Shown here: positions 1 through 64,000 of the stretch, piece by piece
How the letters are laid out: each line of letters starts with the position of its first letter
How positions within the stretch are numbered: the first letter of the stretch is position 1
Assembly (NCBI GenBank): GCA_963718405.1
Contig: CAVQYZ010000004.1
Coordinates: 66,798 to 130,797, forward strand
Reading direction: 5' to 3'
Length of the DNA stretch: 64,000 bases
Source of the DNA: an uncultured Acidimicrobiaceae bacterium
GTDB lineage: Bacteria; Actinomycetota; Acidimicrobiia; Acidimicrobiales; RAAP-2
Made by a program: the position numbers and the translations under genes
The notes under the pieces: model-generated
What the model saw: the letters and a program-made list of their open reading frames with translations, nothing else
Databases searched by the model: none
What the model was told of the DNA's origin: nothing

Positions 1-86
1 TCGGAGCCGGGTGTCGACGGTGGCCCGACGACGTTTTCCCAGCTCGGGGCCGATGATCAGCCGACTTCCGGCCCGCCGGCGGTGGA

Positions 87-1765
87 TCAGTGGCTCAGCC
101 AGATCTGGGTGGGCCAGATGGCCCCGGTGATCATCCCGAAGGCCGGCTGGTTCGCCGGGGTGGTCGGGTTGTTCCAGTTCTGCACCTGGGGCTGGGCGCC
201 GATCGACCACACCGAGCGGGCCGTCCACACATAGGGGATGTCCGAGCCCATGAGCCGGCCGACCTCCTGGTACGCCGCGGCCTGGTCCGAGGCCGAGGCC
301 GACTGGCGTCCCTTCAGCAGGGCCTCCTCCATCCGGGGATCGGTGTTGCGGGCCATGTTGGCGGCGAAGCCCGGTTGCGAAGCGTTGAGAGGGCTCCAGA
401 AGATGTAGTTGAGATCGGGGTGGACCGCCCCGAACTGCCGCCACACCTGCGCCTCGAAGGTGCCGAGCACGGCGATGCTGATGAGCTGGGCCTGCTGGAT
501 CGACTGCAGGGTGACCTGCATCCCGGCGCTCTGCAGCTGCTGTTGGAAGTACTCGGCGTCGCGGGTGGCGCCGGGGTCGGGCGTGTGGTCGAGGGTGACC
601 ACCACCGCCCGGCCGGTGTCGCGCCGCACTTCATCGATCAGCTGCTTGGCCCGGGCCAGGTCGGGTGAGGGGTACCCGGTCGGGGCGAAATAGGGCGAAC
701 CCTCTACGAAGGGGCCGCTGCTGGGCGGACAGATGCCGTCTTCGATGTCCTTCGAGTACTGGGCCGAACTGACCGCCAGGGCCGTGGCCTGGCGGACCTT
801 GAGGTTGTCGAACGGGGGCTTGGACAGAATTGAGGAGGAGGCAGAGCATGTCCGGTTCGCCGGCCACGTGGACCGAGTCGTCGGTGTAGCCGAGCGAGGT
901 GTCGGCCCGGAGACTCTTGGTCACCTGGGAGAAGGAGGTGTGGATCATGTCCACTCCACCCGATTCCAGGGTGTTCAGCAGCTGCTCGCTGTCCGGGATG
1001 GGCCGGAAGGTGATGCTGTCGAGGTAGGGGAGGTTGGGCCTCCAGTAGTGCGGGTTCCGGGTGGCGGTGAAGTGGTCGTTGGGATTCCACACCTCGAACA
1101 CGAAGGGGCCGGTGCCGATGGGGTTGGTCTGGTTGCCCGACTTCAGCCAGGTGGGCTCGGCGATGAAGGCGATCTGGCCGCCGATGCCACCGGCCAGGTA
1201 GTAGTCGAAGGGGACCCACGGTGACTTCATGGTGACGGTGACCACCAACGGCGCGGGCACCGAGACATCGGTGATGGTGGTGAACGCCGTTCCGGTCAGG
1301 CCGGAGGACTGCTGGAGGGCGAAGTTCTCGGCCACCGCGGCGCCGTCGCACGGGGTGCCGTTGTGGAAGACCAGGTTGGGCCGCATGGTGATGGTCCACA
1401 CGGTGTAGTCGGGGTTGGCGGTGATCGACTGGGCCAGATAGGGCTGGACCCGCCCGTCGGCGTCGATGATGGCCAGGGGGTCGAAGACCGTCCGGGCGTA
1501 CAGGATCCCGGCGGTGTCGAAGGTTCCCTGGGTGGTGCTGAACCCCTTCTCCTCCGCCTCGGTGCCGAAGATGAGCTGTCCGCCCTCGGATGGGGGTGGC
1601 AGTGGTGATGCCGTTCGGATGGCCAGTGGTGCCGGCGGCCGATGTGGAGCCCGATCCCGAGCTGCACGCCTCCAGGGCGCCCCCGGACAGACCGACGGCG
1701 GCGATCCCGACCCCACCGGCGACACCTCTGGCCAGGAAGGAGCGTCGGTCGATCCGGTCAGCCAT
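87..1765 (-). pseudogene. ABC transporter substrate-binding protein, family 5 (peptide/nickel type), Tat signal + lipobox; frame broken twice
   Basis: Three minus-strand ORF pieces read as one protein. Frame A holds MADRIDRRSFLARGVAGG (twin-arginine) and LEACSSGS (lipobox). Frame B holds GGQLIFGTEAEEKGF...PFVFEVWNPNDHFTATRNPHYW. Frame C holds ILSKPPFDNLKVRQA...DPRMEEALLKGR. Frame switches lie near 1595 and 828. Confidence 0.75.
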
Positions 1766-1897
1766 CTCGTAACCATTAGTAGTGGTCCGCACCACCTTTA
1801 TGGCGGATCAGGGGTGCCACCGGGCCGGAGGTCGACCACCGCGGGCAGACTGTTCGGGCCGCCCACCGGCGCCACGGCGGAGAGTAGGAGACGTCCC

Positions 1898-2395
1898 ATG
1901 CCCAAGCGAAGTGCCGGACTTCTTCCCTTCCGCACCACGCCGGAGGGTGCGTTGGAGCTCTTCGTGGTCCACCCCGGGGGTCCTTTCTGGTCGAAGAGGG
2001 AAGAGGGCGCCTGGTCCGTGGCCAAGGGGGAGTACGGCGAAGGGGAGGGAGCGTCGGCGGCCGCCGAGCGGGAGTTCGCCGAGGAGGTCGGGGTGCCGGG
2101 CCCGCCCGGCCCCCGGATCGACCTGGGGGAGGTGGCTCAAGCCAACGGCAAGCTGGTCCGGGCCTGGGCGGTGGAAGCTCCGCACTTCCTCGTCGACCAG
2201 GTGGTCAGCAACCAGTTCGAGATGGAGTGGCCCCCGAAGTCCGGCCGGACCCAGCTCTTTCCGGAGGTGGACCGGGCGGAATGGATCCCGGTCGAGACGG
2301 CCCGGGTCAAGCTGATCAAGGCCCAGGTGGCCTTCGTCGACCGGCTGATCTCGTACCTCGGGGATCGGGCCGCGCCATCCGACCAGGGTCTCTGA
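1898..2395 (+). CDS. NUDIX hydrolase
   Basis: ATG at 1898 inside ORF 1466-2395. Complete Nudix box GEYGEGE-GASAAAE-REFAEEVGV (Gx5Ex7REUxEExGU). Confidence 0.8.
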   Translation: MPKRSAGLLPFRTTPEGALELFVVHPGGPFWSKREEGAWSVAKGEYGEGEGASAAAEREFAEEVGVPGPPGPRIDLGEVAQANGKLVRAWAVEAPHFLVDQVVSNQFEMEWPPKSGRTQLFPEVDRAEWIPVETARVKLIKAQVAFVDRLISYLGDRAAPSDQGL

Positions 2396-2418
2396 TCGAC
2401 CCCACGAGGCCCAGGTTC

Positions 2419-2964
2419 CTATGCGTCCGAACCGAAGATGGGGAACGGCCCGAACTCGGTCTCTTCGGCCAGTCCGATCCGCATGCCCGTCATGTAGGCA
2501 AAGGTCTTGAGGTTCTTGGCCTTGTCGCCGAAGCCGCTCCATAGAGGGCCGCTCTGGTCATAGAGATGGCCGTGCTCTTTGGCGTGGGCGGCGACCCGGC
2601 GGCAGCGCAGCACTTGGGCCAGGTCCTCGTCGGAGTAGGCGTGCCCCTTGGTCATGATGCGCGACATGTTGGTCTGCGTCGGCTTCGGTATGGGGTTGCC
2701 GTCCAGGCGGGGATGGCCGGTCCAGAAGAGAAAGCGCACCACCTGGTAGCCGGCCACGGTGGTCTCGAGGATCTCTCGTTTGGCCCGGGCCCGCTCGGAT
2801 CTCTGGACGGCCTTGATGCGCCGGTCCCCCTCCAGGATCTGCTTGGCGAGAACCTCGGCGGCATTGGCCGCGGCGCCGTCGATGGCCGGCGGCTCCTCGA
2901 AGGCCGGGGCCGGTCCGTCCCACTCGGTGGCCAGCTGCTTGAGCGCCTCAACATCGGGATTCAT
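2419..2964 (-). CDS. hypothetical protein (no family recognised)
   Basis: Intact 181-aa ORF with a protein-like, non-repetitive sequence that fills the gap between flanking genes. I cannot assign a domain by eye. Confidence 0.5.
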   Translation of the reverse strand: MNPDVEALKQLATEWDGPAPAFEEPPAIDGAAANAAEVLAKQILEGDRRIKAVQRSERARAKREILETTVAGYQVVRFLFWTGHPRLDGNPIPKPTQTNMSRIMTKGHAYSDEDLAQVLRCRRVAAHAKEHGHLYDQSGPLWSGFGDKAKNLKTFAYMTGMRIGLAEETEFGPFPIFGSDA

Positions 2965-3117
2965 GGGGAGATTCTCCGCCGAGTGCGACCCAGCGGCAAC
3001 CGGGCGGGCCGCGGCCCGCCGGCGGATGACTTTTCGACCGGCAAGGGATAGGGTCGGCGCGGGTGGGGCGGTGTCTGATGCTCGTTCAGATCCTTCGAGT
3101 GCGGGGACGGTGCGACG

Positions 3118-4296
3118 GTGTCCACAAAGCGTGCGGGAAGAGTTGTCTGGACGATCGCCGGCGTGGTCGCTGCGGCGGCGTTGATCGGGCTGAGCGTGGG
3201 TTCGGCACCGAGCGGAGCAACGAGTGGGACAACGTCACTCCCCACGGCGTATGTCACCAACGCCCAGCTGACCACGGTGTCGGTCTTCGCCGGTTCCGAG
3301 TTTTCCGGGACGGTGGCGAACGTGGGGTCGGGACCGACCGGGATCGCCATCGACTCCCAGGACAACACGGCCTACGTCGCCGACTACGGCTTTCTCAACC
3401 AACCGGACACCACCGTCACGCCGATCGACCTGACCACCCAGACCGCGGGGAAGCCCATCACCGTCGGATCGGGCCCGCTGGCCATTGCCATCAGGCCCGG
3501 AGGCCACTTTGCCGTGGTGACCCTGCAGGGGTCGGCCCAACACCCCGGCCATCAGGTCCGCGAGATCAACCTGACGACGCGGGCCGTGTCGGCGCCGGTC
3601 GACGTGGGAGTGAATCCTGAGTCCTTGGCCATCGCCCCCAATGGGCTGACGGCCTACGTCGCCGACTTCAGCTCCGCCGAGGTGACCCCGGTGAACCTCA
3701 CTTCGTGGCCGCCCACGGCCGAGGCCCCCATCAAGCTGAAAGGAACGTCGCCGCGGGCCATCGCCATCACACCCCGCGGAGGACATGCCTACGTGCTCGA
3801 CGCGGCACACGCCACCATCATTCCCATCATTCTCCCGAGTGGCAAGGTCGGCACCCCGGTCGATCTGGTCTGCCAAGCGGAAGGGGACCCGGGCTGCACA
3901 CCCAGCGCTCTCACGATCTCACCCGATGGCCGCACGGCGTACATCGCCGCCGCCGGGTCCGGTGACGTCGTGATGCTCGGTCTTCCGTCACTGGCGGTGG
4001 TCGGTGTGGTGGAGACCGGCGCCTATCCGGACGCCTTGGGCCTGAGTGGCCAGTGGCTCTATGTGGCGAACGGGGAGTCCAACACCATCTCCGCCTTCTC
4101 GGGTCTGGGGTCACCCCGGACCATCGGTGACGTGACCTATCCCTTCGGGGTGGCGGTGGTGCCTGGGAGCGGAAGCTCGTCTCAGACAGCGGGGACCGCT
4201 CGACCTTCCCCGGAGGAGTCGGTGCGGCCCCTTGGGGCCTCGGGGGCTGCGGCGGAGGCGCATGTGGCGCCCTTCTACGGCTTGCCTCGGGCCTGA
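3118..4296 (+). CDS. secreted YVTN-family beta-propeller repeat protein
   Basis: N-terminal hydrophobic anchor (VVWTIAGVVAAAALIGL). Repeated blades of the type G.P.AIAI.P.G..AYVA (TAYVADYG, LAIAPNGLTAYVADF, AIAITPRGGHAYVLD, LTISPDGRTAYIAA). Confidence 0.75.
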   Translation: MSTKRAGRVVWTIAGVVAAAALIGLSVGSAPSGATSGTTSLPTAYVTNAQLTTVSVFAGSEFSGTVANVGSGPTGIAIDSQDNTAYVADYGFLNQPDTTVTPIDLTTQTAGKPITVGSGPLAIAIRPGGHFAVVTLQGSAQHPGHQVREINLTTRAVSAPVDVGVNPESLAIAPNGLTAYVADFSSAEVTPVNLTSWPPTAEAPIKLKGTSPRAIAITPRGGHAYVLDAAHATIIPIILPSGKVGTPVDLVCQAEGDPGCTPSALTISPDGRTAYIAAAGSGDVVMLGLPSLAVVGVVETGAYPDALGLSGQWLYVANGESNTISAFSGLGSPRTIGDVTYPFGVAVVPGSGSSSQTAGTARPSPEESVRPLGASGAAAEAHVAPFYGLPRA

Positions 4297-4303
4297 CCGA
4301 CGA

Positions 4304-6073
4304 TCAATTCGTCGAGAAGGTCGGCGGCCCGGCGTGCGCCGAGTGGGCCCGGGCCAGTACCGCTCCGTAGTCGTCGAGACGGGCGGGCTTGGTGAGGAAG
4401 TCATCCATCCCGGCCTCGGTACAGGCCTGGTGGTCCTCGATGAGGACGCTGGCCGTGAGGCCCACGATGTAGGGCTGGCCGTGGGGAGGGTGGCCGCCGC
4501 GGATGGTGGTGGTTGCCGTCAATCCGTCCATGACCGGCATCTGGACGTCCATGAACACCGCGTCGTAGGGGGCCAGGGACACCGCGTCGACGGCCTCGAG
4601 GCCGTTGCCCACCACGTCGACCAGGTGTCCGAGTTTCTCGAGAAGCAGCCGACCCACCCGTTGATTGACGATGTTGTCTTCGACCAGCAGGACCCGCATC
4701 GGCTCGGCTGACTCAGCTCCCCCGCCTCTCGGTGTGAGCCGACGCTCGACCGGTACCTCTGACGCCAGAGCATCGGCCATGGCCTCCTTGAGGCGGGCCG
4801 ACCTGAGGGGCTTCGACAGAATGGCAAAGAACAGCTCGGGCTGTTCGATTTGGGTGCGGTCCACGCGGCCGCTCAGCAGGATGATGGGGATGTGGCTCGT
4901 TGCCACGCCGGCCCGGAGCCTCTGGGCCAGCTCCTCGCCGGTCATGCCCGGCATCACCATGTCCATCATCACCACGTCGAAGTGCGCCCCTGACTCGATG
5001 AGTTCGGACGCCGCAGCGCTGTTCGGCGCGTCGGTCACCCTCATTCCCCAACCTTCCAGCTGGAGCCGCACGACCCGACGGTTGGTCGCACTGTCGTCGA
5101 CGATGAGGGCCGAGTGACCGGCCAGGGTGGCCCCGGGGTCCGGTCCGGTCTCCCCGGTCTCCCGAGCGGGAGCGAGCCCGATGGAGAATCTGAAGGTGCT
5201 GCCCTGACCCATGGTGCTCTCGACCGTCAGGGCGCCGCCCATGGCCTCGACCAGCTGCTTGCTGATGGCCAGCCCCAAGCCGGTGCCCCCGTACAGGCGG
5301 GTGGTCGACCGGTCGACCTGGCTGAATGAATCGAACAGGCTGCTCAGGCGATCGGCGGGGATCCCGATGCCGGTATCGGCCACCGAAAAGCGCAGGACCC
5401 CCTCACTCTCGTCCTGACCGATCGGCTCGACCGTCAACAGCACATGACCCCGGTCGGTGAACTTGACGGCATTGCCGAGCAGATTGACCAACACCTGGCG
5501 CAGACGGGTGACATCACCGGTCACGTTCGTCGGGCATCGGCTATCCAGCTCACCGATCAGCTCAATACCTTTGTTGTTGACTGCCGTGGCCACATCGAGA
5601 GCGTCTTCGACACACTCCCGGAGATTGAACACCTGGTTCTCCAGCTCCAGGCCACCGGCTTCGATCTTGGAGAAGTCCAGGACGTCGTTGATGATGCTGA
5701 GCAGGGCATCCCCGCTGTTGCGGACGGTTTCGACGAACTCCTGCTGGACGGCATCGAGGGACGTTCCCAATAGCAGTCCGGTCATCCCGATCACAGCGTT
5801 CATCGGTGTCCGGATCTCGTGGCTCATCATGGCCAGGAACGCCGACTTCTCCGCCGTGGCCTGAAGGGCCACGTCCCGCGCCGCCTCCAGGTCACGTCGG
5901 GCCGCCAACACCGCATTTCGGTCCGCCAGCACCCGGCCCATCAGGAGCAGCGCCAGCAAGCCCACCAAGGCGAAGACCGAGAGGAGCAGCCAGGGGATCC
6001 AATCTCCCCGCAGGGGCTGATAGAGCAAGGCCTCGGGGATGGTGGCCACCAGGGTCCACGGGGTGCCGATCAC
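4304..6073 (-). CDS. hybrid sensor histidine kinase core (TM - HisKA - HATPase_c - REC - REC)
   Basis: H-box [16 protein letters not shown] boxes [24 protein letters not shown]. Two receiver domains with phospho-acceptor contexts [11 protein letters not shown] and [13 protein letters not shown]. Confidence 0.9.
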
Positions 6074-6873
6074 CCGGGCCGAGGCGTAGTACTGCTCGGA
6101 TCCCGCCGCTCGGTAGGGACCCGATGGACCCCTGCTTCATGGCTGAGGCCAGTGCCGGATCCATGCCCTTGAGGGCGATGGAGGGACCAGGTCCCGAGGT
6201 GGCCACCAGCGAACCGACGGAGTCGGTCACATAGACCGCGGCCGTCGGGTGCGGAAAGGCACTGGCCAGGTAGGCACTCAGCGGGCTGTCCTGAACGTCG
6301 AACCCGGCGCTGAACACCGTCGGATCCTTCGATGACAGGCGCCGGAATGGCCACGGCCACGATCGGACGTCCGTTTCACCGCCGAGAGCACGACATTGGA
6401 CACGCCGATCCGCCCGTCGTGCGCCTGGCGGAGATGGGCGTATCGACTGGTCATCAGCGTCCCGATCAGGGCAGGGTCGGCGGGATAGGCCCGGATCAGC
6501 TGGCCCTGTCCGTTGAGGAACACCGCGGCCGGAGTGGACAGGGACGCCGCGGCCAGGGCCATAGTCGGCGGCCGAGGGGTCCGGGCCGGCCAGGTCCTGG
6601 GCTTCCACCAGTCGTTCGTGGGTGGCCAGCTGGTTCACATAGGTGGTGACCAAGGCGGCCCCGGACGTGACCTTGGTCCCGTACCGATTGTTCGATGAGC
6701 GCCCGCGCTGACGACTGCGAGGCGAAGAGCGTCACTCCTGAGGCGGCCAGTACGGCCACCAGCACGAAGACGGCGATGACCCCGGGGCCCGAGACCAGGG
6801 CCCGGGCAGCGGACCGGACACTCAGGTCATCGGCCGGAGGAGGTGGCGGCACGCTCCGACGTTGACGAGCCAC
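6074..6873 (-). pseudogene. N-terminal TM + extracytoplasmic sensor (Cache-like) part of the same kinase, scattered over several frames
   Basis: MARQRR...VIAVFVLVAVLAASGV (TM) in one frame. TTYVNQLATHERLVEAQDL, AVFLNGQGQLIRAYPADPALIGT and KDPTVFSAGFDVQDSPLSAYLASAF...AVYVTDSVGSLVAT lie in other frames. Together they give a continuous sensor domain only if at least 4 frame changes are allowed. Confidence 0.55.
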
Positions 6874-7160
6874 TACCAGCAGCTCGTGTTCATGGATACG
6901 TATCGGCCGAAGGGGCCACCAACTGAAGCACGAACTTCCCCGGGTCCCAAGTGAGTGGGGCCGGCCGGGGAGTCTCCGAGGGTCGGGCTCGCCTCTGTCC
7001 CTCCCGAACCGGGGGGATAGTGTCGCTGGCCATGGGCGAGGTGTACGTAGCGGAGGACGATCTTGCTCTCCGGTGATCCTGGTGCTCGGTCAGGCTCTCG
7101 GTAGATCAGGGGGTCAGCGGACGATGCGTCCGGTATGGGCCCCCGCTAGGCATCAGGGCG

Positions 7161-7746
7161 ATGACTCCGCCGGCGTCTCTCCGGCCTGGTCCTGACCCCG
7201 GGGGCCGGGGCCGGTCGGGACCAGCCGGCCCTGGTGGCGGTGGACGCCGCGGTGCGTTCGCGGGGTCTGACCGTCGAGCGGATCGAGTTCCCCGGGCGGA
7301 CGGCGGGGCGGCGGCGACCGGACCCGCCCGAGGTCTGTATGGCCTCGGTCCGAACGGCCACCACGGGACTGGCCGAACGGCTCGGCGTGCCCACGTCCGC
7401 CGTCGCCGTGGGGGGCCGGTCGATGGGGGGCCGGATGTGTTCGATGGCCGCCGCCGAGGGGCTGGAGGTGGCAGCCCTGGTCCTCATCAGCTACCCGCTC
7501 CACCCGGCCGGAAAGCCCGAGCGACTCCGGACCGCCCACTTCCCCGCACTCCACGTGCCCTGCCTGTTCGTCAGCGGGCGCCGGGACGCCCTGGGCGCGC
7601 CCGACGAGATCGAACGCCGGACCGCCGCCATCCCCGGCCCGGTCACGCTGGTCTTTGTGGATGGGGACCACTCCCTCCGACGGCGTGACGCCGACGTTGC
7701 CGACATCGTGGCTGACTGGCTGGCCGATCTCAGGGACACCGACTGA
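7161..7746 (+). CDS. alpha/beta hydrolase (dienelactone-hydrolase / KANL3-like); probable frameshift near the 5' end
   Basis: ORF 7234-7746 has the nucleophile elbow GGRSMGG and a C-terminal GDHSL. The in-frame upstream stretch GLVLTPGAGAGRDQPALVAVD has no ATG. The ATG at 7161 is in another frame (switch around 7175-7185). Confidence 0.65.
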
Positions 7747-7792
7747 CCATGTCCCGCCGAGTCCATGAGCCCCCCGGCCCGGGGCAGACCGC

Positions 7793-8938
7793 TCAGGTTT
7801 CGATGTTGAAGGCGGCGTAGTACGGCGCGAAGCGCTCCCTGATCTGATCGGGCTCCAGTCCGAAGTCAGAGAGCTGATAGGTGTGTGAGCCCTGTGCGCC
7901 CGGCTCGTGGGTGCCGGCCCACTGGCTCACGGCGGCCCGGGAGTGCTGGTCGAAAGGAAGACCGATCTGGGCCAGGCCCTTTTCCAAGGCGGCCACGGGA
8001 TCGGTCTGGAGCTCGGCGAAGGAGATGTCGGCGAACCGGTCGGCGCCCGTCCGTTCCCGGAACTCCATGGCCCGCTGGACGGCGATCCACCACCGGTCGA
8101 GCTCCTCAGCACCCAGTTCGAAGGAGTCGTCCCGGTCGCTGCTCCAGCTGCGGGTGTAGTGGATGAGGCTGCAGACCGAGCCCAGGACCTTGGTGGGATC
8201 GCGGTGACTCCAGAGGAAGCGGGCATTGGGGTAGGCCTTGACCAGGTCATCGAGGGCGAACATGTGTACCGGCGTCTTCAGGTGCCACAGGGTGGGTGGG
8301 CAGTGCCACTGGAGCAGGCGGAGCACCCGTCGGTGGTAGCGGTAGGTCTCCTCCATGTCGGTGTCGATGACCCACTGGAGGTAGGACGGCACCCGGGCGA
8401 AGCCGTCGAAGTGGACGGTGCGGAAACTCATGCCCATGAGGTCCTGGCATTCGGTGGCGGACGTGGCTTCGGTGTTGTGCATGGTCTGCATGAGCGGGAA
8501 GGCCTCGTTCATCATGGCGATCCCCTCCTCGGTGGCGGCAATCCGGGGATCGGTGTGCTCGGTGGCCTTCTCCGGTGGAGGCACCGGCGAGCCCGACTCC
8601 CAGGTCCGCAGGGACCGGAACTGGGGGTCGGCCGCCACCAGCTGGCTCAGGGCGGTGGTGCCGGTCCGGGGCAGCCCGATGACGAACACCGGGCCCTCGA
8701 TGACCTCGTCCTCTATCTCGGGATGGAGTCGGTAGGTCTCCTCGACCCCCAGCCGGGCCGCCAACAGCATGCTCAGGCGCATCTGCTGCATGGCCTGGCC
8801 CAGTTCGGTCAGCCCGCCCTCCTCATTCATCGACGTGACCAGCCGTTCGAGCCCCTGGCGGTAGTAGTCACCGCCGGTGTCGTCCACTCCGGCCTGGGCC
8901 CGGGCGTCCTTCTCGATCTCGTCCACGTCGAGACTCAT
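7793..8938 (-). CDS. sulfotransferase family protein
   Basis: PAPS 5'-phosphosulfate loop VFVIGLPRTGTTALSQL. Full-length intact 381-aa ORF. Confidence 0.8.
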   Translation of the reverse strand: MSLDVDEIEKDARAQAGVDDTGGDYYRQGLERLVTSMNEEGGLTELGQAMQQMRLSMLLAARLGVEETYRLHPEIEDEVIEGPVFVIGLPRTGTTALSQLVAADPQFRSLRTWESGSPVPPPEKATEHTDPRIAATEEGIAMMNEAFPLMQTMHNTEATSATECQDLMGMSFRTVHFDGFARVPSYLQWVIDTDMEETYRYHRRVLRLLQWHCPPTLWHLKTPVHMFALDDLVKAYPNARFLWSHRDPTKVLGSVCSLIHYTRSWSSDRDDSFELGAEELDRWWIAVQRAMEFRERTGADRFADISFAELQTDPVAALEKGLAQIGLPFDQHSRAAVSQWAGTHEPGAQGSHTYQLSDFGLEPDQIRERFAPYYAAFNIET

Positions 8939-10162
8939 CGGGCGAACCGCCTGCTCACGGCGTTCTGTCGGATGGCGATGGCTGCGGCCCGTTCGCTCGG
9001 CGACAACCGTCGGGCGTTCGGGGGCAACTGGTCATCGAGTTGGTCGAACCGGACCACCCTGGTGGTCGGGACCGGAGCGGTCTCCGTCCGGACGCAGCGC
9101 AGGATGATCGGCCCCTCGCTGTGCCCGGCGGTGTCGAGCCAGTTGGCCACGCCGGGGTCGTGATGGGCCACCACCACCCGAACCTTGCCGTCATCGTCCA
9201 CCGTGGCCTGGTAACCGTTCAGGCTGGACTGGTGATTGCCGTAGTCGATGGTCTCCCACCAGATGTTGCCCAGCGAGTAGCTCCAGTACAGGCCCTCCGG
9301 CGGATCGACCTCGATGATCAGGGCCTCGTCAGGGGCCAACTTCCACGAGCCGATGACCGGACGGTTTTCGGCCGCGGCCCCCATGGCTGTTCCATCCAGG
9401 GGAGGGAGGAAGGTGTTGGGCGCCTCGGGATTGGAGAAGCCCAGGAAGAAGTGGAGATTCTCCTCCACGAAGTCGCCCAGGGCGACGACCTGACGGGCTA
9501 TGGCCGCCTTCGGCTCCTCCGGGATGTGCTCTTCATCGGGGGGACCCGAGAGCGTCTCGATGGACATGGTCACGGGGACTTCGTGCTCCCAGTCGTAGAA
9601 GAAGTGCCGGACCACCAGCATGGTGGCCCCCTCGTCCAAGGGGAGCCAGTTGCCGTCGTGGCGCTCGGCCGAGAGGATGATCTCGAACTCCCCGTTCGGG
9701 GCCCAGTTCGAACTCGTCGATCAGGGCGTTGGCGGTGGAACCCATGCCGGCCATGACCTGCAGTCCGACGTACCGGGCTGAACCCCGATTGCCCCACAGC
9801 CGGTAGGTGGAGCCACCTCTCAGGGCCGAGCCCACATAGATGCAGTCCGGGCACTCCATGCCCCACTTGTAGGCGGCGTCCATGCCCGAAGGCTTGATCG
9901 CCGGGACGTGGTCCAGCCCCCGCCGGAGCAGCTCGTCGATGCCCACACCCAACAGGACCAGGAGGTGACGGAAGCCCGAGGCCCGGTCTACCGGGTCGTT
10001 GGGGACGGTGTCGGAAAGTACGATCTCACCGGTCTGCCTCAGCTTGTCCAGTAGTTGGTTCCAGGCCGCACCGGAGTCGAGATCCCGGCCGGTGGCATCG
10101 CCGGCGGTGGCGGCCTCGCTCACCGAGAAGGGGAGCCAGGCAGGATTCTTGAACGAGCTCAT
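8935..10162 (-). CDS. DUF1214-like protein; one frameshift near 9695
   Basis: ORFs 9533-10162 and 8935-9639 join as ...LIDEFELGP/NGEFEIILSAERHDGNWLPLDEGATMLVVRHFF. One extra G in GGCCCCGAACGGGG breaks the frame. The start overlaps the sulfotransferase gene end by 4 nt. Confidence 0.55.
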
Positions 10163-10648
10163 GACCGGACGGGCCCTGGTGGCGTAGCCGACATTGAAGG
10201 TCTCCCCGGTCTCGATAGGCGCTGCGGAACAACGGGAATGATGTTTTCACAAATGTCCGGCGGTGCGACGAGTGGACCGGGGGTCGATCCCGACGAGGGG
10301 CCGGAGCCGCCGGGAGGCCAGGACGTGCAGCACCCCCTGCTCTCACATGCGGGTACTCGGTACAACGGCCCGGGCCCGTGGTGCGCCTTGGTCGACCTGT
10401 CAGCTCCGCCTGGGCAAGGCCATGCCCACCACCGGCTGGTTGAGGACGAGCGATCCGGTGGATCCCTAGAAGAGGGCGTCACCAAAAGGAGAAGATGCCC
10501 CGTCACCACCACTACCGTTCCGAGCAGCAAGAGGGCTGAGGCGCTGAGGATTCGCAGTGATCGCATGGCTTCGGTCCGGGCCCTTTGGTGGGTGTTTGGC
10601 ACGGGGCGATGTCCGCTACGGACTCCCGCCCCATACCATCGTCCGGTC

Positions 10649-11629
10649 ATGACCCGCTTCCGCCCAGGTGGCACCGCCACTCGAAAGCAGGCCGGCCCAT
10701 CCTCGTATTCGATCCGCCGGCGGCTGATGATGGCCGGCACCGCTCTGGCCGGCGTCGGGGTGGTGGTGTTGGCCCTCTCGTCCCTGGCCGGGTCCTCCGC
10801 CACGAGTGCCACGGCGTCTGTGGTCCGCTCCTACGTGGCCCTGGGTGATTCCTTCACCGCCGGCCCGGGCATACCGCTCCAACTCGGAGCCGGCACCAGG
10901 CCCACCGCTCCGGCGCCATGCCTGCGTTCCTCGGACAACTACCCGTCCCTTACCGCCCGGGCGCTGGGGCTGCATCTGCGTGACGCCAGCTGTTCGGGCG
11001 CCACGACCCGGGACTTGACGGCACCCCAGGGGCCGGGGATTCCCGCCCAGCTGTCTTCGCTCCACCCGACGACATCGTTGGTCTCCTTGGGGATCGGCGG
11101 AAACGACCTCGGCTTCTCGACCATCGCCGAGAACTGTGTGGCGGTCACGCCCTGGGGTGTCACCCGGGTGGGATGGAGCTGCAAGTCGCACTACACGCCC
11201 GATGGAGTCGATCAACTGGGCCTGGCCGTACAACAGGTCGGGGCCAAGGTGGCCACGGCGCTCCAGGAGATCCGGAGCCGTGCCCCCCACGCCAGGGTGT
11301 TCGTCATCGGCTATCCGGACCTCCTGCCCCCGAGCGGGTCGGGGTGCTGGCCCGTCCTTCCGTTTTCGGCCCGCGACCTCGGGTACCTGCGCGGCGTGGA
11401 GACCCAACTCGACGCCACCCTGGCCCGCGAGGCCTCGGCGGCCCACGACGTCTATGTCGACATGGCCACCCCGAGTGCGTCTCACAGCGCCTGCACGGCG
11501 GCGGACTCCCGCTGGGTGGATCCGCTCCTGGTCTCGTCCGACGGCTACCCCCTGCACCCCAGTGCGGTGGGGATGGCCGGTATGGCCAGGGTTCTGGAAC
11601 GGGCCATCGGATCGGTCGGACCCAACTAG
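10649..11629 (+). CDS. secreted SGNH/GDSL hydrolase (lipase/esterase)
   Basis: Signal-like N-terminus. Block I YVALGDSFTAG, block II CSGATT, block III GIGGNDLGF. C-terminal histidine context PLHPSAVG. Confidence 0.8.
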   Translation: MTRFRPGGTATRKQAGPSSYSIRRRLMMAGTALAGVGVVVLALSSLAGSSATSATASVVRSYVALGDSFTAGPGIPLQLGAGTRPTAPAPCLRSSDNYPSLTARALGLHLRDASCSGATTRDLTAPQGPGIPAQLSSLHPTTSLVSLGIGGNDLGFSTIAENCVAVTPWGVTRVGWSCKSHYTPDGVDQLGLAVQQVGAKVATALQEIRSRAPHARVFVIGYPDLLPPSGSGCWPVLPFSARDLGYLRGVETQLDATLAREASAAHDVYVDMATPSASHSACTAADSRWVDPLLVSSDGYPLHPSAVGMAGMARVLERAIGSVGPN

Positions 11630-11699
11630 GGGCTGACTCCGGGCTCGCTCCAATGACCCGATCGTTGGCGTCGGACCGTGCCTCCGAGGTGGAAGACGG

Positions 11700-12605
11700 T
11701 CAGCCTTCGAAGTAGTGGCCCTGGTGGAGATCGTCGATGAGCCCGGGATGGGTCGGGTGCCAATCGAGTAGCTCCTGGGTCAGGGTGCTGGACACCGGGT
11801 TGTCCAGGCCGGCGAAAAGGGCCAGATAGTCGAAGTACCCGGCCACCTCGTCAGGTTGAATGCTGACAGCCGGCACGCCCAGATGGTGGCCGATCACTTC
11901 GGCGATCTCTCGGAACGGCACGCCGTCGTCGCCGACGCCGTGCAACCGGGTACCACCCGGTGCTCCTTCGAGGGCCAGGCGGTAGAGAACGGCCACGTCG
12001 AGCGTGTGCCCGGCCGGCCAGCGGTTCGACCCATCGCCTATGTATCCGGCCTTGCCCTGCTCACGGGCGAACCGGATCAGGGTCGGGGTGAAGCCGGTCC
12101 GGTCGAGCGAGCTGTGGACCAGAGGGGGAAGGCGCACGACGGATGAGCGGACCCCACGCCGGGCCAGGGCGATCACGGCGTTCTCGGCGTCGATCCGCGG
12201 CCCGGCCGGCATGACGTCGGCCTCGGTCCCGATGCCTTCCAGCCCTCCGAAGGCCAGCGGGAGGGTCCCCGAGGTCCCTACCAGGGGCTTTCCCGTGCCC
12301 TCGAGGGTGTCACCGATGGCCTCGAGGGCACCGAGATCGGCCTCCAGCGCCCCTTCGAAGTCGCCCGAGTTCATCTCGTCGTGCTTGAAGGCCAGGTGGA
12401 TGACTCCGTCGGACCCGGCCACGGCCGCCCGCAGGATGTCGTGGTCGTCGAGAGAACCGCGCTGGACGTCCGCCCCGAGGGCGGCCACCGCCGTGGCGGA
12501 GGTTTCCGACCGGGCCAACCCGAGGACGGTGTGTCCGGCCCCGAGCAGTTCGGGGATGACGGCTGATGCGATGTGTCCGGATGCGCCGGTGATGAACACG
12601 TTCAT
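11700..12605 (-). CDS. NAD(P)-binding SDR / NmrA-like oxidoreductase
   Basis: Rossmann start MNVFITGASGHIASAV. Intact 301-aa ORF, divergent from the TetR gene. Confidence 0.8.
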   Translation of the reverse strand: MNVFITGASGHIASAVIPELLGAGHTVLGLARSETSATAVAALGADVQRGSLDDHDILRAAVAGSDGVIHLAFKHDEMNSGDFEGALEADLGALEAIGDTLEGTGKPLVGTSGTLPLAFGGLEGIGTEADVMPAGPRIDAENAVIALARRGVRSSVVRLPPLVHSSLDRTGFTPTLIRFAREQGKAGYIGDGSNRWPAGHTLDVAVLYRLALEGAPGGTRLHGVGDDGVPFREIAEVIGHHLGVPAVSIQPDEVAGYFDYLALFAGLDNPVSSTLTQELLDWHPTHPGLIDDLHQGHYFEG

Positions 12606-12652
12606 GGAGACTCCTTGACGGTGGGTTGGTCTGTCCGAGGATGCAGCGGACG

Positions 12653-12705
12653 GTCATGACACTTGGTGTCATGACTACAGTACCAGGAATGTCACCTGGT
12701 GTCAT
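12653..12705. promoter_or_regulatory. two palindromic operator candidates in the SDR/TetR divergent intergenic region
   Basis: 12653-12675 is GTCATGACAC-ttg-GTGTCATGAC (perfect 10-bp arms). 12689-12705 is ATGTCACC-t-GGTGTCAT (one mismatch). Both share the half-site GGTGTCAT. Confidence 0.45.
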
Positions 12706-12727
12706 CACACGCCCGTAGGATCGTGCC

Positions 12728-13318
12728 ATGGTGCGCTGGGAGGCCGGATCGGACGGGAGGCTGGTGCGGGCGGCCTACGAGCTGTTCGCTGAGCGCGGCT
12801 ACGAACAGGTCACCGTGGCCGAGATCGCCGCCCGGGCCGGGCTGACCAAGCGGACGTTCTTCCGGTACTTCCCCGACAAACGTGAGGTGCTGTTCTCGGG
12901 AGCCGCGGAGTTCCAGGCAGGGGTGGTCTCGGCTGTGGCCGGTGCGCCCGCGGGAAGGGCCCCGATCGATGCCGTGGCCGAGGCGCTGGTACTGGCCGGA
13001 GAGAGCCTCGCCGCCCTCGGCGAACCGGCTCGCCAGCGCCAACGTCTCATCGACGGCTCGCCGGACCTGCGGGAGCGCGAGATGATCAAGATGGCCACCC
13101 TCACGGCGGAGATCGGAGCCGCGCTGGAGCAACGGGGGGTTCCGGCCCAGGTGGCCGGCCTCACCGCTCAAGCGGGGATGGCGGTGTTCAAGACGGCCTT
13201 CGAGCGCTGGGCCGGCCTGGACGGCGACGTTGCGTTCTCGCCTCTCTTCCGGCAAGCGCTGGGTGAACTCCGGTCGGCCATTGATCCGGGCCCCGGGGCC
13301 GAACCGGGCCGTGGGTGA
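12728..13318 (+). CDS. TetR/AcrR family transcriptional regulator
   Basis: HTH ERGYEQVTVAEIAARAGLTKRTFFRYFPDKREVL. Intact 196-aa ORF. Confidence 0.85.
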   Translation: MVRWEAGSDGRLVRAAYELFAERGYEQVTVAEIAARAGLTKRTFFRYFPDKREVLFSGAAEFQAGVVSAVAGAPAGRAPIDAVAEALVLAGESLAALGEPARQRQRLIDGSPDLREREMIKMATLTAEIGAALEQRGVPAQVAGLTAQAGMAVFKTAFERWAGLDGDVAFSPLFRQALGELRSAIDPGPGAEPGRG

Positions 13319-13329
13319 AGCGCAGGCCG

Positions 13330-14743
13330 GCGAATTCGGACGCTGGGCAGCACCTGTCCGGCGGGCCTCGGCGAACCGGGCCAGCGCCTCCTGTCGCTCG
13401 GCCGCATGGTCGACCAGGAGGTCGGGGGCGGGGCCCGGGCCTGATCCGCAACACCGTCCGCGGGTCGCGGGCGGGTGGTGGAGATACCGATCGACGTAGG
13501 CGCCCGTCGGGTCGAAGCGCTCCAGTTGACGCGAGGGGTTGAGCACCCGGTGGAACGGGGCGGCGTCGGTCCCCGTGCCCGCCACCCACTGCCAACCGTG
13601 CTGGTTCGAGGCCAGGTCGCCGTCGACCAGGTGCCACATGAACCAGCGGGCCCCGAGCCGCCAGTCGATGTGGAGGTCCTTGACCAGAAAGCTGGCGGTG
13701 ACCATCCGGACCCGATTGTGCATCCAGCCCTCGGCCAGTAGCTGGCGCATCCCGGCATCGACCAGCGGGTAGCCGGTGGTCCCGGTGGCCCACGCCGCGA
13801 ACCGCTCCCGGGCCCGCTCGTCCGTGTCCCAGCGGAGTCGGGCCCCGAACGCCAACAGTGGGGCGCGCGCCGAGTCGGGCCGGTGCCAGAGCACGTCGGC
13901 GTAGAACTCCCGCCAGGCCAGCTCGGTCCGCAGGCGCTCCGCCCCGGCCCCGGTCCCGAGGAACGACAACACGGTGCGCGGATGGATGCAGCCGAAGCGC
14001 AGGTAGGGCGAGAGGCCTGACGTACCGGGAACGGCCGGCAGGTCACGGTCACGGTCGTAGTCGGCGGCCGGCCCCGCCATGAACCGCTCGAACCGGTCCC
14101 ACGCCGCTACCGGCCCGGCACCAGGGAGGGCCGCGGCGGGGCCGAGGGGGAGGCCCTCCCACCAGTCGGGCAGACCGTGCGACCCGGGGGTGGCCACGGC
14201 CGGCTCCACGGCCAGGTCGCCATGGTCGCTTCCGAGGCCCCGCCACCGGACGTCAGGGGGGAGGGACGGGCCCGGCCACCCGACCCCCTTCCAGGCCCGG
14301 TGGTAGGCGGTGAACACTTTGAACGGGGTGCCGGACCCGGAGCGAACCCGGCCCGGGGCCACGGCGTAGTTGGAGTCGACCGTCATCAGCCGGCGGCCGT
14401 CGGCTGCCAGGGCCTGCGCCACGGCGGCATCCCGGGCCCGACCGTGGGGACCGAAGTCGCCGGTGGCGACCACCACGGCCGCCCCGGCCTCGGCGGCCAC
14501 GGCGGGGACCACCGTGGTGGGGTCGCCGCTCCGTACCACCAGGCCCTCCCCCAGCTCATCATCGAGGGCGGCCACCGCCGCGGCCAGAAAGCGCCGCCGG
14601 TTGGGGCCGGCCGGCTCGAGCAGGGCCGGGTCCGCCACGAACAGGGCCACCACGCCGTCGGGCCCGGCTTGGTGGGCGGCCCGTAGGGCGGGCAGGTCGT
14701 CGAGACGCAGATCCCGCCGGAACCACAGGACGGAGCTGGCCAC
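13330..14743 (-). CDS. phr: deoxyribodipyrimidine photolyase (cryptochrome/photolyase family); 3' end unresolved
   Basis: GTG at 14743 followed by ASSVLWFRRDLRLDD. FAD-binding block TSGLSPYLRFGCI, GYPLVDAGMRQL...GWMHNRVRM, DGDLASNQHGWQW. Ends ...LLVDHAAERQEALARFAEAR near 13340. No stop codon follows in any minus frame until 13188 or lower. Confidence 0.8.
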
Positions 14744-16234
14744 GATCAGGGGGACCGGGGGGTGCCGACGGTGCCGGCGGTGCGGCCGGCTGTGCCCCCG
14801 GTCGGGAGCGAAGCCGCACCCGGCGGGCCCGGCCCCGGACCATGACCCCGAACACCACCCGGTGGACGGGCCACAGCGCCCACCAGTAGGCCAGGCCCAC
14901 GAGGCCCTTGGGCCGGAACGCCGCGGCCTGTTCCACGCCGGTGGGGTCTCATCGATCTGGAGGGCCAGCCAGCCGTCCCCGCAGAACCACCCGACCGAGG
15001 CCAGCACCAGGTGGTCGGGATCGACCCGCTCCACCCGCCACCAGTCGGCCAGTGCTCCGGCCGTGAGCCGGTCGGGCCGCCGGGTCGAGAGCTTCTCGCC
15101 GAACAGCCGGCCCAGCGCCACCCGTAGGGCCCAGGCCCAGGCCAGGCCGTACCAGGAGAGGCTGCCGCCCACATGGGCCAGATCGTCCCGGGCCGCCTCG
15201 ATCCGCTCGGGCTCCAGCGGCGCAGCGGAGCGCATGATGTAGACGCCGGTACCGAGGGGCTCGGACCGGTCGAGCAGGCCGGCGGCGACCCGGTCGGCCT
15301 CGTCGCTGATGGCCCGGCGGACCGCTTCGGTGACCGGCAGTGGGGTGATGCCGAAGGCGGCGAAGGTGCGCTCGGGCTCGTGGACCAGCACCTCGCTCAC
15401 CAGGCTCTCGATCAGGGTGTGGCTGACCCGCCGGTCGACCGGACTGACCAGGTCGACCCAGCGGGCCGACAGCGAGGGGGTGACGAAGGGCACGGTGAAG
15501 ACATGCCGGGGCCGTAGTCCCCTCACCTCGGCGTAGCAGCGCATCATGGTCCCGTAGTCGGTCACGTCAGGCGTGCCGATCTCGTAGATGCCCGGCGGGG
15601 CCGCCAGGGCCCCGGCCAGGTAGTCGAGCAGGTCGCACTCGGCCAGCGGTTGGAGCCGGGTGGTGATCCAGCGGGGGCAGACCATGACCGGCAGGCGCTC
15701 GGTGAGCGAGCGCAACATCTCATAGGAGATGCTGCCGGCCCCGAGGATGACCGCGGCGCGCAGCTCGACGACCGGTACGCCGGAGGCGGCCAGCACCGCG
15801 CCCACCTCCTGGCGGCTGACCAGGTGGGGGGAGAGTTCACCCCGGCCCAGGCCGCCCAGGTAGATGATCCGGCCGACCCCGGCCGATTTGGCGGCCCGGC
15901 CGAAGGCTTCGGCCAGTTGGCGGTCGCGGGCTTCGAACCCGGTGCCGCCGGCCAGGGCGTGGACCAGGTAGTAGGCGGCGTCGGCACCGGCCAGGGCCTG
16001 GGCGGTGCTCCCGGGGTCGGCTACGTCGACCGTCATGGGCGTGATCCGCTCACCGGAGGGCAGGGCGTCCGGAGTCCGGCCCAGGGCCGTCACCTGGTGA
16101 CCGGCCCCGGCCAGCCGGTGGGCCAGCAGCCGGCCCACGTAGCCACTGGCGCCGGCGATGACGATCCGGCGGGCCGGGGCGGTGGGGCCCCGATGTCCCG
16201 TTCCTCCCGCCCCGGTGGCCGGCGGGGCGGTCAC
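14744..16234 (-). CDS. NAD(P)H-binding SDR domain + DUF2867 protein; frameshift near 14940
   Basis: The GTG at 16234 overlaps the stop of the upstream SDR gene (GTGA). RRIVIAGASGYVGRLL Rossmann motif. The DUF2867 tail ...WRVERVDPDHLVLAS..GDGWLALQI continues in another frame as AAFRPKGLVGLAYWWALWPVHRVVFGVMVRG. A TGA at 14744-14746 in the third frame abuts the photolyase GTG. Confidence 0.65.
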
Positions 16235-17277
16235 GGCCCGGCTTCCGGCACGGGCGTCCCGGTCCCGGTGCGGGCCGCACACCAGTCGAGGAGGCGTTCC
16301 GGGTCACCGGGACCGCTCGGGTGGGTGACCGGAAAGCGGTGGTCGGAGCGGGGGTGTCGGTCGTGGAAGAAGCCCCTGGTGATCGGCTCGACCCCGGCGG
16401 CCCGCGCCGCCACCGTCGGTCCCCCGGCGGCCAGCCACACCGCGGTGTCCGCCCCTTCGGTGGGCGTGCGCAGCAGCGGGCGCATCAGGGTGCGGAACTT
16501 CGGTAGGCCCTGGGCCAGGCCGGGGGTGTCCACCCAGCCCGGGTGCATGGCGTAGCTGGCCACCGGCACCGGAGCGAAGCGGTCGGCCCAGGCGTCGGCC
16601 AGCACCAGCTGGGCCCGCTTGGCCTTGGCGTAGGCCACCACGCCGTCGTAGCCGTCCGGTCCGGTCTCGAGGGTGCCGAGATCGAAGCGCTGCGAGTACA
16701 TGCCCCCCGAGCTCATGGTGACGATGGTGGGCGGCACGGAACTCCCGTCGGCGCCACCGCCGGCCGAGGAGAAGAGCAGCGGGGCCAGGGCCGCGGTCAG
16801 CAGGTAGGGGCCCAACACCTGGGTGGCCACGGTGCGCTCCACCCCCTCGGCGGTGGTCTGGTACGTCGGGGTCAGCGCGCCGGCGTTGTGCACCAGGGCG
16901 TCGAGGCGGGCCGCACGGTCCCGGATGCTCCTGCCCAAGGCGGCCACGGCGGTGGGATCGGACAGGTCGACCAGGTGGAGTTGGGTCCGGCCCGGACCGG
17001 CGGCGTCCACCGCGGCGACGGCGGCGGCCCCCCGGACCGGGTCCCGGCCCACCAGGTGCACATCGGCACCGAGGCCGGCCAGGGCGGTGGCCGCGGCCAG
17101 GCCGATACCCGAGGTGGCCCCGGTGACCAGGGCCACCCGGCCGTTCATCGGCGGCGGGTCGCCCCACTCCTCCAGCCGGCGACGGAGCTCGATCCCGACC
17201 CGGCTGAAGCTCGGGGCCACCGTCGCTTCGGCCACGGCGTCCGTGGCCCGGGCCAGGGCGTGCCGGGCACGGTCCAT
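16231..17277 (-). CDS. SDR family oxidoreductase
   Basis: ATG at 17277 lies 3 nt after the SRPBCC stop. GRVALVTGATSGIGLA cofactor motif and YAKAKRA (YxxxK). Confidence 0.85.
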   Translation of the reverse strand: MDRARHALARATDAVAEATVAPSFSRVGIELRRRLEEWGDPPPMNGRVALVTGATSGIGLAAATALAGLGADVHLVGRDPVRGAAAVAAVDAAGPGRTQLHLVDLSDPTAVAALGRSIRDRAARLDALVHNAGALTPTYQTTAEGVERTVATQVLGPYLLTAALAPLLFSSAGGGADGSSVPPTIVTMSSGGMYSQRFDLGTLETGPDGYDGVVAYAKAKRAQLVLADAWADRFAPVPVASYAMHPGWVDTPGLAQGLPKFRTLMRPLLRTPTEGADTAVWLAAGGPTVAARAAGVEPITRGFFHDRHPRSDHRFPVTHPSGPGDPERLLDWCAARTGTGTPVPEAGP

Positions 17278-17279
17278 GC

Positions 17280-17714
17280 TCACGCCGCCAGGGCGCGGCG
17301 CAGGCCGGCGGCGGCCCGGTCCCCGATGCGCCGGAACGAGAGGCCGAGAAGCGGCGTGAACAGGACCGCTCCGCCCTTCAGCTCCAAGGTGGCGTGGTAG
17401 GTGAGGATGGAGCCGCCCTGGGGATCGGGAACGACCTCGATCACGTCGGTGGATCGCACCAAGGCGTTCTCCGCCCGGAGCACGACCCGGTGGGGACGCT
17501 CGTACTCCTCGATGCGGTAGTTGAGGGGGATGGACCGACCGTAGTTCCGAACCACCAGCCGATAGGTGGCGCCCAGGCCGGTCGCCCCGGGGTCGTCCTC
17601 GGTGGCCTCGGCCACCCCGGGGTCCCACCGGGCGGCGTTGGAGAAGCGGGCCATGTAGTCGAAGACCTCAGCCGGGGGCCACCGAGAGGTGACGCGTGCA
17701 CGGTAGGTCGCCAT
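17280..17714 (-). CDS. SRPBCC (polyketide cyclase/dehydrase-like) family protein
   Basis: 144-aa ORF with VFDYMARFSNAARWDPGV..YRLVV and a length typical of the family. First gene of the minus-strand operon. Confidence 0.8.
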   Translation of the reverse strand: MATYRARVTSRWPPAEVFDYMARFSNAARWDPGVAEATEDDPGATGLGATYRLVVRNYGRSIPLNYRIEEYERPHRVVLRAENALVRSTDVIEVVPDPQGGSILTYHATLELKGGAVLFTPLLGLSFRRIGDRAAAGLRRALAA

Positions 17715-17722
17715 CCCGGTAG

Positions 17723-17738
17723 TTTAGTACTAAATAAC
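17723..17738. promoter_or_regulatory. AT-rich palindromic motif TTTAGTACTAAATAAC (copy 1)
   Basis: The perfect 12-bp palindrome TTTAGTACTAAA sits in the 82-bp divergent region between the SRPBCC and FAD-oxidoreductase operons. It is very AT-rich against a roughly 70% GC background. Confidence 0.4.
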
Positions 17739-17796
17739 ATCCGGGGCTCGTGCAGTTTCGAATAACGGGTGTCCGACGGCACGAAAGAGACAGCTC

Positions 17797-19047
17797 ATGC
17801 GGATCGCCATCATCGGCAGCGGGGTATCGGGCCTGGTCACGGCCCACCTGCTGCGCGGCCACCACGACATCGTCCTCTACGAGGCCGACGAGCGCCCGGG
17901 AGGCCACTCCCACACCCACCGGATCGAGCTGCCCGAGCTGACCTGCGATGTCGACACCGGGTTCCTGGTCTACAACGAGCGCACCTATCCCTTGTTCTCC
18001 CGCCTGCTCGACGAGCTCGGGGTGGCCTCCAAGCCCAGTGACATGAGTTTCAGCGTGGCCGACCAGCGCACCGGCCTCGAGTGGCGGGGAACGTCGTTCT
18101 CCACCGTCTTCGCCCAGCGGCGCAACCTGGCCCGGCCCGACTTCTTGCGGATGCTGGCCGACGTGGCCCGTTTCAACCGGCTGGCCCGGGGGCTGCTGGC
18201 CGACCCGCCGCCCGACGGCGTGACCCTGGAGGAGGTCCTGGCCCCACACCGCTGGTCGGCCGGCTTCCGCCACTGGTACCTGGTCCCGCTGGGCTCATCG
18301 ATCTGGTCGGCCGACCCCTCGACGTTCACCCAGATTCCCGCCGCCACCTTCGCCCGCTTCTTCGAGCGCCATGGCCTGCTCCGACTGCGCGACCAGCCGA
18401 AGTGGCGGACGGTGGACGGTGGCTCGAAGCGTTACGTCGACGCCATCCTTTCCCCGTTGCGGCAGGAGGGCCGGCTCCGACTGGGGAGCCCGGTGGCCAA
18501 GATCCGCCGCAACCCCGGTGGCGTGGAGGTGGTCAGCGAGGCCGGCGTCGAGACCTACGATCACGTCGTGCTGGCCACCCACAGCGATCAGGCCCTGTCG
18601 CTGCTGTCGGACCCCGACCGGGTGGAGCGCCAAACGCTCAGTGCCTTGCGCTACCAGTCCAACCGGGCCGTCCTGCACACCGACGTCAACCTGCTACCCA
18701 CCGAGCGCCGGGCCTGGGCCAGCTGGAACTACCACCGACTGGAGGCGGAGCGGGACGAGGCCACGCTCACCTACTACCTGAACCGTCTCCAGGGCATCGA
18801 CTCGGCCACCCCCGTACTGGTCACCCTCAACAATGACGCGGCCATCGACCCCGGCAAGGTACTGGGCCACATGGAGTACGCCCACCCGGTGCTGGATCCG
18901 GCTGCGGCACAGGCCAAGACCCACCACGGGGAGATCAACGGCACCCGGCGCACCTGGTTCGTCGGCGCCTACTGGGGCTACGGCTTTCACGAGGACGGGG
19001 TACGTAGTGCGGTGGAGACGTGCCGGGCCATGGGGGTGGTGTGGTGA
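17797..19047 (+). CDS. NAD(P)/FAD-dependent oxidoreductase (amine-oxidase fold)
   Basis: MRIAIIGSGVSGLVTAHLL...YEADERPGGHSHT dinucleotide-binding start. Intact 416-aa ORF. Confidence 0.85.
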   Translation: MRIAIIGSGVSGLVTAHLLRGHHDIVLYEADERPGGHSHTHRIELPELTCDVDTGFLVYNERTYPLFSRLLDELGVASKPSDMSFSVADQRTGLEWRGTSFSTVFAQRRNLARPDFLRMLADVARFNRLARGLLADPPPDGVTLEEVLAPHRWSAGFRHWYLVPLGSSIWSADPSTFTQIPAATFARFFERHGLLRLRDQPKWRTVDGGSKRYVDAILSPLRQEGRLRLGSPVAKIRRNPGGVEVVSEAGVETYDHVVLATHSDQALSLLSDPDRVERQTLSALRYQSNRAVLHTDVNLLPTERRAWASWNYHRLEAERDEATLTYYLNRLQGIDSATPVLVTLNNDAAIDPGKVLGHMEYAHPVLDPAAAQAKTHHGEINGTRRTWFVGAYWGYGFHEDGVRSAVETCRAMGVVW

Positions 19048-19973
19048 GCGCCCCCGGTGTTGCCACCCCACTGGCCCTGTACCCCGTGGAGGATGCGGTC
19101 GGCGGGGTGGAACACGATCGGGCCCCAGCCACCTGGCCCGACCGGGACCCCAACGGCCTGCGCAGCGCGGTGTACGAGGGTGTGCTCCTCCACAAGCGCT
19201 TCGGGCCCGGGCCGAGCCACTCGTTCCGCTACCGGGTGGCCATGCCGTTGCTCGACCTGGCCGAGGTCGATGAGGTGATGGACCTCCACCCGGCCTGGTC
19301 CGCCCGCCGCCCCGCCCCGGTCCGGTTCCGGCGCCAGGATTTCTTCGGTGACCCGGCCACACCCCTCGACCAGGCCGTGCGGGACCTGGTGGCCGAACGT
19401 ACCGGGAGGCGTCCGGTGGGCCCCGTGGCCGTGCTGGCCAACGTGCGCACCTGGGGCTGGTTGTTCAACCCCATCAGCCTGTACTTCTGCGCCGACCCGG
19501 CCGACCCCGGGGGCGGACCGGGACAGGTCGACTCGCTGGTGGCCGAGGTGGAGAACACGCCCTGGCACGAGCGCCACGCCTACGTGGTCGGCCCTCCGGG
19601 GAGGCACCGATTCGCCAAGGAGCTCCATGTGTCGCCCTTTCTCCCGCCGCGCCTCGACTACGAGCTCCGCTACACCGCTCCGGGATCACAGCTCACGGTG
19701 GGCCTCACCGTGCTCGAGGGCGACCGGAGGCTGTTCGACGCCACGCTCCTCCTGCGTCGTCGGGCCCTCGATCGGGCGGCACTGGGCCGCTTGCTGTGGA
19801 ACTATCCGGCCATGACCCACCGCGTCACCGCCGGCATCTATGCCCAAGCCGCCCGCCTCCGGCTGAAGGGCGCTCCGTTCTTCAGCCATCCGACCGACCG
19901 GGGCGCACCGGGGGCCGGCGGAACCACCTGCCCCGCCCCATCCGCGCCGGTACCCATCCGGACCGGGCCATGA
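19044..19973 (+). CDS. DUF1365 domain protein
   Basis: The GTG at 19044 overlaps the upstream stop (GTGA). Family-typical SAVYEGVLLHKRFGPGPSHSFRYRVAMPLLDLAEV and WGWLFNPISLYFC. The exact start is uncertain. Confidence 0.75.
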   Translation: MSAPGVATPLALYPVEDAVGGVEHDRAPATWPDRDPNGLRSAVYEGVLLHKRFGPGPSHSFRYRVAMPLLDLAEVDEVMDLHPAWSARRPAPVRFRRQDFFGDPATPLDQAVRDLVAERTGRRPVGPVAVLANVRTWGWLFNPISLYFCADPADPGGGPGQVDSLVAEVENTPWHERHAYVVGPPGRHRFAKELHVSPFLPPRLDYELRYTAPGSQLTVGLTVLEGDRRLFDATLLLRRRALDRAALGRLLWNYPAMTHRVTAGIYAQAARLRLKGAPFFSHPTDRGAPGAGGTTCPAPSAPVPIRTGP

Positions 19974-21398
19974 CCCGGTCCCATGGTCTGGTGGACAGTG
20001 GCGCCTCGCCGGACGGCCAGGTCGTGGACATCGGGGCGGGAGACCGCTCCCGGGCCAGCCGCCCCGGGGGGGCCGGTGTGGCCTCCAACCGCGCCGACCT
20101 GACGCCGATCCGGTCGGCGCCGGAACAGCCTCCGGCCGAGGTGCGCTTCCGGGCCACCCTGGGCCACGTGGCCCCGCCCGACCGATTCGCCGGCAGCAGC
20201 CTGGCGCGCCGGATCGTGCTGGCGGCGGGACGGTACGCCGGCGGCGGGGCCATCGAGATCACCGAGGGAGACGACACGTTCCGCCTGGGCCGGGGTGAGC
20301 CCCTGGCCCGGGTGACGGTGCACGACCGCCGGGCCTATGGCGCCCTGCTGCGGTCGGCCTCGGTCGGCCTGGGTCGTTCGTATGTGGCCGGATGGTGGGA
20401 TACCGACGACTTGACCGGGCTGGTTCGGGCCCTGGTCCGTGACACCCGCCCGTTACGCGAGCGATTGGATCGGCTGGGGAGGGCCTGGGGCGCCCTGTTG
20501 GACGTCCCGGCCCGCCTGGCCGCCCCGGGTCGGGACGAGGACAAGCGGAACATCGCCGACCACTACGACCTCTCCAACGACTTCTTCGCCCTGATGCTGG
20601 ATGAGACCATGACCTACTCGTGCGCGGTGTTCGACCGGCCCGGGGCCACCCTGGCCGACGCTCAGGAAGCCAAGATGGACCGGCTCTGCGCCAAGCTGGA
20701 GCTGGCCCCCACCGACCACCTGGTCGAGGTGGGCTCGGGCTGGGGTGGCCTGGCGGTCCACGCCGCCGTCAACTTCGGCTGCCGGGTGACCACCACCACC
20801 ATCTCCGAGGCGCAGCGTTCCTACGTGGAGCGGCGGGTGGCCGACGCCGGGCTGTCCGACCGCATCACCGTGCTCGGGCGGGACTGGCGGGATCTCACCG
20901 GACGGTACGACAAGCTGGTCTCGGTGGAGATGATCGAGGCGGTGGACTGGCGATGGCACGACCGGTTCCTGGCCCGGTGCTCCGATCTGCTCGCCGATGA
21001 CGGGCTGGCCGCCATTCAGGCCATCGTCATCGACGACCGCAGCTTCGAACGGGCCAAGCGCCACGATGACTTCGTCCGCCGGATGGTCTTCCCCGGCGGG
21101 TGCCTCCCCTCGGTGGCCTCGCTCACCACCAGCCTGGCCCGGGCTACCGACCTGCGCCTGGTGGACCTGGAGGATGTCGGCCGCCACTACGCCGAGACGC
21201 TGCGGCGTTGGGCGGACAACCTGGACGCGGAACACCGAGGCGGTCACGGCCCTCGGGGTCAGCCCGGAGTTCCGCCGTCTGTGGGACCTGTATCTGGCCT
21301 ACTGCGAGGCGGCGTTCCTCGAACGCCACATCAGCGACGTCCAGCTGGTCCTGGCCAAGCCGGGCCGGGCCGCACGATTGACGACGCGACCCGGATGA
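19970..21398 (+). CDS. cyclopropane-fatty-acyl-phospholipid-synthase-family SAM methyltransferase; frameshift near 21235
   Basis: The ATG at 19970 overlaps the DUF1365 stop (ATGA). HYDLSNDFFALMLDETMTYSCAVF, SAM motif VEVGSGWGGLAV, SVEMIEAV. The C-terminus continues in another frame as EAVTALGVSPEFRRLWDLYLAYCEAAFLERHISDVQLVLAKPG. Confidence 0.8.
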
Positions 21399-21520
21399 GG
21401 ACCTCCCCGCGGCCCGGCCACGCGCTCAGACGGGGTCGGCCCGATGGGACCCGGAGCGCGCAACCCGGTCCCCGCTGACCGACCCGGTAGCCGGACCGCA
21501 GGCCCGACCGGGGCGAGCCG

Positions 21521-22351
21521 TCAACGGCCGGCGGCCAGGCCCTCGATGACCCGGACCAGATCGTCGCCCCGGCGCCCGGTGAAGCCGTCGGCCCCGAGGC
21601 GACGGGCATGGTCGGCGTCGGTGACGGCGGCTCCCCCCAGCAAGACCGTGGTGCCGGGAAGGGCCTCATGCAGATGGGTGACCACCCGGCGGGCCGAGGT
21701 CGTCGAGGCCCGGGTGGTGCAGGCCATGGCCACGGCCAACAGATCAGGCACGCCGGTCAGCGCCTGGGCCAGGGCGTCGGCCGGGGTGTCCGCACCCAGC
21801 TCGATCACGTTGAAGCCGGCCCACCGCAACAGATCGGCGGCGATGGCCACCGGGGCCGAGTGCTGCTCGGACGGCGGCGTGGTGATGACCACGCTGCCGC
21901 GCTTGGGACCGCGGCGGGCGAATCGGGCGCCGAGGCGCGAGATGAGCCGAACGGCCACCGCACTGGCCCGGTGCTCATCGGCCACGGTGAGTTCGCCGGC
22001 GTGCCAGCGCTCCCCGATGGATTCGAGGGCCGGGGCCACCAGCTGCAGGAGGACCTGGGAAGGAGAGTGGTCGGAGGCCAGGGCGGCTTCGAGCACACCC
22101 CAGGCGCCTGGTTCGTCGCCGGCCAGGAGCCGGGCCTCGAGCTGCTTGGCCGTGGCGGCCCGGGCCCCCGGCTTCCGGCCGCGGTGGGGGGAAGCCGGCC
22201 TCATCCGGGCCAGGTCATCGGGGTCGACCTGCCAACCACCGCCGACGCGGGTGGCCGGGAGCTTGCCGGTGCGGACGTAGCGATAGACGGTCATGTAATG
22301 CACGCCCAACGTGTCCGCCGCCTCCTGCAGGGTCAATGGCGCTTTTGGCAT
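21521..22351 (-). CDS. transcriptional regulator: excisionase-type (MerR-superfamily) HTH + cobalamin-binding domain
   Basis: N-terminus LTLQEAADTLGVHYMTVYRYVRTGKLPATRVGGGW (HTH_17 type). C-terminal Rossmann-like B12-binding module VVITTPPSEQHSAPVAIAADLLRWAGFNVIELG...LLAVAMACTT...VLLGGAAV. Confidence 0.75.
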   Translation of the reverse strand: MPKAPLTLQEAADTLGVHYMTVYRYVRTGKLPATRVGGGWQVDPDDLARMRPASPHRGRKPGARAATAKQLEARLLAGDEPGAWGVLEAALASDHSPSQVLLQLVAPALESIGERWHAGELTVADEHRASAVAVRLISRLGARFARRGPKRGSVVITTPPSEQHSAPVAIAADLLRWAGFNVIELGADTPADALAQALTGVPDLLAVAMACTTRASTTSARRVVTHLHEALPGTTVLLGGAAVTDADHARRLGADGFTGRRGDDLVRVIEGLAAGR

Positions 22352-22386
22352 CTGGGCTTTCTCGACTCCGGCTCGCTGTCGGCGAA

Positions 22387-22402
22387 TTTAGCAGTAAATA
22401 CA
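22387..22402. promoter_or_regulatory. AT-rich motif TTTAGCAGTAAATACA (copy 2)
   Basis: Lies in the 117-bp divergent region between the B12-domain regulator and the STAND regulator. Matches copy 1 at 12 of 14 positions (TTTAGnAnTAAATA). Confidence 0.35.
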
Positions 22403-22468
22403 GGGGACAGGGAGACGTGACCCGTCGGCCCGGCACCTGCTCCCCGCGGTCTCCACGGAGTCCGAACC

Positions 22469-25015
22469 ATGGCCGCGGCTACGGTCAAGGAGGTGATCCG
22501 ATTCGCCGACTGCGAGTTGAACCTGGACCGCATCGTCCTGCGACGGGGTGGCGAGGAGATCCGGGTCGAGCCTCAGGTATTCGACGTGCTGGCCTACCTC
22601 GTCCAGCACCGCGGCACGGTGGTGCGCAAGGAGGAACTGCTCGACGCCATCTGGGGCGATCGATTCGTGAGCGAGTCCGCCCTCACCACGCGGATCAAGG
22701 CGGTCCGCCAGGCCGTCGGTGACGACGGCAGCCAGCAGTTGATCATCCGGACGGTGCATGGCAGGGGCTACGAGTTCGTGGCGGCGGTGGAGGAGATGGA
22801 CGAGGGTCGGTCCGACGTGGCCCGGCTGCCCCTGGCCGCGGGAGCTTCCATCGGCGTCCGCCTGCAGCCGTTGATCGGTCGCGAGACGTTGCTGGAGCAG
22901 CTGGGCGAGATGATCGTCGACCACCGGCTGGTCACGTTGATCGGTCCGGGGGGCGTGGGGAAGACCTCGCTGGCCATGGAGCTGGCCCGCACGGTCGGTG
23001 GCCACTTCGAGGACGGTGTCCACGTGGTGGAGTTGGTGGGCGTCATCGATCCGGACGCCACCGCCGCCGCTCTGGCCACGGCCGTCGACGTCAACCTGCG
23101 GAGGTCGAGCTCCATCGACGATGCCATCGTCGATCTGCTGCGCTCCCGGCACACACTGTTGGTGCTGGACAATTGCGAGCACCTCATCGAGCCGGTGGCC
23201 GAGCTGGTGGCGCGCCTCCTCCGCGACGCCCCGGCCATCTCGATCGTGGCCACCAGCCGCGAGCCCCTGGCGGTGGCCGGTGAGCGCCTCTGGACCGTGG
23301 ACCCCCTGCCCACCGGGCCCGAGGATCTGTCGGCGTCCGATGCCGGGCTCGGCCAGCTGGCCGACATTCCGGCCGTGGCCCTCTTCGTGGCCCGGGCCAA
23401 GGCCGCCGATCCCTCCTTCGCCCTCGACGAGGCCACCGGTCCCCTGGTGGCCGAGATCTGCCGGCGCCTCGACGGGATCCCCCTGGCCATCGAGCTGGCG
23501 GCAGCCCGGGCCCGGGCCATCGGCGTGGTCGAAGTGGCCCAGCGGCTGGACCAGCGCTTCGGGGTGCTCAAAGCCATGCGGAGAGGGAGCGATCCGCGCC
23601 ACCGGACCATGCACGACGCCATCAGCTGGTCGTACGACATGCTCGAACCTGACGAGCGGGACCTGTTCACCTCGCTGTCGGTGCTGGCCGGATCGTTCGA
23701 TCTCCACTCGGCCGAAGCCATGGCGCCAGGGGTCGACACGCTCGACGTGTTGACCCGACTCACCGAGCGCTCCATGCTGGCCGTGCGTCCCCAGGCCGGG
23801 GGTTCGACCCGCTACGAGCTGCTCGAGACGCTCCGCGAGTACGGGCGGGCCCGCCTGAGTGACGCCCAGTCCGCCGAGCTGTTCGCCACCCACGCCCGGC
23901 ATTTCGCGGCCGAGGCCGAAGCAGTGGAGGCGGAGCTGGGTGGTCCCGGTGAAGGTGATGCCAGCACCTGGGCAGGATCCTCGCTGGCCGACCTTCGGGC
24001 CGCCCAGCGCTTCGCCCTCGAGCTCGGGGCCTTCGACATCACCTTCGGTCTCATCGGCTCGATCCGTGAGTTCGCCATGCGGGCCATGCGCTACGAGGTC
24101 TTCACCTGGGCCGACGCCGCCTGCCAGGCGCCGGGGGCGCTGGACCACCCCCTGGCCCCCCTGCTGACCGGGATCCGGGCCTACGGCGCCTGGGTACGCG
24201 GCGAATTCGATCTGGCGGTAAAGCTGGCGGAGGAGACCCGCCACCTCGAGGACCGGCTGTCGGTCTTTCCCAGTGGCCTGGCTGAGCGGACCTTGGCCAA
24301 CGTGCTGTACCTGGAGGGCGACCCGACGAGGGGCCACGCCGAGGCCCTCCGCCAGATCGAGCTGGCCGAGGAGTCGGGGAACCGGTCGCGGCTGGTCCAC
24401 GCCTGCTACCTGGGGGCGGTGGGCCACAGCTCCAACGACGCCTACGACGAGGCCGAATCCCTCATCGAACGGGCCCACCGGGCGGCCAAGCTGACGGCAT
24501 CGCCGACCGACCTGGCCTCGGTGGCGGTGGCCCGCGGGTTTGCCAGCAGAACCGAGGACGAGGCCCTGGAGGCCTTCACCGCCAGTGCCCGCATAGCCCG
24601 TGCCGCCGGGAACCGCTGGATGCACGGGTTCGCCTTCACCGAGGCCAGTGGGCTGCTGGTCTCCCGGGGCCAGCTCGAGGTGGGGTGCGCCGGTCTGGCC
24701 GACATGGTCGGAGTCTGGGACCGCGCCGGGGACTGGTCCCAGCAGTGGCACACCTTGTCGCGCTGTGCCATCGCCCTGGATCAGATGGGCCAGGACGAGC
24801 TGGCCATCGAACTGCTCGGAGCCATCGAGAGGCACGCCATGCTGGGTGTGGCACCGATGTCGAGCACCCTGCACGACCTGGCCTTTGCCACCAGGGACCG
24901 GCTGGTGGACACCCTGGGGGCGGAGCGGGCGGGCGAACTGCTGGCCGCCGGCGCCATCTGCCCGGTCGAAGACATCGTGTTGCGGACCCGCCGGGCGCTC
25001 ATCGGGGCCGGCTGA
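22469..25015 (+). CDS. AfsR/SARP-like STAND regulator (OmpR-type winged helix + NB-ARC P-loop NTPase + TPR-like C-terminus)
   Basis: N-terminus FADCELNLDRIVLRRGGEEIRVEPQVFDVLAYLV...IRTVHGRGYEF. Walker A GPGGVGKTSLA and Walker B LLVLDNCEH. Long helical-repeat tail. Intact 848-aa ORF. Confidence 0.8.
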   Translation: MAAATVKEVIRFADCELNLDRIVLRRGGEEIRVEPQVFDVLAYLVQHRGTVVRKEELLDAIWGDRFVSESALTTRIKAVRQAVGDDGSQQLIIRTVHGRGYEFVAAVEEMDEGRSDVARLPLAAGASIGVRLQPLIGRETLLEQLGEMIVDHRLVTLIGPGGVGKTSLAMELARTVGGHFEDGVHVVELVGVIDPDATAAALATAVDVNLRRSSSIDDAIVDLLRSRHTLLVLDNCEHLIEPVAELVARLLRDAPAISIVATSREPLAVAGERLWTVDPLPTGPEDLSASDAGLGQLADIPAVALFVARAKAADPSFALDEATGPLVAEICRRLDGIPLAIELAAARARAIGVVEVAQRLDQRFGVLKAMRRGSDPRHRTMHDAISWSYDMLEPDERDLFTSLSVLAGSFDLHSAEAMAPGVDTLDVLTRLTERSMLAVRPQAGGSTRYELLETLREYGRARLSDAQSAELFATHARHFAAEAEAVEAELGGPGEGDASTWAGSSLADLRAAQRFALELGAFDITFGLIGSIREFAMRAMRYEVFTWADAACQAPGALDHPLAPLLTGIRAYGAWVRGEFDLAVKLAEETRHLEDRLSVFPSGLAERTLANVLYLEGDPTRGHAEALRQIELAEESGNRSRLVHACYLGAVGHSSNDAYDEAESLIERAHRAAKLTASPTDLASVAVARGFASRTEDEALEAFTASARIARAAGNRWMHGFAFTEASGLLVSRGQLEVGCAGLADMVGVWDRAGDWSQQWHTLSRCAIALDQMGQDELAIELLGAIERHAMLGVAPMSSTLHDLAFATRDRLVDTLGAERAGELLAAGAICPVEDIVLRTRRALIGAG

Positions 25016-25024
25016 CCCCAGGCG

Positions 25025-26279
25025 TCAGCGTGACGTCAGGGTGCGGGCCCGACCGACGGACTCCAGGTACCCGACCAGGTGTTGACCGAGATCGGCGGCG
25101 TCGAGGCCCAGCCCGGCCAGCAGGTTCGAACGGCGACGCCGGAGGAAGGGGAGCCCCAGGAGGTAGAGGCCCGGCAGGCTGGCCACACCGCCGTCGTGGT
25201 CGACCCGGCCGCGCCGGTCGAGGGCCCGGGGATCCAACCAGCCGTACGTGGGGCGGAAGCCGGTGGCCCAGACCACCGTCCCGAAGCGGGCCAGGTCGAG
25301 CTCGGTGGGCACCTGGTGGAGGACGGTCGGGCTCGGCTCGACGGCCGGGCCGACCAGATGGGCCATCCGGTGCCGGTCGACCCACTGGTCGATGCGGCGG
25401 AGGAGCCGGGCCTCCTTCAGATCGGCGTTGGCCACCAGGCTCCCCAGGCCCCCTGAGCACAACGCCGTCCGGCCCCGGACGGCCATGAGGCGCCCCACCG
25501 GTTGGACGCCGAGCTCCTGTAGCGAGGCGAGGTCCACCTCCCGTCCCTCGTCACTGCCGACCACCTGCACCGAGGCGTGCCGGCGGGCCCGCTGGAGGTC
25601 CTCCACCTCGTCCCACCGCTCGTCCAGCTGGCCGATCCGGTCCAGCCACCGGTAGATGTCCCATCCCCGGTACGAACGGGGCAACCGTATGTGCTCGCCG
25701 ACGGCGATGGTCACCTCGCGGCCGGCCCGCGCCAGCTCGTCGGCGATCTGGACCCCGGAGGCCGAAGCTCCCACCACCAACACCCGGCCCCCGTCGTCGA
25801 TCTGGGCCGGCCGTCGGTAGGACAGGGAGGTGAGCTGTTGCGACGGCCTGGGGGAGTTCGGAGGCCAGAGCCGGCACCCGGGGCTCACTGGACCCCCCGG
25901 TAGCCGCCACCACGGCGTCGCACCGCCAGGTCCCCCCGGTGGTGCGGACCTCGAATCCGGAGCCGGTTCGACACGCCGCCTCCACCTCGACTCCGACGTG
26001 GAGGGGCGGGTCGAAGGAGCGTCGGTAGGCCTCCAGGGTCGAGACGGTCTCCGCCGCGGTCATGTACCCGTCCGGGTCGTCACCCTCGTAGCGGGTGCCG
26101 GGCAGTGCCGTCATCCAGTTGGGGGTCAGCAGGCGGAGCGAGTCCCAGCGTTCGGTTCGCCACGAGTTGGCCACCTCTCCCCGTTCGAGCAGCACATGGT
26201 CGATGCCGGCCCCGGTGAGGCCGTGGCTCATGGCCAGACCACCGGGGCCGGCTCCGACGATGACGACCGACGTATGCAC
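25025..26279 (-). CDS. FAD/NAD(P)-binding flavin-monooxygenase-like oxidoreductase; frameshift near 25850
   Basis: MHTSVVIVGAGPGGLAM (first GxGxxG) in ORF 25551-26279. Second dinucleotide site RVLVVGASASGVQIADEL and ATGFRP in ORF 25025-25888. Confidence 0.7.
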
Positions 26280-26309
26280 TGTCAGGCTCTCCGTAGCGCC
26301 TGGTGTGGT

Positions 26310-26873
26310 TCAGGCCACCGTGACCTGGACGGTGGTGGGGTTGGTGATGATGTCGAAGACCGCGGATCGCTTCTGGGACTGCGCCACGATGGCCTCGATG
26401 TCGGCGGGACTGGCATCGGCGTCGATGTCGAACCGCACGTCGATGCGGTCGAAGCCGTTGCGGACGTCAGCGTCGATGCCGAGGATGCCCTGGAGGTCCA
26501 TCCCCCCCTGCACGGTGGCGGTCACCGAGCGCAGCTGGACGCCGCGGTTGGTGGCCACGGTGGCCACGCCGGCGGTCAGGCAGGAGGCCAGGGCCCCGAG
26601 GACGATCTCCGGAGGGGTCACCCCGTTGTCCTCCGAGGCGAAGACCTCGGGGTGGTCCGCCTCGATGGTGTAGGCCTGCCGGTGGGAGTGCTGGTCGCCG
26701 AGGCCGGAGAAGTCGGTGATGGTGGAGCGGCTGTGCGTGCCGCTCACCCACTCGCAGCGGGCCCGCCACTGGAACTGCGCGGCCTCGGGCGCATCGGTCA
26801 GCGCCTGGCGGGCGCCCCGGAGGGCCTCGATGTTGACGCCGTTGTCGACGGTGGGGGCTTCGGTCTGGGTCAT
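26310..26873 (-). CDS. OsmC family protein (peroxiredoxin-like)
   Basis: PPEIVLGALASCLTAGV core of OsmC/Ohr. Intact 187-aa ORF. Confidence 0.85.
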   Translation of the reverse strand: MTQTEAPTVDNGVNIEALRGARQALTDAPEAAQFQWRARCEWVSGTHSRSTITDFSGLGDQHSHRQAYTIEADHPEVFASEDNGVTPPEIVLGALASCLTAGVATVATNRGVQLRSVTATVQGGMDLQGILGIDADVRNGFDRIDVRFDIDADASPADIEAIVAQSQKRSAVFDIITNPTTVQVTVA

Positions 26874-27014
26874 GGTGGGTCCTCTCGGTCGGTGTGCGAC
26901 AGCGGGATGTCGTCGCTGACTCCACTATCGGGGATGGCCGCCCGCAGGTCATGAAGACGGGGTGGTTATCCCCTGACCGTCGTCACCAGGAGATCTTCAC
27001 AAGAACTTCAAGAC

Positions 27015-27866
27015 TTGTCCGATCGCCGGCCTGATGATGGAACCATGACATCCCACTACGAAGACACGGACACGGCGGTACCGCCCCACCGCTGGGAGGA
27101 GGCGGGGGAGGCCTGGGGGAGCCGGGCCGTCGACTGGTCGTGCCTCTACGAGCACTACTCGCTCGACGTGTTGGTGGCGCTGCTCCCGAGGCTCGGCGTC
27201 GGCCCGGGGACCTCGCTCCTCGACGTGGCCTGCGGTTCGGGATTGGCCGTCCGGGTGGCCGCGGGCATGGGGGCCGACGTGGCCGGCATCGACGCCGCCG
27301 CCGAGCTCATCGGGGTGGCGTGCGACCGCACCCCGACCGCGGACCTGCGGGTCGGGTCGATGTTCGAGCTCCCCTGGGCCGACGGGCGGTTCGACGCCGT
27401 CCTGTCGGTGAACGGCATCTGGGGCGGCTGCGGGGTGGCGCTGGAGGAAGCCCATCGGGTGCTGCGACCCGGGGGGCTGGTGGCCATCAGCTTTTGGGGG
27501 CCGGGGCCACCCCTGGACATCCGGGAGGTGTTCAAGGTCTTTGCGTCGCACGCTCCCGAGCAGCACCGGAACTCCATGCGACGCCTCAACGACATCGCCG
27601 CGCCGGGCGTGGCCGAGGAGATGTTGGAGAGGAGTGGCTTCTCGGTGCTGGAGCGCGGCGGTCGGGTCTCGACCATGGAATGGCCGGACGCCGACACGGC
27701 ATGGCGGGCCATATCCAGCGTGGGACAGGCGGTTCCGGCCCTGGGCTCGACCGATGCGACCATCCTGCGCCAGGCCGTGCTGGCCGCCCTCGAGCCGTGC
27801 CGGGATCGGCGTGGGGTGTACCGCACCCGCAGCGACCACCAGTTCGTGGTGGCCAGACGGCGGTAG
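27015..27866 (+). CDS. class I SAM-dependent methyltransferase
   Basis: Motif I LLDVACGSGLAV. Post-I GIDAAAELI. FDAVLSVNGIW and LRPGGLVAISFW. The start may be the ATG at 27045 rather than the TTG at 27015. Confidence 0.8.
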   Translation: MSDRRPDDGTMTSHYEDTDTAVPPHRWEEAGEAWGSRAVDWSCLYEHYSLDVLVALLPRLGVGPGTSLLDVACGSGLAVRVAAGMGADVAGIDAAAELIGVACDRTPTADLRVGSMFELPWADGRFDAVLSVNGIWGGCGVALEEAHRVLRPGGLVAISFWGPGPPLDIREVFKVFASHAPEQHRNSMRRLNDIAAPGVAEEMLERSGFSVLERGGRVSTMEWPDADTAWRAISSVGQAVPALGSTDATILRQAVLAALEPCRDRRGVYRTRSDHQFVVARRR

Positions 27867-27999
27867 TCGGGAGTCACGCTACGGGGCTCGACAGGCTCAG
27901 CCGGTAGGATCCCGACGGTTCAGCTGCCGCCGAGGCGGGGCGGAAGGTTGACGGATCACCACCACCCGTCCAGGTGCCGGGCAGAGGGGGAGTCGGTGC

Positions 28000-29445
28000 G
28001 TGATGCCGCAGGGGGTTCAGAGCGCCGGAAGAGCTTCGGCGGTGCCCGGTGGGCCTTCCTTGAGAGGCGGGCGACCGGCGCACCATGGCCGTCCCCAGGT
28101 CTGGGTGGTGGCGAGCCTGGCCGTCGCAGTGCTCTCGGCCTGCGCGGCCACCGGGCCGGCCGCCGAGACCCAGGCGGCACCGCCAGCACGGCCAAGGCCG
28201 GGACGGTCTCGCCCAAGGACTCCCCGGACCACCGTGGCGCACCAGGCCACATCGACCTCGGCCCCGGCCCGACCGGCCGCCACTACCTGGTCTCTGGTCA
28301 CGGAGCCCGACCAGGGGATGGGGGCCATCTACTCGCTGATGTCCAGCCCCCGGCACACCCTCGATATGACCATGTACGAGCTCTCCGATCCTCAGGCGGT
28401 GGCCATCCTGGAGGCCGACGCCCACCGGGGCGTGGTGGTGCGGGTCCTACTGGACAGCGAGTACGAGAGCTCCTACAACCAGCCCGCCTTCACCTCGCTC
28501 AGCTCCAACGGGGTCCAGGTCCGCTGGGCCCCCTCCGGCACCATCTTCCATCAGAAGACCATCACCGTGGACGATCGGACCTCGGCCATCATGACCCTCA
28601 ACCTGACCAGTGCCTACTACCCGACGTCCCGGGACTTCGCCGTGGTCACATCGGATGCTCAGGATGTGGCCGCCGTCGAACAGGTCTTCAACCAGGACTG
28701 GAGCGGGTCGGGAGCGCCGGTGGCGGGCCCGACCGGCCTCGACCTGGTGTGGTCCCCCGGGGCGGAGGGCCCCATCGTGTCGCTCATCGACTCCGCCCGG
28801 ACCTCCCTGCTCATCGAGAACGAGGAGATGGACGACCCCGCCGTGACGAGCGCCCTGGAGGCCGCGGCCCAGCGGGGGGTCAAGGTGGAGGTGGTCATGA
28901 CCTACTCGTCGTCGTGGGCCGACGCCTTCGGCCAGTTGGTTGGCGCCGGCGTGAAGGTGAGCACCTACCCCAGCAACGGTCCGCTCTACATCCACGCCAA
29001 GGTGGTTGTGGCGGACGGAGCGTCGGTGTTCCTCGGCAGCCAGAACTTCTCCGTGTCGAGCCTCGACTACAACCGGGAGCTGGGCATCATCACCGGCAAT
29101 CCGGCACTGGTCGGAGCGGTCTCCCGGACCGTCAGCGCAGACTTCGCCGGAGCGACCCCGTTTCAGGTCCCCACCGCCACCCCTGGTGCCAGCCCGCCGG
29201 CCACCGGTGGAGGGCCGTCGTGCCGTGCCACGGCGGCGCCGGCCAACGACGGGTACCCCGAGGACTACGACGTCTTGGTGACCTCCAACCAGCCGGACCA
29301 AAAGGCCACGGCGTCAGACGCCAGCAACAGCTGGAGCGAGTACACCAACGGATCCGGGTCGGCGACGATTCTCCTCTACCACACCAGTCCGGGCGAGGAG
29401 ATCACGGTGGCGGTCGGCGGCGCCCAGTGCTCGACCAGCGCCTAG
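28000..29445 (+). CDS. phospholipase D-family lipoprotein with two HKD motifs
   Basis: Lipobox-like VAVLSAC. HKD1 [13 protein letters not shown]2 [21 protein letters not shown]. An extra C-terminal module of about 90 aa contains two Cys. Confidence 0.85.
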
Positions 29446-31294
29446 CGCCTGTCTGCCTCTCCAAGGGCGCCGGCTGATCGAACCGGCGGTCTGGCTCTTG
29501 CTCGGCCGGCTCTGCCCGTTGCACCTTCACTCCGGCGAAGTCGGGTGCCTGGCGCCACCGCTCGAGGTAGCCGACGTACTCCAGGAGGCTTCCGGAGTAG
29601 GTGAGATTCCGGGCGGCTCGGGTGTCTATGGCCTGCTGCTCGCTGTTGTAGAAGCTGGGCGTGCAGCTTTGGAAGTAGCGGGCCCCGCCGATTCCCACAC
29701 GGTGGAGCACGGCCAGCCACTCGTCCTCGGCGGCCTCCTCGGGCTCGATGGCGGTGATGCCCTGTTCCACGCAGGCCTCCACGATGGAAGCCACGTGCTT
29801 GGCCGACTCGGAGAGAAGGTGCGAGAAGTTGGTGCCAAACCCCCCTTGGACCAGGCTGATCAGGAGCAGGTTGGGAAACCCACTGGCCAGCACCCCGTGC
29901 AGGGTGTGGGCGCCCTCGGCCCACCGCTCCGAGAGCCTCACCCCGTGTCGACCCTTGGGGTCAAAGCCGAGCCGCTGGTGCAGATCGGTGGTGACCTCGA
30001 AGCCGGAGGCGTAGATCAGCAGGTCCACCGGGTACTCGACCCCGTTCACCACGGGGCCGCGGGTGGTCAGCTTGTCGACGCCGCGCCCGTTGGTGTCCAC
30101 CAGGTGGACGTTGGGCCGGTTGAACGCCGGGAGATACTCGTCGTGAAAGCAGACCCGCTTGCAGTGCTTGCCCCAGTAGGGCTTGAGCTTCTCGGCCGTC
30201 TCGGGGTCCTCGACGATCTCGTCGACCCGGCGCCGGATGGCTTCCATGGTCTCGAAGTCGGACCGTTCGAGGGCCTCGGCCTCTTCCTCCGAAGCGGCCT
30301 CCCGGGTATCGACCCACATCACTTCGGTCCACCCGTCATGGACCAGGTCCACCTCGGGTTGGGCCCCGGTCACCGCCTGGGTGAAGTTGACGATCCGCTT
30401 CTCCTGCCACCCGGGTTCGAGACTCTGGAACCACTCGACGTCGGTGGGCTGCTGGTCGCGGACTCCCACCGCCCCCGGGGTTCGCTGGAAGACGTACAGC
30501 TCCTGGGCCACCCGGGCGATCTGGGGCACCACCTGCACCGCGGTGGCCCCGGTGCCGATGATGCCGACGCGCTTGCCGGCCAGGCCGTCCATGGGCTCGG
30601 TGGGGCTGCCGCCGGTATAGCGGTAGTCCCACCTGCTGGTGTGGAAGGACTTGCCCTCGAACTCCTCGATCCCGGGGATCCCCGGCAACTTGGCCTTGTG
30701 CAGGATGCCCCCGGCCAGCACCACGAAACGGCTGGACAGCCTGTCGCCGCGGGAGGTGGTGACCAGCCAGCGCCGTGCTTCCTCGTCCCACTCGGCCCCG
30801 GTCACGTCGGTCTGGAAGAGGGCATGGGGGTACAGGTCGAAGGTGCGGGCCAGAAGCTGGCAGTACCCGTAGATTTCGGTGGCGCTGGCATACCGCTCCG
30901 ACGGCATGAACCCGGTGTCCTCGAGGAGGGGTAGGTAGGTGTACGACTCCACGTCGCACATGCAGCCCGGGTACCGGTTCCAGTACCAGGTGCCGCCGAA
31001 GTCTCCGGCCTTCTCCACGATCCGGAAGTCGTTGATCCCGTGCTTGGTGAGGTCAATGGCCGTCAGCATGCCGGCGAAGCCGCCACCCACGATGACCACG
31101 GTGGTCTCTTCGACCGCCGGATCCCGGGTGAAGCCGGGCTCTACATAAGGATCCCGGTCGAGGTCCTCGAACTCGCCCTTCAGCTCCCGCCACTGGGCCA
31201 TGCCCTCCGGACGCAGGCGCTTCTGCTGCTCCAGCCGGTACCGCTGGCGCAGCTGGTCGATCGATGGGCCCTCTGCGGTGTCGTCCTGTCCCAT
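29402..31294 (-). CDS. Baeyer-Villiger (type I flavin-dependent) monooxygenase
   Basis: [26 protein letters not shown] fingerprint [11 protein letters not shown], second Rossmann motif [12 protein letters not shown]. The 3' end overlaps the convergent PLD gene by 44 nt. Confidence 0.85.
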
Positions 31295-31450
31295 GGCTGT
31301 CTGTCGCTCTTCCCCTGTGGATGGCAATGGCCGGCTCGATGACTCGTAAGGCGTGACGATCCTGACACGCCCACCATCAGAGTACGAAGCAGCCGCTGAC
31401 CTCTGAGCGGCCAGGCCCGTCGGTCGAACCTGCGGCTTCGATAGGCGGGA

Positions 31451-31753
31451 TCAGAACAGGTCCGCCACCTCGGGGTCGATGTATCGGTGGATGTCCATAC
31501 CGGCCAGTCCCAGGTCGCCGAGGCTGCTCCCGAAGGCCGCGAAATGCGGGGTGCCGAAGTGCTCGGTGAGGGCCTCTTGGGACTCCCACTCCTCGAAGAT
31601 CCGGAACCGGCCTCGGACGTCCGGATCGGCCCAGAGGCCGTAGGCGTGGCATCCCGCCTCCTTCAGCGACTCGGTCGAGACGGTGCGAGCGAGTTCCACC
31701 AGGCGGTCATGGGATGACGGCTCGACGGTCATGATTCCGGAAACGATGATCAT
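31451..31753 (-). CDS. antibiotic-biosynthesis-monooxygenase (ABM) family protein
   Basis: 100 aa, with CHAYGLWADP..RFRIFEEWESQEALTEHFGTPHF typical of the ABM fold. Confidence 0.8.
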   Translation of the reverse strand: MIIVSGIMTVEPSSHDRLVELARTVSTESLKEAGCHAYGLWADPDVRGRFRIFEEWESQEALTEHFGTPHFAAFGSSLGDLGLAGMDIHRYIDPEVADLF

Positions 31754-31872
31754 GGGCCCGACTCTACGGCGACGATCCCCTCACGTGCACGGCCCGCCCC
31801 GTCGTATGGCCTCTCTGCATTGGTGGCCACCGCCACGGCGAGGCACTATAGGGACCAGGAGGTTGTCAGATC

Positions 31873-32235
31873 ATGAAAGCCAGACGATTGTTGATTGTGG
31901 TACTCGGAGCAGGTGCAGTCGGGTACGGATTGGCGCGACGAAGGAAGGCCGCCCAAGAGGGCTCCCTGAGCACGGCCACCGCCGGATCCGCGGGAGGGAG
32001 CTCCCTCGGCGTGGTGGAAGTCGAAACCGAAAAGATCGATGCCGACGGAAATCTCGTAGTGGACGACGTACTCGTCGCCGTGGATGACGATGGAACGGTG
32101 GTGGCCACTGATGAGACCATCGCCGTCATCACACCGGCAGGCGACACGGTCATCGACGAAACGTTGTCGGTGCTGGGCGATGACGGAGAGCTCCACGCCG
32201 TGGAAGAAGACATCTCTCTCAGTGAGGGCGAGTAG
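31873..32235 (+). CDS. hypothetical membrane-anchored acidic protein
   Basis: AGGAGG 7 nt upstream of the ATG. N-terminal TM LLIVVLGAGAVGYGL, followed by a D/E/V/T-rich tail. Confidence 0.5.
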   Translation: MKARRLLIVVLGAGAVGYGLARRRKAAQEGSLSTATAGSAGGSSLGVVEVETEKIDADGNLVVDDVLVAVDDDGTVVATDETIAVITPAGDTVIDETLSVLGDDGELHAVEEDISLSEGE

Positions 32236-32280
32236 GGCTCTGGAGGTCTCCGCCTTCAAGAAGGGGCAGCTGGCCGAGGG

Positions 32281-32943
32281 CTAGTGGAGGAGACTGGACA
32301 CCACGTTGATCACCAGTGCCACGATTACGGCACCGAACAGGTACGAGAGCAGCGCATGGGCGAGAGCGATCCTCCGGATGGCCTTGGTCGTGAGGTTGGT
32401 GTCCGATACCTGAAACGTCATTCCGATGGTCAGCGCCAAGTAGGCGAAGTCGAGATAGTTGGGCGGATCGTCCTCGTTGAAGTCGATCCCCCCGACCGGT
32501 GGGGAGTAAAAGGTTCGGGCGTAATGCAGTGCGAACACCGTATGAACCAAACCCCATGACAGGGCCACACTCAGGACCCCCAGGGTGATCAGGTAGGCCT
32601 TGGTCCCTCCGGTGGCACTGCCGGCACGGATCAGAGCCAAACCGACGGCCGCCAGGAGAGCGACCCCCGCTACGAGGACGATGACCTCGGCCAACCGGAC
32701 GCTGGTGTCCTCCCTCGTGGCATGCGACCGGGTTTGCTCGGGGCTCAGCCCTCCTACCGCCCACCAGATCCACGTTATGAGGACGATGGAACCGACGTCC
32801 CAACCGACGAGCGTGGCTGCCTGCCAGAACATGAACGTGGACACCACACCGCCGGCCACTACTCCCAGAGAGGCCGCTATGGCGACACGGACCCCGGCCC
32901 GCGAATTTCGCCAACGCTGCGGGGTAGGGGTATCTCGACTCAT
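32281..32943 (-). CDS. DUF1345 membrane protein
   Basis: Multi-TM protein with LSWGLVHTVFALHYARTFY and YLDFAYLALTIGMTFQVSDT, characteristic of DUF1345. Confidence 0.75.
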   Translation of the reverse strand: MSRDTPTPQRWRNSRAGVRVAIAASLGVVAGGVVSTFMFWQAATLVGWDVGSIVLITWIWWAVGGLSPEQTRSHATREDTSVRLAEVIVLVAGVALLAAVGLALIRAGSATGGTKAYLITLGVLSVALSWGLVHTVFALHYARTFYSPPVGGIDFNEDDPPNYLDFAYLALTIGMTFQVSDTNLTTKAIRRIALAHALLSYLFGAVIVALVINVVSSLLH

Positions 32944-33194
32944 GGGCGAAGCGTAGGTGCACGCCCACTCGAGGCCACCTATGCCCCGGACAATCGGGGG
33001 ATGGGGGAGCTGGCTTCGTCGATACCAAGTCGGCCGGCGATGCGGTGATTCGGGAGGGAAGGGCTTGATGGGTCAACGAGTACCTGAAGTCCGGTAAACT
33101 GCGTATCCACGCTGAGTGGGGACCCCTGTTGTGCCTGGTCAAAGGTGATCGGACTCACCCCGTCGCCTCCTCTGAGCTCGTCTCGAGGAGATCC

Positions 33195-34340
33195 ATGCCG
33201 TACGTACCGAACAACCACGCCTCTTTGTCGCGCCCTGACGGAGATGACCGCGGCACGCTCCCTCGGGCCGTCGTCTACTGCGAAGCCAACTTCGGTGCAT
33301 CCGATGGCAAGACGGCCAACGGGCTCGTCCGGCACTCCGAGCGCTACGAGATCGTCTCTGTCATTGACAGCCGGCAGGCCGGACGCGACTCAGGCGAAGT
33401 CCTCGGGGACGGGCCCAACGGCATCCCCATCGTTTCGGACCTAGCGGCGGCGGTGCGACTACACGGACTCGTACCGGACTTCCTCATATTCGGCGTCGCT
33501 CCCTCGAGCGGCATGCTCTCGCCAGGGGAGCGTCGAGTGATGCTCGGGGCCATGGAACAAGGCATCAGTATCGTCAACGGCCTTCATGAATTTCTCAACG
33601 ACGATCCGGAGTTTGCGGCCTCAGCGGCGGCGCACGGAGTGACAATTCTCGATGTGCGCCGGCCACGCGACAAGAAGGATCTCCGCATGTTCAGCGGCCG
33701 GATCGCCGAGGTCACCTGCCCCCGAATCGCCGTCTTGGGCACAGACGGGGCCGTCGGCAAGCGAACCACCGCCACCATCCTGACCAAGGCTCTCAACGAG
33801 AGCGGTATCAAGGCGGTGATGGTGGGAACAGGGCAGACCGGCCTGATCCAGGGGGCCCGCTATGGCGTCGCTCTGGATGCCATCCCGTGTCAGTTCTGTT
33901 CCGGCGAGATGGAGGCGGCGGTTGTCGACGCCTTTGAGAGCGAACGGCCCGATGTCATCGTCATCGAGGGCCAGGGTGCCCTCAGCCACCCCGCCTACCT
34001 CAGCTCCACGTTCATCCTTCGGGGAAGCCGTCCAGACGCCGTCATTCTTCAGCACGCACCGGCACGACGGAAGCTCGGCGACTTCGCCGATGTGCCAACC
34101 CCTGATCCGGCCAGCGAAATCAACCTGATTCAGACCTTCGCCGACACCAAGGTCATCGGGCTGACCATCAATCATGAGAACATGAGCGACGTCGAAGTCA
34201 CGGCAGCCATCACGATGTACGAGTTGGAGCTCGGCATCCCGGCTACCGATGCACTGACGAGGCCCGTGGACCGACTCGTCGAGATGGTGGTGGGTGCCTT
34301 CCCCGAGCTCGAAAGGAAGCCCGTCGCCAGGGCTTCGTGA
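33195..34340 (+). CDS. DUF1611 domain protein (P-loop-containing, DgcN-like)
   Basis: AVVYCEANFGASDGKTANGLVRHSERYEIVSVID, a P-loop-like VLGTDGAVGKRTTA, and VIVIEGQGALSHPAY. Confidence 0.8.
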   Translation: MPYVPNNHASLSRPDGDDRGTLPRAVVYCEANFGASDGKTANGLVRHSERYEIVSVIDSRQAGRDSGEVLGDGPNGIPIVSDLAAAVRLHGLVPDFLIFGVAPSSGMLSPGERRVMLGAMEQGISIVNGLHEFLNDDPEFAASAAAHGVTILDVRRPRDKKDLRMFSGRIAEVTCPRIAVLGTDGAVGKRTTATILTKALNESGIKAVMVGTGQTGLIQGARYGVALDAIPCQFCSGEMEAAVVDAFESERPDVIVIEGQGALSHPAYLSSTFILRGSRPDAVILQHAPARRKLGDFADVPTPDPASEINLIQTFADTKVIGLTINHENMSDVEVTAAITMYELELGIPATDALTRPVDRLVEMVVGAFPELERKPVARAS

Positions 34341-35455
34341 GCGCACCGAGGCTGGAGATCCGCCTCGACCGGATCGGCCACAATGCCCGAACCCTGGTTC
34401 AGCATCTCAATCCCTTGGGGATCACCGTTTGTGGCGTGACGAAAGCGACCATGGGCTCTCCCGAGGTCGCCCGCGAGCTTCTCGCCGCGGGCGTCACGTC
34501 GTTGGGCGAGTCGCGGGTCGAGAATATCGAGCACCTGCGACGAGCCGGGATCACCGCCCCCATCACCCTGATCCGGTCACCGATGATCAGCCAATCCGAC
34601 CGAATGGTGGCGAACGCAGAGCTCAGCCTCAACAGTGAACTCGACGTGATCAACCAACTCTCCGAGTCGGCGGTGAGGCAACGAAGAGTGCATGGCGTCG
34701 TCCTCATGGTCGAGTTGGGGGACCTCCGCGAAGGGATCATGCCCGGTGATCTCCACGACACGGTCCGAGAGGTTCTCCACTTTCCCGGCGTCGCGCTGCG
34801 GGGCATAGGTACCAACCTGGCTTGTCAGAACGGCGTGATTCCGGACGGGTCCAACATGGCCGAACTGTCCACCCTGGCCACCTCAATCGAGGCGTCCTTC
34901 GACCTCACCCTGGACATCGTTTCCGGCGGGAACTCGGCGAACCTCCAGTGGGCGCTGGAGCCCGGCGTCGATGTGGGCCGGATCAACCACCTTCGCCTCG
35001 GGGAATCGATCCTGCTCGGCAGGGATCCGGTCAATCGGTCGCCCTTGCAGGGGCTCCATGTGGACGCCATCTCGATTGTCGGGGAAGTCATCGAGTCCAA
35101 ACTGAAGCCCTCTCAGCCGAGAGGGGACCGCGGTCAGACGGCGTTCGGCCCGGGCGTCCAGCCCCAGGGAGCTCAAGACCGCACCCACCGGGTGATCGTG
35201 GCGCTCGGCCGGCAGGATCTTGATGTCGAAGGGATCGTCCCGCCGGACGGCTTCGAAATCCTCGGGGGTAGCAGCGATCACCTCGTCCTGGAAAGCGCCC
35301 TGGCCGAACCCAAGGTGGGATCTGAGCTCCGCTTCATGCCGAACTACAGCGCCCTCATGCGATCGATGACGTCGCCTTTCGTGGCCAAGGAGTACCTCAG
35401 GTCTGACGATTCCCAGCCGGCGGATAACGCTGGGTCAGCCCGCGTAGTTGGATAG
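34337..35455 (+). CDS. alanine/ornithine-racemase-family PLP enzyme
   Basis: 4-nt start/stop overlap with the DUF1611 gene. PLP-lysine context VCGVTKATMGSPEVAREL. Fold-type III barrel plus C-terminal beta domain. Confidence 0.8.
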   Translation: MSAPRLEIRLDRIGHNARTLVQHLNPLGITVCGVTKATMGSPEVARELLAAGVTSLGESRVENIEHLRRAGITAPITLIRSPMISQSDRMVANAELSLNSELDVINQLSESAVRQRRVHGVVLMVELGDLREGIMPGDLHDTVREVLHFPGVALRGIGTNLACQNGVIPDGSNMAELSTLATSIEASFDLTLDIVSGGNSANLQWALEPGVDVGRINHLRLGESILLGRDPVNRSPLQGLHVDAISIVGEVIESKLKPSQPRGDRGQTAFGPGVQPQGAQDRTHRVIVALGRQDLDVEGIVPPDGFEILGGSSDHLVLESALAEPKVGSELRFMPNYSALMRSMTSPFVAKEYLRSDDSQPADNAGSARVVG

Positions 35456-35458
35456 GCG

Positions 35459-35475
35459 GCCTCAGCCGCTGAGGC
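35459..35475 (+). terminator. stem-loop GCCTCAG-ccg-CTGAGGC directly after the racemase stop
   Basis: 7-bp perfect stem 4 nt after the TAG at 35453-35455. No T-tract follows. Member of the CCTCAGC hairpin family described in the findings. Confidence 0.35.
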
Positions 35476-35557
35476 TTGGGACCGGGGTTGAGCCGGGCTG
35501 CAGCGGCATTTGTCGAGTCTGGTGCTGACCCGACCGGTGGAGCCCTACGATGACGCC

Positions 35558-36802
35558 ATGCGAGCGCTGATGTACGGGGTGGAGCCGGAAGTACAGCCCA
35601 TCGGTGAGACGGACAACCGCCTGTTGCGGATGCTTGCTCGGACACCGACGCGGCTCATCGACATCGACGAGCCCGGTTTCCTACGCCCTGACTGGGTGGT
35701 GACCAGACCGAGACTGGTGGGGATCTGCGGGTCGGAGTCCAAAGCGGTGTTCCTCGACTACGCCAGCCTGATCGACCCGAACAACGCCGCGGGCCAGAAC
35801 CCGATGAAGGGTTTCGTCTCATTCCCCCACGTGATGGGCCACGAGGTGATCGCCGAAGTGGTTGCTGTCGGCCCCGAGGCGCAGGGGTTCGAGCCGGGGG
35901 ACCGTGTCGCCCTCAACCCCTGGCTCACCTGCGTGACCCGAGGGGTATCGCCGGTCTGTGCGGCGTGTGAAGCGGGTGATCTGAGCCAATGCCATTCATT
36001 CGGAAAGGGCTCGTTCGCCCCGGGGATCCACATCGGCATGTGCGCCGACGTCAGTGGTGGGTTCGCCGACCTCATGCCGGCGCACGACTCAATGCTCTTC
36101 AACGTGCCGGACGCGCTGAGCGACGAGCAGGTCGTCATGGCAGACCCCTTCTCGGTCTCACTCCATGCTGTGACCCGCCATCCGCCGCAACCAGGGAGCA
36201 AGGTGCTGGTCTACGGCGCCGGCTCACTCGGCCAGTGTGCGGTCGCCATCTTGAGGGCGTTGCACCCGTCGGTAGAGGTGATGGTGGTCGCCCGGTTCGA
36301 CGCGCAACGCCGGCTGGCCGAGGCCTTCGGCGCATCGACTGTTTCTCCCGAGCCCCGACTTGAGCTCATCGAGCAGGTGGCGGAGTGGTCCGGCGGCGTG
36401 CTGCAACCGGCTGACGGGCTCCCGATGGCCTTTCCAGGGGGCATCGACGTGGTCTATGACACGATCGGGGCAGCCGAGACGCTCGAGGTCGGCTGCCGCG
36501 TGTTGCGTGCCCGAGGCACCCTCGTGAAGCTGGGCATGCACGGTGCTGCCAAATGGGATGACACGCCGGTGTACTCCAAGGAGATCATCTACACGGGTTC
36601 TAATGCCTTTGGGATCGAAGAGGTCGATGGAGTCCGTCAGCACGGCATCGCCCACTTTCTGGACATGGTCGGATCGGGCCGGATCGACCTCACACCGATG
36701 CTCACCCACACATTCCGTCTTGACGAGTGGCGCGACGCCTTCACCGTCCTGGCCGACCAGGAGTCGTCAGGGGCCATCAAGGTCGCGATCGACAGTCGCT
36801 AG
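35558..36802 (+). CDS. zinc-dependent medium-chain alcohol dehydrogenase family protein
   Basis: [30 protein letters not shown], structural-Zn cysteines [21 protein letters not shown], and [11 protein letters not shown] Rossmann motif. Confidence 0.8.
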
Positions 36803-36820
36803 GACGCCGACACCCCACCT

Positions 36821-37596
36821 ATGCAACGTTTCCACGGACAAAATCGCCATTGTGACGGGCGCAGGATCGGGAATCGGCCGCGCCACCGCCCGCCGCCTTG
36901 CCGCCGAGGGTGCCGCAGTGACCATCGCCGACATCGATGAGGTAGCCGCCGGCAAGACCGTCGAGTTGATCCGCACCGATGGCGGCACCGCCCGCCCCCA
37001 ACTCGCCGACGTTGCCGAGCCCGATGACAGTTGCACGTATGGTCACGGACACCGTCACCGCATTTGGTGGGCTCGACCTCCTCCACAACAACGCCGCGGC
37101 GATCAAGCTAAACCTCACCGACCAGGACGTCGTCACGATGCCGCTCGACACCTGGCATACCGTGATGAGCGTCAACCTCGACGGCGTCATGCTCGGCTGC
37201 CGTTTTGCCATTCCCGCCATGCTGGAACGCGGCGGCGGGGCGATTGTCAACACCGCGTCAGTTGCCGCAACCTACGGCAGCCGCACCCTCGCTGCCTACG
37301 GGACCAGCAAGGCAGGCGTCGTCGCACTCACACGCTACGTGGCCACCGCGTACGCCGACCGCAACATTCGGGTCAACGCCGTCGCTCCTGGTGTCGTCGT
37401 CGACCGCGATCTGCAGGAAAAGCTCGGCGGCCCACTCGGCGACACCCTCGCCCCGATCACCGAGGGTCATCTCGTGGGTCGGCCCGGGTACCCCGAAGAG
37501 ATCGCCACCGCTGTCGCCTATCTCTTGTCTGACGACGCCACGTTTGTCACCGGCCAGACATTCACGATAGACGGCGGATACACCGCCCACCGCTGA
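36821..37596 (+). pseudogene. SDR family oxidoreductase with two frame breaks
   Basis: ATG at 36821 (MQRFHG) in one frame. [27 protein letters not shown] in a second frame. ...NNAAA, SVAATYGSRTLAAYGTSKAG (YxxxK) and VNAVAPG in a third (ORF 36979-37596). Breaks lie near 36840 and 37025. Confidence 0.7.
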
Positions 37597-37619
37597 GCCT
37601 CAGCCTCAGCACGCTGAGG
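37592..37619 (+). terminator. nested hairpins GCTGAG-c-CTCAGC / CCTCAGC-ac-GCTGAGG at the SDR stop
   Basis: Overlaps the TGA at 37594-37596. 7-bp stems. Same CCTCAGC motif family. Confidence 0.35.
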
Positions 37620-37761
37620 GCCCCGGCCAGTTCTCAGGCGCCATTGGCTGGAGCGGCAAGGAGCAACTCGGGGGCCCGATGCAGGGACGGTCCACCCACC
37701 CTCCTCTACCCAGAGATCGGGAGACCGCTGTCACAGCCCCTGGGTACCTTCATTCACGGAG

Positions 37762-38250
37762 GTGCACAAGATGCCAATCGTCGGAACACTGGACGAAGTA
37801 GCCGCGTTAGCCCGCCGCGAGATGGATCGAGGTCGCATTCACTCGTACGAGGGATTATCCGTGTACGTGAATCCTTATCAGGCCAGGGTATTGCTCAACC
37901 GGGATGCCATCATCGGCGAGGTGGTGAGCAACGTGCTTCTCCCGCCCGATGATGCCTTGAGCCCAGGCCAGGAGGACCGGCTGGAGTCGCTCGGTTGGAG
38001 TCGACCAGACGTCATGTACCAGCCGTTCTTCCATCGGATGTGGTCCACCGAGGTCGCATCGGAGTCGATTGTCCGCGACCTACTGACAGCGTTCATTTGT
38101 GTGGCCGAGCTCGAGGAGGGCGAGCGGGTCTCCCTGTCGATGCGCCCTTGGTGTGGGGCCCCCGGTTCGGGATATCAGTGCGACGGTTGGGGTGAGTATG
38201 GAGGGGATCCCCCTCCAGGTTTCGGAGAGTGGGATCCTCCGGCAAGGTAG
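37762..38250 (+). CDS. hypothetical protein
   Basis: Intact 162-aa ORF immediately upstream of the integrase. Possibly a YbjN / chaperone-like fold, but this is a weak impression only. Confidence 0.4.
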   Translation: MHKMPIVGTLDEVAALARREMDRGRIHSYEGLSVYVNPYQARVLLNRDAIIGEVVSNVLLPPDDALSPGQEDRLESLGWSRPDVMYQPFFHRMWSTEVASESIVRDLLTAFICVAELEEGERVSLSMRPWCGAPGSGYQCDGWGEYGGDPPPGFGEWDPPAR

Positions 38251-38358
38251 CGAGCGGCGTGGCCACCCGATCTCTGGTTGCACAGTACCGAACGCGTTGC
38301 AGGGCGCCGTGCCCCTGCCCGATCGACTCCCGGGCAGTAGGGATAGGAGTGGTGCCTT

Positions 38359-39372
38359 ATGCCACAAGACGATGCGAAGCCGGAAACAATCACATTCGAG
38401 ACATACGCCGCCGAGTGGATTCACTCGCGCATCGACCTTGCCGAACGGACCATCGAGCTCTACCGCTGGTTACTCGAGCGGCATATCGAGCCGACGTTCG
38501 GTAGCAGACCTCTCGACGACATCTCGCCGTCAGACGTGCGTGCGTGGCACGCCGAGTCAGCCCGAAAGCACCCGACGACGGCAGCGAAGGCCTACCGGCT
38601 CCTCTCGTCGGTCATGCGCACCGCGGTGTCCGACGAGATCATCCGGCGCAATCCCTGCCAGGTACGTGGTGCGGCCGTTGAGCGGGCGCCGGAGCGCCCG
38701 ATCGCCAGCATCGCCGAGGTCGATGCGCTGGCGGACGCCATGCCACCCAATCTGCACATAGCAGTGATGCTGGCGGCTTGGTGTCAGCTCCGACGAGGTG
38801 AGGTGAGGGGACTACGACGGCGAGATGTCGATTTCGAGAGCGGAACGTTGCAGATCAACATCACAAGGACAGCGGCCATGTCGGGTCGATCGATCATCAA
38901 GGAGCCGAAGACTCGAGCGGGTCGGCGTACCGTAGCTATCCCACCGAACATTCTCGAGGGCCTGAAGCACCACATGGACCGGTACGTCGGTGAGTCACTC
39001 GATGCCTTTGTTGTTGAGGGGTCCAATCGGTCACTCAGCGTTGCCTGGAACCAGGCTCGTTCGAAGCTCGACCTCACTGGACTCCGGTTCCACGACCTCA
39101 GACACTCCGGTCTCACGTGGTCAGCGGCGACCGGGGCGAGCATTGCCGAGTTGATGCGACGGGCGGGGCATGCCTCCCAGGCTGCGGCCATGCGGTACCA
39201 ACATGCCACTGACGATCGTGACCGGGTGCTGGCTCACGCACTGGCCGAATTGGCTGATCGGGCCGGAGGGAGGCATGAACTCCGAGAGCAGGATCGTTCA
39301 GTGGAACACGAGGGCTCTTCGGACCTCGGTCTGGGTGACTCGACGCCGCCCGCCCGGATCTCGCTAACGTGA
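38359..39372 (+). CDS. tyrosine-type site-specific recombinase / integrase
   Basis: SAM-like N-domain (YRWLLERHIEPTFG). Catalytic region LRRGEV (Arg I), FHDLRHSGLTW (H-x-x-R), GHASQAAAMRYQH (His/Tyr). Confidence 0.9.
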   Translation: MPQDDAKPETITFETYAAEWIHSRIDLAERTIELYRWLLERHIEPTFGSRPLDDISPSDVRAWHAESARKHPTTAAKAYRLLSSVMRTAVSDEIIRRNPCQVRGAAVERAPERPIASIAEVDALADAMPPNLHIAVMLAAWCQLRRGEVRGLRRRDVDFESGTLQINITRTAAMSGRSIIKEPKTRAGRRTVAIPPNILEGLKHHMDRYVGESLDAFVVEGSNRSLSVAWNQARSKLDLTGLRFHDLRHSGLTWSAATGASIAELMRRAGHASQAAAMRYQHATDDRDRVLAHALAELADRAGGRHELREQDRSVEHEGSSDLGLGDSTPPARISLT

Positions 39373-39387
39373 CCCAATCCAATCGGT

Positions 39388-39426
39388 ATACACCAATGGT
39401 ACACGTTACGTGTATGATTGGTGTAT
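39388..39426 (+). promoter_or_regulatory. nested inverted repeats upstream of and overlapping the vapB start (candidate autoregulatory operator)
   Basis: Outer arms ATACACC (39388-94) / GGTGTAT (39420-26). Inner arms TACACG-tta-CGTGTA (39400-39414). Confidence 0.35.
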
Positions 39427-39634
39427 GAGCCGAATGAGAACGAACATCGAAATCGAGGACACCCACCTCCGGATCATCATGAACCGCTACGGCGTGCACA
39501 CCAAGACCGAGGCTGTCGACCTCGCGCTGCGCCACCTGGCTGGACTACCCATGACGCGCGACGAGGCCCTGGCCATGCGTGGCGCGGGGGCGATAGGCGA
39601 GATCCCAGCTGATGCCGGACCGCCCGAATGGTGA
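39425..39634 (+). CDS. vapB: type II antitoxin, VapB family
   Basis: MRTNIEIEDTHLRIIMNRYGVHTKTEAVDLALRHL. The 3' end overlaps vapC by 7 nt. Confidence 0.75.
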   Translation: MSRMRTNIEIEDTHLRIIMNRYGVHTKTEAVDLALRHLAGLPMTRDEALAMRGAGAIGEIPADAGPPEW

Positions 39635-40041
39635 TCCTGGCGGATACCTCCGCATGGGTGGAGTTTGACCGTGCCACTGGAAGCAAGGTCGACGGACGGC
39701 TCACCGCGCTCATCAGAGATGGTGGACCGTTGGCGGTCACTGAGCCGGTGATCATGGAGGTGATGGCCGGCGCCCGATCCGACGATCGGGAGAACGAGTT
39801 GCGACGCCTACTCCTGCGATTCGATCTGCTCAGGTTTGATGCCCTGGCCGATTTTGACGCCGCCGCAAGGATCTATCGGACGTGCCGCAGGGCGGGCATC
39901 ACCCCTCGTGGCATGGTCGACTGCCTGATCGCCTCGGTCGCCCACCGGCATGGAGCATCGTTGCTGGCAGCTGATGCTGACCTCGGGCGTGTCGCCGGCA
40001 TGGTGGGGATCAACCTGGACGAGGCGTCCACCACTGCCTGA
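39628..40041 (+). CDS. vapC: type II toxin, PIN-domain ribonuclease VapC
   Basis: MVILADTSAWVEF (Asp), EPVIMEV (Glu), VDCLIASVA (Asp), LLAADADL (Asp). Confidence 0.85.
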   Translation: MVILADTSAWVEFDRATGSKVDGRLTALIRDGGPLAVTEPVIMEVMAGARSDDRENELRRLLLRFDLLRFDALADFDAAARIYRTCRRAGITPRGMVDCLIASVAHRHGASLLAADADLGRVAGMVGINLDEASTTA

Positions 40042-40228
40042 CGAAGGCATCAGTTGTCATGACCTCAGCCGATGCCACTCAGGAAGGTCGACTTCGGCTC
40101 GCATGTCTGATGCACAACCTGCCATTGGGATATTGGACCCAGTGGCGGGACGAAGCCGAGAACTCAGTGGCCGAGATCGTCGGACGGAATCAGGAACCCA
40201 CGATACGGAATCTAGTATCATAAGCGCA

Positions 40229-40849
40229 ATGGACGGAAAGTCGGCTGCGAGCAGGCTCTTGCGGGATCTCCGACGCCGTGCCGGACTAACCCAGCGCGCC
40301 CTGGCGGCCAAGGGTGGCGTTCCCCAACCAACCATTGCCGAGATAGAAGCCGGGCGACGAGAACCATCCATAACCCTTCTAGGTCGGCTGGCCGAAGCGA
40401 CCGGCTACGAGCTGAAGTTGGAACTCCAACCCCTTCACCCTCGGAGTGCAGTTGCCACCGCCAACCGCATTCGTGACCGGCTGACCGAGGCGGATGCTGA
40501 AGGCTGGTCGACGGCGCAGCAGGAGGACGCGGCCTTGCGGGCGGCCATTGACTTCAAGGATGCGCTTTCCTCCGCACGTGCCGACGAGTTCACCCACCTT
40601 GTCAACACTCCTCCGGGTACGACCGGTGACACACGCTGGGACGCGTTCATTGCCGCGGTGGTCGAGGACGAAGCGGCCACTCGGTCCGTACCGGCTCCAC
40701 GTTGGACTGGTGAGAGGAGCCGGTTCACTCGACCCCTCTGGTATCTATCTAAGAACAAAGCTCTCCATAACTGGGAGCTGGCCACATCGCCAGGCGCATT
40801 CGTCCGTCACGGAGTTGTTGCCGCTAAGGAAGAACTCGAGAGCGTCTGA
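40229..40849 (+). CDS. XRE-family HTH protein with a C-terminal domain of unknown function
   Basis: LRDLRRRAGLTQRALAAKGGVPQPTIAEIEAGRREPSITLLGRLAEATG, followed by a tail of about 140 aa. The stop overlaps the next start (TGATG). Confidence 0.7.
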   Translation: MDGKSAASRLLRDLRRRAGLTQRALAAKGGVPQPTIAEIEAGRREPSITLLGRLAEATGYELKLELQPLHPRSAVATANRIRDRLTEADAEGWSTAQQEDAALRAAIDFKDALSSARADEFTHLVNTPPGTTGDTRWDAFIAAVVEDEAATRSVPAPRWTGERSRFTRPLWYLSKNKALHNWELATSPGAFVRHGVVAAKEELESV

Positions 40850-41367
40850 TGGATCGAGACGAGATCGAAGGCGCTCTCCGTGAGCTCGCCGAGGAGTTGG
40901 ACGAACGGGGCATCGTCGCACGGATCTACCTCGTCGGGGGTGCCGCCATGGTTCTGGCTTATCAGTCGAGGTTCTCGACCGATGACGTGGACGCGTCCGG
41001 CTACCCGACCGATGAGGTACTGGCTGTATCTCTGGATGTCGCCGAACGGCGAGGTCTGAGACCCAACTGGCTCGACGACTCTGTGAAGGTGTACATCCCG
41101 GTGGCCAGCGAGCCCGAATGGAGGCCGGTCATCAAAGTGGGAAGCGTCGAAATCGTCGTGGCTGATGAGCGCACACTTTTGGCCATGAAGTTGCGTGCAA
41201 GTAGGGGGAGGCGGGATGAAGCGGACATAGAGTTCCTGCTTGACAAGTGCCGGATCGCTTCGATCGACGAGGCGCTAGCACTGTACGAGGAGTATTTCCC
41301 GGAGGATGCCCTTCCTCCCCGGGCGATCCCTATCCTCCGTCATGCACTGGGCGAGTTGGGCAACTAG
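40849..41367 (+). CDS. minimal nucleotidyltransferase-fold protein (DUF6036 / AbiEii-like)
   Basis: Pol-beta NTase signature LVGGAAMVLAYQSRFSTDDVDA (GG...DxD). Size 172 aa. Confidence 0.6.
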   Translation: MDRDEIEGALRELAEELDERGIVARIYLVGGAAMVLAYQSRFSTDDVDASGYPTDEVLAVSLDVAERRGLRPNWLDDSVKVYIPVASEPEWRPVIKVGSVEIVVADERTLLAMKLRASRGRRDEADIEFLLDKCRIASIDEALALYEEYFPEDALPPRAIPILRHALGELGN

Positions 41368-41584
41368 TAAGACGTGCGCCCAGCGTTCGCATAGCTATTT
41401 TCGTCCGGGACGATGACTTCGACCGAACGACTCGGCGCTGCGGTCTCTTCTTGATGTGGACAGCGCCTACTAACCCGCGTCGCCCAGGGCCCCCGTGGAA
41501 GGGATCTCAGCAGATGCGGCTGAGACCGTCACAGACGCATGGCTCGTCATCAAATGTCGGCCTTCTGCGGAGTAGATTTCGGGG

Positions 41585-43204
41585 ATGAAGTCCTTCAGGG
41601 TCGGCCCACGTTCATGGTGGCGGGTGGCTCCGGCCATCAGCGCAATCGTCCTGCTCGTCGTTGGTGGCGCAGTGATGACGAGCGACGCGGTGGCATCGTC
41701 GGCCCAGACCCCCGTCGGGCACGTCGAGTCCGGAACCCCCGGTCCGGATTCCGTGACGGCGTTCGGTGCGGCCACCGCTGTGCCGGGTACGAGGCTGAGC
41801 GGCTTGGCCGCCCCACTCGTGGGAATGGCGGCGACCCCGAACGGCCGCGGGTACTGGCTGGTGGCCGCGGACGGTGGGGTCTTCGCCTACGGGGAGGCGG
41901 CCTTCGAGGGATCCACCGGGGGGATCCCCCTGAATGCACCGATCGTGGGCATGGCCGCTACGCCTGACGGCCGGGGCTATTGGCTGGTGGCCGCCGACGG
42001 TGGGGTTTTCGCCTTCGGTGACGCCGTCTTCGAGGGTTCCATGGGTGGTCGTCCGCTCAACCAACCGATTGTCGGAATGACCGCCTCACCTACCGGCCGC
42101 GGCTACTGGCTGGTGGCCGCCGACGGAGGCATCTTCTCCTTCGGGGACGCCCACTTCGAGGGCTCGATGGGGGGTACCCCACTCAACGAACCGGTTGTCG
42201 GAATGGCCGCGTCGCCCAAAGGGATTGGCTACTGGCTGGTGGCCGCCGACGGAGGCATTTTCTCCTTCGGGGACGCCGCGTTCGAGGGTTCGATGGGGGG
42301 TACACGACTCAACGAACCGGTTGTCGGAATGGCCGCATCGCCCAAGGGAATTGGCTACTGGCTGGTGGCCGCCGACGGAGGCATCTTCTCCTTCGGGGAC
42401 GCCCCGTTCGAAGGATCTGACGGGGGTACGCCTAAGAACGCTCCCGCTATCGGTATCGCCGGTCGGCAGGGTGGATACTGGATCGCCTACGGTGCCGACG
42501 CCGGGGCGCAGATGATCCAAGCGATCGCCACCTACGTCGCCACTCGGGCCGACAATGTGACCGCGGCCGTAGAGGACCTGGCGACCGGTCAGATCTACCA
42601 GTTTCGGCCCGGAGTAGTCGAGAATACTGCGAGCACGGTGAAGGTCGACATCTTGGCCACTCTGCTGGCCCAGGCCCAGGCCGCCGGGGGGCCGCTCACA
42701 CCTGTGCAGCAAAGCCTGGTGGTCCCGATGATCGAGGAGAGCCTGGACAGCGCGGCCGACACCCTCTGGTCCGCCCTCGGACCTGGTGCCATCGGTGCGT
42801 TCGAACGCCAAGCCGGCCTGACCTCGACGGTGCCGGCTGGCGATGGTGTGTGGGGGACCACGACCACCACGGCACTCGACCGGCTGGCCATGATCCGGAC
42901 CCTGGTGGAGCCCAACTCACTGCTTACCGATGCGTCACGTGCCTACATCCTCAACCTGATGGAGAACATCACCCCCTCCCAAGACTGGGGGGCGACCGGT
43001 GGCGTACCCCCAGGGGTCACCGTGGCACTCAAGAACGGGTTCGCCGTCATCGACGGGTGGCAGATCAATACCACTGGCTGGGTCAGCGGTGCCGGCCGTA
43101 ACTACCTGATAGCCATGCTGACAAACGGAAACGCGTCCGAGCAGTACGGCATCGACACTGTCGATGGTGTGTCCGCTCTCGTCTGGAACGCGCTTGGGTC
43201 CTGA
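41585..43204 (+). CDS. secreted protein: 42-aa GYWLVAADGGVF repeats + class A beta-lactamase-like serine hydrolase domain
   Basis: N-terminal anchor WWRVAPAISAIVLLVVGGAV. Five and a half repeats. C-terminal domain has ASTVK (SxxK), a possible SxN-equivalent within SLDSAAD, and VALKNGF (KTG-like). Confidence 0.75.
   Translation: MKSFRVGPRSWWRVAPAISAIVLLVVGGAVMTSDAVASSAQTPVGHVESGTPGPDSVTAFGAATAVPGTRLSGLAAPLVGMAATPNGRGYWLVAADGGVFAYGEAAFEGSTGGIPLNAPIVGMAATPDGRGYWLVAADGGVFAFGDAVFEGSMGGRPLNQPIVGMTASPTGRGYWLVAADGGIFSFGDAHFEGSMGGTPLNEPVVGMAASPKGIGYWLVAADGGIFSFGDAAFEGSMGGTRLNEPVVGMAASPKGIGYWLVAADGGIFSFGDAPFEGSDGGTPKNAPAIGIAGRQGGYWIAYGADAGAQMIQAIATYVATRADNVTAAVEDLATGQIYQFRPGVVENTASTVKVDILATLLAQAQAAGGPLTPVQQSLVVPMIEESLDSAADTLWSALGPGAIGAFERQAGLTSTVPAGDGVWGTTTTTALDRLAMIRTLVEPNSLLTDASRAYILNLMENITPSQDWGATGGVPPGVTVALKNGFAVIDGWQINTTGWVSGAGRNYLIAMLTNGNASEQYGIDTVDGVSALVWNALGS
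41810..42439 (+). repeat. five tandem in-frame 126-nt coding repeats
   Basis: Units start at 41810, 41936, 42062, 42188 and 42314. Units 4 and 5 differ at about 5 of their first 95 nt. Confidence 0.8.
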
Positions 43205-43406
43205 TTGGAGACCGATCTGATCTTTGATCGCCGGCCATATAGCTAGTCGTGGGGGCGTGCTGCACAGCTCAATTGGTTTGCACTCGGAGCGCTTGCTGAT
43301 CCCCAAGACTGGATGATCAGCGCAGGAGTTCTCAGCCGGTGCAGCTGAGGGCAATGCAGCGTGGTGTACTCACGATGTTGCCGTGATTTGGCCATTTCCC
43401 ATCCAT

Positions 43407-43613
43407 CTACCGATGTCCGCCGGTGACCAGCAGAAGCAGGTCGATAAGGGCGAATGCCGTGGTGCTGATCATGATGGTGCGGACGATCCATCGGTTCACC
43501 CGGGAACCAGGGGAGCGGCCCGAGCTGCCGCCGCTTCGGAGGTGAGATGGAGTGTGCCGGTAGGTCTGGTCTACTAACTGCACTCGGATGGTGGAACCGT
43601 GGGTGTCGGTCAT
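43407..43613 (-). CDS. small hypothetical membrane protein, translationally coupled
   Basis: The ATG at 43613 overlaps the TGA of the upstream membrane-protein gene (ATGA). C-terminal TM IVRTIMISTTAFALIDLLLLV. GC-rich third codon positions. Confidence 0.35.
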   Translation of the reverse strand: MTDTHGSTIRVQLVDQTYRHTPSHLRSGGSSGRSPGSRVNRWIVRTIMISTTAFALIDLLLLVTGGHR

Positions 43614-44704
43614 CTGTCACTCAACTCCTGAATGGGAACATGCCCGAGGGCTGCGGTCGAATCGGGAGCATCGTTTCCGCCGCCGTCAGCCAGCTCCGAC
43701 GGCGCGCTCCACAGCCGAACGGCCTCGCGGCCGAGTACCAGTAAGACCAGTGCCAACGCCATGATCCACGAGACCGACTCCATCTGTCGCCCTCGGAGCA
43801 GCTGCACCCCGGTGACGGCCAGCACAACGAGCACGGGGGCATAGGGGGCGACCAGAGAGACCGTCGACGCCTCGGTGCCTTGGTGGGGGGGCGATGGGCA
43901 GGTCAGGGCCCAGAGCGCTCCGAGCCCGATCAACAGGTATCCAGCCACCCACCCTGTGTCAAGAAAGTTCCCTCCCGAGTAGCTGTTCAATTCGGTGAGA
44001 TAGGTGAACGAACTGTCCGCTACAGCAAAGGCAAACACCCCGGCCATGACCAGGGCCAAGGAAACTCTTACCGGCCGGCCACCCCGGGCGATGAGGATGA
44101 CAACCAGCGAAACCATAACCACATCGCTCATCGGATAAGCGAGTGAGATCGTTTGCTTGAGGAGACTTCCATGGTGTGACCGGTAGAGCGGACCGAGCAC
44201 CGTCACCCAGCTGGCAAACAACAACGAGGTAGCGATGATGCACCCGTCCAGTACCTGTTGGAACCGGTCAGCTCTGCTCGCCGCACTTCCCGGGACGAGA
44301 AGCAGAGCTGCGAAGGCCAGGGGAACGGCCGCCAGGAAGCCGACGTCGGCTAGCGAGGGGAACGGTACGGGCGTGTTCCGCACTAGCGCGAAGTAGCACC
44401 AGACGGCCTCCCCGGCGCCCCAGGCAAAGCTCGAGGCAGCGAACAGTGCCCAGGTCGCTCGACCTGTGGACACCCGGTATGCCGCCACCCCACAGACGAG
44501 TGTCGCTATCCACGCAGCCACCAACTGGCCGATGTCGTCGACGCAGAGCGATGTCCACGCGCCGCCCAACCCGGCGACCACCCAGAACAGGAATACAAGA
44601 GTGGCCACGGCTGACACGCCGGTGCCCAGGATGAAGGTCCGGTATCTGGTCAAACCGATGGAAGGAAGTGCGGTCATCAACGTCTCATCGGCAGATGGGT
44701 GCAT
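43610..44704 (-). CDS. polytopic membrane protein (about 10 TM) with no output domain
   Basis: Intact 364-aa ORF. Its hydrophobic segments resemble the membrane sensor modules that precede GGDEF or kinase domains in actinobacteria. No cytoplasmic domain is present. Confidence 0.6.
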   Translation of the reverse strand: MHPSADETLMTALPSIGLTRYRTFILGTGVSAVATLVFLFWVVAGLGGAWTSLCVDDIGQLVAAWIATLVCGVAAYRVSTGRATWALFAASSFAWGAGEAVWCYFALVRNTPVPFPSLADVGFLAAVPLAFAALLLVPGSAASRADRFQQVLDGCIIATSLLFASWVTVLGPLYRSHHGSLLKQTISLAYPMSDVVMVSLVVILIARGGRPVRVSLALVMAGVFAFAVADSSFTYLTELNSYSGGNFLDTGWVAGYLLIGLGALWALTCPSPPHQGTEASTVSLVAPYAPVLVVLAVTGVQLLRGRQMESVSWIMALALVLLVLGREAVRLWSAPSELADGGGNDAPDSTAALGHVPIQELSDR

Positions 44705-45872
44705 TTATATAATAAATTCCCGAAATGACTTCGAAATATAAATTCTTGGAGAATATCGTTCGAACTCTTCACAATTAGTGATTCGGCCTCGACCCGCATA
44801 AATAGCCCTAATTGCGATCCCCCTTTCTCCTATACCGACGGTGACAATAGGTTCTCCCAGACAACCGACGCTGATCCGTGTCTGCGACCTGGCTGGGCGG
44901 TGGGGCAGTCGCCCCGAAAACTGCACACCATAAACAAGGGCGGTGACAGCGACAACGAGATCCTCAATAGATAAACGAACAAAATACAAGAATCTGAGCC
45001 ATGTGGACCAGTTGCACAAATAGGTGATGGTAAAAAAGAGATGGGCCTGCACGGAGATTGTGAACATTTACTTGGATTCTGATCATTCGAAATACCCAGG
45101 CCTGCAGGCTGCGAGTGTGTGTAGCGGACGACGATCTGATCGACTTCGTCCGATTGCCTCAAAAGCTGAGTGGATGGCCTGAGCGAGAGGTCAAGAGCAG
45201 GGCGCGGTTCCAATCGTCATGATCCGGAAGGACCGGGTGTCACGTCGTCGCCGCGCTCGCCCTCACGGTCCTATGCCGGGCCCCCCTGAGTGGCTCGGCG
45301 CTGGTTTGATCGCTCGTGCGACCGACTATCAAGGGCTCGGGACCGACGGGATCCACCAGTGCCCCGTGAACGTGACCAATGCCCTTGACGCACCGGCAGT
45401 AGTGCACGCGGTCCGCCAGACGGACGCCGGAGCTGGCACAGAGGTCTCCGTTGCGGTTGGTCCCAGGGTGATGATTCCACCACAGCTGTGTGTCCGAACT
45501 CGGTAACGAATACTCCGGAGTTCACGATTCTCATTCGAGCACCACCGGCGGACTCTGTATCTTTCAAGTGGCCGGCATGAGCTGGCTGCTCTGCGCAACC
45601 AGGTTGCAAAGTCCCGGCCGGAGCCAGAGCCCACATCAGCACGTCGGAGCAACTACATGGACGACGATCCGACCCCCGTGGCGTATGACGTTTCCGGCGC
45701 CCGGGCCACCGGAATGCCCTGCGTGCACGCCGTCCCCGTTGACCGTAAGGGGGCCATTCGTCAGGCCCGGTCGTCGGAGCTACGCTGGCTGCTCAGCGAC
45801 GGCGCTTCATCTGCAGTGCCGTCCCGGGGTGCCCATGCTGCGGGAGCAGGGACACATACGAGGAGGCGGGAG

Positions 45873-48800
45873 ATGTCGGGAAGAATCCGGAGGGCCGGTG
45901 CAGTGCTGGGGTCGCTGCTATGCCTGATATCGGTCACCGCGGTAACGGTCGTAGCGGGGTCGGTGGACGCGCACGCCCAGGGCACATCCCAACTCGACCT
46001 GAAGGTATTGCTGATCGGGGAGAGCAGTAGCGACCCGGTCACCCAGGCCTGGGAGAACCAGTTGACCACCGAGGGCGTCCCCTACACCTTGGTCCTCCCC
46101 GGACCCAACGATTCAGCCTCAATCACCCTGCCTCCGCTGGTGGATCCGAACAACCCTGAGCACGGCTACTACGACGGAGTTGTTCAGATCCCCTCGATCT
46201 ACCAGTTCGCCTGGGGAACGCTTTATCCGGTCTTCAGCTACGAGAGTGAGTTTGGCATCCGTCAGATTGACGGGTATGTCTACCCCGTGGCGGCCATCCA
46301 GGGGATCACGCCCGACGGCGGCGCCTCCAATGAACTGGGGTCGACCACCGCCACCCTGACGGCAGACGGCCTGGCTGCCTTCCCGGCCCTGGCCGGCCCC
46401 GTTCCGCTCGATGCCGACAGCTACGGGTATCCCTCGACCGTCGACGCCAGCAATGGAGACACAGTTACCCCCCTTCTCCAGACCGCAGGCGGCGACACCC
46501 TGATGGCCCTCGACCAGCACGGGCCGAACAGCGTCACCGGCCAGGACAACGTGAGCGAGCTCTCCATCACCTTCGACTACAACAGCACCTACAGCTCGTG
46601 GCTCGTACTCGCCCCGAGTCTGATCGACTGGGTGACCGACGGCGTCCACCTCGGCTGATCGCGCAACTACGTCGAGATGGACATCGACGACACTTTCACG
46701 CCCGATGACGCCTGGAGCACCGCCACCCACTCCAACGACTACACCGACGCCGACGCGCTGCGGATGCAGCCGGCCGACGTCGTCAACGCCGCCCAGTGGT
46801 CGCAGGCCAACGACTTCCGGATGGACCAGCTGTTCAACGGCGGCGGCAGCGTGGCCTACCAGGCCGACGGGGATGGCGTCGCCCCGGCCGGCCCGGATCC
46901 CGCTGCTGGCCGAGTTCCAGGCGACCGATCCCACCACCGGCAAGCCCTACGCCGACGACTTCGGCTGGATCAGCCACACCTACGACACGCCCGTATCTGG
47001 ACGTGGGCTGCGCGACCCAGAACTACATCGAGGCCGAGCTCAACGAGAACACCAACTGGGCGGCGGCCGCCCCGGGAGCAACGCCGGGGACCGGCGGCCT
47101 CGGGCTGACCGAGATCGACGACACCAGCGATGCTCTCGGCGCCGAGAACCCCCAGGTCTTCGTGCCCGGCAACCACTCGGGCCTCGCCGACCTGGTGCCC
47201 GGGAACCCGGCGACGGTCGATCCGCCCGATCTCGACCCGGAGACCGTGAACGCCGACGGCGGGACGCTGGCTGCCGGCACCTACCAGTACGCGGTCACCG
47301 ACCAGTTCAAGGCGCCGACTCCCCGAGCGCCGACCAGTCGGCCGGCGTATGTCACCGCGCCCATCGACGGTGCCCGCCGGCGGCTCGGTGTCGCTGGTCT
47401 GGCAGGCCATCTGCCATGCGGCCAACTACCTGATCTACCGGGAGGTCGCCGGCACGAACAACTGGTCGCTGATCGGCAACCTGCGCCACCCCGTCCTCGG
47501 CCACCCTGCCCGACAACAGCTCCGGTGAACCCGGCCTCGACCACCGACGTGACCGGCGGCGGTGAGCTCGAGCTGACCTTCACCGACACCGGCACCGCCG
47601 GCACGGCAGAGCACGCAGGCTGGACTCCGCCGACCGTCCGAGAACGCCAACGAGTCCCCTGGGAGCAGAACCCCTACTTCATCCCCGCCCTCGAGGCGGT
47701 CGGGATCACCGCGGTCGGGCGACGACGCCTCCAAGGCCTACCCCGATCCGCCCGACGACGCAGTTCGGGATCGGGACCACCTACACCGGGGCCGAGTACC
47801 CGGCCGGGACAACCTTCCTCGACGGCACAGCCCAGGTCGTGCCCCGCCACCCGATCAACATCTACTACAACGTCTCGACCGAGGCCCAGGAGGTCGACGA
47901 GTACAACACGCTCTACCTGGCTGTCGCCGACGGCGGTGGACTGCGTCGACACGCTCGACCACGACCTGTCGGACCACGCCGGCGACCTTCGCCGACATCG
48001 TGAACAGCGTCGTCTCGGGCATGTTCCAGAACATGTTGAGCAACGACCCGCGAGCCGAGCTACGTCCACCAGACCAACATCATGGGCGAGCCTCCGCCCG
48101 GGACCGACCGACCTCAGGCACCCCGCCGAGCCACGCCCGACACGACCGGTGACGGGCTGCTCTACTCGGTGCTCAACCCGCTGCTGGCCGAGTACAGCAG
48201 CGAGTTCACTGGTCTAGCGCCCTACCAGCAGGCCACCTTGGGCCAGATCGGCGCTATCGAGAGAGAGAAGACTGCGTGGGCCGCGGCCGTGGCCGCGGGC
48301 ACGGTGACCGCGTCCGAACAGGGTGGTGTAATCAGCGTGACCAACAACAGCTCGACGTCCCTCGAGGTGCCCCTGAGCGCACCGCTCGGTTCGACGATCC
48401 ACGACAAATCTGTGGGGTCGCAGTACGGGTCCACCACCTCGGGCTGGGAGTCGGTGGCCCCTGGTGGCACGCTGACCGCGTACACGGTACCGACCGCGCC
48501 CGCCATCACCAGCGGTGACTCGGTGACGGCCACTGCCGGGTCGCCGCTCTTCTTCGAGGTGACCACCACCGGGGCCCCAGACCCCGGGCTCACGGAGGCC
48601 GGCCGCCTGCCGGCCGGGATCACCTTCACCCAAGGCGGGCAAGGCACGGCCGTGCTGAGCGGCGTGGCTGCGTCCGGCTCCGGTGGCGTCTATCACTTCA
48701 CCATCACCGCCGATAACGGCGTTGGGTCGGCCGTCGTCCAGGATTTCACGCTGACCGTCAATGCGGCCCCGAGGTTCGTGTCAGCAGCCAGTACGAGCTT

Positions 48801-49293
48801 CACCCTCGGCCATACCCGTTCGTTCGAGGTGGTGGCCCACGGGTATCCGACACCGACGATGTCCACCGAGGGCGTCCTCCCTGCGGGCCTCTCATTCAGC
48901 GCCGGCCCCGATGGCACCGCCACCCTCCACGGTAGTCCGACCAGGACGGGCAAGAGCACCTTCACGGTGGTGGCCACCAACCCGGTCGGCATAGCCCACC
49001 AGACCTTGAACGTGAACGTTGTGAGCCTGCCCACGGTCAAGGTCGCCACCGGAGTGACGGCCTCAGTCGGACGGGCACTGCTAGTAGTGGCGACAACGGG
49101 AGGGGTACCGGCTCCGACCCTCACCGAGTCGGGCGCCCTGCCTGCTGGAATTGTCTACAAGTTCCGGGCCGGACGTGGAGAGCTCACAGGCGTCCCCGCT
49201 CGCGGATCGGAAGGCACCTACACGGTGACGTTCACCGCCACCAATTTGGCGGGCCGGACCACGGCGAAGATGACGCTGACCGTCAATAGTTGA
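45873..49293 (+). pseudogene. giant secreted protein gene, decayed: signal peptide, possible metal-dependent polysaccharide-deacetylase-like core, three He_PIG-type Ig-like repeats
   Basis: AGGAGG plus ATG at 45873. Signal AGAVLGSLLCLISVTAVTVVAGSVDAHA. In-frame TGA at 46656. The sequence then hops frames (near 46880, 46990, 47310, 47450, 47740, 47950, 48060 and others). The last 400 aa (48082-49293) are intact, with LPAG(I/L)(T/S)F...G.LSG.P...GTYT.T repeats. Confidence 0.7.
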
Positions 49294-49547
49294 CCTCGGC
49301 GTCGTCCAGACGCGTCGCAGGTGCAGGTGCCGTTACAACTGTGCCGGCCTACAGCGCCACTGGAGTTCGAGCAATTGACTGTTCGGCTCCGACCCCCGTG
49401 ATTGACGAAGACATGCTTCGTCGGCTCACCTCCAACAGGCATCTCACGATGCCGAGCGCGCCCACGTAAACCTGTTCCCAAGCTGACACCTCGGCGATGG
49501 ATCTGCTGCACCTCATCGTCGCGGCCGGACCACCCGGCCAAGCCGTA

Positions 49548-49568
49548 CCTCAGCTGATGCAGCTGAGG
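49548..49568. repeat. perfect hairpin CCTCAGCTG-atg-CAGCTGAGG
   Basis: 9-bp stem in the non-coding stretch after the giant gene. Member of the CCTCAG...CTGAGG family. Confidence 0.6.
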
Positions 49569-49736
49569 CAAATTTAACCGGTGCGAACTTCCGCGGCGCC
49601 TCCCTGGAGGAGTCCAACTTCAACTGAGGTGGCCTTTTCGTTCGGACGGAATCATCCTGGCAATGACTTGCCCTTCAACTTCAATGGGCCCAGGTGTATC
49701 AAACGCGATCCAACGACTCCGGCTACCACTTTTGTC

Positions 49737-51252
49737 TCACGTCGTTGCGAGAACTCGTTCCCGCCACCGTCGAAGGCTCATAACATCAAACCGCTCTCCC
49801 TCGAACGCAATAGACTTCACCGGCCACTCCCCTTGAGATCGACGCTGACGCAGCAGATCCCGAACCTCCATCCACTCAATGGACCCGGAGGAATCTCGGA
49901 TGACCAGCATGACAGGATATGCCTGATCTGCCCAGTAGTCTCCATGCCGAGATTACTGATTCGAAGAAGTTCGAAGGTCCTGGTCTTTCGAGATTTAAGG
50001 TGTGAGCGCCGGACTTAATTGAAGGTACAGCCTCTCTCCTGTGGCTTGTCCCGCATCATTTTTGAACTTATCTTCCATATCGATCCCCCAGTCGCTTACC
50101 GTTACCTCCTTGCTAGCTGATTCGCTCGGGCAGCAACCGCAACAACCTCGCCCACGAGTATGCGCTCTTTGCTCTCCGTATCTAGAACCACCTGCGCCGC
50201 TTCGCGGAGGGCCTCGACCTGGGCTCTGAGTTCTGGACTGGCGAGTTGATCCTCTATCTCATCCCAAAGTGGGAATTCGATGGTCGCAGAGACCACATCC
50301 AATGTCCTGCTTGCCGTCCAGAAGTCTTCTGAGAGCAATCTCACGATTTTCGTTTGGCGTACCACATTTGCTGCAATATCGTGCCGTAATCGCGCCCACA
50401 TTATCCGCATATTTAAGTAAATGGGTATACACGTATCGTGCAAATAAAACGCAGTCACCAATTGATGTATTGAGATCGCTATATATCTCAAGGGATCCAG
50501 TTCCATCCGACTTATGTGTGAGCCTGAGCCCGACACCAGAACCAGTTGCTGTGACAAAATCGGCAGCATTTCGCCAGATACCCTTACTGCTAAAGGGTTC
50601 CGTGTAGTGGAGTCTAGCAACGAGTGTGGCGTAGATCTCTTCAAGGGGCCCCGAAAATCGGTAGCTCACGAAATAGGCTGGCTCTCCGTTCGATCGGGCC
50701 GCTCTCTCCGAAAGTAGCTGGGGAAGACCAACAGCGTCGATCGCTTTCCATTGGGGTCCTGGTCCCTAAAGCAAATAGGGTACTCTACCAGCTGCTTATG
50801 CAAACCCAGGAGAATGATCCGCTCGTCGTCCTCTTCGACTCGTTGAAAGTCGGGTGGAAAGTTGAAACCCCCGTAAGCACCCGCTCCTCTGTAATCGAAC
50901 CCCGCTCCTTGGATCATCGTGCAAGCTTCTAATAACGGCTTGTGCATCCGAGCGCTTGAGAAGATCGGCCTTGAGCAGAATATATCCACCGAAGTCAAGA
51001 GGTAAGACAGCCCGCCGGGCCAGACAATCGAACGACCGCATCGAGTTGAGCCGGTTCGAAGGGTCCAGTAATACCAGGTAACCAATCGCCAAGCTCTTTG
51101 ACAGACGTAAGTAATCGACCGCTGTCTTTCAGCTTCATTATTTCAGCCCTGAGACGCTTGAATATCTCCGGTGTAGTGCGCCATGGGATGGCACTCCAAT
51201 CGATAGTCTCGGCAATAGCAGCTCGAAGTTCAGAACATCCGTCGGAATACAT
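49737..51252 (-). pseudogene. remnant of a large STAND/ROCO-type gene: COR-like region + Zn-ribbon + DUF4365 (PD-(D/E)xK-like) C-terminal domain
   Basis: Pieces in at least 5 frames: AIAETIDWSAIPW..FKRLRAEIMKLK; ILLGLHKQLVEYPICF..STLLVFPSYFRRERPD; SYRFSGPLEEIYATLVARLHY..GIWRNAADF; CSKCG...CGLCDHRIP; DWGIDMEDKFKNDAGQATGERLYLQL; DYWADQAYPVMLVIRDSSGSIEWMEVRDLL...IAFEGERFD, ending at the TGA at 49737. Confidence 0.5.
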
Positions 51253-51415
51253 TTACCAGCGAATAGGTGAAGTAGTCCCGGCTAGTGACAAATCTGAGTT
51301 GAATAGATTGACTTGATGCAGCGCTCAAAAGAATGACCGGGCGAATGTTCGACATTACGGATCGTCCGACGAGTTTTGTCTTGCACACGAAGAGCGATCC
51401 CGGCTTGCTTCACGT

Positions 51416-52799
51416 TTGATCGAACTAGAGAACCTCGATACGCGCCTGCATGACGAACTATTACAAGTCATCTCAGAGTCCGCTTCTGCACTTGAGATCG
51501 AACTTCCTTTCAATGTCCTCGAAATGACGTCGAGAGTGCGGCGACTGGTCGAAAAAGTGTTACTCGAACGTGGCGAATCCTTTGTCGCAGCGGTTCAGTC
51601 GGGGTCGCTTGCCCTTTGCAATCAGGATGAATTGCGTGAACTGGTTGTGGACGATCTTGGAAATCATGGAGGCATCACCGGGAACCAGGCCGACTATGTA
51701 ATCCTCGTTCTTACCGCACTCCAGAATGTCCTTCTTCACCCGACCGAGGAAGTCTCAAATATCTGGAGAAGCCTCTCCAACTCATACACTCTCTTCTCAC
51801 TGGTGCGCGCTACCCCAAATGTTCAGAAGGCACTTGTGAAGATTTACTCAGGTGGAGAAATATGGCTTGACACCTCGGCGGTCCTTCCATTGTTTGGTGA
51901 GCGCTTGGTGCCAGTGGAAGAACGACGATTCTCCACAATTGTTCTGGCCGCGCAATCAGCTGGAGTGACATTTCATGTCACTCCAGGTGTCACTGAGGAG
52001 TTGGAGCGCCACATAAATCGGTGTTTGATATTTCGGTCGATACCTAGATGGGAAGGGCAGGTTCCGTTTTTGTATACCGAGTTCATCAAGAACGGCGGAC
52101 GACCTGTCGGTTTGCCGGGTGGATAAGAAATGCCGCGGTGCAATCCGACCGGTCGATGACTTGCAGAGTATTTGGCCGATGAACTCCGCATTACGGAGAT
52201 ATCGCTCGCTGATGATGCTAACAGTGCCACCGACGACTTGAGATTCGCGGTGAAAGAAATGTGGACCGAAGTTCAAGATCAAAGAAGATCACGATCCCAC
52301 GGCGGAATCGATCCGGTGGTTGCACTGAGACTTGCCGAACACGACACTGAGAACTACGTGGGCGTGCTCGCAGAGACGTAGACAACGACGAGATGGGCCA
52401 TTCGAATACGACAAGTTCGTGGCTCATATTGATCGTAAAGCCTTCGGAATGCACCGGAAGCTGGCAGATCACTTGGGCTGCCCACCTATCGCATCACCTG
52501 TATTAAGTCCAGATTTCCTTGCTAACTATCTAGCGATAGGTCCCATAAGGGAACACATTGATAAGGGCATCGAGGCAACATTGCCACTCATGGTTGATGT
52601 TGGCCTGCTTGATGCCGTTCCCGAGGAAGTTCTAAGTGCGGCCGAAACTGCTCGCAGCGAGTTCGATGGCTTGGCACCGAGAGTCTTGAGGCGGCGCATC
52701 CGAGATCGCATTGATCTCGACAAACAAATGCTTGCCTCAGGTGCATCTTCGGAAAATGATGATGGATCAGGAGACGAAGAGTTGATAGCAGCGACCTAG
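51416..52799 (+). pseudogene. hypothetical protein with a PIN-like core; 5' end unclear, at least 3 frame or stop disruptions
   Basis: GEIWLDTSAVLPLF...VTFHVTPGVTEELERH (PIN-like acidic motif). TAA at 52124 and TGA about 30 nt later. Continues as LAEYLADELRITEISL...HDTENYVGVLAE, then frame-shifts to PFEYDKFVAHIDRKAFGMHRKL... Confidence 0.45.
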
Positions 52800-52900
52800 A
52801 GGATCCGGCGGCATCCTTTGGACTCAGCTTTGCACGCCCGAGTACGAATGTCAAGGGAGTCTCAAGGTCCCCCGTCCGGGTGAGCGGAAGACGACGGAGT

Positions 52901-53658
52901 TCAGAGGCGGAAGTCGCTCTTCTTCAGGACCGATATTCGGGATTCGAGAAATCGAATCGTCGTCCCGGCATCCCATTCTCGGCGCTGATTTCCGTAAGCA
53001 GGAAAGCCGCCAGCAGCCTTGAGCATGCCGGCGAGATGGAGGAGATTCCAAGTCATGAAGGTGGTATTGCGATTGGTGAATTCGTTCTCCACTCCCACCC
53101 GACTGCCATCCTCAAGTTCGTCCCCGTAGCTAGGACCTGGTCCGGCCTCTCCGATCCATCCGGCGTCTGACTGGGGTGCGATCGAGTACCGATGTGCTGA
53201 AGGCTGTAGAGAACATTCGAAGCGCAGTGCTTGATACCGTCCTCGTTTCCCGTAATCAGGCATCCTCCGACTTTGCCGTAGTAGAGCCATTGGCCCTTGT
53301 CGTTGAGCTCACCGGAGTGGGCATAGAGCCGTTCGATCACCTTCTTGGTCTCGCTGCTGTTGTCGCCAAGCCAAATCGGGCCGCCGATGACGAGGATGTC
53401 CGCGGACATCACCCTTCCGAAGAGCTGAGGCCATTCGTCCTTCGCCCAACCGTGTTCACACATATCGGGATACACGCCTGTGGCGATGGCGTGGTCGACG
53501 GAGCGGAATTGGTCGACCGTACACCTTGCTTGGCCATGATTGCTGCGCTGACGTCAATCAGGCGCTGCGTGTGGCTCAGCTCCGGCGACCGTGTCAGTGT
53601 CGTGTTGATGAATAGCGCTGCGAGGCTCGAAAAATCTGTGTGGCCAGTCGGTGTCCAT
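52901..53658 (-). pseudogene. flavodoxin-like-fold NAD(P)H-dependent FMN reductase, two frame breaks
   Basis: ALFINTTLTRSPELSHTQRLI / ADILVIGGPIWLGDNSSETKKVIERLY...GKVGGCLITGNEDG / PQSDAGWIGEAGPGPSYGDE...NTTFMTWNLLHLAGMLK, in three frames. Confidence 0.6.
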
Positions 53659-54020
53659 GGAAATGCAGTCCTCCGATCACTGTTGGTGTTACAGAGCATT
53701 GCCGATTGAGTGCCCCCAGGTGTTGATGCTGGCACCAGCCCCCCCGCATAGAGACGCCAGTTGTGTGTAGGAATAAACGCTGCGCATTGACCGTCGTGGG
53801 CGTAGGTCGTGAGCCGGGTTAGCTGAGGACCCTTGTTTCCCTGCAGATCAATTGTCCGGGCAGTCGCCGTGTACCGCGTACCCATCGAAATGGCGGCGTA
53901 GAGACTGAGGATGGACGTGCCCGAACGTTGATGCTCAGACTCGCTCTGGCCTAGGGCTGATCCAAACCCAAGCGCTTCGCTAGTGTTGACAAACGGAAAG
54001 GCGACTAGGAGGAATCGGCA

Positions 54021-54397
54021 GTGCCGGCAGACTTGGACGTTGCTCGCGTCAACTGGACTCGGGTCCCCTTCATCACTTCAGGGACTGGCCCCAGGTGGGA
54101 TTCGAAAAGGGTTACCCGGGCGTTTACTCGATTTGGCGTGAGTCCAAACTCATCTACATTGGAATGAGCTGGCAGGATGGAAGTGTTGTAAATCGAGCCC
54201 CTGGACTTTTTGGCCGCCTCAAGAGTCACGCAAGCGGTCGGCGCTCTGGAGATCAGTTCAATATTTACATATGTGACCGATACGTGGTGCCCGAGTTGAC
54301 GCAAGAGCAGCGAAATGACCTTCGAGATGGTGCCCGTATTCTTGATGGGCTTACCCGCGATTTCATTGCTCTCAACTTGCCTATCGGATCTGGATAG
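54021..54397 (+). CDS. GIY-YIG nuclease-domain protein; frameshift in the C-run at 54065-54068
   Basis: TTGACA at 53986. AGGAGG at 54007-54012, 8 nt before the GTG at 54021. After the break, the motif YPGVYSIWRESKLIYIGMS plus a conserved Arg context (GLFGRLKSH). Confidence 0.6.
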
Positions 54398-54596
54398 CTC
54401 CAGACGGGAACACAGCAAGGGCGGTGGAACTGATCCTGCGCTCGGAGGGTCTTGCATCAGGAGGGCGCCCGCAGTTGAACCCCGGGTCAGTCTCGAAGTC
54501 GGGCATTTAGCAACCCACATTTTCGAAGGCATTGGGCGGATCTGTCGAAACATAAACGTCGCGGCAGAAAAAGCCCTCAGCCGTTGAAGCGTGCGT

Positions 54597-54753
54597 CCTC
54601 AGCTGCTTGAGCTGAGGTGACCAATCCTCAGCCTCTGGAGGTGAGGTGCTGCCTGTGAGCCTCGGTGCACAGTGCCGAGGCGGCGAGATGGTGTTCAACC
54701 GCAGGGGTTGAGGCCGCCGCCCCACGATCCGGGTTCGAGTCCCATCACCTCGA
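54597..54753 (+). other. structured non-coding patch: four consecutive hairpins ending in a tRNA-like T-arm/acceptor fragment
   Basis: CCTCAGCT-gcttg-AGCTGAGG. CCTCAGCCTC-tg-GAGGTGAGG. GCCTCGG-tgcacagtg-CCGAGGC. GGCGGC...GCCGCC. Then GGGTTCGAGTCCC-A-TCACCTC-G. Confidence 0.35.
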
Positions 54754-55156
54754 CGGTGTTGTCAGAATCACAACGCTTTCCTTGGTGGATGCGTGTTCTT
54801 GGCGTCCGGTCAATGCCCGTCAGCGAGTGCATCAGGCCGTGCCCGACGACATCGTCAACGAAGCCCGCCGGCAGCTGCCGGAAAGTGGCGCGGCTGCCTT
54901 GTCGGTTCCGACAGGAGTTCGAAACTAGTCCTACCCGTGCGATGCCGACCTCGCGGTGAACGATCCCGAACCCGAAGTGCCCTCCGGTGCGAACCTTTCA
55001 CGCCGTGTCTCCCAGTTCAGCAGTCCAAGAGGGGTGCGAACATCGTCCCGTGGCTTCCACCAAGTTGTGAGAATGGCAAGAGCGGGCCAATCTTGGCCGG
55101 TTTTCGGCGCGTCGAAGCGTGTTGCTCAGGGCGAATGGCCGGGGACCCAGGCCCCG

Positions 55157-55675
55157 CTACCAGCCCTGCGTCCCGGGGCCGCCTTTGAACGGCCCAACCA
55201 GGTTGGCGGTGATCCAGCCGCCGTAAAAGCCTCCGGGCTGGGGCTCGACCTCCTCGTCACCTAGCAGACAACGGTCCATGGGGGCAGGGTAGAAGGCCAC
55301 GAAGCCACCGATGGCGGCGAACATGGCATTCGGGTGGTCGTACCCCCAGGCGGCGGCCGGCGCCACCGCCTCCCCCACGGTGACGTCGTAGTAGTGGGCC
55401 GTGCCCTTCCACTCGCAGAACGACGTCTGACGGGTCCGTGTGAGGCAGCCCTCCAGGACGTCGCTGGGGGGCAGGTAGTAGTTAGGTGGATGGCTCGTCT
55501 CGAGGACCCGGAAGCCTCCGACGGTGTCGGCGACGGTGACGCCGGCGAACACCACCCGGATGCGTGTGGCGACCGGCTCCAGGCGGGGTGGTCGAGGATA
55601 GTCCCACACTGATTCCTGACCGGGTCCGAGGGGTGCGCCGGAGCGGTGGCGGTTGCCGGGACGTGGGATCCTCAT
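55157..55675 (-). CDS. DUF427 domain protein
   Basis: SVWDYPRPP, TSHPPNYYLP, FCEWKGTAHYY and GFYGGWIT are the hallmarks of DUF427. Confidence 0.85.
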   Translation of the reverse strand: MRIPRPGNRHRSGAPLGPGQESVWDYPRPPRLEPVATRIRVVFAGVTVADTVGGFRVLETSHPPNYYLPPSDVLEGCLTRTRQTSFCEWKGTAHYYDVTVGEAVAPAAAWGYDHPNAMFAAIGGFVAFYPAPMDRCLLGDEEVEPQPGGFYGGWITANLVGPFKGGPGTQGW

Positions 55676-56045
55676 GTCACCAGCATGCCCGCCCCGGGGG
55701 CCGCCCGTCGGGTCGCCCTACTCCCGGGCGTGCTGCAGGCTCGAGGCAGTGGGTTCCATCTGCGCTCGCTGAGCAATCTCCACAGCTCATCCCGCTCCTC
55801 GGTGCCCAAAGGCCGAACGGCTGCGACGGGCCGAGAGTGCCACCTGTAACCACCGCCAACGAACGCGGAGTTCAAACGAGCGGCTGCGATAGCTCCCCGT
55901 AGGTCGATCGGGTGGGCTGGGCACGGTGGCCTCGGGGTCGGGGCAGTAGATGGAGATGCGCCGGGTGATGGCGATGATCGCTTCGGCGTCCTCACCCGAG
56001 TTATAGGTCCATCCAAGGCTCCGACCAGTGTGAAGGCGGCGCTAG

Positions 56046-57130
56046 CTAGGATTCACCGGAGGGACCGAGGATCCTATTGAAATGCCCCATCTTCCGACCT
56101 GGGCTGATGTCAGTCTTGCCGTAAAGATGCAAAGAGATGTCGGGTGCGCCCAAGAGTTTCTCCGCCTCGACTACTTCATCGCCGATCAGGTTCGTCATGA
56201 CGACGTTCGAGTGCCTCGCTCCGCTACCTAATGGGTACCCGACAATGGCGCGAATATGCTGCTCGAACTGATCGACTATGCAGCCATCTTGGGTCCAATG
56301 CCCCGAGTTGTGTACCCGTGGTGCGATCTCGTTAACGAGGATCTCATCCGGGACGTCACAAACGTCTCCATCCCCATCACGCCGACGTAGTCCAAAGCAT
56401 CCACGATTTCGCCAGCAAGACCCTTCGCCCTCTCGCAGAGAACGTTCGACACGTGTTCGGCAGGCACTGTCGTGGTGTGAAGAATCCCGTCTCGATGGAC
56501 GTTCTCACCCGGATCAAAGCAGACCACCTCTCCCGACCGGGATCTGGCCGCGATGACCGAAACCTCGCACCGGAACTCGATAAATCCTTCGAGGATGCAC
56601 GGGGCCCCCTTCAGCGACGCCCACGCTTCCCTCGCTTGGTGGGGCTGGGTGAGCCGAACCTGTCCTTTGCCGTCGTAGCCGAGCGACCGGGTCTTCAGAA
56701 TCGACGGCGTCCCAATTCGGGCGATGGCCACCTCGAGTTCGGCTTCTGTTTCGACGTTGGCATACGGTGCCGTGCCAAGGCCGAGGTCCGAGATGAAGTC
56801 CTTCTCCGTGAGACGATCCTGACTGATGGAAAGGGCGTTCCGACCAGGCAGAACGTCGCAGTGAGACTCCAAGCCATCGAGAACTTGGGAAGGGACATTC
56901 TCGAACTCATAGGTAATGACGTCGACCGAATTGGCGAATGCCTGCAAGGCCGCCGAATCTGCGTACTCGGCCTGTGTGGTTCGGCTGGCAACCTGTCCTG
57001 CTATGGGCGAGGACTCCGGTGAGAAGATATGGGTGCCGAGACCAAGCTGCGAGGCTGAAACAGCCAGCATGCGACCGAGCTGGCCTCCGCCAAGGATCCC
57101 GACGACTTTCACGCCACGCTCACTACTCAT
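56046..57130 (-). CDS. purK: N5-carboxyaminoimidazole ribonucleotide synthase; frameshift in the G-run at 56350-56352
   Basis: [16 protein letters not shown]-grasp [34 protein letters not shown]. After the break: [22 protein letters not shown]...GRKMGHF. The start overlaps the purE stop by 8 nt. Confidence 0.85.
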
Positions 57131-57614
57131 CGAGTGGATCTTCAGCGACCGATTCCGACTGAGCTGCACGCCACTGATCCAATCTGGCGGCCACGGCCAC
57201 GTCCGTGATCGCCAAGATAGAAGCAGCCATGAGACCGGCATTTGCGGCGCCGGCCGCTCCGATAGCCATGGTGCCAACCGGGACACCCTTCGGCATCTGC
57301 ACGATGGAATAGAGACTGTCGAGCCCGCTCAGTGACCTTGAGTGGATAGGAACGCCCAATACAGGGAGTCGTGTATTGGCGGCCATCATGCCCGGCAGAT
57401 GAGCGGCACCCCCCGCTCCGGCGATAATTACCTGCAGGCCTCGCCCTACCGCAGCAAGTCCGTATGATCTGAGACGTTCCGGGGTGCGGTGAGCAGAAAC
57501 AATTTTTGACTCATAACTAATTTCCAGTTCATCGAGTACTGCTGCGGCGTCTTTCATTGTTGCCCAGTCCGATTGGCTGCCCATTACGATGCCAACCGCT
57601 ATTTCATTCATCAT
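57123..57614 (-). CDS. purE: N5-carboxyaminoimidazole ribonucleotide mutase
   Basis: [36 protein letters not shown] and VGTMAIG are canonical PurE blocks. Confidence 0.9.
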
Positions 57615-57850
57615 CTGGATCCTCGGGTAGATCAGCGTCGGTCTGAAGATTTACCGGTATCGTAGGTGCTATCCCGCTGGGCGTGTTCTCTCGTCCGTCG
57701 GTTGATGCACATCCTCACCGGGAGGGATGGTGGGCACGGCTCCGGCAAGGATTGAGTTGAAGGTGGTCCAAGAGCTCCGACCTCAGGATCCCCAGGACAA
57801 GACGCACCACGGGACCGGCACTTCGGTCCCGTGGGAGACGAGGGTCTGAT

Positions 57851-57865
57851 CTGCTTGAGCTGAGG
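57851..57865. repeat. 15-nt CTGCTTGAGCTGAGG, identical to 54603-54617
   Basis: Exact 15-mer shared with the hairpin at 54597-54617. Here the left arm has degenerated (TCTGAT instead of CCTCAG). Confidence 0.5.
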
Positions 57866-57929
57866 CGGTCGTTGATGGCCGCGGCTCTGTCAGGTTGACC
57901 ACGCCGTGAGTTGCCGCCGGCATCTAGGG

Positions 57930-58856
57930 CTAGAAGGCGTTCCAGTAGAGAAGGTTGCCCTCTGACGTCGCGACCAAGGGCACGAGGACGACGCTGTAAT
58001 CAGGGGTGGCATAGCCCGACACCGAGATTCCAATCGCCGCTCCATCACCGGATCCGACGGCTGATCCATAGAACGGAGCGTCCCCGAACGCAAATACTCC
58101 TCCATCTGCGCCCACGAGGACGTAACCGAACAATGCAGGATAAGACGGAAACTGGGAGGCCGCTGATGACGTCGACGCGATGCCGACAACAGGCGCGTTC
58201 AGAAGTTGACCGCCCATCGAGCCCTCGAATGGGGCGTCGCCGAAGGAGAACACACCGCCGTCACTGGCGACGAGCCAGTAGCCCTGGCCACTCGGAGTCG
58301 AGGTGATTCCCACGATCGGCTGGTTCAGGGGCTTGCTCCCCATCGAGCCGTAATAGTGGGCGTCGCCGAATGAGAACACTCCGCCGTCCGAGGCGACCAG
58401 CCAATACCCCTTGCCGTCTGGTGTGGTGGCGATACCGACAACAGAAGCGTTTAGGCGCTGACCGCCCATCGAACCATAGAACACCGCACCGTGAAAGGCG
58501 AAGACACCACCGTCGCCAGCTGCGAGCCAGTAGCCCGTTCCCGACGCCCCTATCCCCACGATCGGTGAGGCAAGGGCTTTTCCGTTAATCCCCTGAACTT
58601 GGCTTCCGTTGCCGTTGAACACTGCTCCCGTGCGGGTCACCGACAAGGGATCGGCCGAATCTGTGACGGTGAACGCGACGATGGGGGGGCTTCCAACGGG
58701 ACATGGCCCGAACAGAGTCTGACCAGATGCAGTAGTAGAGGTGAGGCATCGGACCTCGGCGGGTTGCGCGCCAGCTTGGCCAGGTAACGCAGTGGCGGCC
58801 ACGATCACGATCAGAACTGTCGCACCGCAGAGTCGCCAAAATGTCAGTGGCCTCAT
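57930..58856 (-). CDS. secreted protein built from GYWLVASDGGVF repeats (paralogue of the 41585-43204 N-domain)
   Basis: Signal MRPLTFWRLCGATVLIVIVAATALPGQAGA. About 5 repeats of ..VVGI..TP.G.GYWLVASDGGVFSFGDA.F.GSMGG..LN. Confidence 0.7.
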   Translation of the reverse strand: MRPLTFWRLCGATVLIVIVAATALPGQAGAQPAEVRCLTSTTASGQTLFGPCPVGSPPIVAFTVTDSADPLSVTRTGAVFNGNGSQVQGINGKALASPIVGIGASGTGYWLAAGDGGVFAFHGAVFYGSMGGQRLNASVVGIATTPDGKGYWLVASDGGVFSFGDAHYYGSMGSKPLNQPIVGITSTPSGQGYWLVASDGGVFSFGDAPFEGSMGGQLLNAPVVGIASTSSAASQFPSYPALFGYVLVGADGGVFAFGDAPFYGSAVGSGDGAAIGISVSGYATPDYSVVLVPLVATSEGNLLYWNAF

Positions 58857-59101
58857 AAGCCATTCCTGCTCTCGGATCAGCATGTATTCACGACAAACGG
58901 GTTGATCCCGCTCGACGATCGAAAGTCCGTCTCCGTCTCTCGATTGTACGGCACCTAGATTTGGCCAGTGGGTTAAGCCTCGTCCCTGAGCCCGCGATCT
59001 GGCGAAGAACTCGTGCGATCGGGACCCCGGATCCCCCTGAGATCAGCGTTGGCGGGAGTTTGCATTCGGATCTATCGCCTCGGAGTCGGCCAGCTCGATT
59101 C

Positions 59102-62100
59102 TCAAGCCTTGGACGAGCATCCACAGATCCGGTACTGGTACGGGAAGGCCGCGACATCACTGGCGTTGGGTGAGATCCCCGGTTGGGAATTCTGGGTGAC
59201 ATTTGCATCGGAGGGCGAAAAGTCGTCGATATAGAGGGTTCCGCTCACCGTGCCCCCGACCGGGCCGGACGGCGTAATCGTGACTGGAAGGTAGACCGTC
59301 TGACCTGGCTCGACGACTACAGCGTTGAACGGTGCAGTTAGGTCGGTGCTGGCCAGCCACAGGTCGCCGGTCTTCGCTGAGACGGCCGGGTCGAATGCGG
59401 CGGTGGTCGCGGATAGAGAGGTCGAAGCCTTTACGGGCGGCACGCCTTTCACCCCGTCGGGACCGTTTTGGAACGGGGTGATGATCCAGTCGCCAGGTGC
59501 CACAAATGCCGAGCTGAATGACCCGCTGGCCGAGTCGCTGAAGGGTGGAGAAGAGGAGATCAGGTCGGGGTCTCCGAACGCCCAGGAGTAGTCGAAGAAG
59601 ATGGGCCGTTTCGCCGATGCTGTAGCAGTGATCGAGGTCGTGTGGCTCGGGACCAGGTACTGGGGGACCGTGGTCGAAGGCACCGGGACGGTCACCGTTG
59701 ATCCCGTCGAACTGGCCAGGTTCAGCTGAACCGACTGGTCGAGTCGTGCATCGACGAAGTACGCCTCGGGGGTGGTGCCCGGGTTCGTCAGCCGCAGGTT
59801 GACCGTCTGTGCCTTCCCGTTGGCCAGGGCCGTGGACGGGGAGTCCGGTAGGCCCCAAGCGCTGTCCGGTGCCGGGGTCCGGTCCAGGGTGACGGTGAAT
59901 GGCTGCGTGAGCGCGGTTCCGGCCACTTGGTTGTAAAAGTTGATAACCAAGGTCCAGAGCCCCGGATCCGGGTTCAGGACGTGGAGCTGGGTCCCGAGTT
60001 GGGGAACGAGGGCCGTCCCTTTCGCCGCCCTTGTCGCCAGCATGTTGCTGGCTGTCGATGCCGCTTCTCCGGTGACCGGGTCGACCAGCTCGGCCAGAAA
60101 GGTGTTCGTGGCGTTGGGCGTGGTGATCTCGGCATTGAGCACTGGGGTCCCGGCTGGGATCGACACCTCGTAATAGGCGGTCTGGCCAGAGTTGAATTGT
60201 CGCCCGTTACCCCCGGTCAGGGTCCCGGTGAAGGTTGAGGACGGGCTCGGGGTAGGCACCAGCGTGCGGAGGGTGACGGGGACGGTGGTCATTGCGGCAA
60301 ATGACGGACCTTGGCGATCTCTGAGCACGATGGACCCGGACTCGTCCCCTGGTGTGTTCGGGGTGGTGACGTTCAAGGTGAACGACTTTGAACCGCCTGG
60401 TGGAAGAGTGAGCGATGACACGGAAAGACTTCCGAAACCTACCCAAGCTGCCGTGCGTGCCCCGAACTTGACCGGGCCCACGGTTCCCCCTTCGGAGGAC
60501 GGGTTACCGAAGATGAGGGCCGTCCAAGTACCGGCGGCGGGATCGGTGACCTGGGCATCGCTGTAATTGCCGGTACCTTGCGGACTGCTGGTCAAGGCCA
60601 ACTTTCCCGACGGTGAGAAGAGGCTGAGGTTGACGGCCGCGTCGAAGTCCGTGGAGGGTCCCGCCCCCTTGTAGGCGATCGACCCGTCGAGCCGGGCCTG
60701 GCCGGGTGGCTCGGTGAACTTCACCACACTGAAGTTGCCGGTGGCATCGGCCAGGGTGACCGTGGCGTCGCCCAGGGTCCGATACGCGCCGAGCGTCCGG
60801 CTCGACAAGCCGATGGTGGCTGTCCCGGCACCGTCGTTGCTCACGGTCTCGGTGAGCGTCTGGTCGCTCCCCGGCTGCCCGACGGCGTTCAGCTGGGTGG
60901 AGCTCTTCAAGATGGACGTCCCCCTGGATGGTGCGCTGGTGCCCGGATAGGAAGCGGCCGCCAGCACGGCCTGATAGGCGTCGAGGAGGCCCGCCCCCTG
61001 CTGTTCGGCCGGTGCAGCAATGTCTTCGGCGGTCGACACGATGATGCGCTTGACCACTGCGGGAGACGGCACCGAGCCGTGATGGGATTTGGCGTAAGCC
61101 TGTATGACCAGAGCAGCAACTCCGGCGGTCAAAGGGGACGACTCGCTGGTACCGCCGGTCAACTGGACCGGCGAGCCCTCGCCGGCGAAATTCGTGCAGT
61201 CCTGGTACTTCGCCGGATCGGCCGTGCACAGCGCCCAGTTGAGATCCCCGGGGGCAACGATATCGACGGTGTGTCCTGACTGGTCGAAGCCGCCCGAGCT
61301 GAGCCCGCTGATGTTGTTGTCGAGCCAGCCAGTCACCCCGGGAAGGGTGATTCCCCCCAGTCCTGACTGGGCGTAGGCCCTGTAGGTGGTCGAGGCACCG
61401 GCGGATATGACGGCTGGATCGGTGGCAGGGGATCCAATGGTGTTGGTGACCCCCGAATCACCACTGGAGACGGAGACGGTCACGCCTGCGGCCACCGCAG
61501 CCTCATTGGCCATGTCGGTGAGGTCGAGACTGGCACGGTCGGGAAACGGGTTGGACCCGAACGACTCGTTGATCACATTCACGTGGTCGACGTTCACCGC
61601 GTAGTTGATGGCTTCGAGGAAGACCGAGTTGAAGGCCACCTCCGCCGATCCGAAGACGTTCAACCCGACCAGGCTCGCCCCCGGGGCGACACCGAGGATC
61701 CGGATGTTGCACGGTTTGTCGAGCCCGACGGCATAGCTGGCGACGTTGTAGGTCTCACGACCCTGGGCTGCGATCGAACTCGCATCGAGGAAGGCCTCGC
61801 CACCATCCTGGACGGACCCGGTCCCGGTCCCACTGAAGTCCTGGTAGTCGGTGAACACATGTTGACCGTTGGCCCGGATGAAATCCGGATTGTCCGTGTC
61901 GATCCCGTCGGCGATGAAGGCAACCTTCACCCCTGCACCGGTATAGCCGAGAGCTTGGGCCGATTGGCCTGTCCCTGATTGGGTGGCGGCGTGGATGTCT
62001 TCGATCGCTTCGGGATTCAATTGCACTTTGCCGCCCGGTAGGCAAGCGCCCGGAAGAGGGGTGATACCGCTGGCCTGCGTCCGGGATGCGGCGGGGAGGG

Positions 62101-62518
62101 AGCTGGTCAGAGGAATGACCTCGTCGGGCACCACCTCTTTCACGGACGGATTGGCCGAGAGACGTTTCGCCTCTCCGGGCGAGACGGTGGCCGACAAGGC
62201 ATTGATGATCTGGAAGCTCTTGACCTGGCGGGCTCCGGTTTGGGCGAGCTCGTGCACGACACCGGCCTGAACCTGATTGACAGCCGCAGACCGGTCTGCG
62301 CCATTGCCAGGCAGGTCCGGGGTGGCTGGGAGCTGGTTCTTGAAGACCACGATGACCTTGTCCGACACATTGGTCGACAGGGCCTGAGCCTGGGCCGTGG
62401 TCAACGGCGCCTGTGCTCCGGTAACCTCGGCGGCCCCGGCCGCTCGAGGGACAGCGAGCCCTCCGGCGGCCACCGGCAGAAGCAGTGCGACAGTGGTTAG
62501 TACGAGCCGACGTTTCAT
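59102..62518 (-). CDS. giant secreted subtilase-fold peptidase (S8/S53); motifs favour a sedolisin-type Ser-Glu-Asp triad
   Basis: Signal MKRRLVLTTVALLLPVAAGGLAVPRAAGA. I9-like propeptide (VIVVFKN...INALSATV). VAFIADGIDTDNPDF, GGEAFLDASS (E-x3-D), INESFG, GGTSESSPLTAGVAAL. No HGTH motif. About 650 aa of C-terminal beta-rich domains. Confidence 0.8.
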   Translation of the reverse strand: MKRRLVLTTVALLLPVAAGGLAVPRAAGAAEVTGAQAPLTTAQAQALSTNVSDKVIVVFKNQLPATPDLPGNGADRSAAVNQVQAGVVHELAQTGARQVKSFQIINALSATVSPGEAKRLSANPSVKEVVPDEVIPLTSSLPAASRTQASGITPLPGACLPGGKVQLNPEAIEDIHAATQSGTGQSAQALGYTGAGVKVAFIADGIDTDNPDFIRANGQHVFTDYQDFSGTGTGSVQDGGEAFLDASSIAAQGRETYNVASYAVGLDKPCNIRILGVAPGASLVGLNVFGSAEVAFNSVFLEAINYAVNVDHVNVINESFGSNPFPDRASLDLTDMANEAAVAAGVTVSVSSGDSGVTNTIGSPATDPAVISAGASTTYRAYAQSGLGGITLPGVTGWLDNNISGLSSGGFDQSGHTVDIVAPGDLNWALCTADPAKYQDCTNFAGEGSPVQLTGGTSESSPLTAGVAALVIQAYAKSHHGSVPSPAVVKRIIVSTAEDIAAPAEQQGAGLLDAYQAVLAAASYPGTSAPSRGTSILKSSTQLNAVGQPGSDQTLTETVSNDGAGTATIGLSSRTLGAYRTLGDATVTLADATGNFSVVKFTEPPGQARLDGSIAYKGAGPSTDFDAAVNLSLFSPSGKLALTSSPQGTGNYSDAQVTDPAAGTWTALIFGNPSSEGGTVGPVKFGARTAAWVGFGSLSVSSLTLPPGGSKSFTLNVTTPNTPGDESGSIVLRDRQGPSFAAMTTVPVTLRTLVPTPSPSSTFTGTLTGGNGRQFNSGQTAYYEVSIPAGTPVLNAEITTPNATNTFLAELVDPVTGEAASTASNMLATRAAKGTALVPQLGTQLHVLNPDPGLWTLVINFYNQVAGTALTQPFTVTLDRTPAPDSAWGLPDSPSTALANGKAQTVNLRLTNPGTTPEAYFVDARLDQSVQLNLASSTGSTVTVPVPSTTVPQYLVPSHTTSITATASAKRPIFFDYSWAFGDPDLISSSPPFSDSASGSFSSAFVAPGDWIITPFQNGPDGVKGVPPVKASTSLSATTAAFDPAVSAKTGDLWLASTDLTAPFNAVVVEPGQTVYLPVTITPSGPVGGTVSGTLYIDDFSPSDANVTQNSQPGISPNASDVAAFPYQYRICGCSSKA

Positions 62519-62652
62519 CCCATTCCCCTTCCCCAGCGACCTCCGGGAGCCTAGGACCACAGCATCGGATCAACAAGTGTGTCCATGCACGGCTGCGAGG
62601 GGACCTGGTTGCGCCTCGTGCCCGATGCAGCAGACCCGGGGATCCTCGCCGT

Positions 62653-62673
62653 CCTCAGATTTGATGAGCTGAG
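62653..62673. repeat. degenerate CCTCAG-atttgatg-AGCTGAG hairpin
   Basis: Lies in the divergent intergenic region between the peptidase and phosphoesterase genes. Confidence 0.4.
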
Positions 62674-62817
62674 ACCCGTTCATCCTCAGGGGCACCTCCT
62701 TGACATCCTGGGCATAACAGATGACACTGCCGGGTGCTACCGCAATGGCAGCGGTGGGGAACTGAGCGGTCAGGCTGGTCCCGGGCGGATGGGTGGCCAG
62801 GACAAAGGGGGAACGGA

Positions 62818-64000
62818 ATGCCAAACGCGCCATCGATCCGCAGATTCACCGTGACCGGAGTGGCGCTGGCAGCAACGTGCCTGGTGATTGGCGGCAGTGT
62901 GTCGGCCGCATCAGCATCCAACCCGGCGCATAGCACGGCCGGTTTGCAGCGGAACGCCGGACCACTGCCCTCCGCCATCCCGAAATTGCCGGCCATTCGC
63001 CACGTGTTCGTCATCATGCTCGAGAACAATGGCTACTCGGCCACCTTCGGATCGCCGACCAAGGACCCGTATCTGGCCAAGACCCTGCCCAGCGAGGGTG
63101 CGTTGCTAAAGGACTACTACGCAATCGGTCATTTCTCCAACGACAACTATGCGGCATTCATCTCCGGCCAGCCGCCCAACTCGGCCAACCAACTTGACTG
63201 CCTTTCATCCGGATACGCCAACTTCCCGTCGGGAGATGGCCAGAAGAACGGGATCCAGCAGGGAGCCGGCTGTGTCTTCCCCGCTGCAGTGCCCACCCTC
63301 GCCAGTCAGCTGAGTGCGAAGGGGTTCACCTGGAAGGGTTACGAAGAGGACATGGGGAATGACCCGTCCCGCGACGGTGGTGTCACCTGTGGCCACCCGA
63401 CCCTGGGCACCAAAGACCCGACGACGGCAGCTGTGAAGGCCGATGGCTACACCACCCGGCACAACCCGTTCATGTACTTCCATTCGATCATCGACAATAC
63501 GACGACATGCAAAAAGGACGTGGTGCCGATGGGAGGCACGACGGGCACGATGCCGACAGGTACACCGAAGGGCGTGACCGGTCTGGTCACCGACCTCAAA
63601 TCGGTGGCGACGACTCCGAACTTCAGCTTCATCACCCCCAATCTCTGCGATGACGGACACGACTATCCCTGCAAGAACACGACCGGCGCCGGGCAGGGCG
63701 GTGGGTCGGCCGTGGGCGACATCAATAAATGGCTGAGCACCTGGGTACCAATCATCAAGGCCTCTCCCGCGTACAAGGAGAATGGCCTCATCGAGGTCAC
63801 ATTCGACGAAGCCGAGGAGCCGAAACTGGATGCCACCGCGTGCTGCGGCGAGACCAAGGGTCCTGCCGCGGACAGCGGAGGAAATGGCCAGAGCGGGCCG
63901 GGTGGCGGCGTCGTGGGTGCGGTCCTGCTCTCACCGTTCATCAAGGCGGGTACCGTGGTGACCAAGGAGTACAACCACTACTCCTCACTGGCGTCGATTG
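62818..64000 (+). CDS. secreted phosphoesterase-family protein (PLC / acid-phosphatase type), 3'-partial
   Basis: This ORF is not on the supplied track because it runs off the window. ATG at 62818 after GGGGGAA. Signal TVTGVALAATCLVIGGSVSAASA. HVFVIMLENNGY, RHNPFMYF, FITPNLCDDGHD. Open for 394 codons to the window end. Confidence 0.8.
   Translation, partial: MPNAPSIRRFTVTGVALAATCLVIGGSVSAASASNPAHSTAGLQRNAGPLPSAIPKLPAIRHVFVIMLENNGYSATFGSPTKDPYLAKTLPSEGALLKDYYAIGHFSNDNYAAFISGQPPNSANQLDCLSSGYANFPSGDGQKNGIQQGAGCVFPAAVPTLASQLSAKGFTWKGYEEDMGNDPSRDGGVTCGHPTLGTKDPTTAAVKADGYTTRHNPFMYFHSIIDNTTTCKKDVVPMGGTTGTMPTGTPKGVTGLVTDLKSVATTPNFSFITPNLCDDGHDYPCKNTTGAGQGGGSAVGDINKWLSTWVPIIKASPAYKENGLIEVTFDEAEEPKLDATACCGETKGPAADSGGNGQSGPGGGVVGAVLLSPFIKAGTVVTKEYNHYSSLASI

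Follow-up and report, generated by a model that had tools for sequence, protein, structure and literature searches.

Light-protection genes beside a predicted B12-based photoreceptor repressor in a soil actinobacterium

In Rhodobacter sphaeroides, singlet oxygen frees an ECF sigma factor (sigmaE) from its anti-sigma factor ChrR, and photolyase is among the members of the resulting sigmaE-ChrR regulon. Further effectors of this regulon include the FAD desaturase UfaD, the DUF1365 protein UfaO, the CFA-synthase-like SAM methylase UfaM and a short-chain dehydrogenase/reductase (SDR), the set being encoded by RSP1087-1091 and RSP2144 (PMC7380195). A comparable set, consisting of phrB, a short-chain dehydrogenase, an FAD-dependent oxidoreductase, ufaM and hypothetical proteins, adjoins the regulator gene and is light-inducible under class II LitR (PplR1-3 of Pseudomonas putida, PmlR1/2 of P. 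mendocina) and class III LitR (Burkholderia multivorans)(PMC9758184). These regulators have MerR-type DNA-binding domains and cannot bind B12: class II has kept just the helix bundle and depends on a partner photoreceptor of the LOV type, whereas the C-terminus of class III is unrelated. In Vibrio cholerae, the small MerR-like HTH regulator VCA0056 controls its own gene, which is predicted to form an operon with phr (VCA0057) and VCA0058, and the transcriptional response to blue light requires it; it acts alongside ChrR-sigmaE, with reactive oxygen species as the proposed signal (PMC5241685). VCA0056 belongs with the class IV LitR-like proteins and lacks a B12-binding domain (PMC9758184).

Light sensing through B12 itself is known from CarH, or class I LitR, of Thermus thermophilus, Myxococcus xanthus, Bacillus megaterium and Streptomyces, in which an N-terminal winged-helix DNA-binding domain is followed by a four-helix bundle with a Wx9EH motif and a Rossmann fold with a His lower ligand. 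CarH proteins that act as photoreceptors are recognised by the B12 motif combined with an intact Wx9EH, which distinguishes them from the B12-independent CarA, and the CarH operators, built of three or four tandem 11-bp direct repeats (nnnnTnnACAn), overlap promoter elements (PMC9304148). In the photocobilins (SasPcob of Saccharothrix syringae and AbDPcob of an Acidimicrobiaceae bacterium; PDB 8j2w/8j2x/8j2y), a B12 module is fused to a bilin-binding globin, in some cases together with a diguanylate cyclase, and controls enzymes.

The locus described here was analysed within a 64-kb stretch of DNA (the window); its host is a soil actinobacterium (Acidimicrobiales), the same bacterial lineage as that of AbDPcob. 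Its effector genes match the sigmaE-ChrR set and make up nearly the same set as the LitR targets, and as in V. cholerae a small HTH regulator lies beside a photolyase gene. However, unlike the class II, III and IV LitR proteins, this regulator has a complete B12 module, and the window revealed no LOV gene. Probably, a B12-based photoreceptor repressor of uncharacterised architecture controls the locus as a light-protection regulon.

Gene content and reading frames

Two divergent operons, whose gene content was assigned by Pfam, have one common control region and are accompanied by the regulator gene.

13340..14743, minus strand: photolyase, class-I-type CPD (DNA_photolyase 2.4e-39, FAD_binding_7 1.2e-61); closes the minus operon
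14746..16234, minus strand: NAD(P)-binding (NmrA/SDR-like) + DUF2867 gene (NAD_binding_10 7.7e-17, DUF2867 7.7e-08)
16231..17277, minus strand: SDR (adh_short 1.2e-24)
17714-17280, minus strand: SRPBCC gene (Polyketide_cyc2 1e-16); opens the minus operon
17715..17796: divergent control region, 82 bp, common to both operons and compared with orthologous regions
17723..17734: Operator 1 (predicted), perfect 12-bp palindrome TTTAGTACTAAA, a match to TTTAGNANTAAA
17797..19047, plus strand: FAD-dependent oxidoreductase of amine-oxidase/phytoene-desaturase type, UfaD-like (Amino_oxidase 1.3e-22, NAD_binding_8 5e-13)
19044..19973, plus strand: DUF1365 gene, UfaO-like (DUF1365 6.3e-63)
19970..21398, plus strand: CFA-synthase-like SAM methyltransferase, UfaM-like (CMAS 1.5e-72, profile positions 4-236 of 273)
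21521..22351, minus strand: regulator, 276 aa (HTH_17 6.7e-12, B12-binding_2 1.1e-14, B12-binding 5.7e-12)
22387..22398: Operator 2 (predicted), near-copy TTTAGCAGTAAA, the second match to TTTAGNANTAAA

A preliminary description of this DNA had given the gene order and strands of both operons, the overlapping junctions of the plus operon and an HTH and cobalamin-binding regulator following it, all of which were borne out, with the regulator gene convergent to the plus operon rather than co-directional with it. In the plus operon, the GTG start of the DUF1365 gene and the ATG of the methyltransferase each overlap the preceding stop (GTGA at 19044-19047, ATGA at 19970-19973), and the order of FAD oxidoreductase, DUF1365 and CMAS genes is identical to that of R. 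palustris RPA2571-2569 (PMC7380195). The methyltransferase could match the non-essential RSP1089-type paralogue instead of UfaM. The minus operon is equally compact: the SDR ATG (17277) lies 2 nt past the SRPBCC stop (TGA-gc-ATG, 17282-17275), the NAD/DUF2867 gene starts with a GTG (16234) that overlaps the stop of the SDR gene (GTGA, 16234-16231), and the photolyase starts with GTG at 14743 (TGA-tc-GTG, 14748-14741). By tblastn, one orthologue aligned with the SDR region across 17364-16249, and photolyase orthologues align in a single frame over 14743-13340. The top NCBIfam matches of the photolyase are 8-HDF-type and PRK10674 photolyases, neither reaching its cut-off.

Three of these genes carry frame defects that the preliminary description did not mention. 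The DUF2867 gene lacks one base near 14938 relative to 7/7 orthologues in a DNA alignment, and tblastn places its orthologues in frame -1 across 16303-14939 and in frame -3 across 14936-14850; a second indel probably precedes the TGA at 14748-14746, and the gene shares one 1196-codon open frame with the photolyase. The methyltransferase has one additional base near 21226 relative to seven orthologues (DNA alignment), placing its C-terminus YCEAAFLERHISDVQLVLAKP in a different frame (20997-21398). The photolyase has no in-frame stop, its frame remaining open to 12692, antisense to a TetR gene. The indels and the missing stop are probably assembly errors, since other genes in the window are likewise frameshifted.

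The ufa cluster adjoins the regulator gene in 44/80 related loci, a recurrence that places the arrangement far beyond chance. Synteny is intact in all 17 of the closest loci (regulator identity 60-89%) and occurs in rearranged form in L046, L052, L060, L063, L066, L071, L073 and L079, so that adjacency holds down to about 40-50% regulator identity despite changes in gene order. Such a survey had been named beforehand as a possible refutation of the proposed wiring, and the conserved adjacency did not refute it.

The regulator protein

The regulator consists of an excisionase-type winged helix-turn-helix (residues 6-49), a four-helix bundle and a Rossmann B12 domain, in the same order as in CarH. 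The bundle contains W116-x9-E126-H127 and the B12 domain E162-x-H164-x2-P167 ... G239G240, so that the sensor module bears the CarH-type B12 photosensor motifs, Wx9EH and the axial His. Both motifs occur in 18/18 aligned homologues, in every one of which Ala takes the place of the Ser in the classic B12 motif. In profile searches the best solved relatives are the photocobilins 8j2w/8j2x (1e-24), with 35% identity, an rmsd of 1.8 A and alignment of W-x9-EH and E/D-x-H, and TtCarH (1e-15), all light-sensing modules; methionine synthase and corrinoid methyl-transfer proteins also match (1e-17 to 1e-15). The photocobilins thus provide the closest solved B12 modules in both sequence and fold, but the regulator carries a DNA-binding domain and no globin. 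In an AF2 model of the regulator (pLDDT 85.8), Foldseek aligned full-length TtCarH across 285-295 columns. From these resemblances, AdoCbl binding and light sensitivity of the regulator are predicted.

The regulator is not a canonical CarH/LitR protein. Its DNA-binding domain is HTH_17, with the excisionase profile TIGR01764 above cut-off in NCBIfam, whereas MerR_1 stays below threshold, the RxWERRY motif of the CarH recognition helix is absent, and the protein reaches 79 bits with the NCBIfam CarH equivalog, whose cut-off is 400. The likeness to CarH holds for the sensor module and fails for the MerR-type DNA-binding domain of CarH. The neighbours of the regulator gene also differ from the carotenoid targets of CarH, being photolyase and furan-fatty-acid genes.

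A palindrome common to the operons and the regulator gene

In the 64 kb, Operators 1 and 2 are the only exact matches to TTTAGNANTAAA, for which 0.05 matches are expected at up to one mismatch. Operator 1 is retained across orthologous control regions while its flanks have diverged, and the palindrome is the only conserved element of the control region, common to the regulator's own promoter. On the regulator's strand, Operator 2 reads ATTTACTGCTAAATT and includes a TAAATT hexamer; its end lies 35 nt before the ATG of the regulator gene, a position that predicts autoregulation, which CarH also displays. Its asymmetric variant is kept upstream of the regulator in L001-L005, L007, L010, L012, L013 and L017. 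Across 1.33 Mb of the 80 related loci, TTTAGNNCTAAA has 52 exact sites and none in 10 shuffles. A site precedes the UfaD-like gene in 43 of the 44 loci having that gene and the regulator in 40 loci, and the others are found no more than about 1 kb from the regulator.

The palindrome is also placed consistently relative to the SRPBCC gene, ending exactly 8 nt before its start codon in 21/32 sequences scored (the window and 20 related loci); a T stands two positions past the palindrome end, giving TAAAnT at -12 to -7. On the minus strand of the window, Operator 1 and its flanks supply TAAACT at positions -12 to -7 counted from the SRPBCC ATG, and the plus-strand hexamer is TAAATA, with TAAATT or TAAACT in many relatives. 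The -10 hexamer of actinobacterial promoters follows the rule TANNNT, which, used together with the conserved spacing, makes TAAAnT at the palindrome edge the predicted -10 hexamer of a leaderless SRPBCC promoter. An E. coli-type promoter scan gave no matches.

The preliminary description had proposed that the adjoining B12-domain regulator, and not an ECF sigma/anti-sigma pair, may control the photo-oxidative effector set. This wiring is supported in silico, because the palindrome is common to the control region and the regulator promoter, the adjacency is conserved and the palindrome stands out as a phylogenetic footprint at 43/44 loci. The description had also reported the window free of sigma and anti-sigma genes, and no such domains were found in 47 composition-selected ORFs of the 64 kb.

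Predicted mode of control

In the dark, the AdoCbl-bound regulator, probably as one dimer per site, would bind the 12-bp palindrome TTTAGyrCTAAA, whose half-sites with one flanking base pair would serve as the TAAAnT -10 hexamers of the two divergent promoters, including the leaderless one. Because the half-sites would form both -10 hexamers, RNA polymerase would be blocked at both operons, and the weaker asymmetric copy would block the regulator's own promoter. Light would then cleave the Co-C bond, the DNA-binding form would be lost and three promoters would fire. The ufaD-ufaO-ufaM-like genes may yield methylated or furan fatty acids as membrane scavengers of singlet oxygen, and the SRPBCC, SDR, NAD/DUF2867 and CPD photolyase genes would provide light-driven repair of UV-damaged DNA. 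Light sensing by the regulator family is suggested by homology of the sensor module, and we infer repression rather than activation, the oligomeric state and the lipid product. The predicted logic, a dark-state repressor with an operator over promoter elements, is that of CarH. However, the tetramer mechanism of CarH does not carry over directly to this regulator, because its operator is a single palindrome and not a series of tandem 11-bp direct repeats.

B12-binding_2 and B12-binding modules also occur in non-photoreceptors such as methionine synthase and corrinoid methyl-transfer proteins, and the Ser-to-Ala replacement in the classic motif would likewise fit a regulator that senses cobalamin availability or redox, responding to B12 and not to light, or one that binds methyl- or hydroxocobalamin without photochemistry relevant in vivo. 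This is improbable given that photolyase and singlet-oxygen lipid targets make sense only for a light signal, that the closest solved relatives, photocobilins and CarH, are photoreceptors, and that Wx9EH, the motif separating CarH from CarA (PMC9304148), is invariant. It is similarly doubtful that the regulator is a light-dependent MerR-style activator or a dual regulator. The winged helices of HTH_17 and MerR proteins are related, activation from a palindrome within the promoter is common among MerR proteins, and the V. cholerae MerR-like light regulator can reportedly suppress or enhance the genes it targets (PMC5241685), but the palindrome here lies on a -10 hexamer, 8 nt from a leaderless start, whereas MerR activator sites lie in a long -35/-10 spacer, and all characterised AdoCbl-CarH proteins are dark-state repressors with operators overlapping the -35 or -10 (PMC9304148).

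It is very improbable that, as in Rhodobacter, the cluster is controlled mainly by a singlet-oxygen ECF sigma/anti-sigma pair, here encoded outside the window, and that the adjoining regulator has another purpose. The visible part of the genome is 64 kb, the same effector set belongs to the R. sphaeroides sigmaE-ChrR regulon (preliminary description; PMC7380195), and in some distant loci (L044, L074, L076) the same operator precedes sigma-factor genes adjoining the regulator. However, besides the lack of sigma and anti-sigma genes in the window, no sigmaE-type motif was found at these promoters (TGATC-N16-19-CGTA occurs twice in the window, both times inside genes, against 0.87 expected), and the sole conserved control-region element is the palindrome. 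Decay of the cluster in this organism, in which the ufaM-like and DUF2867 genes would be truly frameshifted, the photolyase stop genuinely lost and the system non-functional, is unlikely. Two 1-bp indels where 7/7 orthologues agree, and a missing stop, do fall within 9 kb, but unrelated genes of the window are similarly frameshifted (SBP_bac_5 at 60-1797, Pyr_redox at 25028-26320, SDR at 36790-37593) and codon-position GC bias stays strong on either side of the shifts. Moreover, many related assemblies bear MFD isolate names, which we take to denote long-read MAGs, pointing to assembly indel errors.

The wiring to a B12-type photoreceptor favoured here had been presented as one not known to have been characterised. 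That novelty stands for the combination of a B12 module with an excisionase-type DNA-binding domain and falls in part for the wiring as such: in Pseudomonas, B12-independent LitR homologues control phrB, SDR, FAD oxidoreductase and ufaM (PMC9758184), and in V. cholerae a MerR-like protein in a predicted operon with phr mediates the blue-light response (PMC5241685). Since non-B12 LitR homologues already govern this gene set in Pseudomonas, the kind of switch is not new, which suggests that the arrangement is an uncharacterised variant of an already known kind of bacterial light switch.

Gene content and reading frames of the photoprotection cluster

Raw ORF lists are noisy around the photoprotection cluster because G+C is about 70%, and gene calls were fixed by codon-position GC bias together with Pfam matches and orthologue alignments. 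The cluster consists of two divergent operons, separated by only 82 bp, and a regulator gene:

17714-17280, minus strand: SRPBCC gene, minus operon
17277-16231, minus strand: SDR gene, minus operon
16234 to ~14746, minus strand: NAD(P)-binding and DUF2867 gene, minus operon
14743 to ~13340, minus strand: photolyase gene, minus operon
17797-19047, plus strand: FAD amine-oxidase-type oxidoreductase, UfaD-like (Amino_oxidase 1.3e-22, with NAD_binding_8)
19044-19973, plus strand: DUF1365 gene, UfaO-like (DUF1365 6.3e-63)
19970-21398, plus strand: CFA-synthase-like methyltransferase, UfaM-like (CMAS 1.5e-72)
21521-22351, minus strand: regulator with HTH_17, B12-binding_2 and B12-binding domains

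The gene set given for both operons in the preliminary description was confirmed by Pfam and orthologue alignments, and the GTGA and ATGA junctions it claimed for the plus operon are both present as stop/start overlaps. Junctions in the minus operon are tightly packed (TGA-gc-ATG, GTGA and TGA-tc-GTG). The HTH and B12-binding regulator described beyond the plus operon is also found there, but on the minus strand, and is therefore convergent with that operon.

Furan fatty acid synthesis requires UfaM, UfaD and UfaO (Lemke et al., PMC7380195), which are respectively a SAM-dependent methylase, an FAD desaturase resembling phytoene desaturases and a DUF1365 protein, and which in R. palustris are encoded as ufaD-ufaO-ufaM (RPA2571-2570-2569; PMC7380195). 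By these definitions and their Pfam matches, all three enzyme types occur in the plus operon, in the same order as in R. palustris RPA2571-2569, so the operon is read as a ufaD-ufaO-ufaM-like unit, the lipid product of which would be a furan fatty acid. In NCBIfam the methyltransferase has generic CFA-synthase matches alone, below cut-off, and it may be either a true UfaM orthologue or a dispensable RSP1089-type paralogue. The photolyase has the class I CPD architecture in Pfam, with an N-terminal DNA_photolyase domain (2.4e-39) and a C-terminal FAD_binding_7 domain (1.2e-61); CPD photolyase models also come top in NCBIfam (294 and 286 bits, with cryptochrome/DASH at about 185 bits), although none of these models reaches its curated cut-off. 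Assignment of the SRPBCC gene as an Rv0910-type toxin was rejected (40 bits against a cut-off of 100).

As assembled, the NAD/DUF2867 gene and the photolyase read as a single 1196-codon ORF. A DUF2867-photolyase fusion was rejected, as the orthologues are two genes with a TGA-n2-GTG junction that is found in the window too. Searches by tblastn with orthologous proteins place a change from frame -1 to frame -3 at ~14938 in the DUF2867 gene and from frame 2 to frame 3 at ~21226 in the methyltransferase; in DNA alignments, with agreement of 7/7 orthologues, the window is one base short at the former position and one base over at the latter. A second frame shift is needed for the DUF2867 frame to reach the TGA at 14748-14746. 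Homology of the photolyase stops at ~13340 without a nearby stop codon in any frame (no stop triplet occurs in the ~120 bases checked across this end, 13260-13380), and its frame stays open to 12692, a stretch of ~215 codons (12692-13340, minus strand) antisense to a convergent TetR gene (12728-13318). Orthologous photolyases terminate a few codons from '...FAEARR', and at this non-conserved junction a base substitution, an indel or a rearrangement could have removed the stop. The TetR gene was rejected as a component of the system, having no match beside the regulator in related loci.

Three genes outside the cluster are likewise frameshifted, encoding an SBP_bac_5 protein (60-1797, minus strand), a Pyr_redox flavoprotein (25028-26320, minus strand) and an SDR (36790-37593, plus strand), which indicates that 1-bp indels are spread over the whole assembly and beyond the photoprotection cluster. 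MFD isolate names are common among the related assemblies, and we take them to denote long-read MAGs. Since three unrelated genes of the window are frameshifted and many relatives bear such names, the indels in the cluster are most likely assembly errors instead of cluster decay.

The B12-domain regulator and its relation to CarH

The hallmarks of CarH are an RxWERRY recognition helix, a Wx9EH motif, a B12 motif and operators made of tandem 11-bp direct repeats (PMC9304148). On the sensor side, the regulator of the window resembles CarH and class I LitR. Its residues 65-260 form a B12-binding_2 and B12-binding module in which the Wx9EH of the four-helix bundle is intact (W116-HAGELTVAD-E126-H127), and W116, E126 and H127 show no variation across 18 homologues of 59-100% identity. 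The B12 motif reads E162-Q-H164-SA-P167 ... A-C-T ... G239-G240; the strict form (D/ExHx2G/P-x41-SxT/V-x22-27-GG), in which His is the lower axial ligand, is missed solely through a Ser to Ala change in 18/18 sequences, and a relaxed pattern matches all 18. E162, H164, P167, G239 and G240 likewise do not vary among the homologues. The nearest solved relatives are light-sensing B12 modules, namely the photocobilins 8j2w, 8j2x and 8j2y (one photocobilin being from an Acidimicrobiaceae bacterium), T. thermophilus CarH and a Chloracidobacterium MerR-B12 protein. Cobalamin binding and sensitivity to light would be expected of such a module.

The DNA-binding side differs, with an excisionase-type winged helix in place of the MerR-type RxWERRY helix of CarH. 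Residues 6-49 match HTH_17 (45.9 bits against a cut-off of 27, Pfam) and the N-terminus matches TIGR01764 'excise' (43.1 against 28.8, NCBIfam); MerR_1 stays below threshold (16.7 bits against a cut-off of 21.6, Pfam), and neither RxWERRY nor RxWExxY/F occurs in the regulator or in 17 homologues. In PDB sequence searches, matches to CarH span residues 69-258 alone, and the sole match of the N-terminus is the mycobacteriophage excisionase Xis Gp37. Similarly, the match to NF052513 TransRegCarH (79.1 bits against a cut-off of 400) is confined to residues 67-255. The AlphaFold model (pLDDT 85.8) aligns to full-length CarH over 285-295 columns in Foldseek. By its motifs the regulator appears CarH-like on the sensor side, yet it is outside the CarH family.

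For proteins combining HTH_17 and B12 domains, scoring of 8,000 candidates gave at least 1,693 clusters at the 90% identity level, and species-representative genomes, mostly of Acidimicrobiia, contain at least 579 stretches that encode them. Some homologues are automatically annotated as 'MerR family light-induced transcriptional regulator'. A literature search found no paper on an excisionase-HTH and B12 regulator or on its palindromic operator, and a search on Acidimicrobiia with photolyase and B12-binding did not find the family described. Going by domain content, these proteins may constitute a large uncharacterised family of candidate photoreceptors.

A conserved palindrome and its promoter geometry

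Two copies of one short element lie at the control regions of the cluster:

17723-17734: operator 1, the AT-rich perfect palindrome TTTAGTACTAAA, inside the 82-bp divergent control region
22387-22398: operator 2, TTTAGCAGTAAA, upstream of the regulator gene

Exact TTTAGNANTAAA matches in the 64 kb are these two operators only, and five matches are found when up to one mismatch is allowed (the perfect palindrome being scored on both strands), against 0.05 expected. The one-mismatch matches TTTAGCAGTAAG (50583-50594, minus strand) and TGTAGGAATAAA (53766-53777, plus strand) were rejected as extra operators, as they fall in a low-GC island and are probably due to chance.

Comparison was made across 80 loci from species-representative genomes, retrieved via alignment of regulator homologues; nearly all are Acidimicrobiales/Acidimicrobiia MAGs, with a few other Actinomycetota, and synteny was scored by tblastn with the proteins of the window. 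The adjacency of regulator and effector genes, which the preliminary description had left to a survey of relatives, proved to be kept: 44 of the 80 loci, rearranged distant ones included, have a ufaD-like gene no more than 10 kb from the regulator, and the layout seen in the window is retained in 17/17 of the closest loci (60-89% regulator identity). Among rearranged loci, L060, L066 and L073 have the ufa operon pointing the same way as the regulator and retain the ufaD-ufaO-ufaM order, which is also preserved where the layout matches that of the window; in L046, L063, L071 and L079 regulator and ufa operon are divergent, and SDR and photolyase genes follow the regulator. The upstream regions have diverged beyond recognition apart from the palindrome; what is conserved is one 12-bp inverted repeat, TTTAGyrCTAAA. 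Exact TTTAGNNCTAAA sites number 52 in 1.33 Mb, against 0 in ten shuffles. A palindrome site fronts the ufaD-like gene in 43 of the 44 loci that have this gene and fronts the regulator in 40 loci; none of the other 19 sites is more than about 1 kb from the regulator. In six loci (L033, L035, L043, L048, L053 and L065), the interval between the regulator and a conserved gene upstream of it, which encodes a protein ending in '...IKDHMAEGGDDKE', contains a variant site, GATTTA(C/T)CAGTAAATGG.

CarH operators are tandem 11-bp direct repeats (nnnnTnnACAn) placed over the promoter, whereas the window locus has a single inverted repeat overlapping the predicted -10. Neither control region gave a match when scanned for promoters and terminators of the E. 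coli type; such scans are uninformative for Actinobacteria, so the promoter call was taken from the actinobacterial TANNNT rule for -10 hexamers and from conserved spacing. The palindrome ends exactly 8 nt from the SRPBCC start codon in 21 of 32 sequences, with a T two positions beyond, and palindrome and flank together read TAAAnT at -12 to -7, counted from the first base of that codon. Under the TANNNT rule this is a predicted -10 hexamer, and the transcript would be leaderless. On the opposite strand, the symmetric hexamer is the predicted -10 of the ufa operon, and TAAATT occurs within operator 2, the regulator's own site. Rfam gave no match in the whole window, including no tRNA, and there is therefore no cobalamin riboswitch in it.

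Several neighbouring features were also recorded. Operator 2 lies inside a 117-bp intergenic region common to the B12 regulator and a divergent AfsR-like gene (22469-25015, plus strand), which encodes an 848-aa protein with OmpR-type wHTH and NB-ARC/AAA domains. This AfsR/SARP-like STAND regulator was rejected as a component of the system, with one weak 38% match among the 80 related loci, ~6 kb off (in L042), and since its neighbourhood is not conserved, co-regulation with the B12 regulator is uncertain. Just past this regulator pair, a redox/stress-type gene run (25028-31780) includes OsmC-like (26313-26924), SAM methyltransferase, PLD-family, Baeyer-Villiger/FMO-like monooxygenase (29405-31450) and ABM monooxygenase genes, and no operator copies occur in it. 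Genes for a tyrosine integrase (38347-39369), a PIN toxin (39613-40038) and an AbiEii-like nucleotidyltransferase (40828-41364) lie ahead of a stretch of reduced G+C (0.51-0.60; 50000-58000), and 38347-41364 and 50000-58000 are probably an integrated element or genomic island. Secreted-looking proteins at 41576-43201 (plus strand), with a C-terminal Beta-lactamase2 domain, and at 57933-59042 (minus strand) carry multiple ~40-aa repeats ('...GYWLVAADGGVFSFGDAxFxGSMGG...') that match no Pfam family at E <= 1e-4. A hybrid histidine kinase (4307-6136, minus strand), with two receiver domains and no recognisable Pfam sensor domain, is apparently unrelated to the cluster.

Regulatory model, alternatives and implications

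The proposal that this effector set is under a B12-type photoreceptor instead of an ECF sigma/anti-sigma pair was put forward as wiring that had not been characterised, which stands only in part: similar targets are under LitR-type regulators in Pseudomonas, Burkholderia and Vibrio, although none of these has a functional B12 module. In P. putida, 19 light-inducible genes, phrB and ufaM among them, are under the control of class II LitR proteins; the pmlR1 region of P. mendocina contains phrB, SDR, FAD oxidoreductase, ufaM and hypothetical protein genes; and a class III LitR has a similar role in Burkholderia (PMC9758184). In V. cholerae a MerR-like protein acts with ChrR, and its gene is in a predicted operon with phr (PMC5241685). 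The characterised B12-dependent CarH/LitR proteins act on carotenoid genes, whereas the window locus points to photolyase and ufa genes.

The best-supported model, and the one we favour, is a dark-state AdoCbl-bound repressor released by light. In the dark, the AdoCbl-bound regulator would sit on the palindrome, probably as a dimer, and its occupancy would cover the -10 elements at the two divergent promoters and at the regulator's own promoter; AdoCbl photolysis would then free it and lift the repression. The model draws on an operator shared by these promoters, conserved among relatives and fixed in its geometry, and on synteny and the sensor motifs.

The same B12 module could instead report B12 availability, which is less well supported beside the light-sensing nature of its closest structural relatives. 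Likewise, the regulator might be an activator working from the same palindrome; given the position of that palindrome over predicted -10 elements, this too is less well supported than repression. Genuine pseudogenisation of the cluster would account for its broken frames, and is less well supported in view of the frameshifts in unrelated genes. Control by an unseen ECF sigma factor draws on the SigmaE-ChrR regulon, in which similar effectors are grouped, and is again less well supported. The earlier statement that the window has no sigma or anti-sigma gene holds, as no Sigma70-family or anti-sigma domain was found in 47 composition-selected ORFs of the 64-kb window. Neither the ECF sigma/ChrR genes nor the promoter motif of that regulon were found at the locus within the 64 kb, and two matches to a sigmaE-type promoter (TGATC-N18-CGTAT type) were rejected, being intragenic (0.87 expected).

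In distant family members, with ~50% regulator identity, one or two operator copies precede an ECF sigma or sigma-70-like gene beside the regulator (L044, 10901-11541; L074, 4526-5154; L076, 2569-3609; and L056, upstream of the regulator). In Streptomyces, LitR and LitS form a cascade, and by analogy the operator before sigma genes suggests a cascade variant of this kind.

B12 photoreception is well understood for a single architecture, the MerR-type CarH/LitR over carotenoid genes, and other B12-domain architectures are still without experimental evidence (PMC10979010). For one such architecture, the locus provides a candidate operator, a core regulon (photolyase and ufaD-ufaO-ufaM) and a promoter geometry, so EMSA and reporter assays could test the proposed function directly. 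Across phyla, this photo-oxidative effector set is found under three sensing systems, namely ECF sigma/ChrR, LOV with class II LitR, and at this locus a predicted B12 sensor, and this three-way rewiring is informative on the evolution of stress regulons. A compact B12 photoswitch that binds a palindrome may also be of use for optogenetics in high-GC Gram-positive hosts. Acidimicrobiia are abundant, mostly uncultured bacteria of soil and water whose light responses are little known. We give roughly balanced chances to the broader view that these regulators are a separate large family of AdoCbl photoreceptor-repressors, joining an excisionase-type winged helix to a CarH sensor, whose dimers occupy one 12-bp palindrome doubling as the -10 of leaderless and divergent promoters, and which act in Acidimicrobiia as a master light switch for photoreactivation and furan fatty acids, with a sigma cascade in some lineages. 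If true, DNA recognition in this family would be unlike that of the CarH tetramer on direct repeats, and the system would be the first to connect a B12 photoreceptor directly with membrane-lipid remodelling.

Follow-up and report, generated by a model that had tools for sequence, protein, structure and literature searches.

Genes and AT-rich sites at the locus

The window, i.e., the whole 64-kb stretch of DNA analysed here, carries a gene for a B12-binding regulator and two gene clusters that are read in opposite directions from one intergenic gap (Table 1). The leftward cluster encodes an SRPBCC protein, a short-chain dehydrogenase (SDR), an NmrA/DUF2867 protein and a DNA photolyase. The SDR gene begins 2 nt past the SRPBCC stop codon, and its adh_short match lies in the frame of an ORF at positions 16231-17628; the ORF 16304-17167 (287 aa) was rejected as the dehydrogenase gene, as it is in the wrong frame. 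In the ORF that follows, the NAD(P)-binding/DUF2867 part covers residues 38-447 and the photolyase residues 517 to about 985, and both their junction and the tail look like read-through. The rightward cluster encodes a FAD-dependent oxidoreductase, a DUF1365 protein and a cyclopropane-fatty-acyl-phospholipid-synthase (CFA-synthase)-like methyltransferase, the true start of which is probably further downstream than that of the ORF listed. DUF1365 is a domain of UfaO, and RSP1091 of Rhodobacter sphaeroides is the comparison for the FAD-dependent oxidoreductase (PMC7380195). By analogy, the rightward operon resembles genes for furan-fatty-acid synthesis, and the predicted regulon content, namely the photolyase and the UfaD-, UfaO- and CFA-synthase-like genes, would fit a light response.

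Table 1. Genes, predicted operators and predicted promoter elements in the window (positions counted from its first nucleotide).
Feature	Position	Strand	Evidence and remarks
ORF with NAD(P)-binding/DUF2867 protein and DNA photolyase	12692..16282	-	Pfam, NCBIfam; third and fourth leftward cistrons
Short-chain dehydrogenase (adh_short)	16231..17277	-	Pfam E 1.2e-24; second gene of leftward operon
SRPBCC protein (Polyketide_cyc2)	17280..17714	-	Pfam E 1e-16, residues 1-142/144; first gene of leftward operon
Operator O1 (predicted), AGTTTAGTACTAAATA	17721..17736		30.0/33.3 bits; FAD-oxidoreductase/SRPBCC divergent gap; contains the 12-bp palindrome
Predicted -10 hexamer TAAACT, SRPBCC operon	17721..17726	-	Read from sequence
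FAD-dependent amine-oxidase-like oxidoreductase (UfaD-like)	17797..19047	+	Pfam; conserved synteny; first rightward gene
DUF1365 protein (UfaO-like)	19020..19973	+	Pfam E 6e-63
CFA-synthase-like methyltransferase	19796..21478	+	Pfam CMAS E 1.5e-72, residues 247-479
Regulator gene, 276 aa	21521..22351	-	Pfam and NCBIfam: N-terminal HTH_17, B12-binding_2, B12-binding
Operator O2 (predicted), AATTTAGCAGTAAATA	22385..22400		28.6 bits; upstream of regulator gene
Predicted extended -10 TGCTAAATT, regulator promoter	22385..22393	-	Read from sequence; inside O2
OmpR-type winged helix and STAND NTPase gene	22469..25015	+	Pfam; neighbour only, divergent from regulator

A first-pass annotation of this DNA had reported that two divergent promoter regions share an AT-rich motif, and the observation is confirmed. 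The two 14-mers, TTTAGTACTAAATA (copy 1, 17723-17736) and TTTAGCAGTAAATA (copy 2, 22387-22400), stand where they had been placed, in surroundings with a GC content of 0.70-0.735; they agree at 12 of 14 positions, and copy 1 contains the perfect 12-bp palindrome TTTAGTACTAAA, both as claimed. The distances were likewise correct, as copy 1 is 59 nt from the ATG of the FAD-oxidoreductase gene (17797), and copy 2 is 67 nt from the ATG of the STAND gene (22469) and 36 nt from that of the regulator gene (22351). Absent from that annotation was the divergent SRPBCC start codon (17714), which is only 8 nt from copy 1. With at most one mismatch, the pattern was matched exactly twice in the 64 kb, at copies 1 and 2, and dinucleotide-preserving shuffles (n=100) gave 0.00 matches at the same stringency; the extra matches found with up to three mismatches were all weak and confined to a low-GC stretch at 50-54 kb. 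We also scored the window with a 16-nt weight matrix built from the orthologous sites of relatives, and the next best site after O1 and O2 in the entire window reached 11.8 bits.

The B12-binding regulator

The B12 module of the regulator was detected with Pfam E-values of 1.1e-14 (PF02607) and 5.7e-12 (PF02310), and phmmer aligned residues 72-258 to Thermus thermophilus CarH (TtCarH; 5C8A/5C8D) with E-values of 4.5e-15 to 7e-15. Both the Wx9EH motif and the lower axial His are present: W116, E126-H127 and H164, all invariant in 17 homologues, align to W131, E141-H142 and H177 of TtCarH, which have been named as AdoCbl-binding residues of CarH (PMC11796333). Among solved structures, the closest B12 modules by sequence are those of the photocobilins (8J2W/8J2X/8J2Y; E 1e-18), which have output domains of the biliverdin-binding or GGDEF kind and are not DNA-binding proteins.

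The DNA-binding domain (DBD) of ~50 aa was matched by Pfam HTH_17 rather than MerR or MerR_1, and by the excisionase family TIGR01764 of NCBIfam. Residues 1-70 gave no phmmer alignment to the CarH chains, and the NCBIfam CarH equivalog NF052513 scored 79.1 bits against a cut-off of 400, covering residues 67-255 only. In a structure search, the modelled domain appeared to adopt a MerR-like winged-helix fold; as this fold comes without a MerR family match, the kinship is at the superfamily level only. The best structural matches were mycobacteriophage Pukovnik Xis (4J2N), the RacA DBD (5I44) and BldC (6AMA), with TM-scores of 0.64-0.71 over 47-57 columns at 28-35% identity, and with weak E-values (0.005-0.02) because the domain is short. 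These three are stand-alone or otherwise fused modules with no cofactor sensor, unlike the regulator and its 120 best homologues, all 120 of which have the excisionase-type domain fused to the B12 sensor module. The best reading is that the regulator is a CarH/LitR-like photoreceptor with a short winged helix of the excisionase/BldC type, as predicted from its sequence. Light-responsive cobalamin-binding domains (CBDs) fused to HTH domains were already noted by database mining (PMC11796333); the literature searched describes no operator for an HTH-CBD fusion with an HTH_17 domain.

The matches of the DBD to TIGR01764 and phage Xis structures might be taken to mean that the AT-rich motif belongs to a mobile element, as its recombination or excisionase site. 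We find this explanation, like that of a chance AT-rich resemblance, hardly credible: the fusion to the B12 module speaks against an excisionase, annotation of the cluster (12.7-25 kb) turned up no integrase, the shuffles yielded no match, and both the site and the synteny are kept across dozens of genomes.

Conservation of the palindrome and its overlap with predicted promoter elements

For comparison, we used 80 loci from other genomes encoding the same regulator (883,513 bp), fetched via two DBD peptides, GVHYMT[VAI]Y and YVRTG[RK]LPA; owing to this mode of retrieval, one recognition helix is common to all regulators compared. The palindrome has the consensus wATTTAG-YR-CTAAATw in dozens of related actinobacterial genomes. 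Its core, TTTA[CG]NNNTAA, occurs 114 times in the 80 loci against 2.65 expected, and none of the 114 copies lies within a mapped gene: 50 precede the regulator gene, 30 lie in the gap between the FAD-oxidoreductase and SRPBCC genes, and 15 upstream of the regulator or FAD-oxidoreductase/SRPBCC genes in other arrangements. Positions left free by the search pattern are also constrained: the two central bases are always Y-R, 81% of the sites have C at position 8, and the flanks consist of A/T; beyond the 14-16 bp of the palindrome, the flanks showed no conservation in the related loci. An unbiased check gave the same motif, as the top 7-mers of 78 regulator-upstream regions were all pieces of it. 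When metagenomes were scanned for the motif first, chance matches in AT-rich DNA dominated the output, and only two of the six high-GC matches adjoin the regulator or a known regulon gene. The motif is thus non-random and conserved, and it is restricted to the promoter regions of light-protection genes and of the regulator gene. In relatives, the same dyad also precedes genes for an ECF sigma factor with an RskA-like anti-sigma factor, for another sigma factor, for heliorhodopsin and for hemerythrin-like proteins.

Of 79 related loci, 59 have the site no more than 260 nt ahead of the regulator gene, and the one in the FAD-oxidoreductase/SRPBCC gap recurs where related loci have this gene pair, both of which favour the earlier proposal of a common operator linking autoregulation of the regulator to the effector genes. 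The same cannot be said for the STAND gene, which had been proposed to be linked to the regulator as well. A STAND homologue stands beside the regulator at none of the 80 loci, the divergent neighbour varies, and the half-site facing the STAND gene in the window is TAAATA without TG, like the antisense halves in genomes lacking that gene. Its membership of the regulon is, on sequence comparison, not supported.

Both sites appear to contain promoter elements. On the SRPBCC side of O1, TAAACT is followed by 6 nt (ACCGGG) and then the ATG, which is a leaderless geometry. In related loci, the SRPBCC-sense strand has TAnnnT in 33 of 35 sites, with a spacing of 6 nt to the start codon in 22 of the 35; the 12-mer core begins 20 nt ahead of that codon in most of the loci, and the ATG/GTG keeps its position and has no Shine-Dalgarno sequence ahead of it. 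The transcription start of the SRPBCC operon is a prediction. As for O2, TGCTAAATT is predicted to be the extended -10 of the regulator gene, leaving a 5' UTR of ~27 nt with a GGAG/GAGAAAG Shine-Dalgarno region. TG at -15/-14 was found in 45 of 57 regulator-sense halves vs 9 of 57 antisense halves; the latter keep the TTTA core, lack T at position 6 of the hexamer, and have no conserved gene facing them. The half facing the FAD-oxidoreductase gene in the window is TAAATA without TG, a poor -10, and the promoter of this operon is therefore unplaced. A scan for E. coli-type promoters called nothing in either region, finding no -35/-10 pair; the TAnnnT and TGnTAnnnT elements inside the dyad are predicted -10-like elements, and their conservation is strand-specific.

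One could argue that the motif is nothing but a strong promoter core, an extended -10 rich in A/T that the housekeeping sigma factor reads and that meets a shared expression need with no repressor involved. TAnnnT, often with TG at -15/-14, is indeed found in the coding sense at both sites of the window and most orthologous sites, and the SRPBCC start codon follows at the distance expected for a leaderless promoter. Nevertheless, we regard this explanation as quite improbable, as (i) the half-site that is unneeded as a -10 is equally conserved, the 5 nt preceding TGnTAnnnT being TTTA[C/G] in 86-97% when only the generic element was used as the anchor, (ii) the antisense half keeps TTTA with neither the T at hexamer position 6 nor a conserved gene facing it, (iii) a 64-kb window must have many promoters, yet only two sites exceed 12 bits, and (iv) 45 of all 76 TGnTAnnnT elements in the 883 kb of loci bear the TTTA[CG] extension. 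Judging from these alignments, the conserved TTTA[C/G] exceeds what a promoter requires.

The first-pass annotation had also offered an alternative sigma factor as the reader of the motif. In proteobacteria, transcription of these effector genes depends on the ECF factor sigmaE, paired with the anti-sigma factor ChrR, and some relatives have an ECF sigma gene within the cluster. A promoter element for an ECF or stress sigma factor is, however, very unlikely, and this part of the annotation does not hold up. The motif is a symmetric A/T dyad of 14-16 bp, too short for a -35 plus a -10; separate boxes ~16-17 bp apart are absent, and the embedded TAnnnT and TGnTAnnnT elements resemble ordinary -10s. 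The annotated part of the cluster (12.7-25 kb) showed no gene for a sigma factor. In those relatives, the dyad precedes the ECF sigma gene itself, often in two copies (loci L039, L044 and L074), and therefore the sigma gene would be a target of the motif rather than its reader.

A predicted promoter-occluding operator

We consider it probable, from the conservation and placement described above, that the dyad is a promoter-occluding operator of the adjacent B12 regulator, which would depend on AdoCbl and be released by light. The binding of the regulator to the sites, the sign of regulation, the transcription starts, and the parts played by light and AdoCbl are all in silico predictions. O2, lying over the predicted extended -10 of the regulator gene, would confer negative autoregulation. 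O1 is predicted to serve the leftward operon in addition, as it would cover the -10 of the leaderless SRPBCC-SDR-NmrA/DUF2867-photolyase operon, and with its other half it probably overlies the start region of the operon read the opposite way, for the FAD-oxidoreductase, DUF1365 and CFA-synthase-like proteins. In the dark, the AdoCbl-loaded regulator would occupy the dyad in dimeric or higher oligomeric form and exclude RNA polymerase from the -10. In the light, photolysis of the cofactor would make the oligomer disassemble or leave the DNA, allowing transcription of all three units. In the known CarH/LitR repressors, the operators overlap the -35 or -10 and light brings about release (PMC8156234, PMC9758184).

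Alternatively, the dyad may be a genuine protein site used in another mode, read either by an unlinked transcription factor or by the B12 regulator as a MerR-style light-dependent activator. The DBD fold is MerR-like, and MerR proteins can activate; furthermore, 10 of the 79 loci have the regulator, with the same recognition-helix signature, and no site even at a 7-bit threshold. Still, we hold such a mode to be unlikely. In 69 of the 79 loci, across several actinobacterial orders, the site accompanies the regulator gene. Activation of the MerR type requires the dyad in a 19-20 bp -35/-10 spacer, whereas here the -10-like hexamer itself lies under the dyad, and the E. coli-type scan found no -35/-10 pair. 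In addition, the characterised CarH/LitR proteins with this B12 module are all repressors.

The repressor predicted here shares several features with CarH, or class I LitR, of Thermus thermophilus, Myxococcus xanthus, Bacillus megaterium and Streptomyces: an N-terminal winged-helix DBD followed by a B12 module of a four-helix bundle and a Rossmann domain, Wx9EH with the axial His, a gene adjoining light-protection genes, and likely autoregulation. Its dyad is also predicted to overlap the promoter, as CarH operators do. It differs in the DBD, which is of the HTH_17/TIGR01764 type, whereas a MerR-family DBD is conserved across LitR classes I-V, and in the operator, a single palindrome of 14-16 bp instead of three to four tandem 11-bp direct repeats (nAnnTnnACAn). 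The core of the CarH repeat, A..T..ACA, was found on neither strand of 17690-17810 and 22340-22480, where the best triple-repeat score was 10/15. The cluster also contains photolyase and fatty-acid-modifying genes in place of the carotenoid genes of CarH systems.

Class II LitR proteins (PplR1 of Pseudomonas putida and PmlR2 of P. mendocina) are repressors of a light regulon, with sites that overlap the promoter and targets that include photolyase and the furan-fatty-acid gene ufaM (PMC9758184); here too, we predict a repressor of a light regulon with photolyase and furan-fatty-acid-like genes. The class II proteins have a MerR HTH and no full B12 module, a LOV partner senses light for them, and their site, T(G/A)TACA-N12-TGTA(C/T)A, is unrelated to TTTAGYRCTAAA. 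The singlet-oxygen regulon of SigmaE-ChrR in R. sphaeroides (RSP1091-1087 and phrA) has the same effectors, namely UfaD, UfaO, CFA-synthase-like, SDR and photolyase, but it is controlled by an ECF sigma/anti-sigma pair responding to singlet oxygen, instead of the predicted B12 photoreceptor-type repressor with its palindrome.

Whether these loci represent an undescribed and widespread class of cobalamin photoreceptors is, in our judgement, an evenly balanced question. Such a class would have an Xis/BldC-like winged helix in place of MerR and a 16-bp promoter-embedded palindrome, which itself would encode the -10s and, in one case, two back-to-back divergent ones. Apart from DNA repair and furan-fatty-acid-like genes, its regulon would take in sigma factors and heliorhodopsin, and the class would be centred on Acidimicrobiia and also present in Mycobacterium- and Streptosporangiales-labelled genomes.

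Light sensing by B12 is known mainly from CarH with its large direct-repeat operator. If our interpretation is correct, the present system would be a second solution, with another DBD and a 16-bp operator embedded in the promoter, and would show that the sensor module can be moved from one DNA-binding scaffold to another. The conserved TAAACT, 6 nt and ATG provide a clean example of a predicted repressor site fused to a leaderless promoter, and the operator/repressor pair, which is very small, would offer green-light control in high-GC hosts. The system would also give the abundant and mostly uncultured Acidimicrobiia of soil and freshwater a concrete regulon, which would span photolyase, sigma factors, lipid protection of the furan-fatty-acid-like kind and possibly heliorhodopsin.

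Two copies of an AT-rich palindrome and their gene neighbourhood

The first-pass annotation had described an AT-rich motif shared by two divergent promoter regions, and our sequence check placed both copies as it had proposed, TTTAGTACTAAATA at 17723-17736 and TTTAGCAGTAAATA at 22387-22400. The perfect 12-bp palindrome claimed for copy 1 (TTTAGTACTAAA), the agreement of the two 14-mers at 12 of 14 positions, and the distances given to the start codons of the FAD-oxidoreductase (FADox), STAND and regulator genes were likewise all correct. When the 64 kb were searched for the pattern with at most one mismatch, only the two known copies were recovered, and 100 dinucleotide-preserving shuffles yielded no match; the local GC content around the copies is 0.70-0.735. 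Allowing up to three mismatches added only weak matches, all in the low-GC stretch at 50-54 kb. Under a weight matrix built from the sites of relatives, the two dyads (site 1, 17721-17736; site 2, 22385-22400) scored 30.0 and 28.6 of 33.3 bits, and no site in the rest of the 64 kb exceeded 11.8 bits. The sole other weak motif-like match, which has that score, is a small hairpin-like sequence, ACCCTTTAGCAGTAAGGGT, at 50579-50597. The stretch at 50000-54000 has a GC content of 0.51-0.56 against 0.63-0.73 around it and carries short ORFs only, eight of which gave no Pfam match above threshold; it may be an acquired island. No RNA family was matched in an Rfam scan of the window, which ruled out a known riboswitch, the cobalamin riboswitch included, as the context of the motif.

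The SRPBCC and FADox genes are separated by 82 nt, within which site 1 lies 8 nt from the SRPBCC ATG; site 2 is flanked by the regulator and STAND genes.

Genes around the two dyads in the window
Feature	Coordinates	Strand	Source
SRPBCC, first gene of the leftward operon	17714-17280	-	Pfam/NCBIfam
Short-chain dehydrogenase (adh_short), leftward operon	17277-16231	-	Pfam/NCBIfam
ORF with NAD(P)-binding/DUF2867 protein and DNA photolyase, leftward operon	16282-12692	-	Pfam/NCBIfam
FAD amine-oxidase-like oxidoreductase (FADox), rightward operon	17797-19047	+	Pfam/NCBIfam
DUF1365, rightward operon	to 19973	+	Pfam/NCBIfam
CFA-synthase-like methyltransferase, rightward operon	to 21478	+	Pfam/NCBIfam
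Regulator, 276 aa (HTH_17, B12-binding_2, B12-binding)	22351-21521	-	Pfam/NCBIfam
OmpR-type winged helix and STAND NTPase, neighbour	22469-25015	+	Pfam/NCBIfam

The FADox/DUF1365/CFA-synthase-like trio together with the short-chain dehydrogenase (SDR) mirrors RSP1091 (UfaD), RSP1090 (UfaO, DUF1365), RSP1089 and RSP1087 of R. sphaeroides; these genes belong to an operon for furan-fatty-acid synthesis that a singlet-oxygen sigma factor controls (PMC7380195).

Several gene models in this region require care. The photolyase ORF encodes 1196 aa, with the NAD(P)-binding/DUF2867 part at residues 38-447 and the DNA photolyase from 517 to ~985; its junction (~455-510) and its 200-aa tail are rich in Arg, Gly, Pro and Trp and resemble out-of-frame read-through. 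In two related loci (L029 and L015) the DUF2867-type protein and the photolyase are encoded by separate genes. The ORF could be a true fusion, or indels in a long-read assembly could have removed its stop codons. An Arg/Gly/Pro-rich ORF of 287 aa at 16304-17167 (-) was rejected as a spurious overlapping frame, the true gene being adh_short in another frame of the same strand; since the DNA is identical, the wrong frame leaves the synteny conclusion unaffected. This case illustrates how mechanical ORF lists mislead in DNA of 73% GC. In the loci L008, L009 and L010, tblastn matches to single genes were broken into adjoining pieces in different frames, which suggests indel errors in these metagenome assemblies, and the window may be affected likewise.

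Recurrence of the dyad in related loci

Regulator homologues with the same three domains are numerous, mostly in metagenome-assembled genomes of Acidimicrobiales. We aligned 17 of them; species-representative genomes then supplied 80 loci, each covering ~12 kb around its regulator gene (883,513 bp in total); all loci were retrieved via recognition-helix peptides, and the recognition helix is thus common to every regulator sampled. The synteny is widespread: the regulator, then on the opposite strand the CFA-synthase-like, DUF1365 and FADox genes, followed by SRPBCC, SDR and NAD-binding/DUF2867 genes. Shuffles that preserved composition averaged 2.65 occurrences of the core TTTA[CG]NNNTAA, which the loci contain at 114 distinct places, none of them inside a mapped gene. 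Fifty of these places preceded the regulator gene and 30 occupied the FADox/SRPBCC gap; of the others, 15 preceded these genes where the arrangement differed, and 19 were elsewhere. This recurrence at both positions argues for the common operator put forward in the first pass.

As the search pattern itself imposed both half-sites, the analysis was repeated without it. The commonest 7-mers in 78 regulator-upstream regions were all fragments of the motif (TTTAGTG, 26; TGCTAAA, 21), and a control region 1 kb farther upstream gave GC-rich 7-mers instead. Anchored on a generic extended -10 (TGnTAnnnT) alone, the preceding five bases were T-T-T-A-[C/G] in 86-97%, and 45 of the 76 TGnTAnnnT sequences in the loci carried the TTTA[C/G] extension; conservation of the left half thus exceeds what a promoter needs. 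Positions that the pattern leaves free are also constrained, the centre being always pyrimidine-purine, position 8 being C in 81% and the flanks being A/T, and the sites of relatives have the symmetric consensus wATTTAG-YR-CTAAATw.

In 59 of 79 loci a site lay no more than 260 nt upstream of the regulator, and another 10 had one elsewhere in the locus, for example at the head of an operon ending in the regulator. The remaining 10 loci had no site even at a 7-bit threshold, despite the same recognition-helix signature. Three of these (L057, L058 and L062) share a different conserved sequence upstream of the regulator, CCAGAATTT(T/C)CTTGCTCCGTTCGG...CTTCTACGTTACG, and may represent a sub-branch under another mode of control. 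A scan of metagenome contigs with ATTTAGTGCTAAAT placed 114 of 120 sites, among the matches listed, in contigs of at most 54% GC, as expected by chance in AT-rich DNA. The six high-GC sites among the matches listed comprised one 128 nt from a regulator gene (L187), one beside fasciclin and ECF sigma genes (L152) and four in unrelated or ambiguous surroundings.

The STAND gene, which had also been linked to site 2, did not follow this pattern: no homologue stood beside the regulator in any related locus, and we rejected it as a regulon member on account of the unconserved neighbourhood. The divergent neighbour varies, including a secreted protein resembling fibronectin-type-III repeats (by eye), a metallo-beta-lactamase-like protein, lysyl-tRNA synthetase and others. 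The STAND-facing half-site resembles the antisense half in genomes without a STAND gene. Co-regulation of the STAND gene in the source genome is possible, if unsupported.

Promoter overlap and the putative reader of the dyad

In 33 of 35 loci the right half of the dyad matches TAnnnT on the SRPBCC-sense strand, mostly as TAAACT, and 6 nt separate the hexamer from the start codon in 22 of 35; in the window, TAAACT (17726-17721) is followed by ACCGGG and ATG (17714). The position of the ATG/GTG start is conserved, with no Shine-Dalgarno sequence ahead of it. Leaderless promoters are common in Actinobacteria, and the arrangement on this side is, as predicted from the sequence, the geometry of such a promoter. 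On the regulator-sense strand, TG stands at -15/-14 in 45 of 57 sites (antisense, 9 of 57) and TAnnnT in 35 of 57 (antisense, 13 of 57); the predicted -10 in the window is TGCTAAATT (22393-22385). Many of the more distant relatives have a good extended -10 in the FADox-facing half (TG, 18 of 40; TAnnnT, 21 of 40); the corresponding hexamer of the window and its close relatives is TAAATA, and we therefore placed no promoter for the FADox operon there. The ~35 nt just upstream of the FADox start (~17762-17796 (+), AACGGGTGTCCGACGGCACGAAAGAG...) are near-invariant in the close relatives L001-L017, among which the rest of the gap, from the dyad to this block, is variable. Possible roles of this block are those of a 5'-UTR element, an additional binding site or the actual promoter. 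An E. coli-type promoter and terminator scan returned nothing, which is uninformative for Actinobacteria; -35 elements are weak and poorly conserved in this phylum, so that an empty promoter scan was expected. The element thus appears to be a symmetric core, putatively bound by protein, on which strand-specific -10 signals are superimposed, the pattern expected of a site for a repressor that occludes the -10.

The B12 module of the regulator aligns with the B12 domain of CarH (5C8A/5C8D; E 4.5e-15 to 7e-15) and with photocobilins (8J2X; E 1e-18). W116, E126-H127 and H164, which are invariant across the regulator family, align with CarH W131, E141-H142 and H177, the residues that bind AdoCbl (PMC11796333). 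The DNA-binding domain was assigned to HTH_17 (Pfam) and an excisionase family (NCBIfam), and phmmer did not align it with its CarH counterpart. Modelled with AlphaFold (residues 1-62, mean pLDDT 81), it folds as a helix-turn-helix with a beta wing, closest to mycobacteriophage Pukovnik Xis, the RacA DNA-binding domain and BldC, with MerR-family domains next (TM-scores 0.64-0.71). LitR classes I-V have a conserved MerR HTH in common and bind TGTACA-like sites, either tandem 11-bp nAnnTnnACAn or TGTACA-N12-TGTACA (PMC8156234, PMC9758184); CarH-type direct repeats were searched for near both window sites and were absent. The regulator differs from CarH/LitR in the class of its DNA-binding domain and in its predicted compact palindromic operator within the promoter. 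Because it lacks the MerR-family domain and the direct-repeat operator, and scores 79 bits under the curated CarH model, whose cut-off is 400, we did not file it as a CarH equivalog; we infer by analogy that it would work like one. Fusions of HTH domains to light-responsive cobalamin-binding domains are already on record from database mining (PMC11796333). Literature searches with TTTAGTGCTAAA and its variants returned primers and unrelated matches only, and we found no description of the operator in the searchable literature, though a prior account may exist elsewhere.

Proposed light switch and wider candidate regulon in relatives

The operator and regulator, predicted in silico throughout, would operate as follows. 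In the dark, the AdoCbl-loaded regulator would occupy the dyad and block the -10 at its own promoter and at the divergent effector promoters. Light would photolyse AdoCbl and release the regulator complex from DNA, and the photolyase and lipid-modifying genes would then be expressed along with fresh regulator. CarH/LitR proteins act by the same scheme of dark binding and light release (PMC8156234, PMC9758184).

The wider regulon was read from 19 sites beside unmapped genes. The dyad precedes an ECF sigma gene with an adjoining RskA-like anti-sigma gene, often as two copies 26-34 bp apart, or a longer sigma factor gene of the sigma-70 family; these sigma-gene arrangements, with two palindromes (L039, 2874/2908; L044, 6901/6935; L074, 4526/4556; L031, 2252/2278) or one (L056, 4986; L076, 2605), are from more distant relatives. 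A palindrome upstream of sigma genes resembles the LitR-LitS cascade of Streptomyces. Other genes preceded by the dyad encode SDRs and a hemerythrin-like protein, the last with two dyads 18 bp apart ahead of it; this 18-bp spacing characterises the two-site promoters of L047 and L055. Two dyads 51-52 bp apart occur upstream of the regulator genes in L036, L038 and L049. Such pairs hint at oligomers that bridge two dyads.

In L042, a palindrome at 5299 lies between a divergent heliorhodopsin (Pfam E 3e-94) and fasciclin pair, and palindromes also adjoin fasciclin genes in L051 (5925) and L152 (8058). These positions raise the possibility of B12/light control over heliorhodopsin expression in some actinobacteria, and the wider target set of the relatives fits a light or photo-oxidative regulon.

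Follow-up and report, generated by a model that had tools for sequence, protein, structure and literature searches.

Introduction

DUF4365 is the nuclease domain (DREN) of the SPARDA and TmuRE systems, in which residues D41, Q60 and K62 (Nba) and Q62 and K64 (Tmu) are required. The DREN of SPARDA is activated by tetramerisation and is inactive as a monomer. A counter-invader role has been predicted for proteins that join an AP-GTPase and a COR region to variable repeats and effectors (Kaur, Iyer, Burroughs, Aravind, eLife 2021, PMC8195603). In the portions of that paper considered here, the sensors described in the text are LRRs, and the C-terminal effectors include GT4, TIR, caspase and trypsin; the source data list members of the family treated below ('DUF4365 domain-containing protein') as TIR+BetaPropeller+AP-GTPase.

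In the window, i.e., the whole 64,000-nt stretch of DNA analysed here, to which all coordinates refer, the minus strand carries what had been described from the letters alone as the remnant of a protein of unstudied architecture. That description can be kept only in part: members are already listed in the source data portions mentioned above, and the DUF4365 nuclease is known from studies of SPARDA. In the same portions, the architecture strings of family members end at the AP-GTPase, the zinc ribbon and the DUF4365 tail being unrecorded. We consider it highly probable that the locus is a horizontally acquired gene of this family, reduced by one deletion to a non-functional remnant; the intact members are probably NLR/Avs-like receptors.

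The relatives of the locus resemble the Kaur scheme, as far as it appears in these portions, in carrying rapidly varying repeats at the N-terminus, an AP-GTPase/Roc with COR, and a variable effector on one polypeptide, whereas the window copy has neither repeats nor GTPase and keeps, of the series repeat sensor, AP-GTPase, COR and effector, only COR and one effector. The Roc-COR of the relatives superposes over ~500 columns on that of C. tepidum Roco and LRRK1/LRRK2 (3dpu, 3dpt, 6hlu, 8e05, 8fo9), but is paired with TIR, WD40 and a nuclease, not with LRR and a kinase. With SPARDA and TmuRE-Ago the relatives share the PF14280 effector domain and the conserved D...QxK active site; the PADLOC matches cover only profile positions ~20–125 (the REase part) of the Argonaute-associated Aga_REase models. 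Unlike SPARDA, which consists of DREN-APAZ and a short Argonaute, the relatives have neither APAZ nor Argonaute, and their activation would be triggered by a GTPase switch and not by guide-target pairing. They may also be likened to Avs and bacterial NLR-like STAND receptors, which would correspond to them in encoding, in a single gene, a sensor made of repeats, an NTPase that switches by oligomerisation and effectors that kill the cell. However, the relatives contain no STAND domain, their NTPase being a TRAFAC GTPase of the Ras-like type followed by COR.

Extent and parts of the remnant

All the peptide pieces quoted in the original prediction were found on the minus strand of the window. 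The 168-aa piece at 50259–50765 matched 806 cluster representatives at E ≤ 1e-3, with a top match of E = 3.9e-39. In frameshift-aware alignments, the stretch from 51240 to 49740 showed 56.8% identity over 495 columns to the nearest relative, P0008, with eight frame shifts and no in-frame stop on the corrected path, and the window showed 55% identity to P0006. The homologous span (49740–51243, minus strand) comprises ~500 codons when 8–9 single-base frame shifts are allowed and represents the 3′ ~1.5 kb of the gene, the last third of the family protein. Five frames had been counted; there are at least eight frame changes (Table 1) and hence more than five frames. Around 50375–50393 the +1 frame gives ARLRH, the family having RLR, and the occurrence of at least one such short out-of-frame stretch suggests further compensating indel pairs.

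Table 1. Features of the remnant and its surroundings (positions within the window)
Feature	Position	Strand	Remarks
Last ~19 residues of the Roc GTPase, after G5 (DGCSELRAAIAETIDW...)	51187..51243	-	assigned by homology
Junction zone	51253..51340	-	end set by the start of homology of the plus-strand neighbour
COR-A equivalent, two winged-helix units	50708..51186	-	mapped via P0006; frame shifts near 51012, 50909, 50865
COR-B equivalent, alpha/beta, KA1-like, motifs YRFSGPLEEIYATLVARL and WRNAADF	50382..50707	-	mapped via P0006; frame shift near 50686
Four-cysteine zinc ribbon	50270..50381	-	CSKC 50375-50364, CGLC 50297-50286; frame shift near 50273
Helical linker (PLWDEIEDQLASPELRAQVEALREAAQVVLD...)	50117..50269	-	frame shift near 50113
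DUF4365 / DREN-type PD-(D/E)XK nuclease domain	49740..50116	-	frame shifts near 50012, 49954
Divergent neighbour gene of an uncharacterised family, 5′-truncated	51341..52793	+	47% identity over 460 aa to P0154; frame shifts near 52115, 52132, 52164, 52370, zero stops

The Roc tail aligns with residues ~152–171 of the Roc-to-end module of P0006 and with nine further relatives. Its frame is opened by an ATG at 51250–51252, immediately preceded by a TAA. The reading frame had been reported to end at about 51.25–51.4 kb; solid homology stops at 51243. Past 51252, Roc homology over ~30 residues to ~51340 did not reach significance (z = 2.5, with one shuffle in 60 scoring higher). The alignments in this junction zone are weak and change frame from relative to relative, so that the zone may at most hold a degenerate, frame-hopping trace of Roc residues ~125–150.

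The four cysteines of the zinc ribbon are all kept (each conserved in 68–70 of 70 relatives), and the linker aligns with a single long helix, residues 489–525, in the model of P0006:715-1370. The nuclease domain ends at a stop codon at 49737–49739. Its assignment to DUF4365 was borne out by the HMM search: the C-terminal piece matched PF14280 with 28.1 bits (E = 2.3e-6), above the Pfam gathering score of 24.3, while the N-terminal half, with 15 bits, fell short of it as a result of the frame shifts that split the domain. Two catalytic residues, D (50081-50079) and Q (50021-50019), remain; the codon for the K of QxK lies inside the 50012 frame break, and an acidic residue conserved in 67/70 relatives is changed from E to K. 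Overall, the remnant retains 50 of the 61 positions conserved at ≥90%, the minimum over the 70 relatives being 51, and it lacks a Y that is invariant in 70/70. Some of these 'lost' residues may be artefacts of compensating indels, which makes the argument for decay weaker.

Architecture of the intact relatives

The intact relatives are single genes of ~1125 aa with the domain order TIR, WD40 propeller, Roc GTPase, a region of ~270 aa, a CxxC..CxxC zinc ribbon, a long helix and DUF4365. The order proposed for the window, COR-like region, zinc ribbon, helical linker and DUF4365, is therefore that of the relatives, with the Roc GTPase directly upstream. Pfam matches to Roc/Ras (PF08477/PF00071) and DUF4365 flank the ~270-aa region, which carries no annotation; PF08477 scored E = 1e-15 to 1e-20, and PF14280 E = 1e-15 to 1e-20 (45–74 bits). 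The ~655-aa Roc-to-end module is common to 70 relatives. Among 52 intact genome copies, WD40 was found in all and TIR in 45. The dominant form carries two putative death effectors, an N-terminal TIR and a C-terminal SPARDA-type DREN nuclease. The G1, G3 and G4 motifs, the four Cys and the nuclease D/E/E/Q/K are conserved in 56–70 of the 70 relatives (Roc motifs in 63–68, with G4 as [AG]RxD instead of NKxD), and the family looks enzymatically active. The suggestion of a STAND-like protein was not upheld: the NTPase is Ras-like (Pfam Roc, Ras, Arf), its best PDB sequence matches are Rab proteins, and no STAND family was matched.

A scan of related loci, with a 13-sequence alignment as the query, gave no conserved partner gene across 80 loci; the largest neighbour clusters consisted of fragments of the gene's own WD40 region or of its shadows on the opposite strand. 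The relatives are surrounded by housekeeping genes, which fits a single-gene system and gives no support for a defence island. A natural short form without Roc was also considered and rejected, since the closest 'short' relative, P0008, is cut by a contig end and a P-loop is readable upstream. Pfam, PADLOC and NCBIfam offered no family-level name for the COR region or for the whole protein.

The COR region by profile and by fold

The COR assignment failed at the level of profiles and was supported by the fold. Pfam COR gave no match at E ≤ 1 in the window pieces or in the ~270-aa region of any of the 70 relatives, nor did any other Pfam family match that region at E ≤ 1 in these relatives. A family profile of the COR region searched against PDB sequences returned chance-level matches only, without a Roco entry, and a profile including the GTPase was swamped by Rab GTPases.

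The Roc-to-end model of a relative (pLDDT 92.1), on the other hand, had as its top Foldseek matches 6hlu_A, 8e05_A (LRRK1), 3dpu_A and 8fo9_A (LRRK2), over 500–650 columns with E = 1.4e-19 to 4e-19. When the ~270-aa region was modelled alone (pLDDT 91.1), its best 29 Foldseek matches were all Roco COR regions (3dpu_B, E = 2.2e-9), and an independent aligner placed 3dpt_B (Z 12.8, 238 residues, C. tepidum Roco COR) and 3dpu_B (Z 12.0) at the top. The COR-A part of the model superposed on COR-A of M. barkeri Roco2 (Z 9.7, rmsd 3.1 Å, 141 residues) and also on tandem winged-helix proteins. TM-scores to Roco structures are modest (0.40–0.53, at 12–17% identity), probably owing to COR-A/COR-B hinge differences. 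Based on these models, the ~270 residues following Roc can be assigned by fold to true COR-A/COR-B, an assignment without a Pfam match and new for the family. Window positions 51186–50382 are homologous to this fold-assigned COR at ~55–57% identity.

Junction, missing 5′ part and foreign origin

The GTPase was correctly reported as missing: no P-loop, switch or G4 match occurs in the window or the genome, and of the Roc G1–G5 set only the residues after G5 (51243–51187) are present. The loss goes further, as the family's TIR and WD40, like Roc G1–G4, were found neither near the locus nor elsewhere in the 4.49 Mb genome. The absence of the 5′ part is not absolutely certain, because the genome (5 contigs) is only 90% complete. 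The window copy, lacking both sensor and switch, is almost certainly dead.

The divergent neighbour had been called PIN-like, for which Pfam gives no PIN match. Its plus-strand DEFCL motif matches its full-length homologue on L124 from ~51341, and that homologue has ~220 extra N-terminal residues, unmatched in the window or the genome. Both genes are thus 5′-truncated at one junction (51243–51340), which points to a single deletion. No homologue of the neighbour was found among 400 genomes of the phylum.

The low-GC block extends over 49.3–54.6 kb, with a GC content of 52% and GC3 of 0.37–0.57 versus 68% for the genome and 0.78–0.88 for host GC3. No family member occurs among 100 genomes of the same genus, and no DNA match for 49.3–52.9 kb was found in 40 relatives. 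The stretch at 38.4–41.4 kb encodes a tyrosine integrase and an XRE/AbiEii-like pair. Judged by these characters, the block can be regarded as foreign, adjoining integrase and toxin-antitoxin genes, and the gene as horizontally acquired. No att-like repeats were found, the window contains no tRNA, and 49.3–51.7 kb has no promoter-like sites, including sigma-70-like ones.

Origin of the frame shifts

The 8–9 frame shifts of the remnant are real features of the deposited sequence. The frame breaks behind the original prediction of a remnant are thus present, but may largely be assembly errors rather than decay. Between 46.6 and 54.1 kb, four unrelated genes contain 4–10 single-base indels per kb, versus 0.14 per kb genome-wide; over ~5.7 kb in total, these genes have 27–28 frame shifts and one in-frame stop. 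We find it probable that most of the frame shifts in the remnant are local long-read consensus errors and not mutations. An independent assembly of the same sequence was not found in the metagenome collection (exact 26-mer, degenerate 48-mer), and an exact search with the protein of the adjacent DUF427 gene was likewise negative.

Alternatively, all the frame shifts could be genuine, and 49.3–54.6 kb would then be a graveyard of acquired genes decaying by small indels after partial deletion. Both junction genes lack their 5′ ends and would be free to decay, the frame-shift density is ~40 times the genome background, and none of the 70 intact relatives lacks as many highly conserved residues as the remnant, whose losses include the invariant Y and the acidic nuclease residue. 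Moreover, a 403-aa ORF (48082–49293) within the stretch is unbroken, which uniform low coverage would not predict. Against this, codon arithmetic leads one to expect several stops from neutral decay, not one beside 27–28 frame shifts, and each event is compatible with a single base. The FMN-reductase-like gene, conserved throughout the order, contains four 1-nt indels, two of which fall in G runs, and yet shares 88.7% aa identity with its orthologue. Outside the low-GC block, a gene for a secreted protein (70% GC) is equally affected, mainly by +1 insertions of C or G. Scattered frame changes occur in 15% of the conserved genes of the assembly, and there is one in purK. We therefore regard wholesale decay as rather unlikely. 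This reading accepts the truncation and differs from the preferred one only in the origin of the frame breaks.

If the frame shifts are consensus errors, the ~504 codons from the ATG at 51252 to the stop at 49737 might instead form an open gene for a free-standing COR – zinc ribbon – DREN protein, a nuclease module without GTPase that would be regulated in trans or constitutively off. The ATG stands exactly at the start of the homologous frame, the corrected path has no in-frame stop, the zinc-ribbon cysteines and nuclease D and Q are intact, and the local indel density resembles sequencing error. Such a gene is nevertheless very unlikely: a sigma-70-like promoter is lacking in 49.3–51.7 kb, as is a Shine-Dalgarno sequence before the ATG, no complete short-form relative was seen (P0008 being cut as described above), the E-to-K change and the loss of other near-invariant residues affect the module itself, and an isolated DREN is monomeric and inactive in SPARDA. 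That a 'beheaded' protein of this kind, without GTPase or sensor, is expressed from this ATG with artefactual frame shifts seems, if anything, less likely still; it would couple a Roco dimerisation domain to a collateral nuclease and could act, for example, as a decoy, a trans-acting partner of another Roco or a toxin checked by the neighbouring gene.

Given the raw-read-like indel density, the head-to-head junction itself could be an assembly error. On this account, 51.24–51.34 kb would be a misjoin in a poorly covered region, with the 5′ part of a full-length gene left unassembled; the error density of the surrounding 7.5 kb, near that of raw long reads, and a genome 90% complete in 5 contigs leave room for it. 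However, the rest of the 4.49 Mb contains no TIR, WD40 or Roc fragment of the family, the GC content is an unusual ~50% on either side of the junction, and two unrelated genes ending <100 nt apart are explained more simply by one deletion than by a chimera. Of the readings considered, this is the least likely. Gene graveyards can be mimicked by local bursts of single-base indels in assemblies of few contigs that are probably based on long reads.

Proposed history and mechanism

Based on the above results, we suggest that the promoter, TIR, WD40 and Roc G1–G4 were lost in one deletion, which also took away the 5′ end of the divergent neighbour. This deletion would have left the Roc tail, COR-A, COR-B, the zinc ribbon, the linker and the nuclease, a remnant without sensor and switch and therefore almost certainly non-functional. 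The remnant itself matters little; it is one further case of a candidate immune gene gained horizontally and then lost.

The intact members, by analogy, are probably NLR/Avs-type immune receptors in which a Roco GTPase replaces the STAND ATPase. The variable WD40 propeller would sense an invader-derived ligand, and Roc-COR would turn this sensing into a nucleotide-dependent change of oligomeric state. This change might gather and activate the TIR domains and DREN nuclease domains, after which NAD+ depletion and indiscriminate nucleic-acid cleavage would abort the infection. If this mechanism is true, the family would provide a bacterial immune receptor switched by an LRRK2-type GTPase. The intact members can be considered a widespread candidate antiviral receptor. 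Intact copies are present in the cultured Magnetospirillum fulvum DSM 13234 and Undibacterium sp. RuTC16W.

Homology of the remnant and architecture of its relatives

When the minus strand from 49.7 to 51.3 kb was translated from stop to stop, the peptide pieces quoted in the original prediction of a Roco remnant were recovered. The 168-aa piece at 50259-50765 was searched exhaustively against 1.84 billion cluster representatives and matched 806 proteins at E≤1e-3, 269 of them at E≤1e-10 (best E 3.9e-39). Using a protein-to-DNA aligner permitting frame changes, written for this analysis, the remnant was matched to its nearest relative, P0008, in a single colinear alignment running from 51240 to 49740 (56.8% identity, 495 columns). 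Eight frame changes were placed at approximately 51012, 50909, 50865, 50686, 50273, 50113, 50012 and 49954, and no in-frame stops occurred along the frame-corrected alignment. Another relative, P0006, gave the same picture at 55% identity. A short out-of-frame stretch restores the family motif ARLRH, which points to further indels in the remnant. Pfam recovered the proposed DUF4365 ending in the last piece (28.1 bits; cut-off 24.3), while the piece with the first half of the domain scored under the threshold.

The relatives contain Pfam Roc/Ras GTPase and DUF4365 domains separated by about 330 residues without a Pfam match, and WD40 repeats, often together with a TIR domain, lie upstream of Roc. 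Their switch is a Ras-like GTPase, so the label "STAND-like" is incorrect. The whole Roc-to-end module of about 655 residues is common to 70 relatives. In the alignment of these sequences, the GTPase motifs G1 (GxxxxGK[ST]), G3 (DxxGQ) and G4 ([AG]RxD) and the four zinc-ribbon cysteines are conserved, and the nuclease residues D, E, E, Q and K are kept in 56-70 of the 70.

The middle region

The COR region expected after Roc was not among the families matched by Pfam at E≤1 in the window pieces and the 70 relatives, nor did the family profile find a Roco entry among PDB sequences; the support came from fold. P0006:715-1370 was modelled with AlphaFold2 on the 70-sequence alignment (mean pLDDT 92.1, pTM 0.87), and the model's best Foldseek match was the LRR-Roc-COR of C. 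tepidum Roco (6hlu_A, E=1.4e-19, 507 columns). Other top matches were LRRK1, the CtRoco RocCOR tandem 3dpu_A (target TM 0.64) and LRRK2, and the top alignments reached far past the GTPase of about 170 residues. When the 269-residue middle region was modelled alone (pLDDT 91.1), all of the best 29 Foldseek matches were Roco COR regions. A Foldseek-independent aligner also ranked CtRoco COR first (3dpt_B, Z 12.8 over 238 residues; 3dpu_B, Z 12.0) and divided the region in two, one half being a tandem winged helix (COR-A; Z 9.7 and rmsd 3.1 Å to M. barkeri Roco2) and the other alpha/beta (COR-B). Judged from these models, the region of about 270 residues after Roc is a COR by fold, not by sequence.

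Truncation and the head-to-head junction

Solid homology of the remnant begins at 51243, directly past the G5 motif. The window had no match to the N-terminal parts of 13 relatives, nor the whole 4.49-Mb genome to their Roc domains, which bears out the claim that the GTPase part preceding COR is missing. A weak, query-dependent similarity of 51253-51340 to Roc residues ~125-150 was not significant (z=2.5).

The divergent gene, previously called PIN-like, belongs to an uncharacterised family without a Pfam match, PIN included. It shares 47% identity over 460 residues with P0154, whose full-length form, on contig L124, extends about 264 residues further at the N-terminus; of this extension, the window matches only the final ~25-45 residues, from ~51341. 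Two homologues only were found, with none in 400 genomes of the phylum. Since two unrelated head-to-head genes have both lost their 5' ends and their homologies meet less than 100 nt apart, the loss is explained most simply by a single deletion of 2.5 kb or more, which took both 5' parts and the intergenic promoters. The remnant is a truncated and almost certainly inactive copy of the family.

Features of the locus and intact homologues (window coordinates unless a contig is given)
Feature	Position	Strand	Remarks
Tyrosine integrase	38359-39372	+	Upstream of remnant
Tyrosine integrase, then XRE-HTH protein and AbiEii-like nucleotidyltransferase	38359-41367	+
GC-rich secreted protein	45915-47990	+	11 single-base frame shifts, of which 10 insert a C, G or A (+1); a single in-frame stop (TGA, 46656)
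He_PIG-repeat ORF	48082-49293		403 aa
Roco remnant	49740-51243	-	8-9 frame shifts; no in-frame stops
Divergent neighbour gene	51341-52793	+	~745-aa family; lacks ~220 N-terminal residues; four frame shifts
Divergent neighbour, part used for frame-shift count	51386-52793	+	4 frame shifts; no in-frame stops
FMN-reductase-like gene	52927-53673	-	4 frame shifts, all 1-nt indels, two shortening G runs; no stops
Full-length homologue of neighbour gene	L124:1557-3792
Intact 1117-aa member, Magnetospirillum fulvum DSM 13234	L083:4108-7458
Intact 1124-aa member, Undibacterium sp. RuTC16W	L100:4102-7473

Sequencing error or decay

The rpoB and rpoC genes of the source genome have no frame changes. Against a short-read genome from the same genus, a frame change appeared in 22 of 147 orthologue pairs (0.14 per kb), and purK (~56350) has one, with 80% identity on either side of the break; indel errors are therefore scattered through the assembly. 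The FMN-reductase-like gene, which is conserved throughout the order and shares 83% DNA and 88.7% protein identity with its orthologue in genome G010, is the clearest indication that frame breaks here may be consensus errors. The secreted-protein gene shares 64.7% identity with its orthologue in genome G004. The four genes of the stretch together carry 27-28 single-base events, with no more than one stop and without excess divergence of the proteins; this pattern resembles consensus error from low-coverage long reads more than it does neutral decay.

Against the error reading stand the He_PIG-repeat ORF, which is unbroken and lies within the stretch directly downstream of the secreted-protein gene, and the remnant itself, which keeps 50 of 61 highly conserved positions, fewer than each of the 70 relatives, and has K in place of a conserved acidic residue of the nuclease domain. 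A search for an independent assembly of the sequence found none. On balance, we consider that error probably accounts for most of the breaks. The question touches the word "remnant", not the truncation. The locus also serves as a warning that assemblies of few contigs, probably from long reads, can have patches dense in indels. Low completeness goes together with a small number of contigs in many genomes of the genus, a combination compatible with indel errors in long-read assembly.

Origin of the locus

The remnant has a GC content of 52% (GC3 0.37-0.57), against 67.7% for the genome and GC3 of 0.78-0.88 for neighbouring host genes. A search of 100 other species of the genus turned up no family member, and the DNA of 49.3-52.9 kb had no match in 40 related genomes. 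The nearest family relatives (~55-57% identity) are GC-rich and come from other Actinomycetota. The region from ~38.4 to ~54.7 kb may be one integrated island; a search for flanking repeats or a tRNA found none.

Distribution and possible function of intact members

In a scan of one genome per species, a confirmed relative was found in 239 genomes, among them Acidobacteriota, Actinomycetota, Verrucomicrobiota, Planctomycetota, Armatimonadota and Proteobacteria; two of the genomes are from cultured strains, whose intact copies (L083 and L100) are practical starting points for experiments. The modal gene length is ~1120-1150 aa; WD40 occurs in 52 of 52 intact copies and an N-terminal TIR in 45. 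No neighbour gene is conserved across 80 family loci and housekeeping genes surround the relatives in both contexts inspected (n=2), so the family appears to be a single-gene system.

DUF4365 is the DREN nuclease of SPARDA and TmuRE-Ago, a PD-(D/E)XK enzyme in which D41/Q60/K62 (or Q62/K64) are required for indiscriminate DNA/RNA cleavage. DREN alone is an inactive monomer, and tetramerisation within a filament turns on its activity. TIR effectors of bacterial immunity are likewise activated by oligomerisation, and the oligomeric state of Roc-COR proteins cycles with the bound nucleotide. The most economical model for intact members is probably that a variable WD40 propeller would bind an invader cue, Roc-COR would convert it into nucleotide-gated assembly, and the clustered TIR and DREN would deplete NAD+ and degrade nucleic acids, aborting infection.

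In the source data of Kaur et al. (eLife 2021, PMC8195603), family members carry the NCBI name "DUF4365 domain-containing protein" and are entered as "TIR+BetaPropeller+AP-GTPase", and the role predicted in that source for AP-GTPase+COR counter-invader proteins agrees with the proposed mechanism. The family is already known by computation, with a predicted immune role; PADLOC v2 and NCBIfam contain no model for it. The observation behind the original prediction is confirmed and its interpretation supported with corrections, the remnant itself being ordinary and of use mainly as a pointer to the family.

One metagenomic relative, P0005 (1403 aa), has the order TIR, Roc, COR, zinc ribbon and DUF4365 and continues with HEAT repeats and a PtuA/Septu-like ABC ATPase (PADLOC E=6e-44), which places three candidate effector/regulator modules on a single chain.
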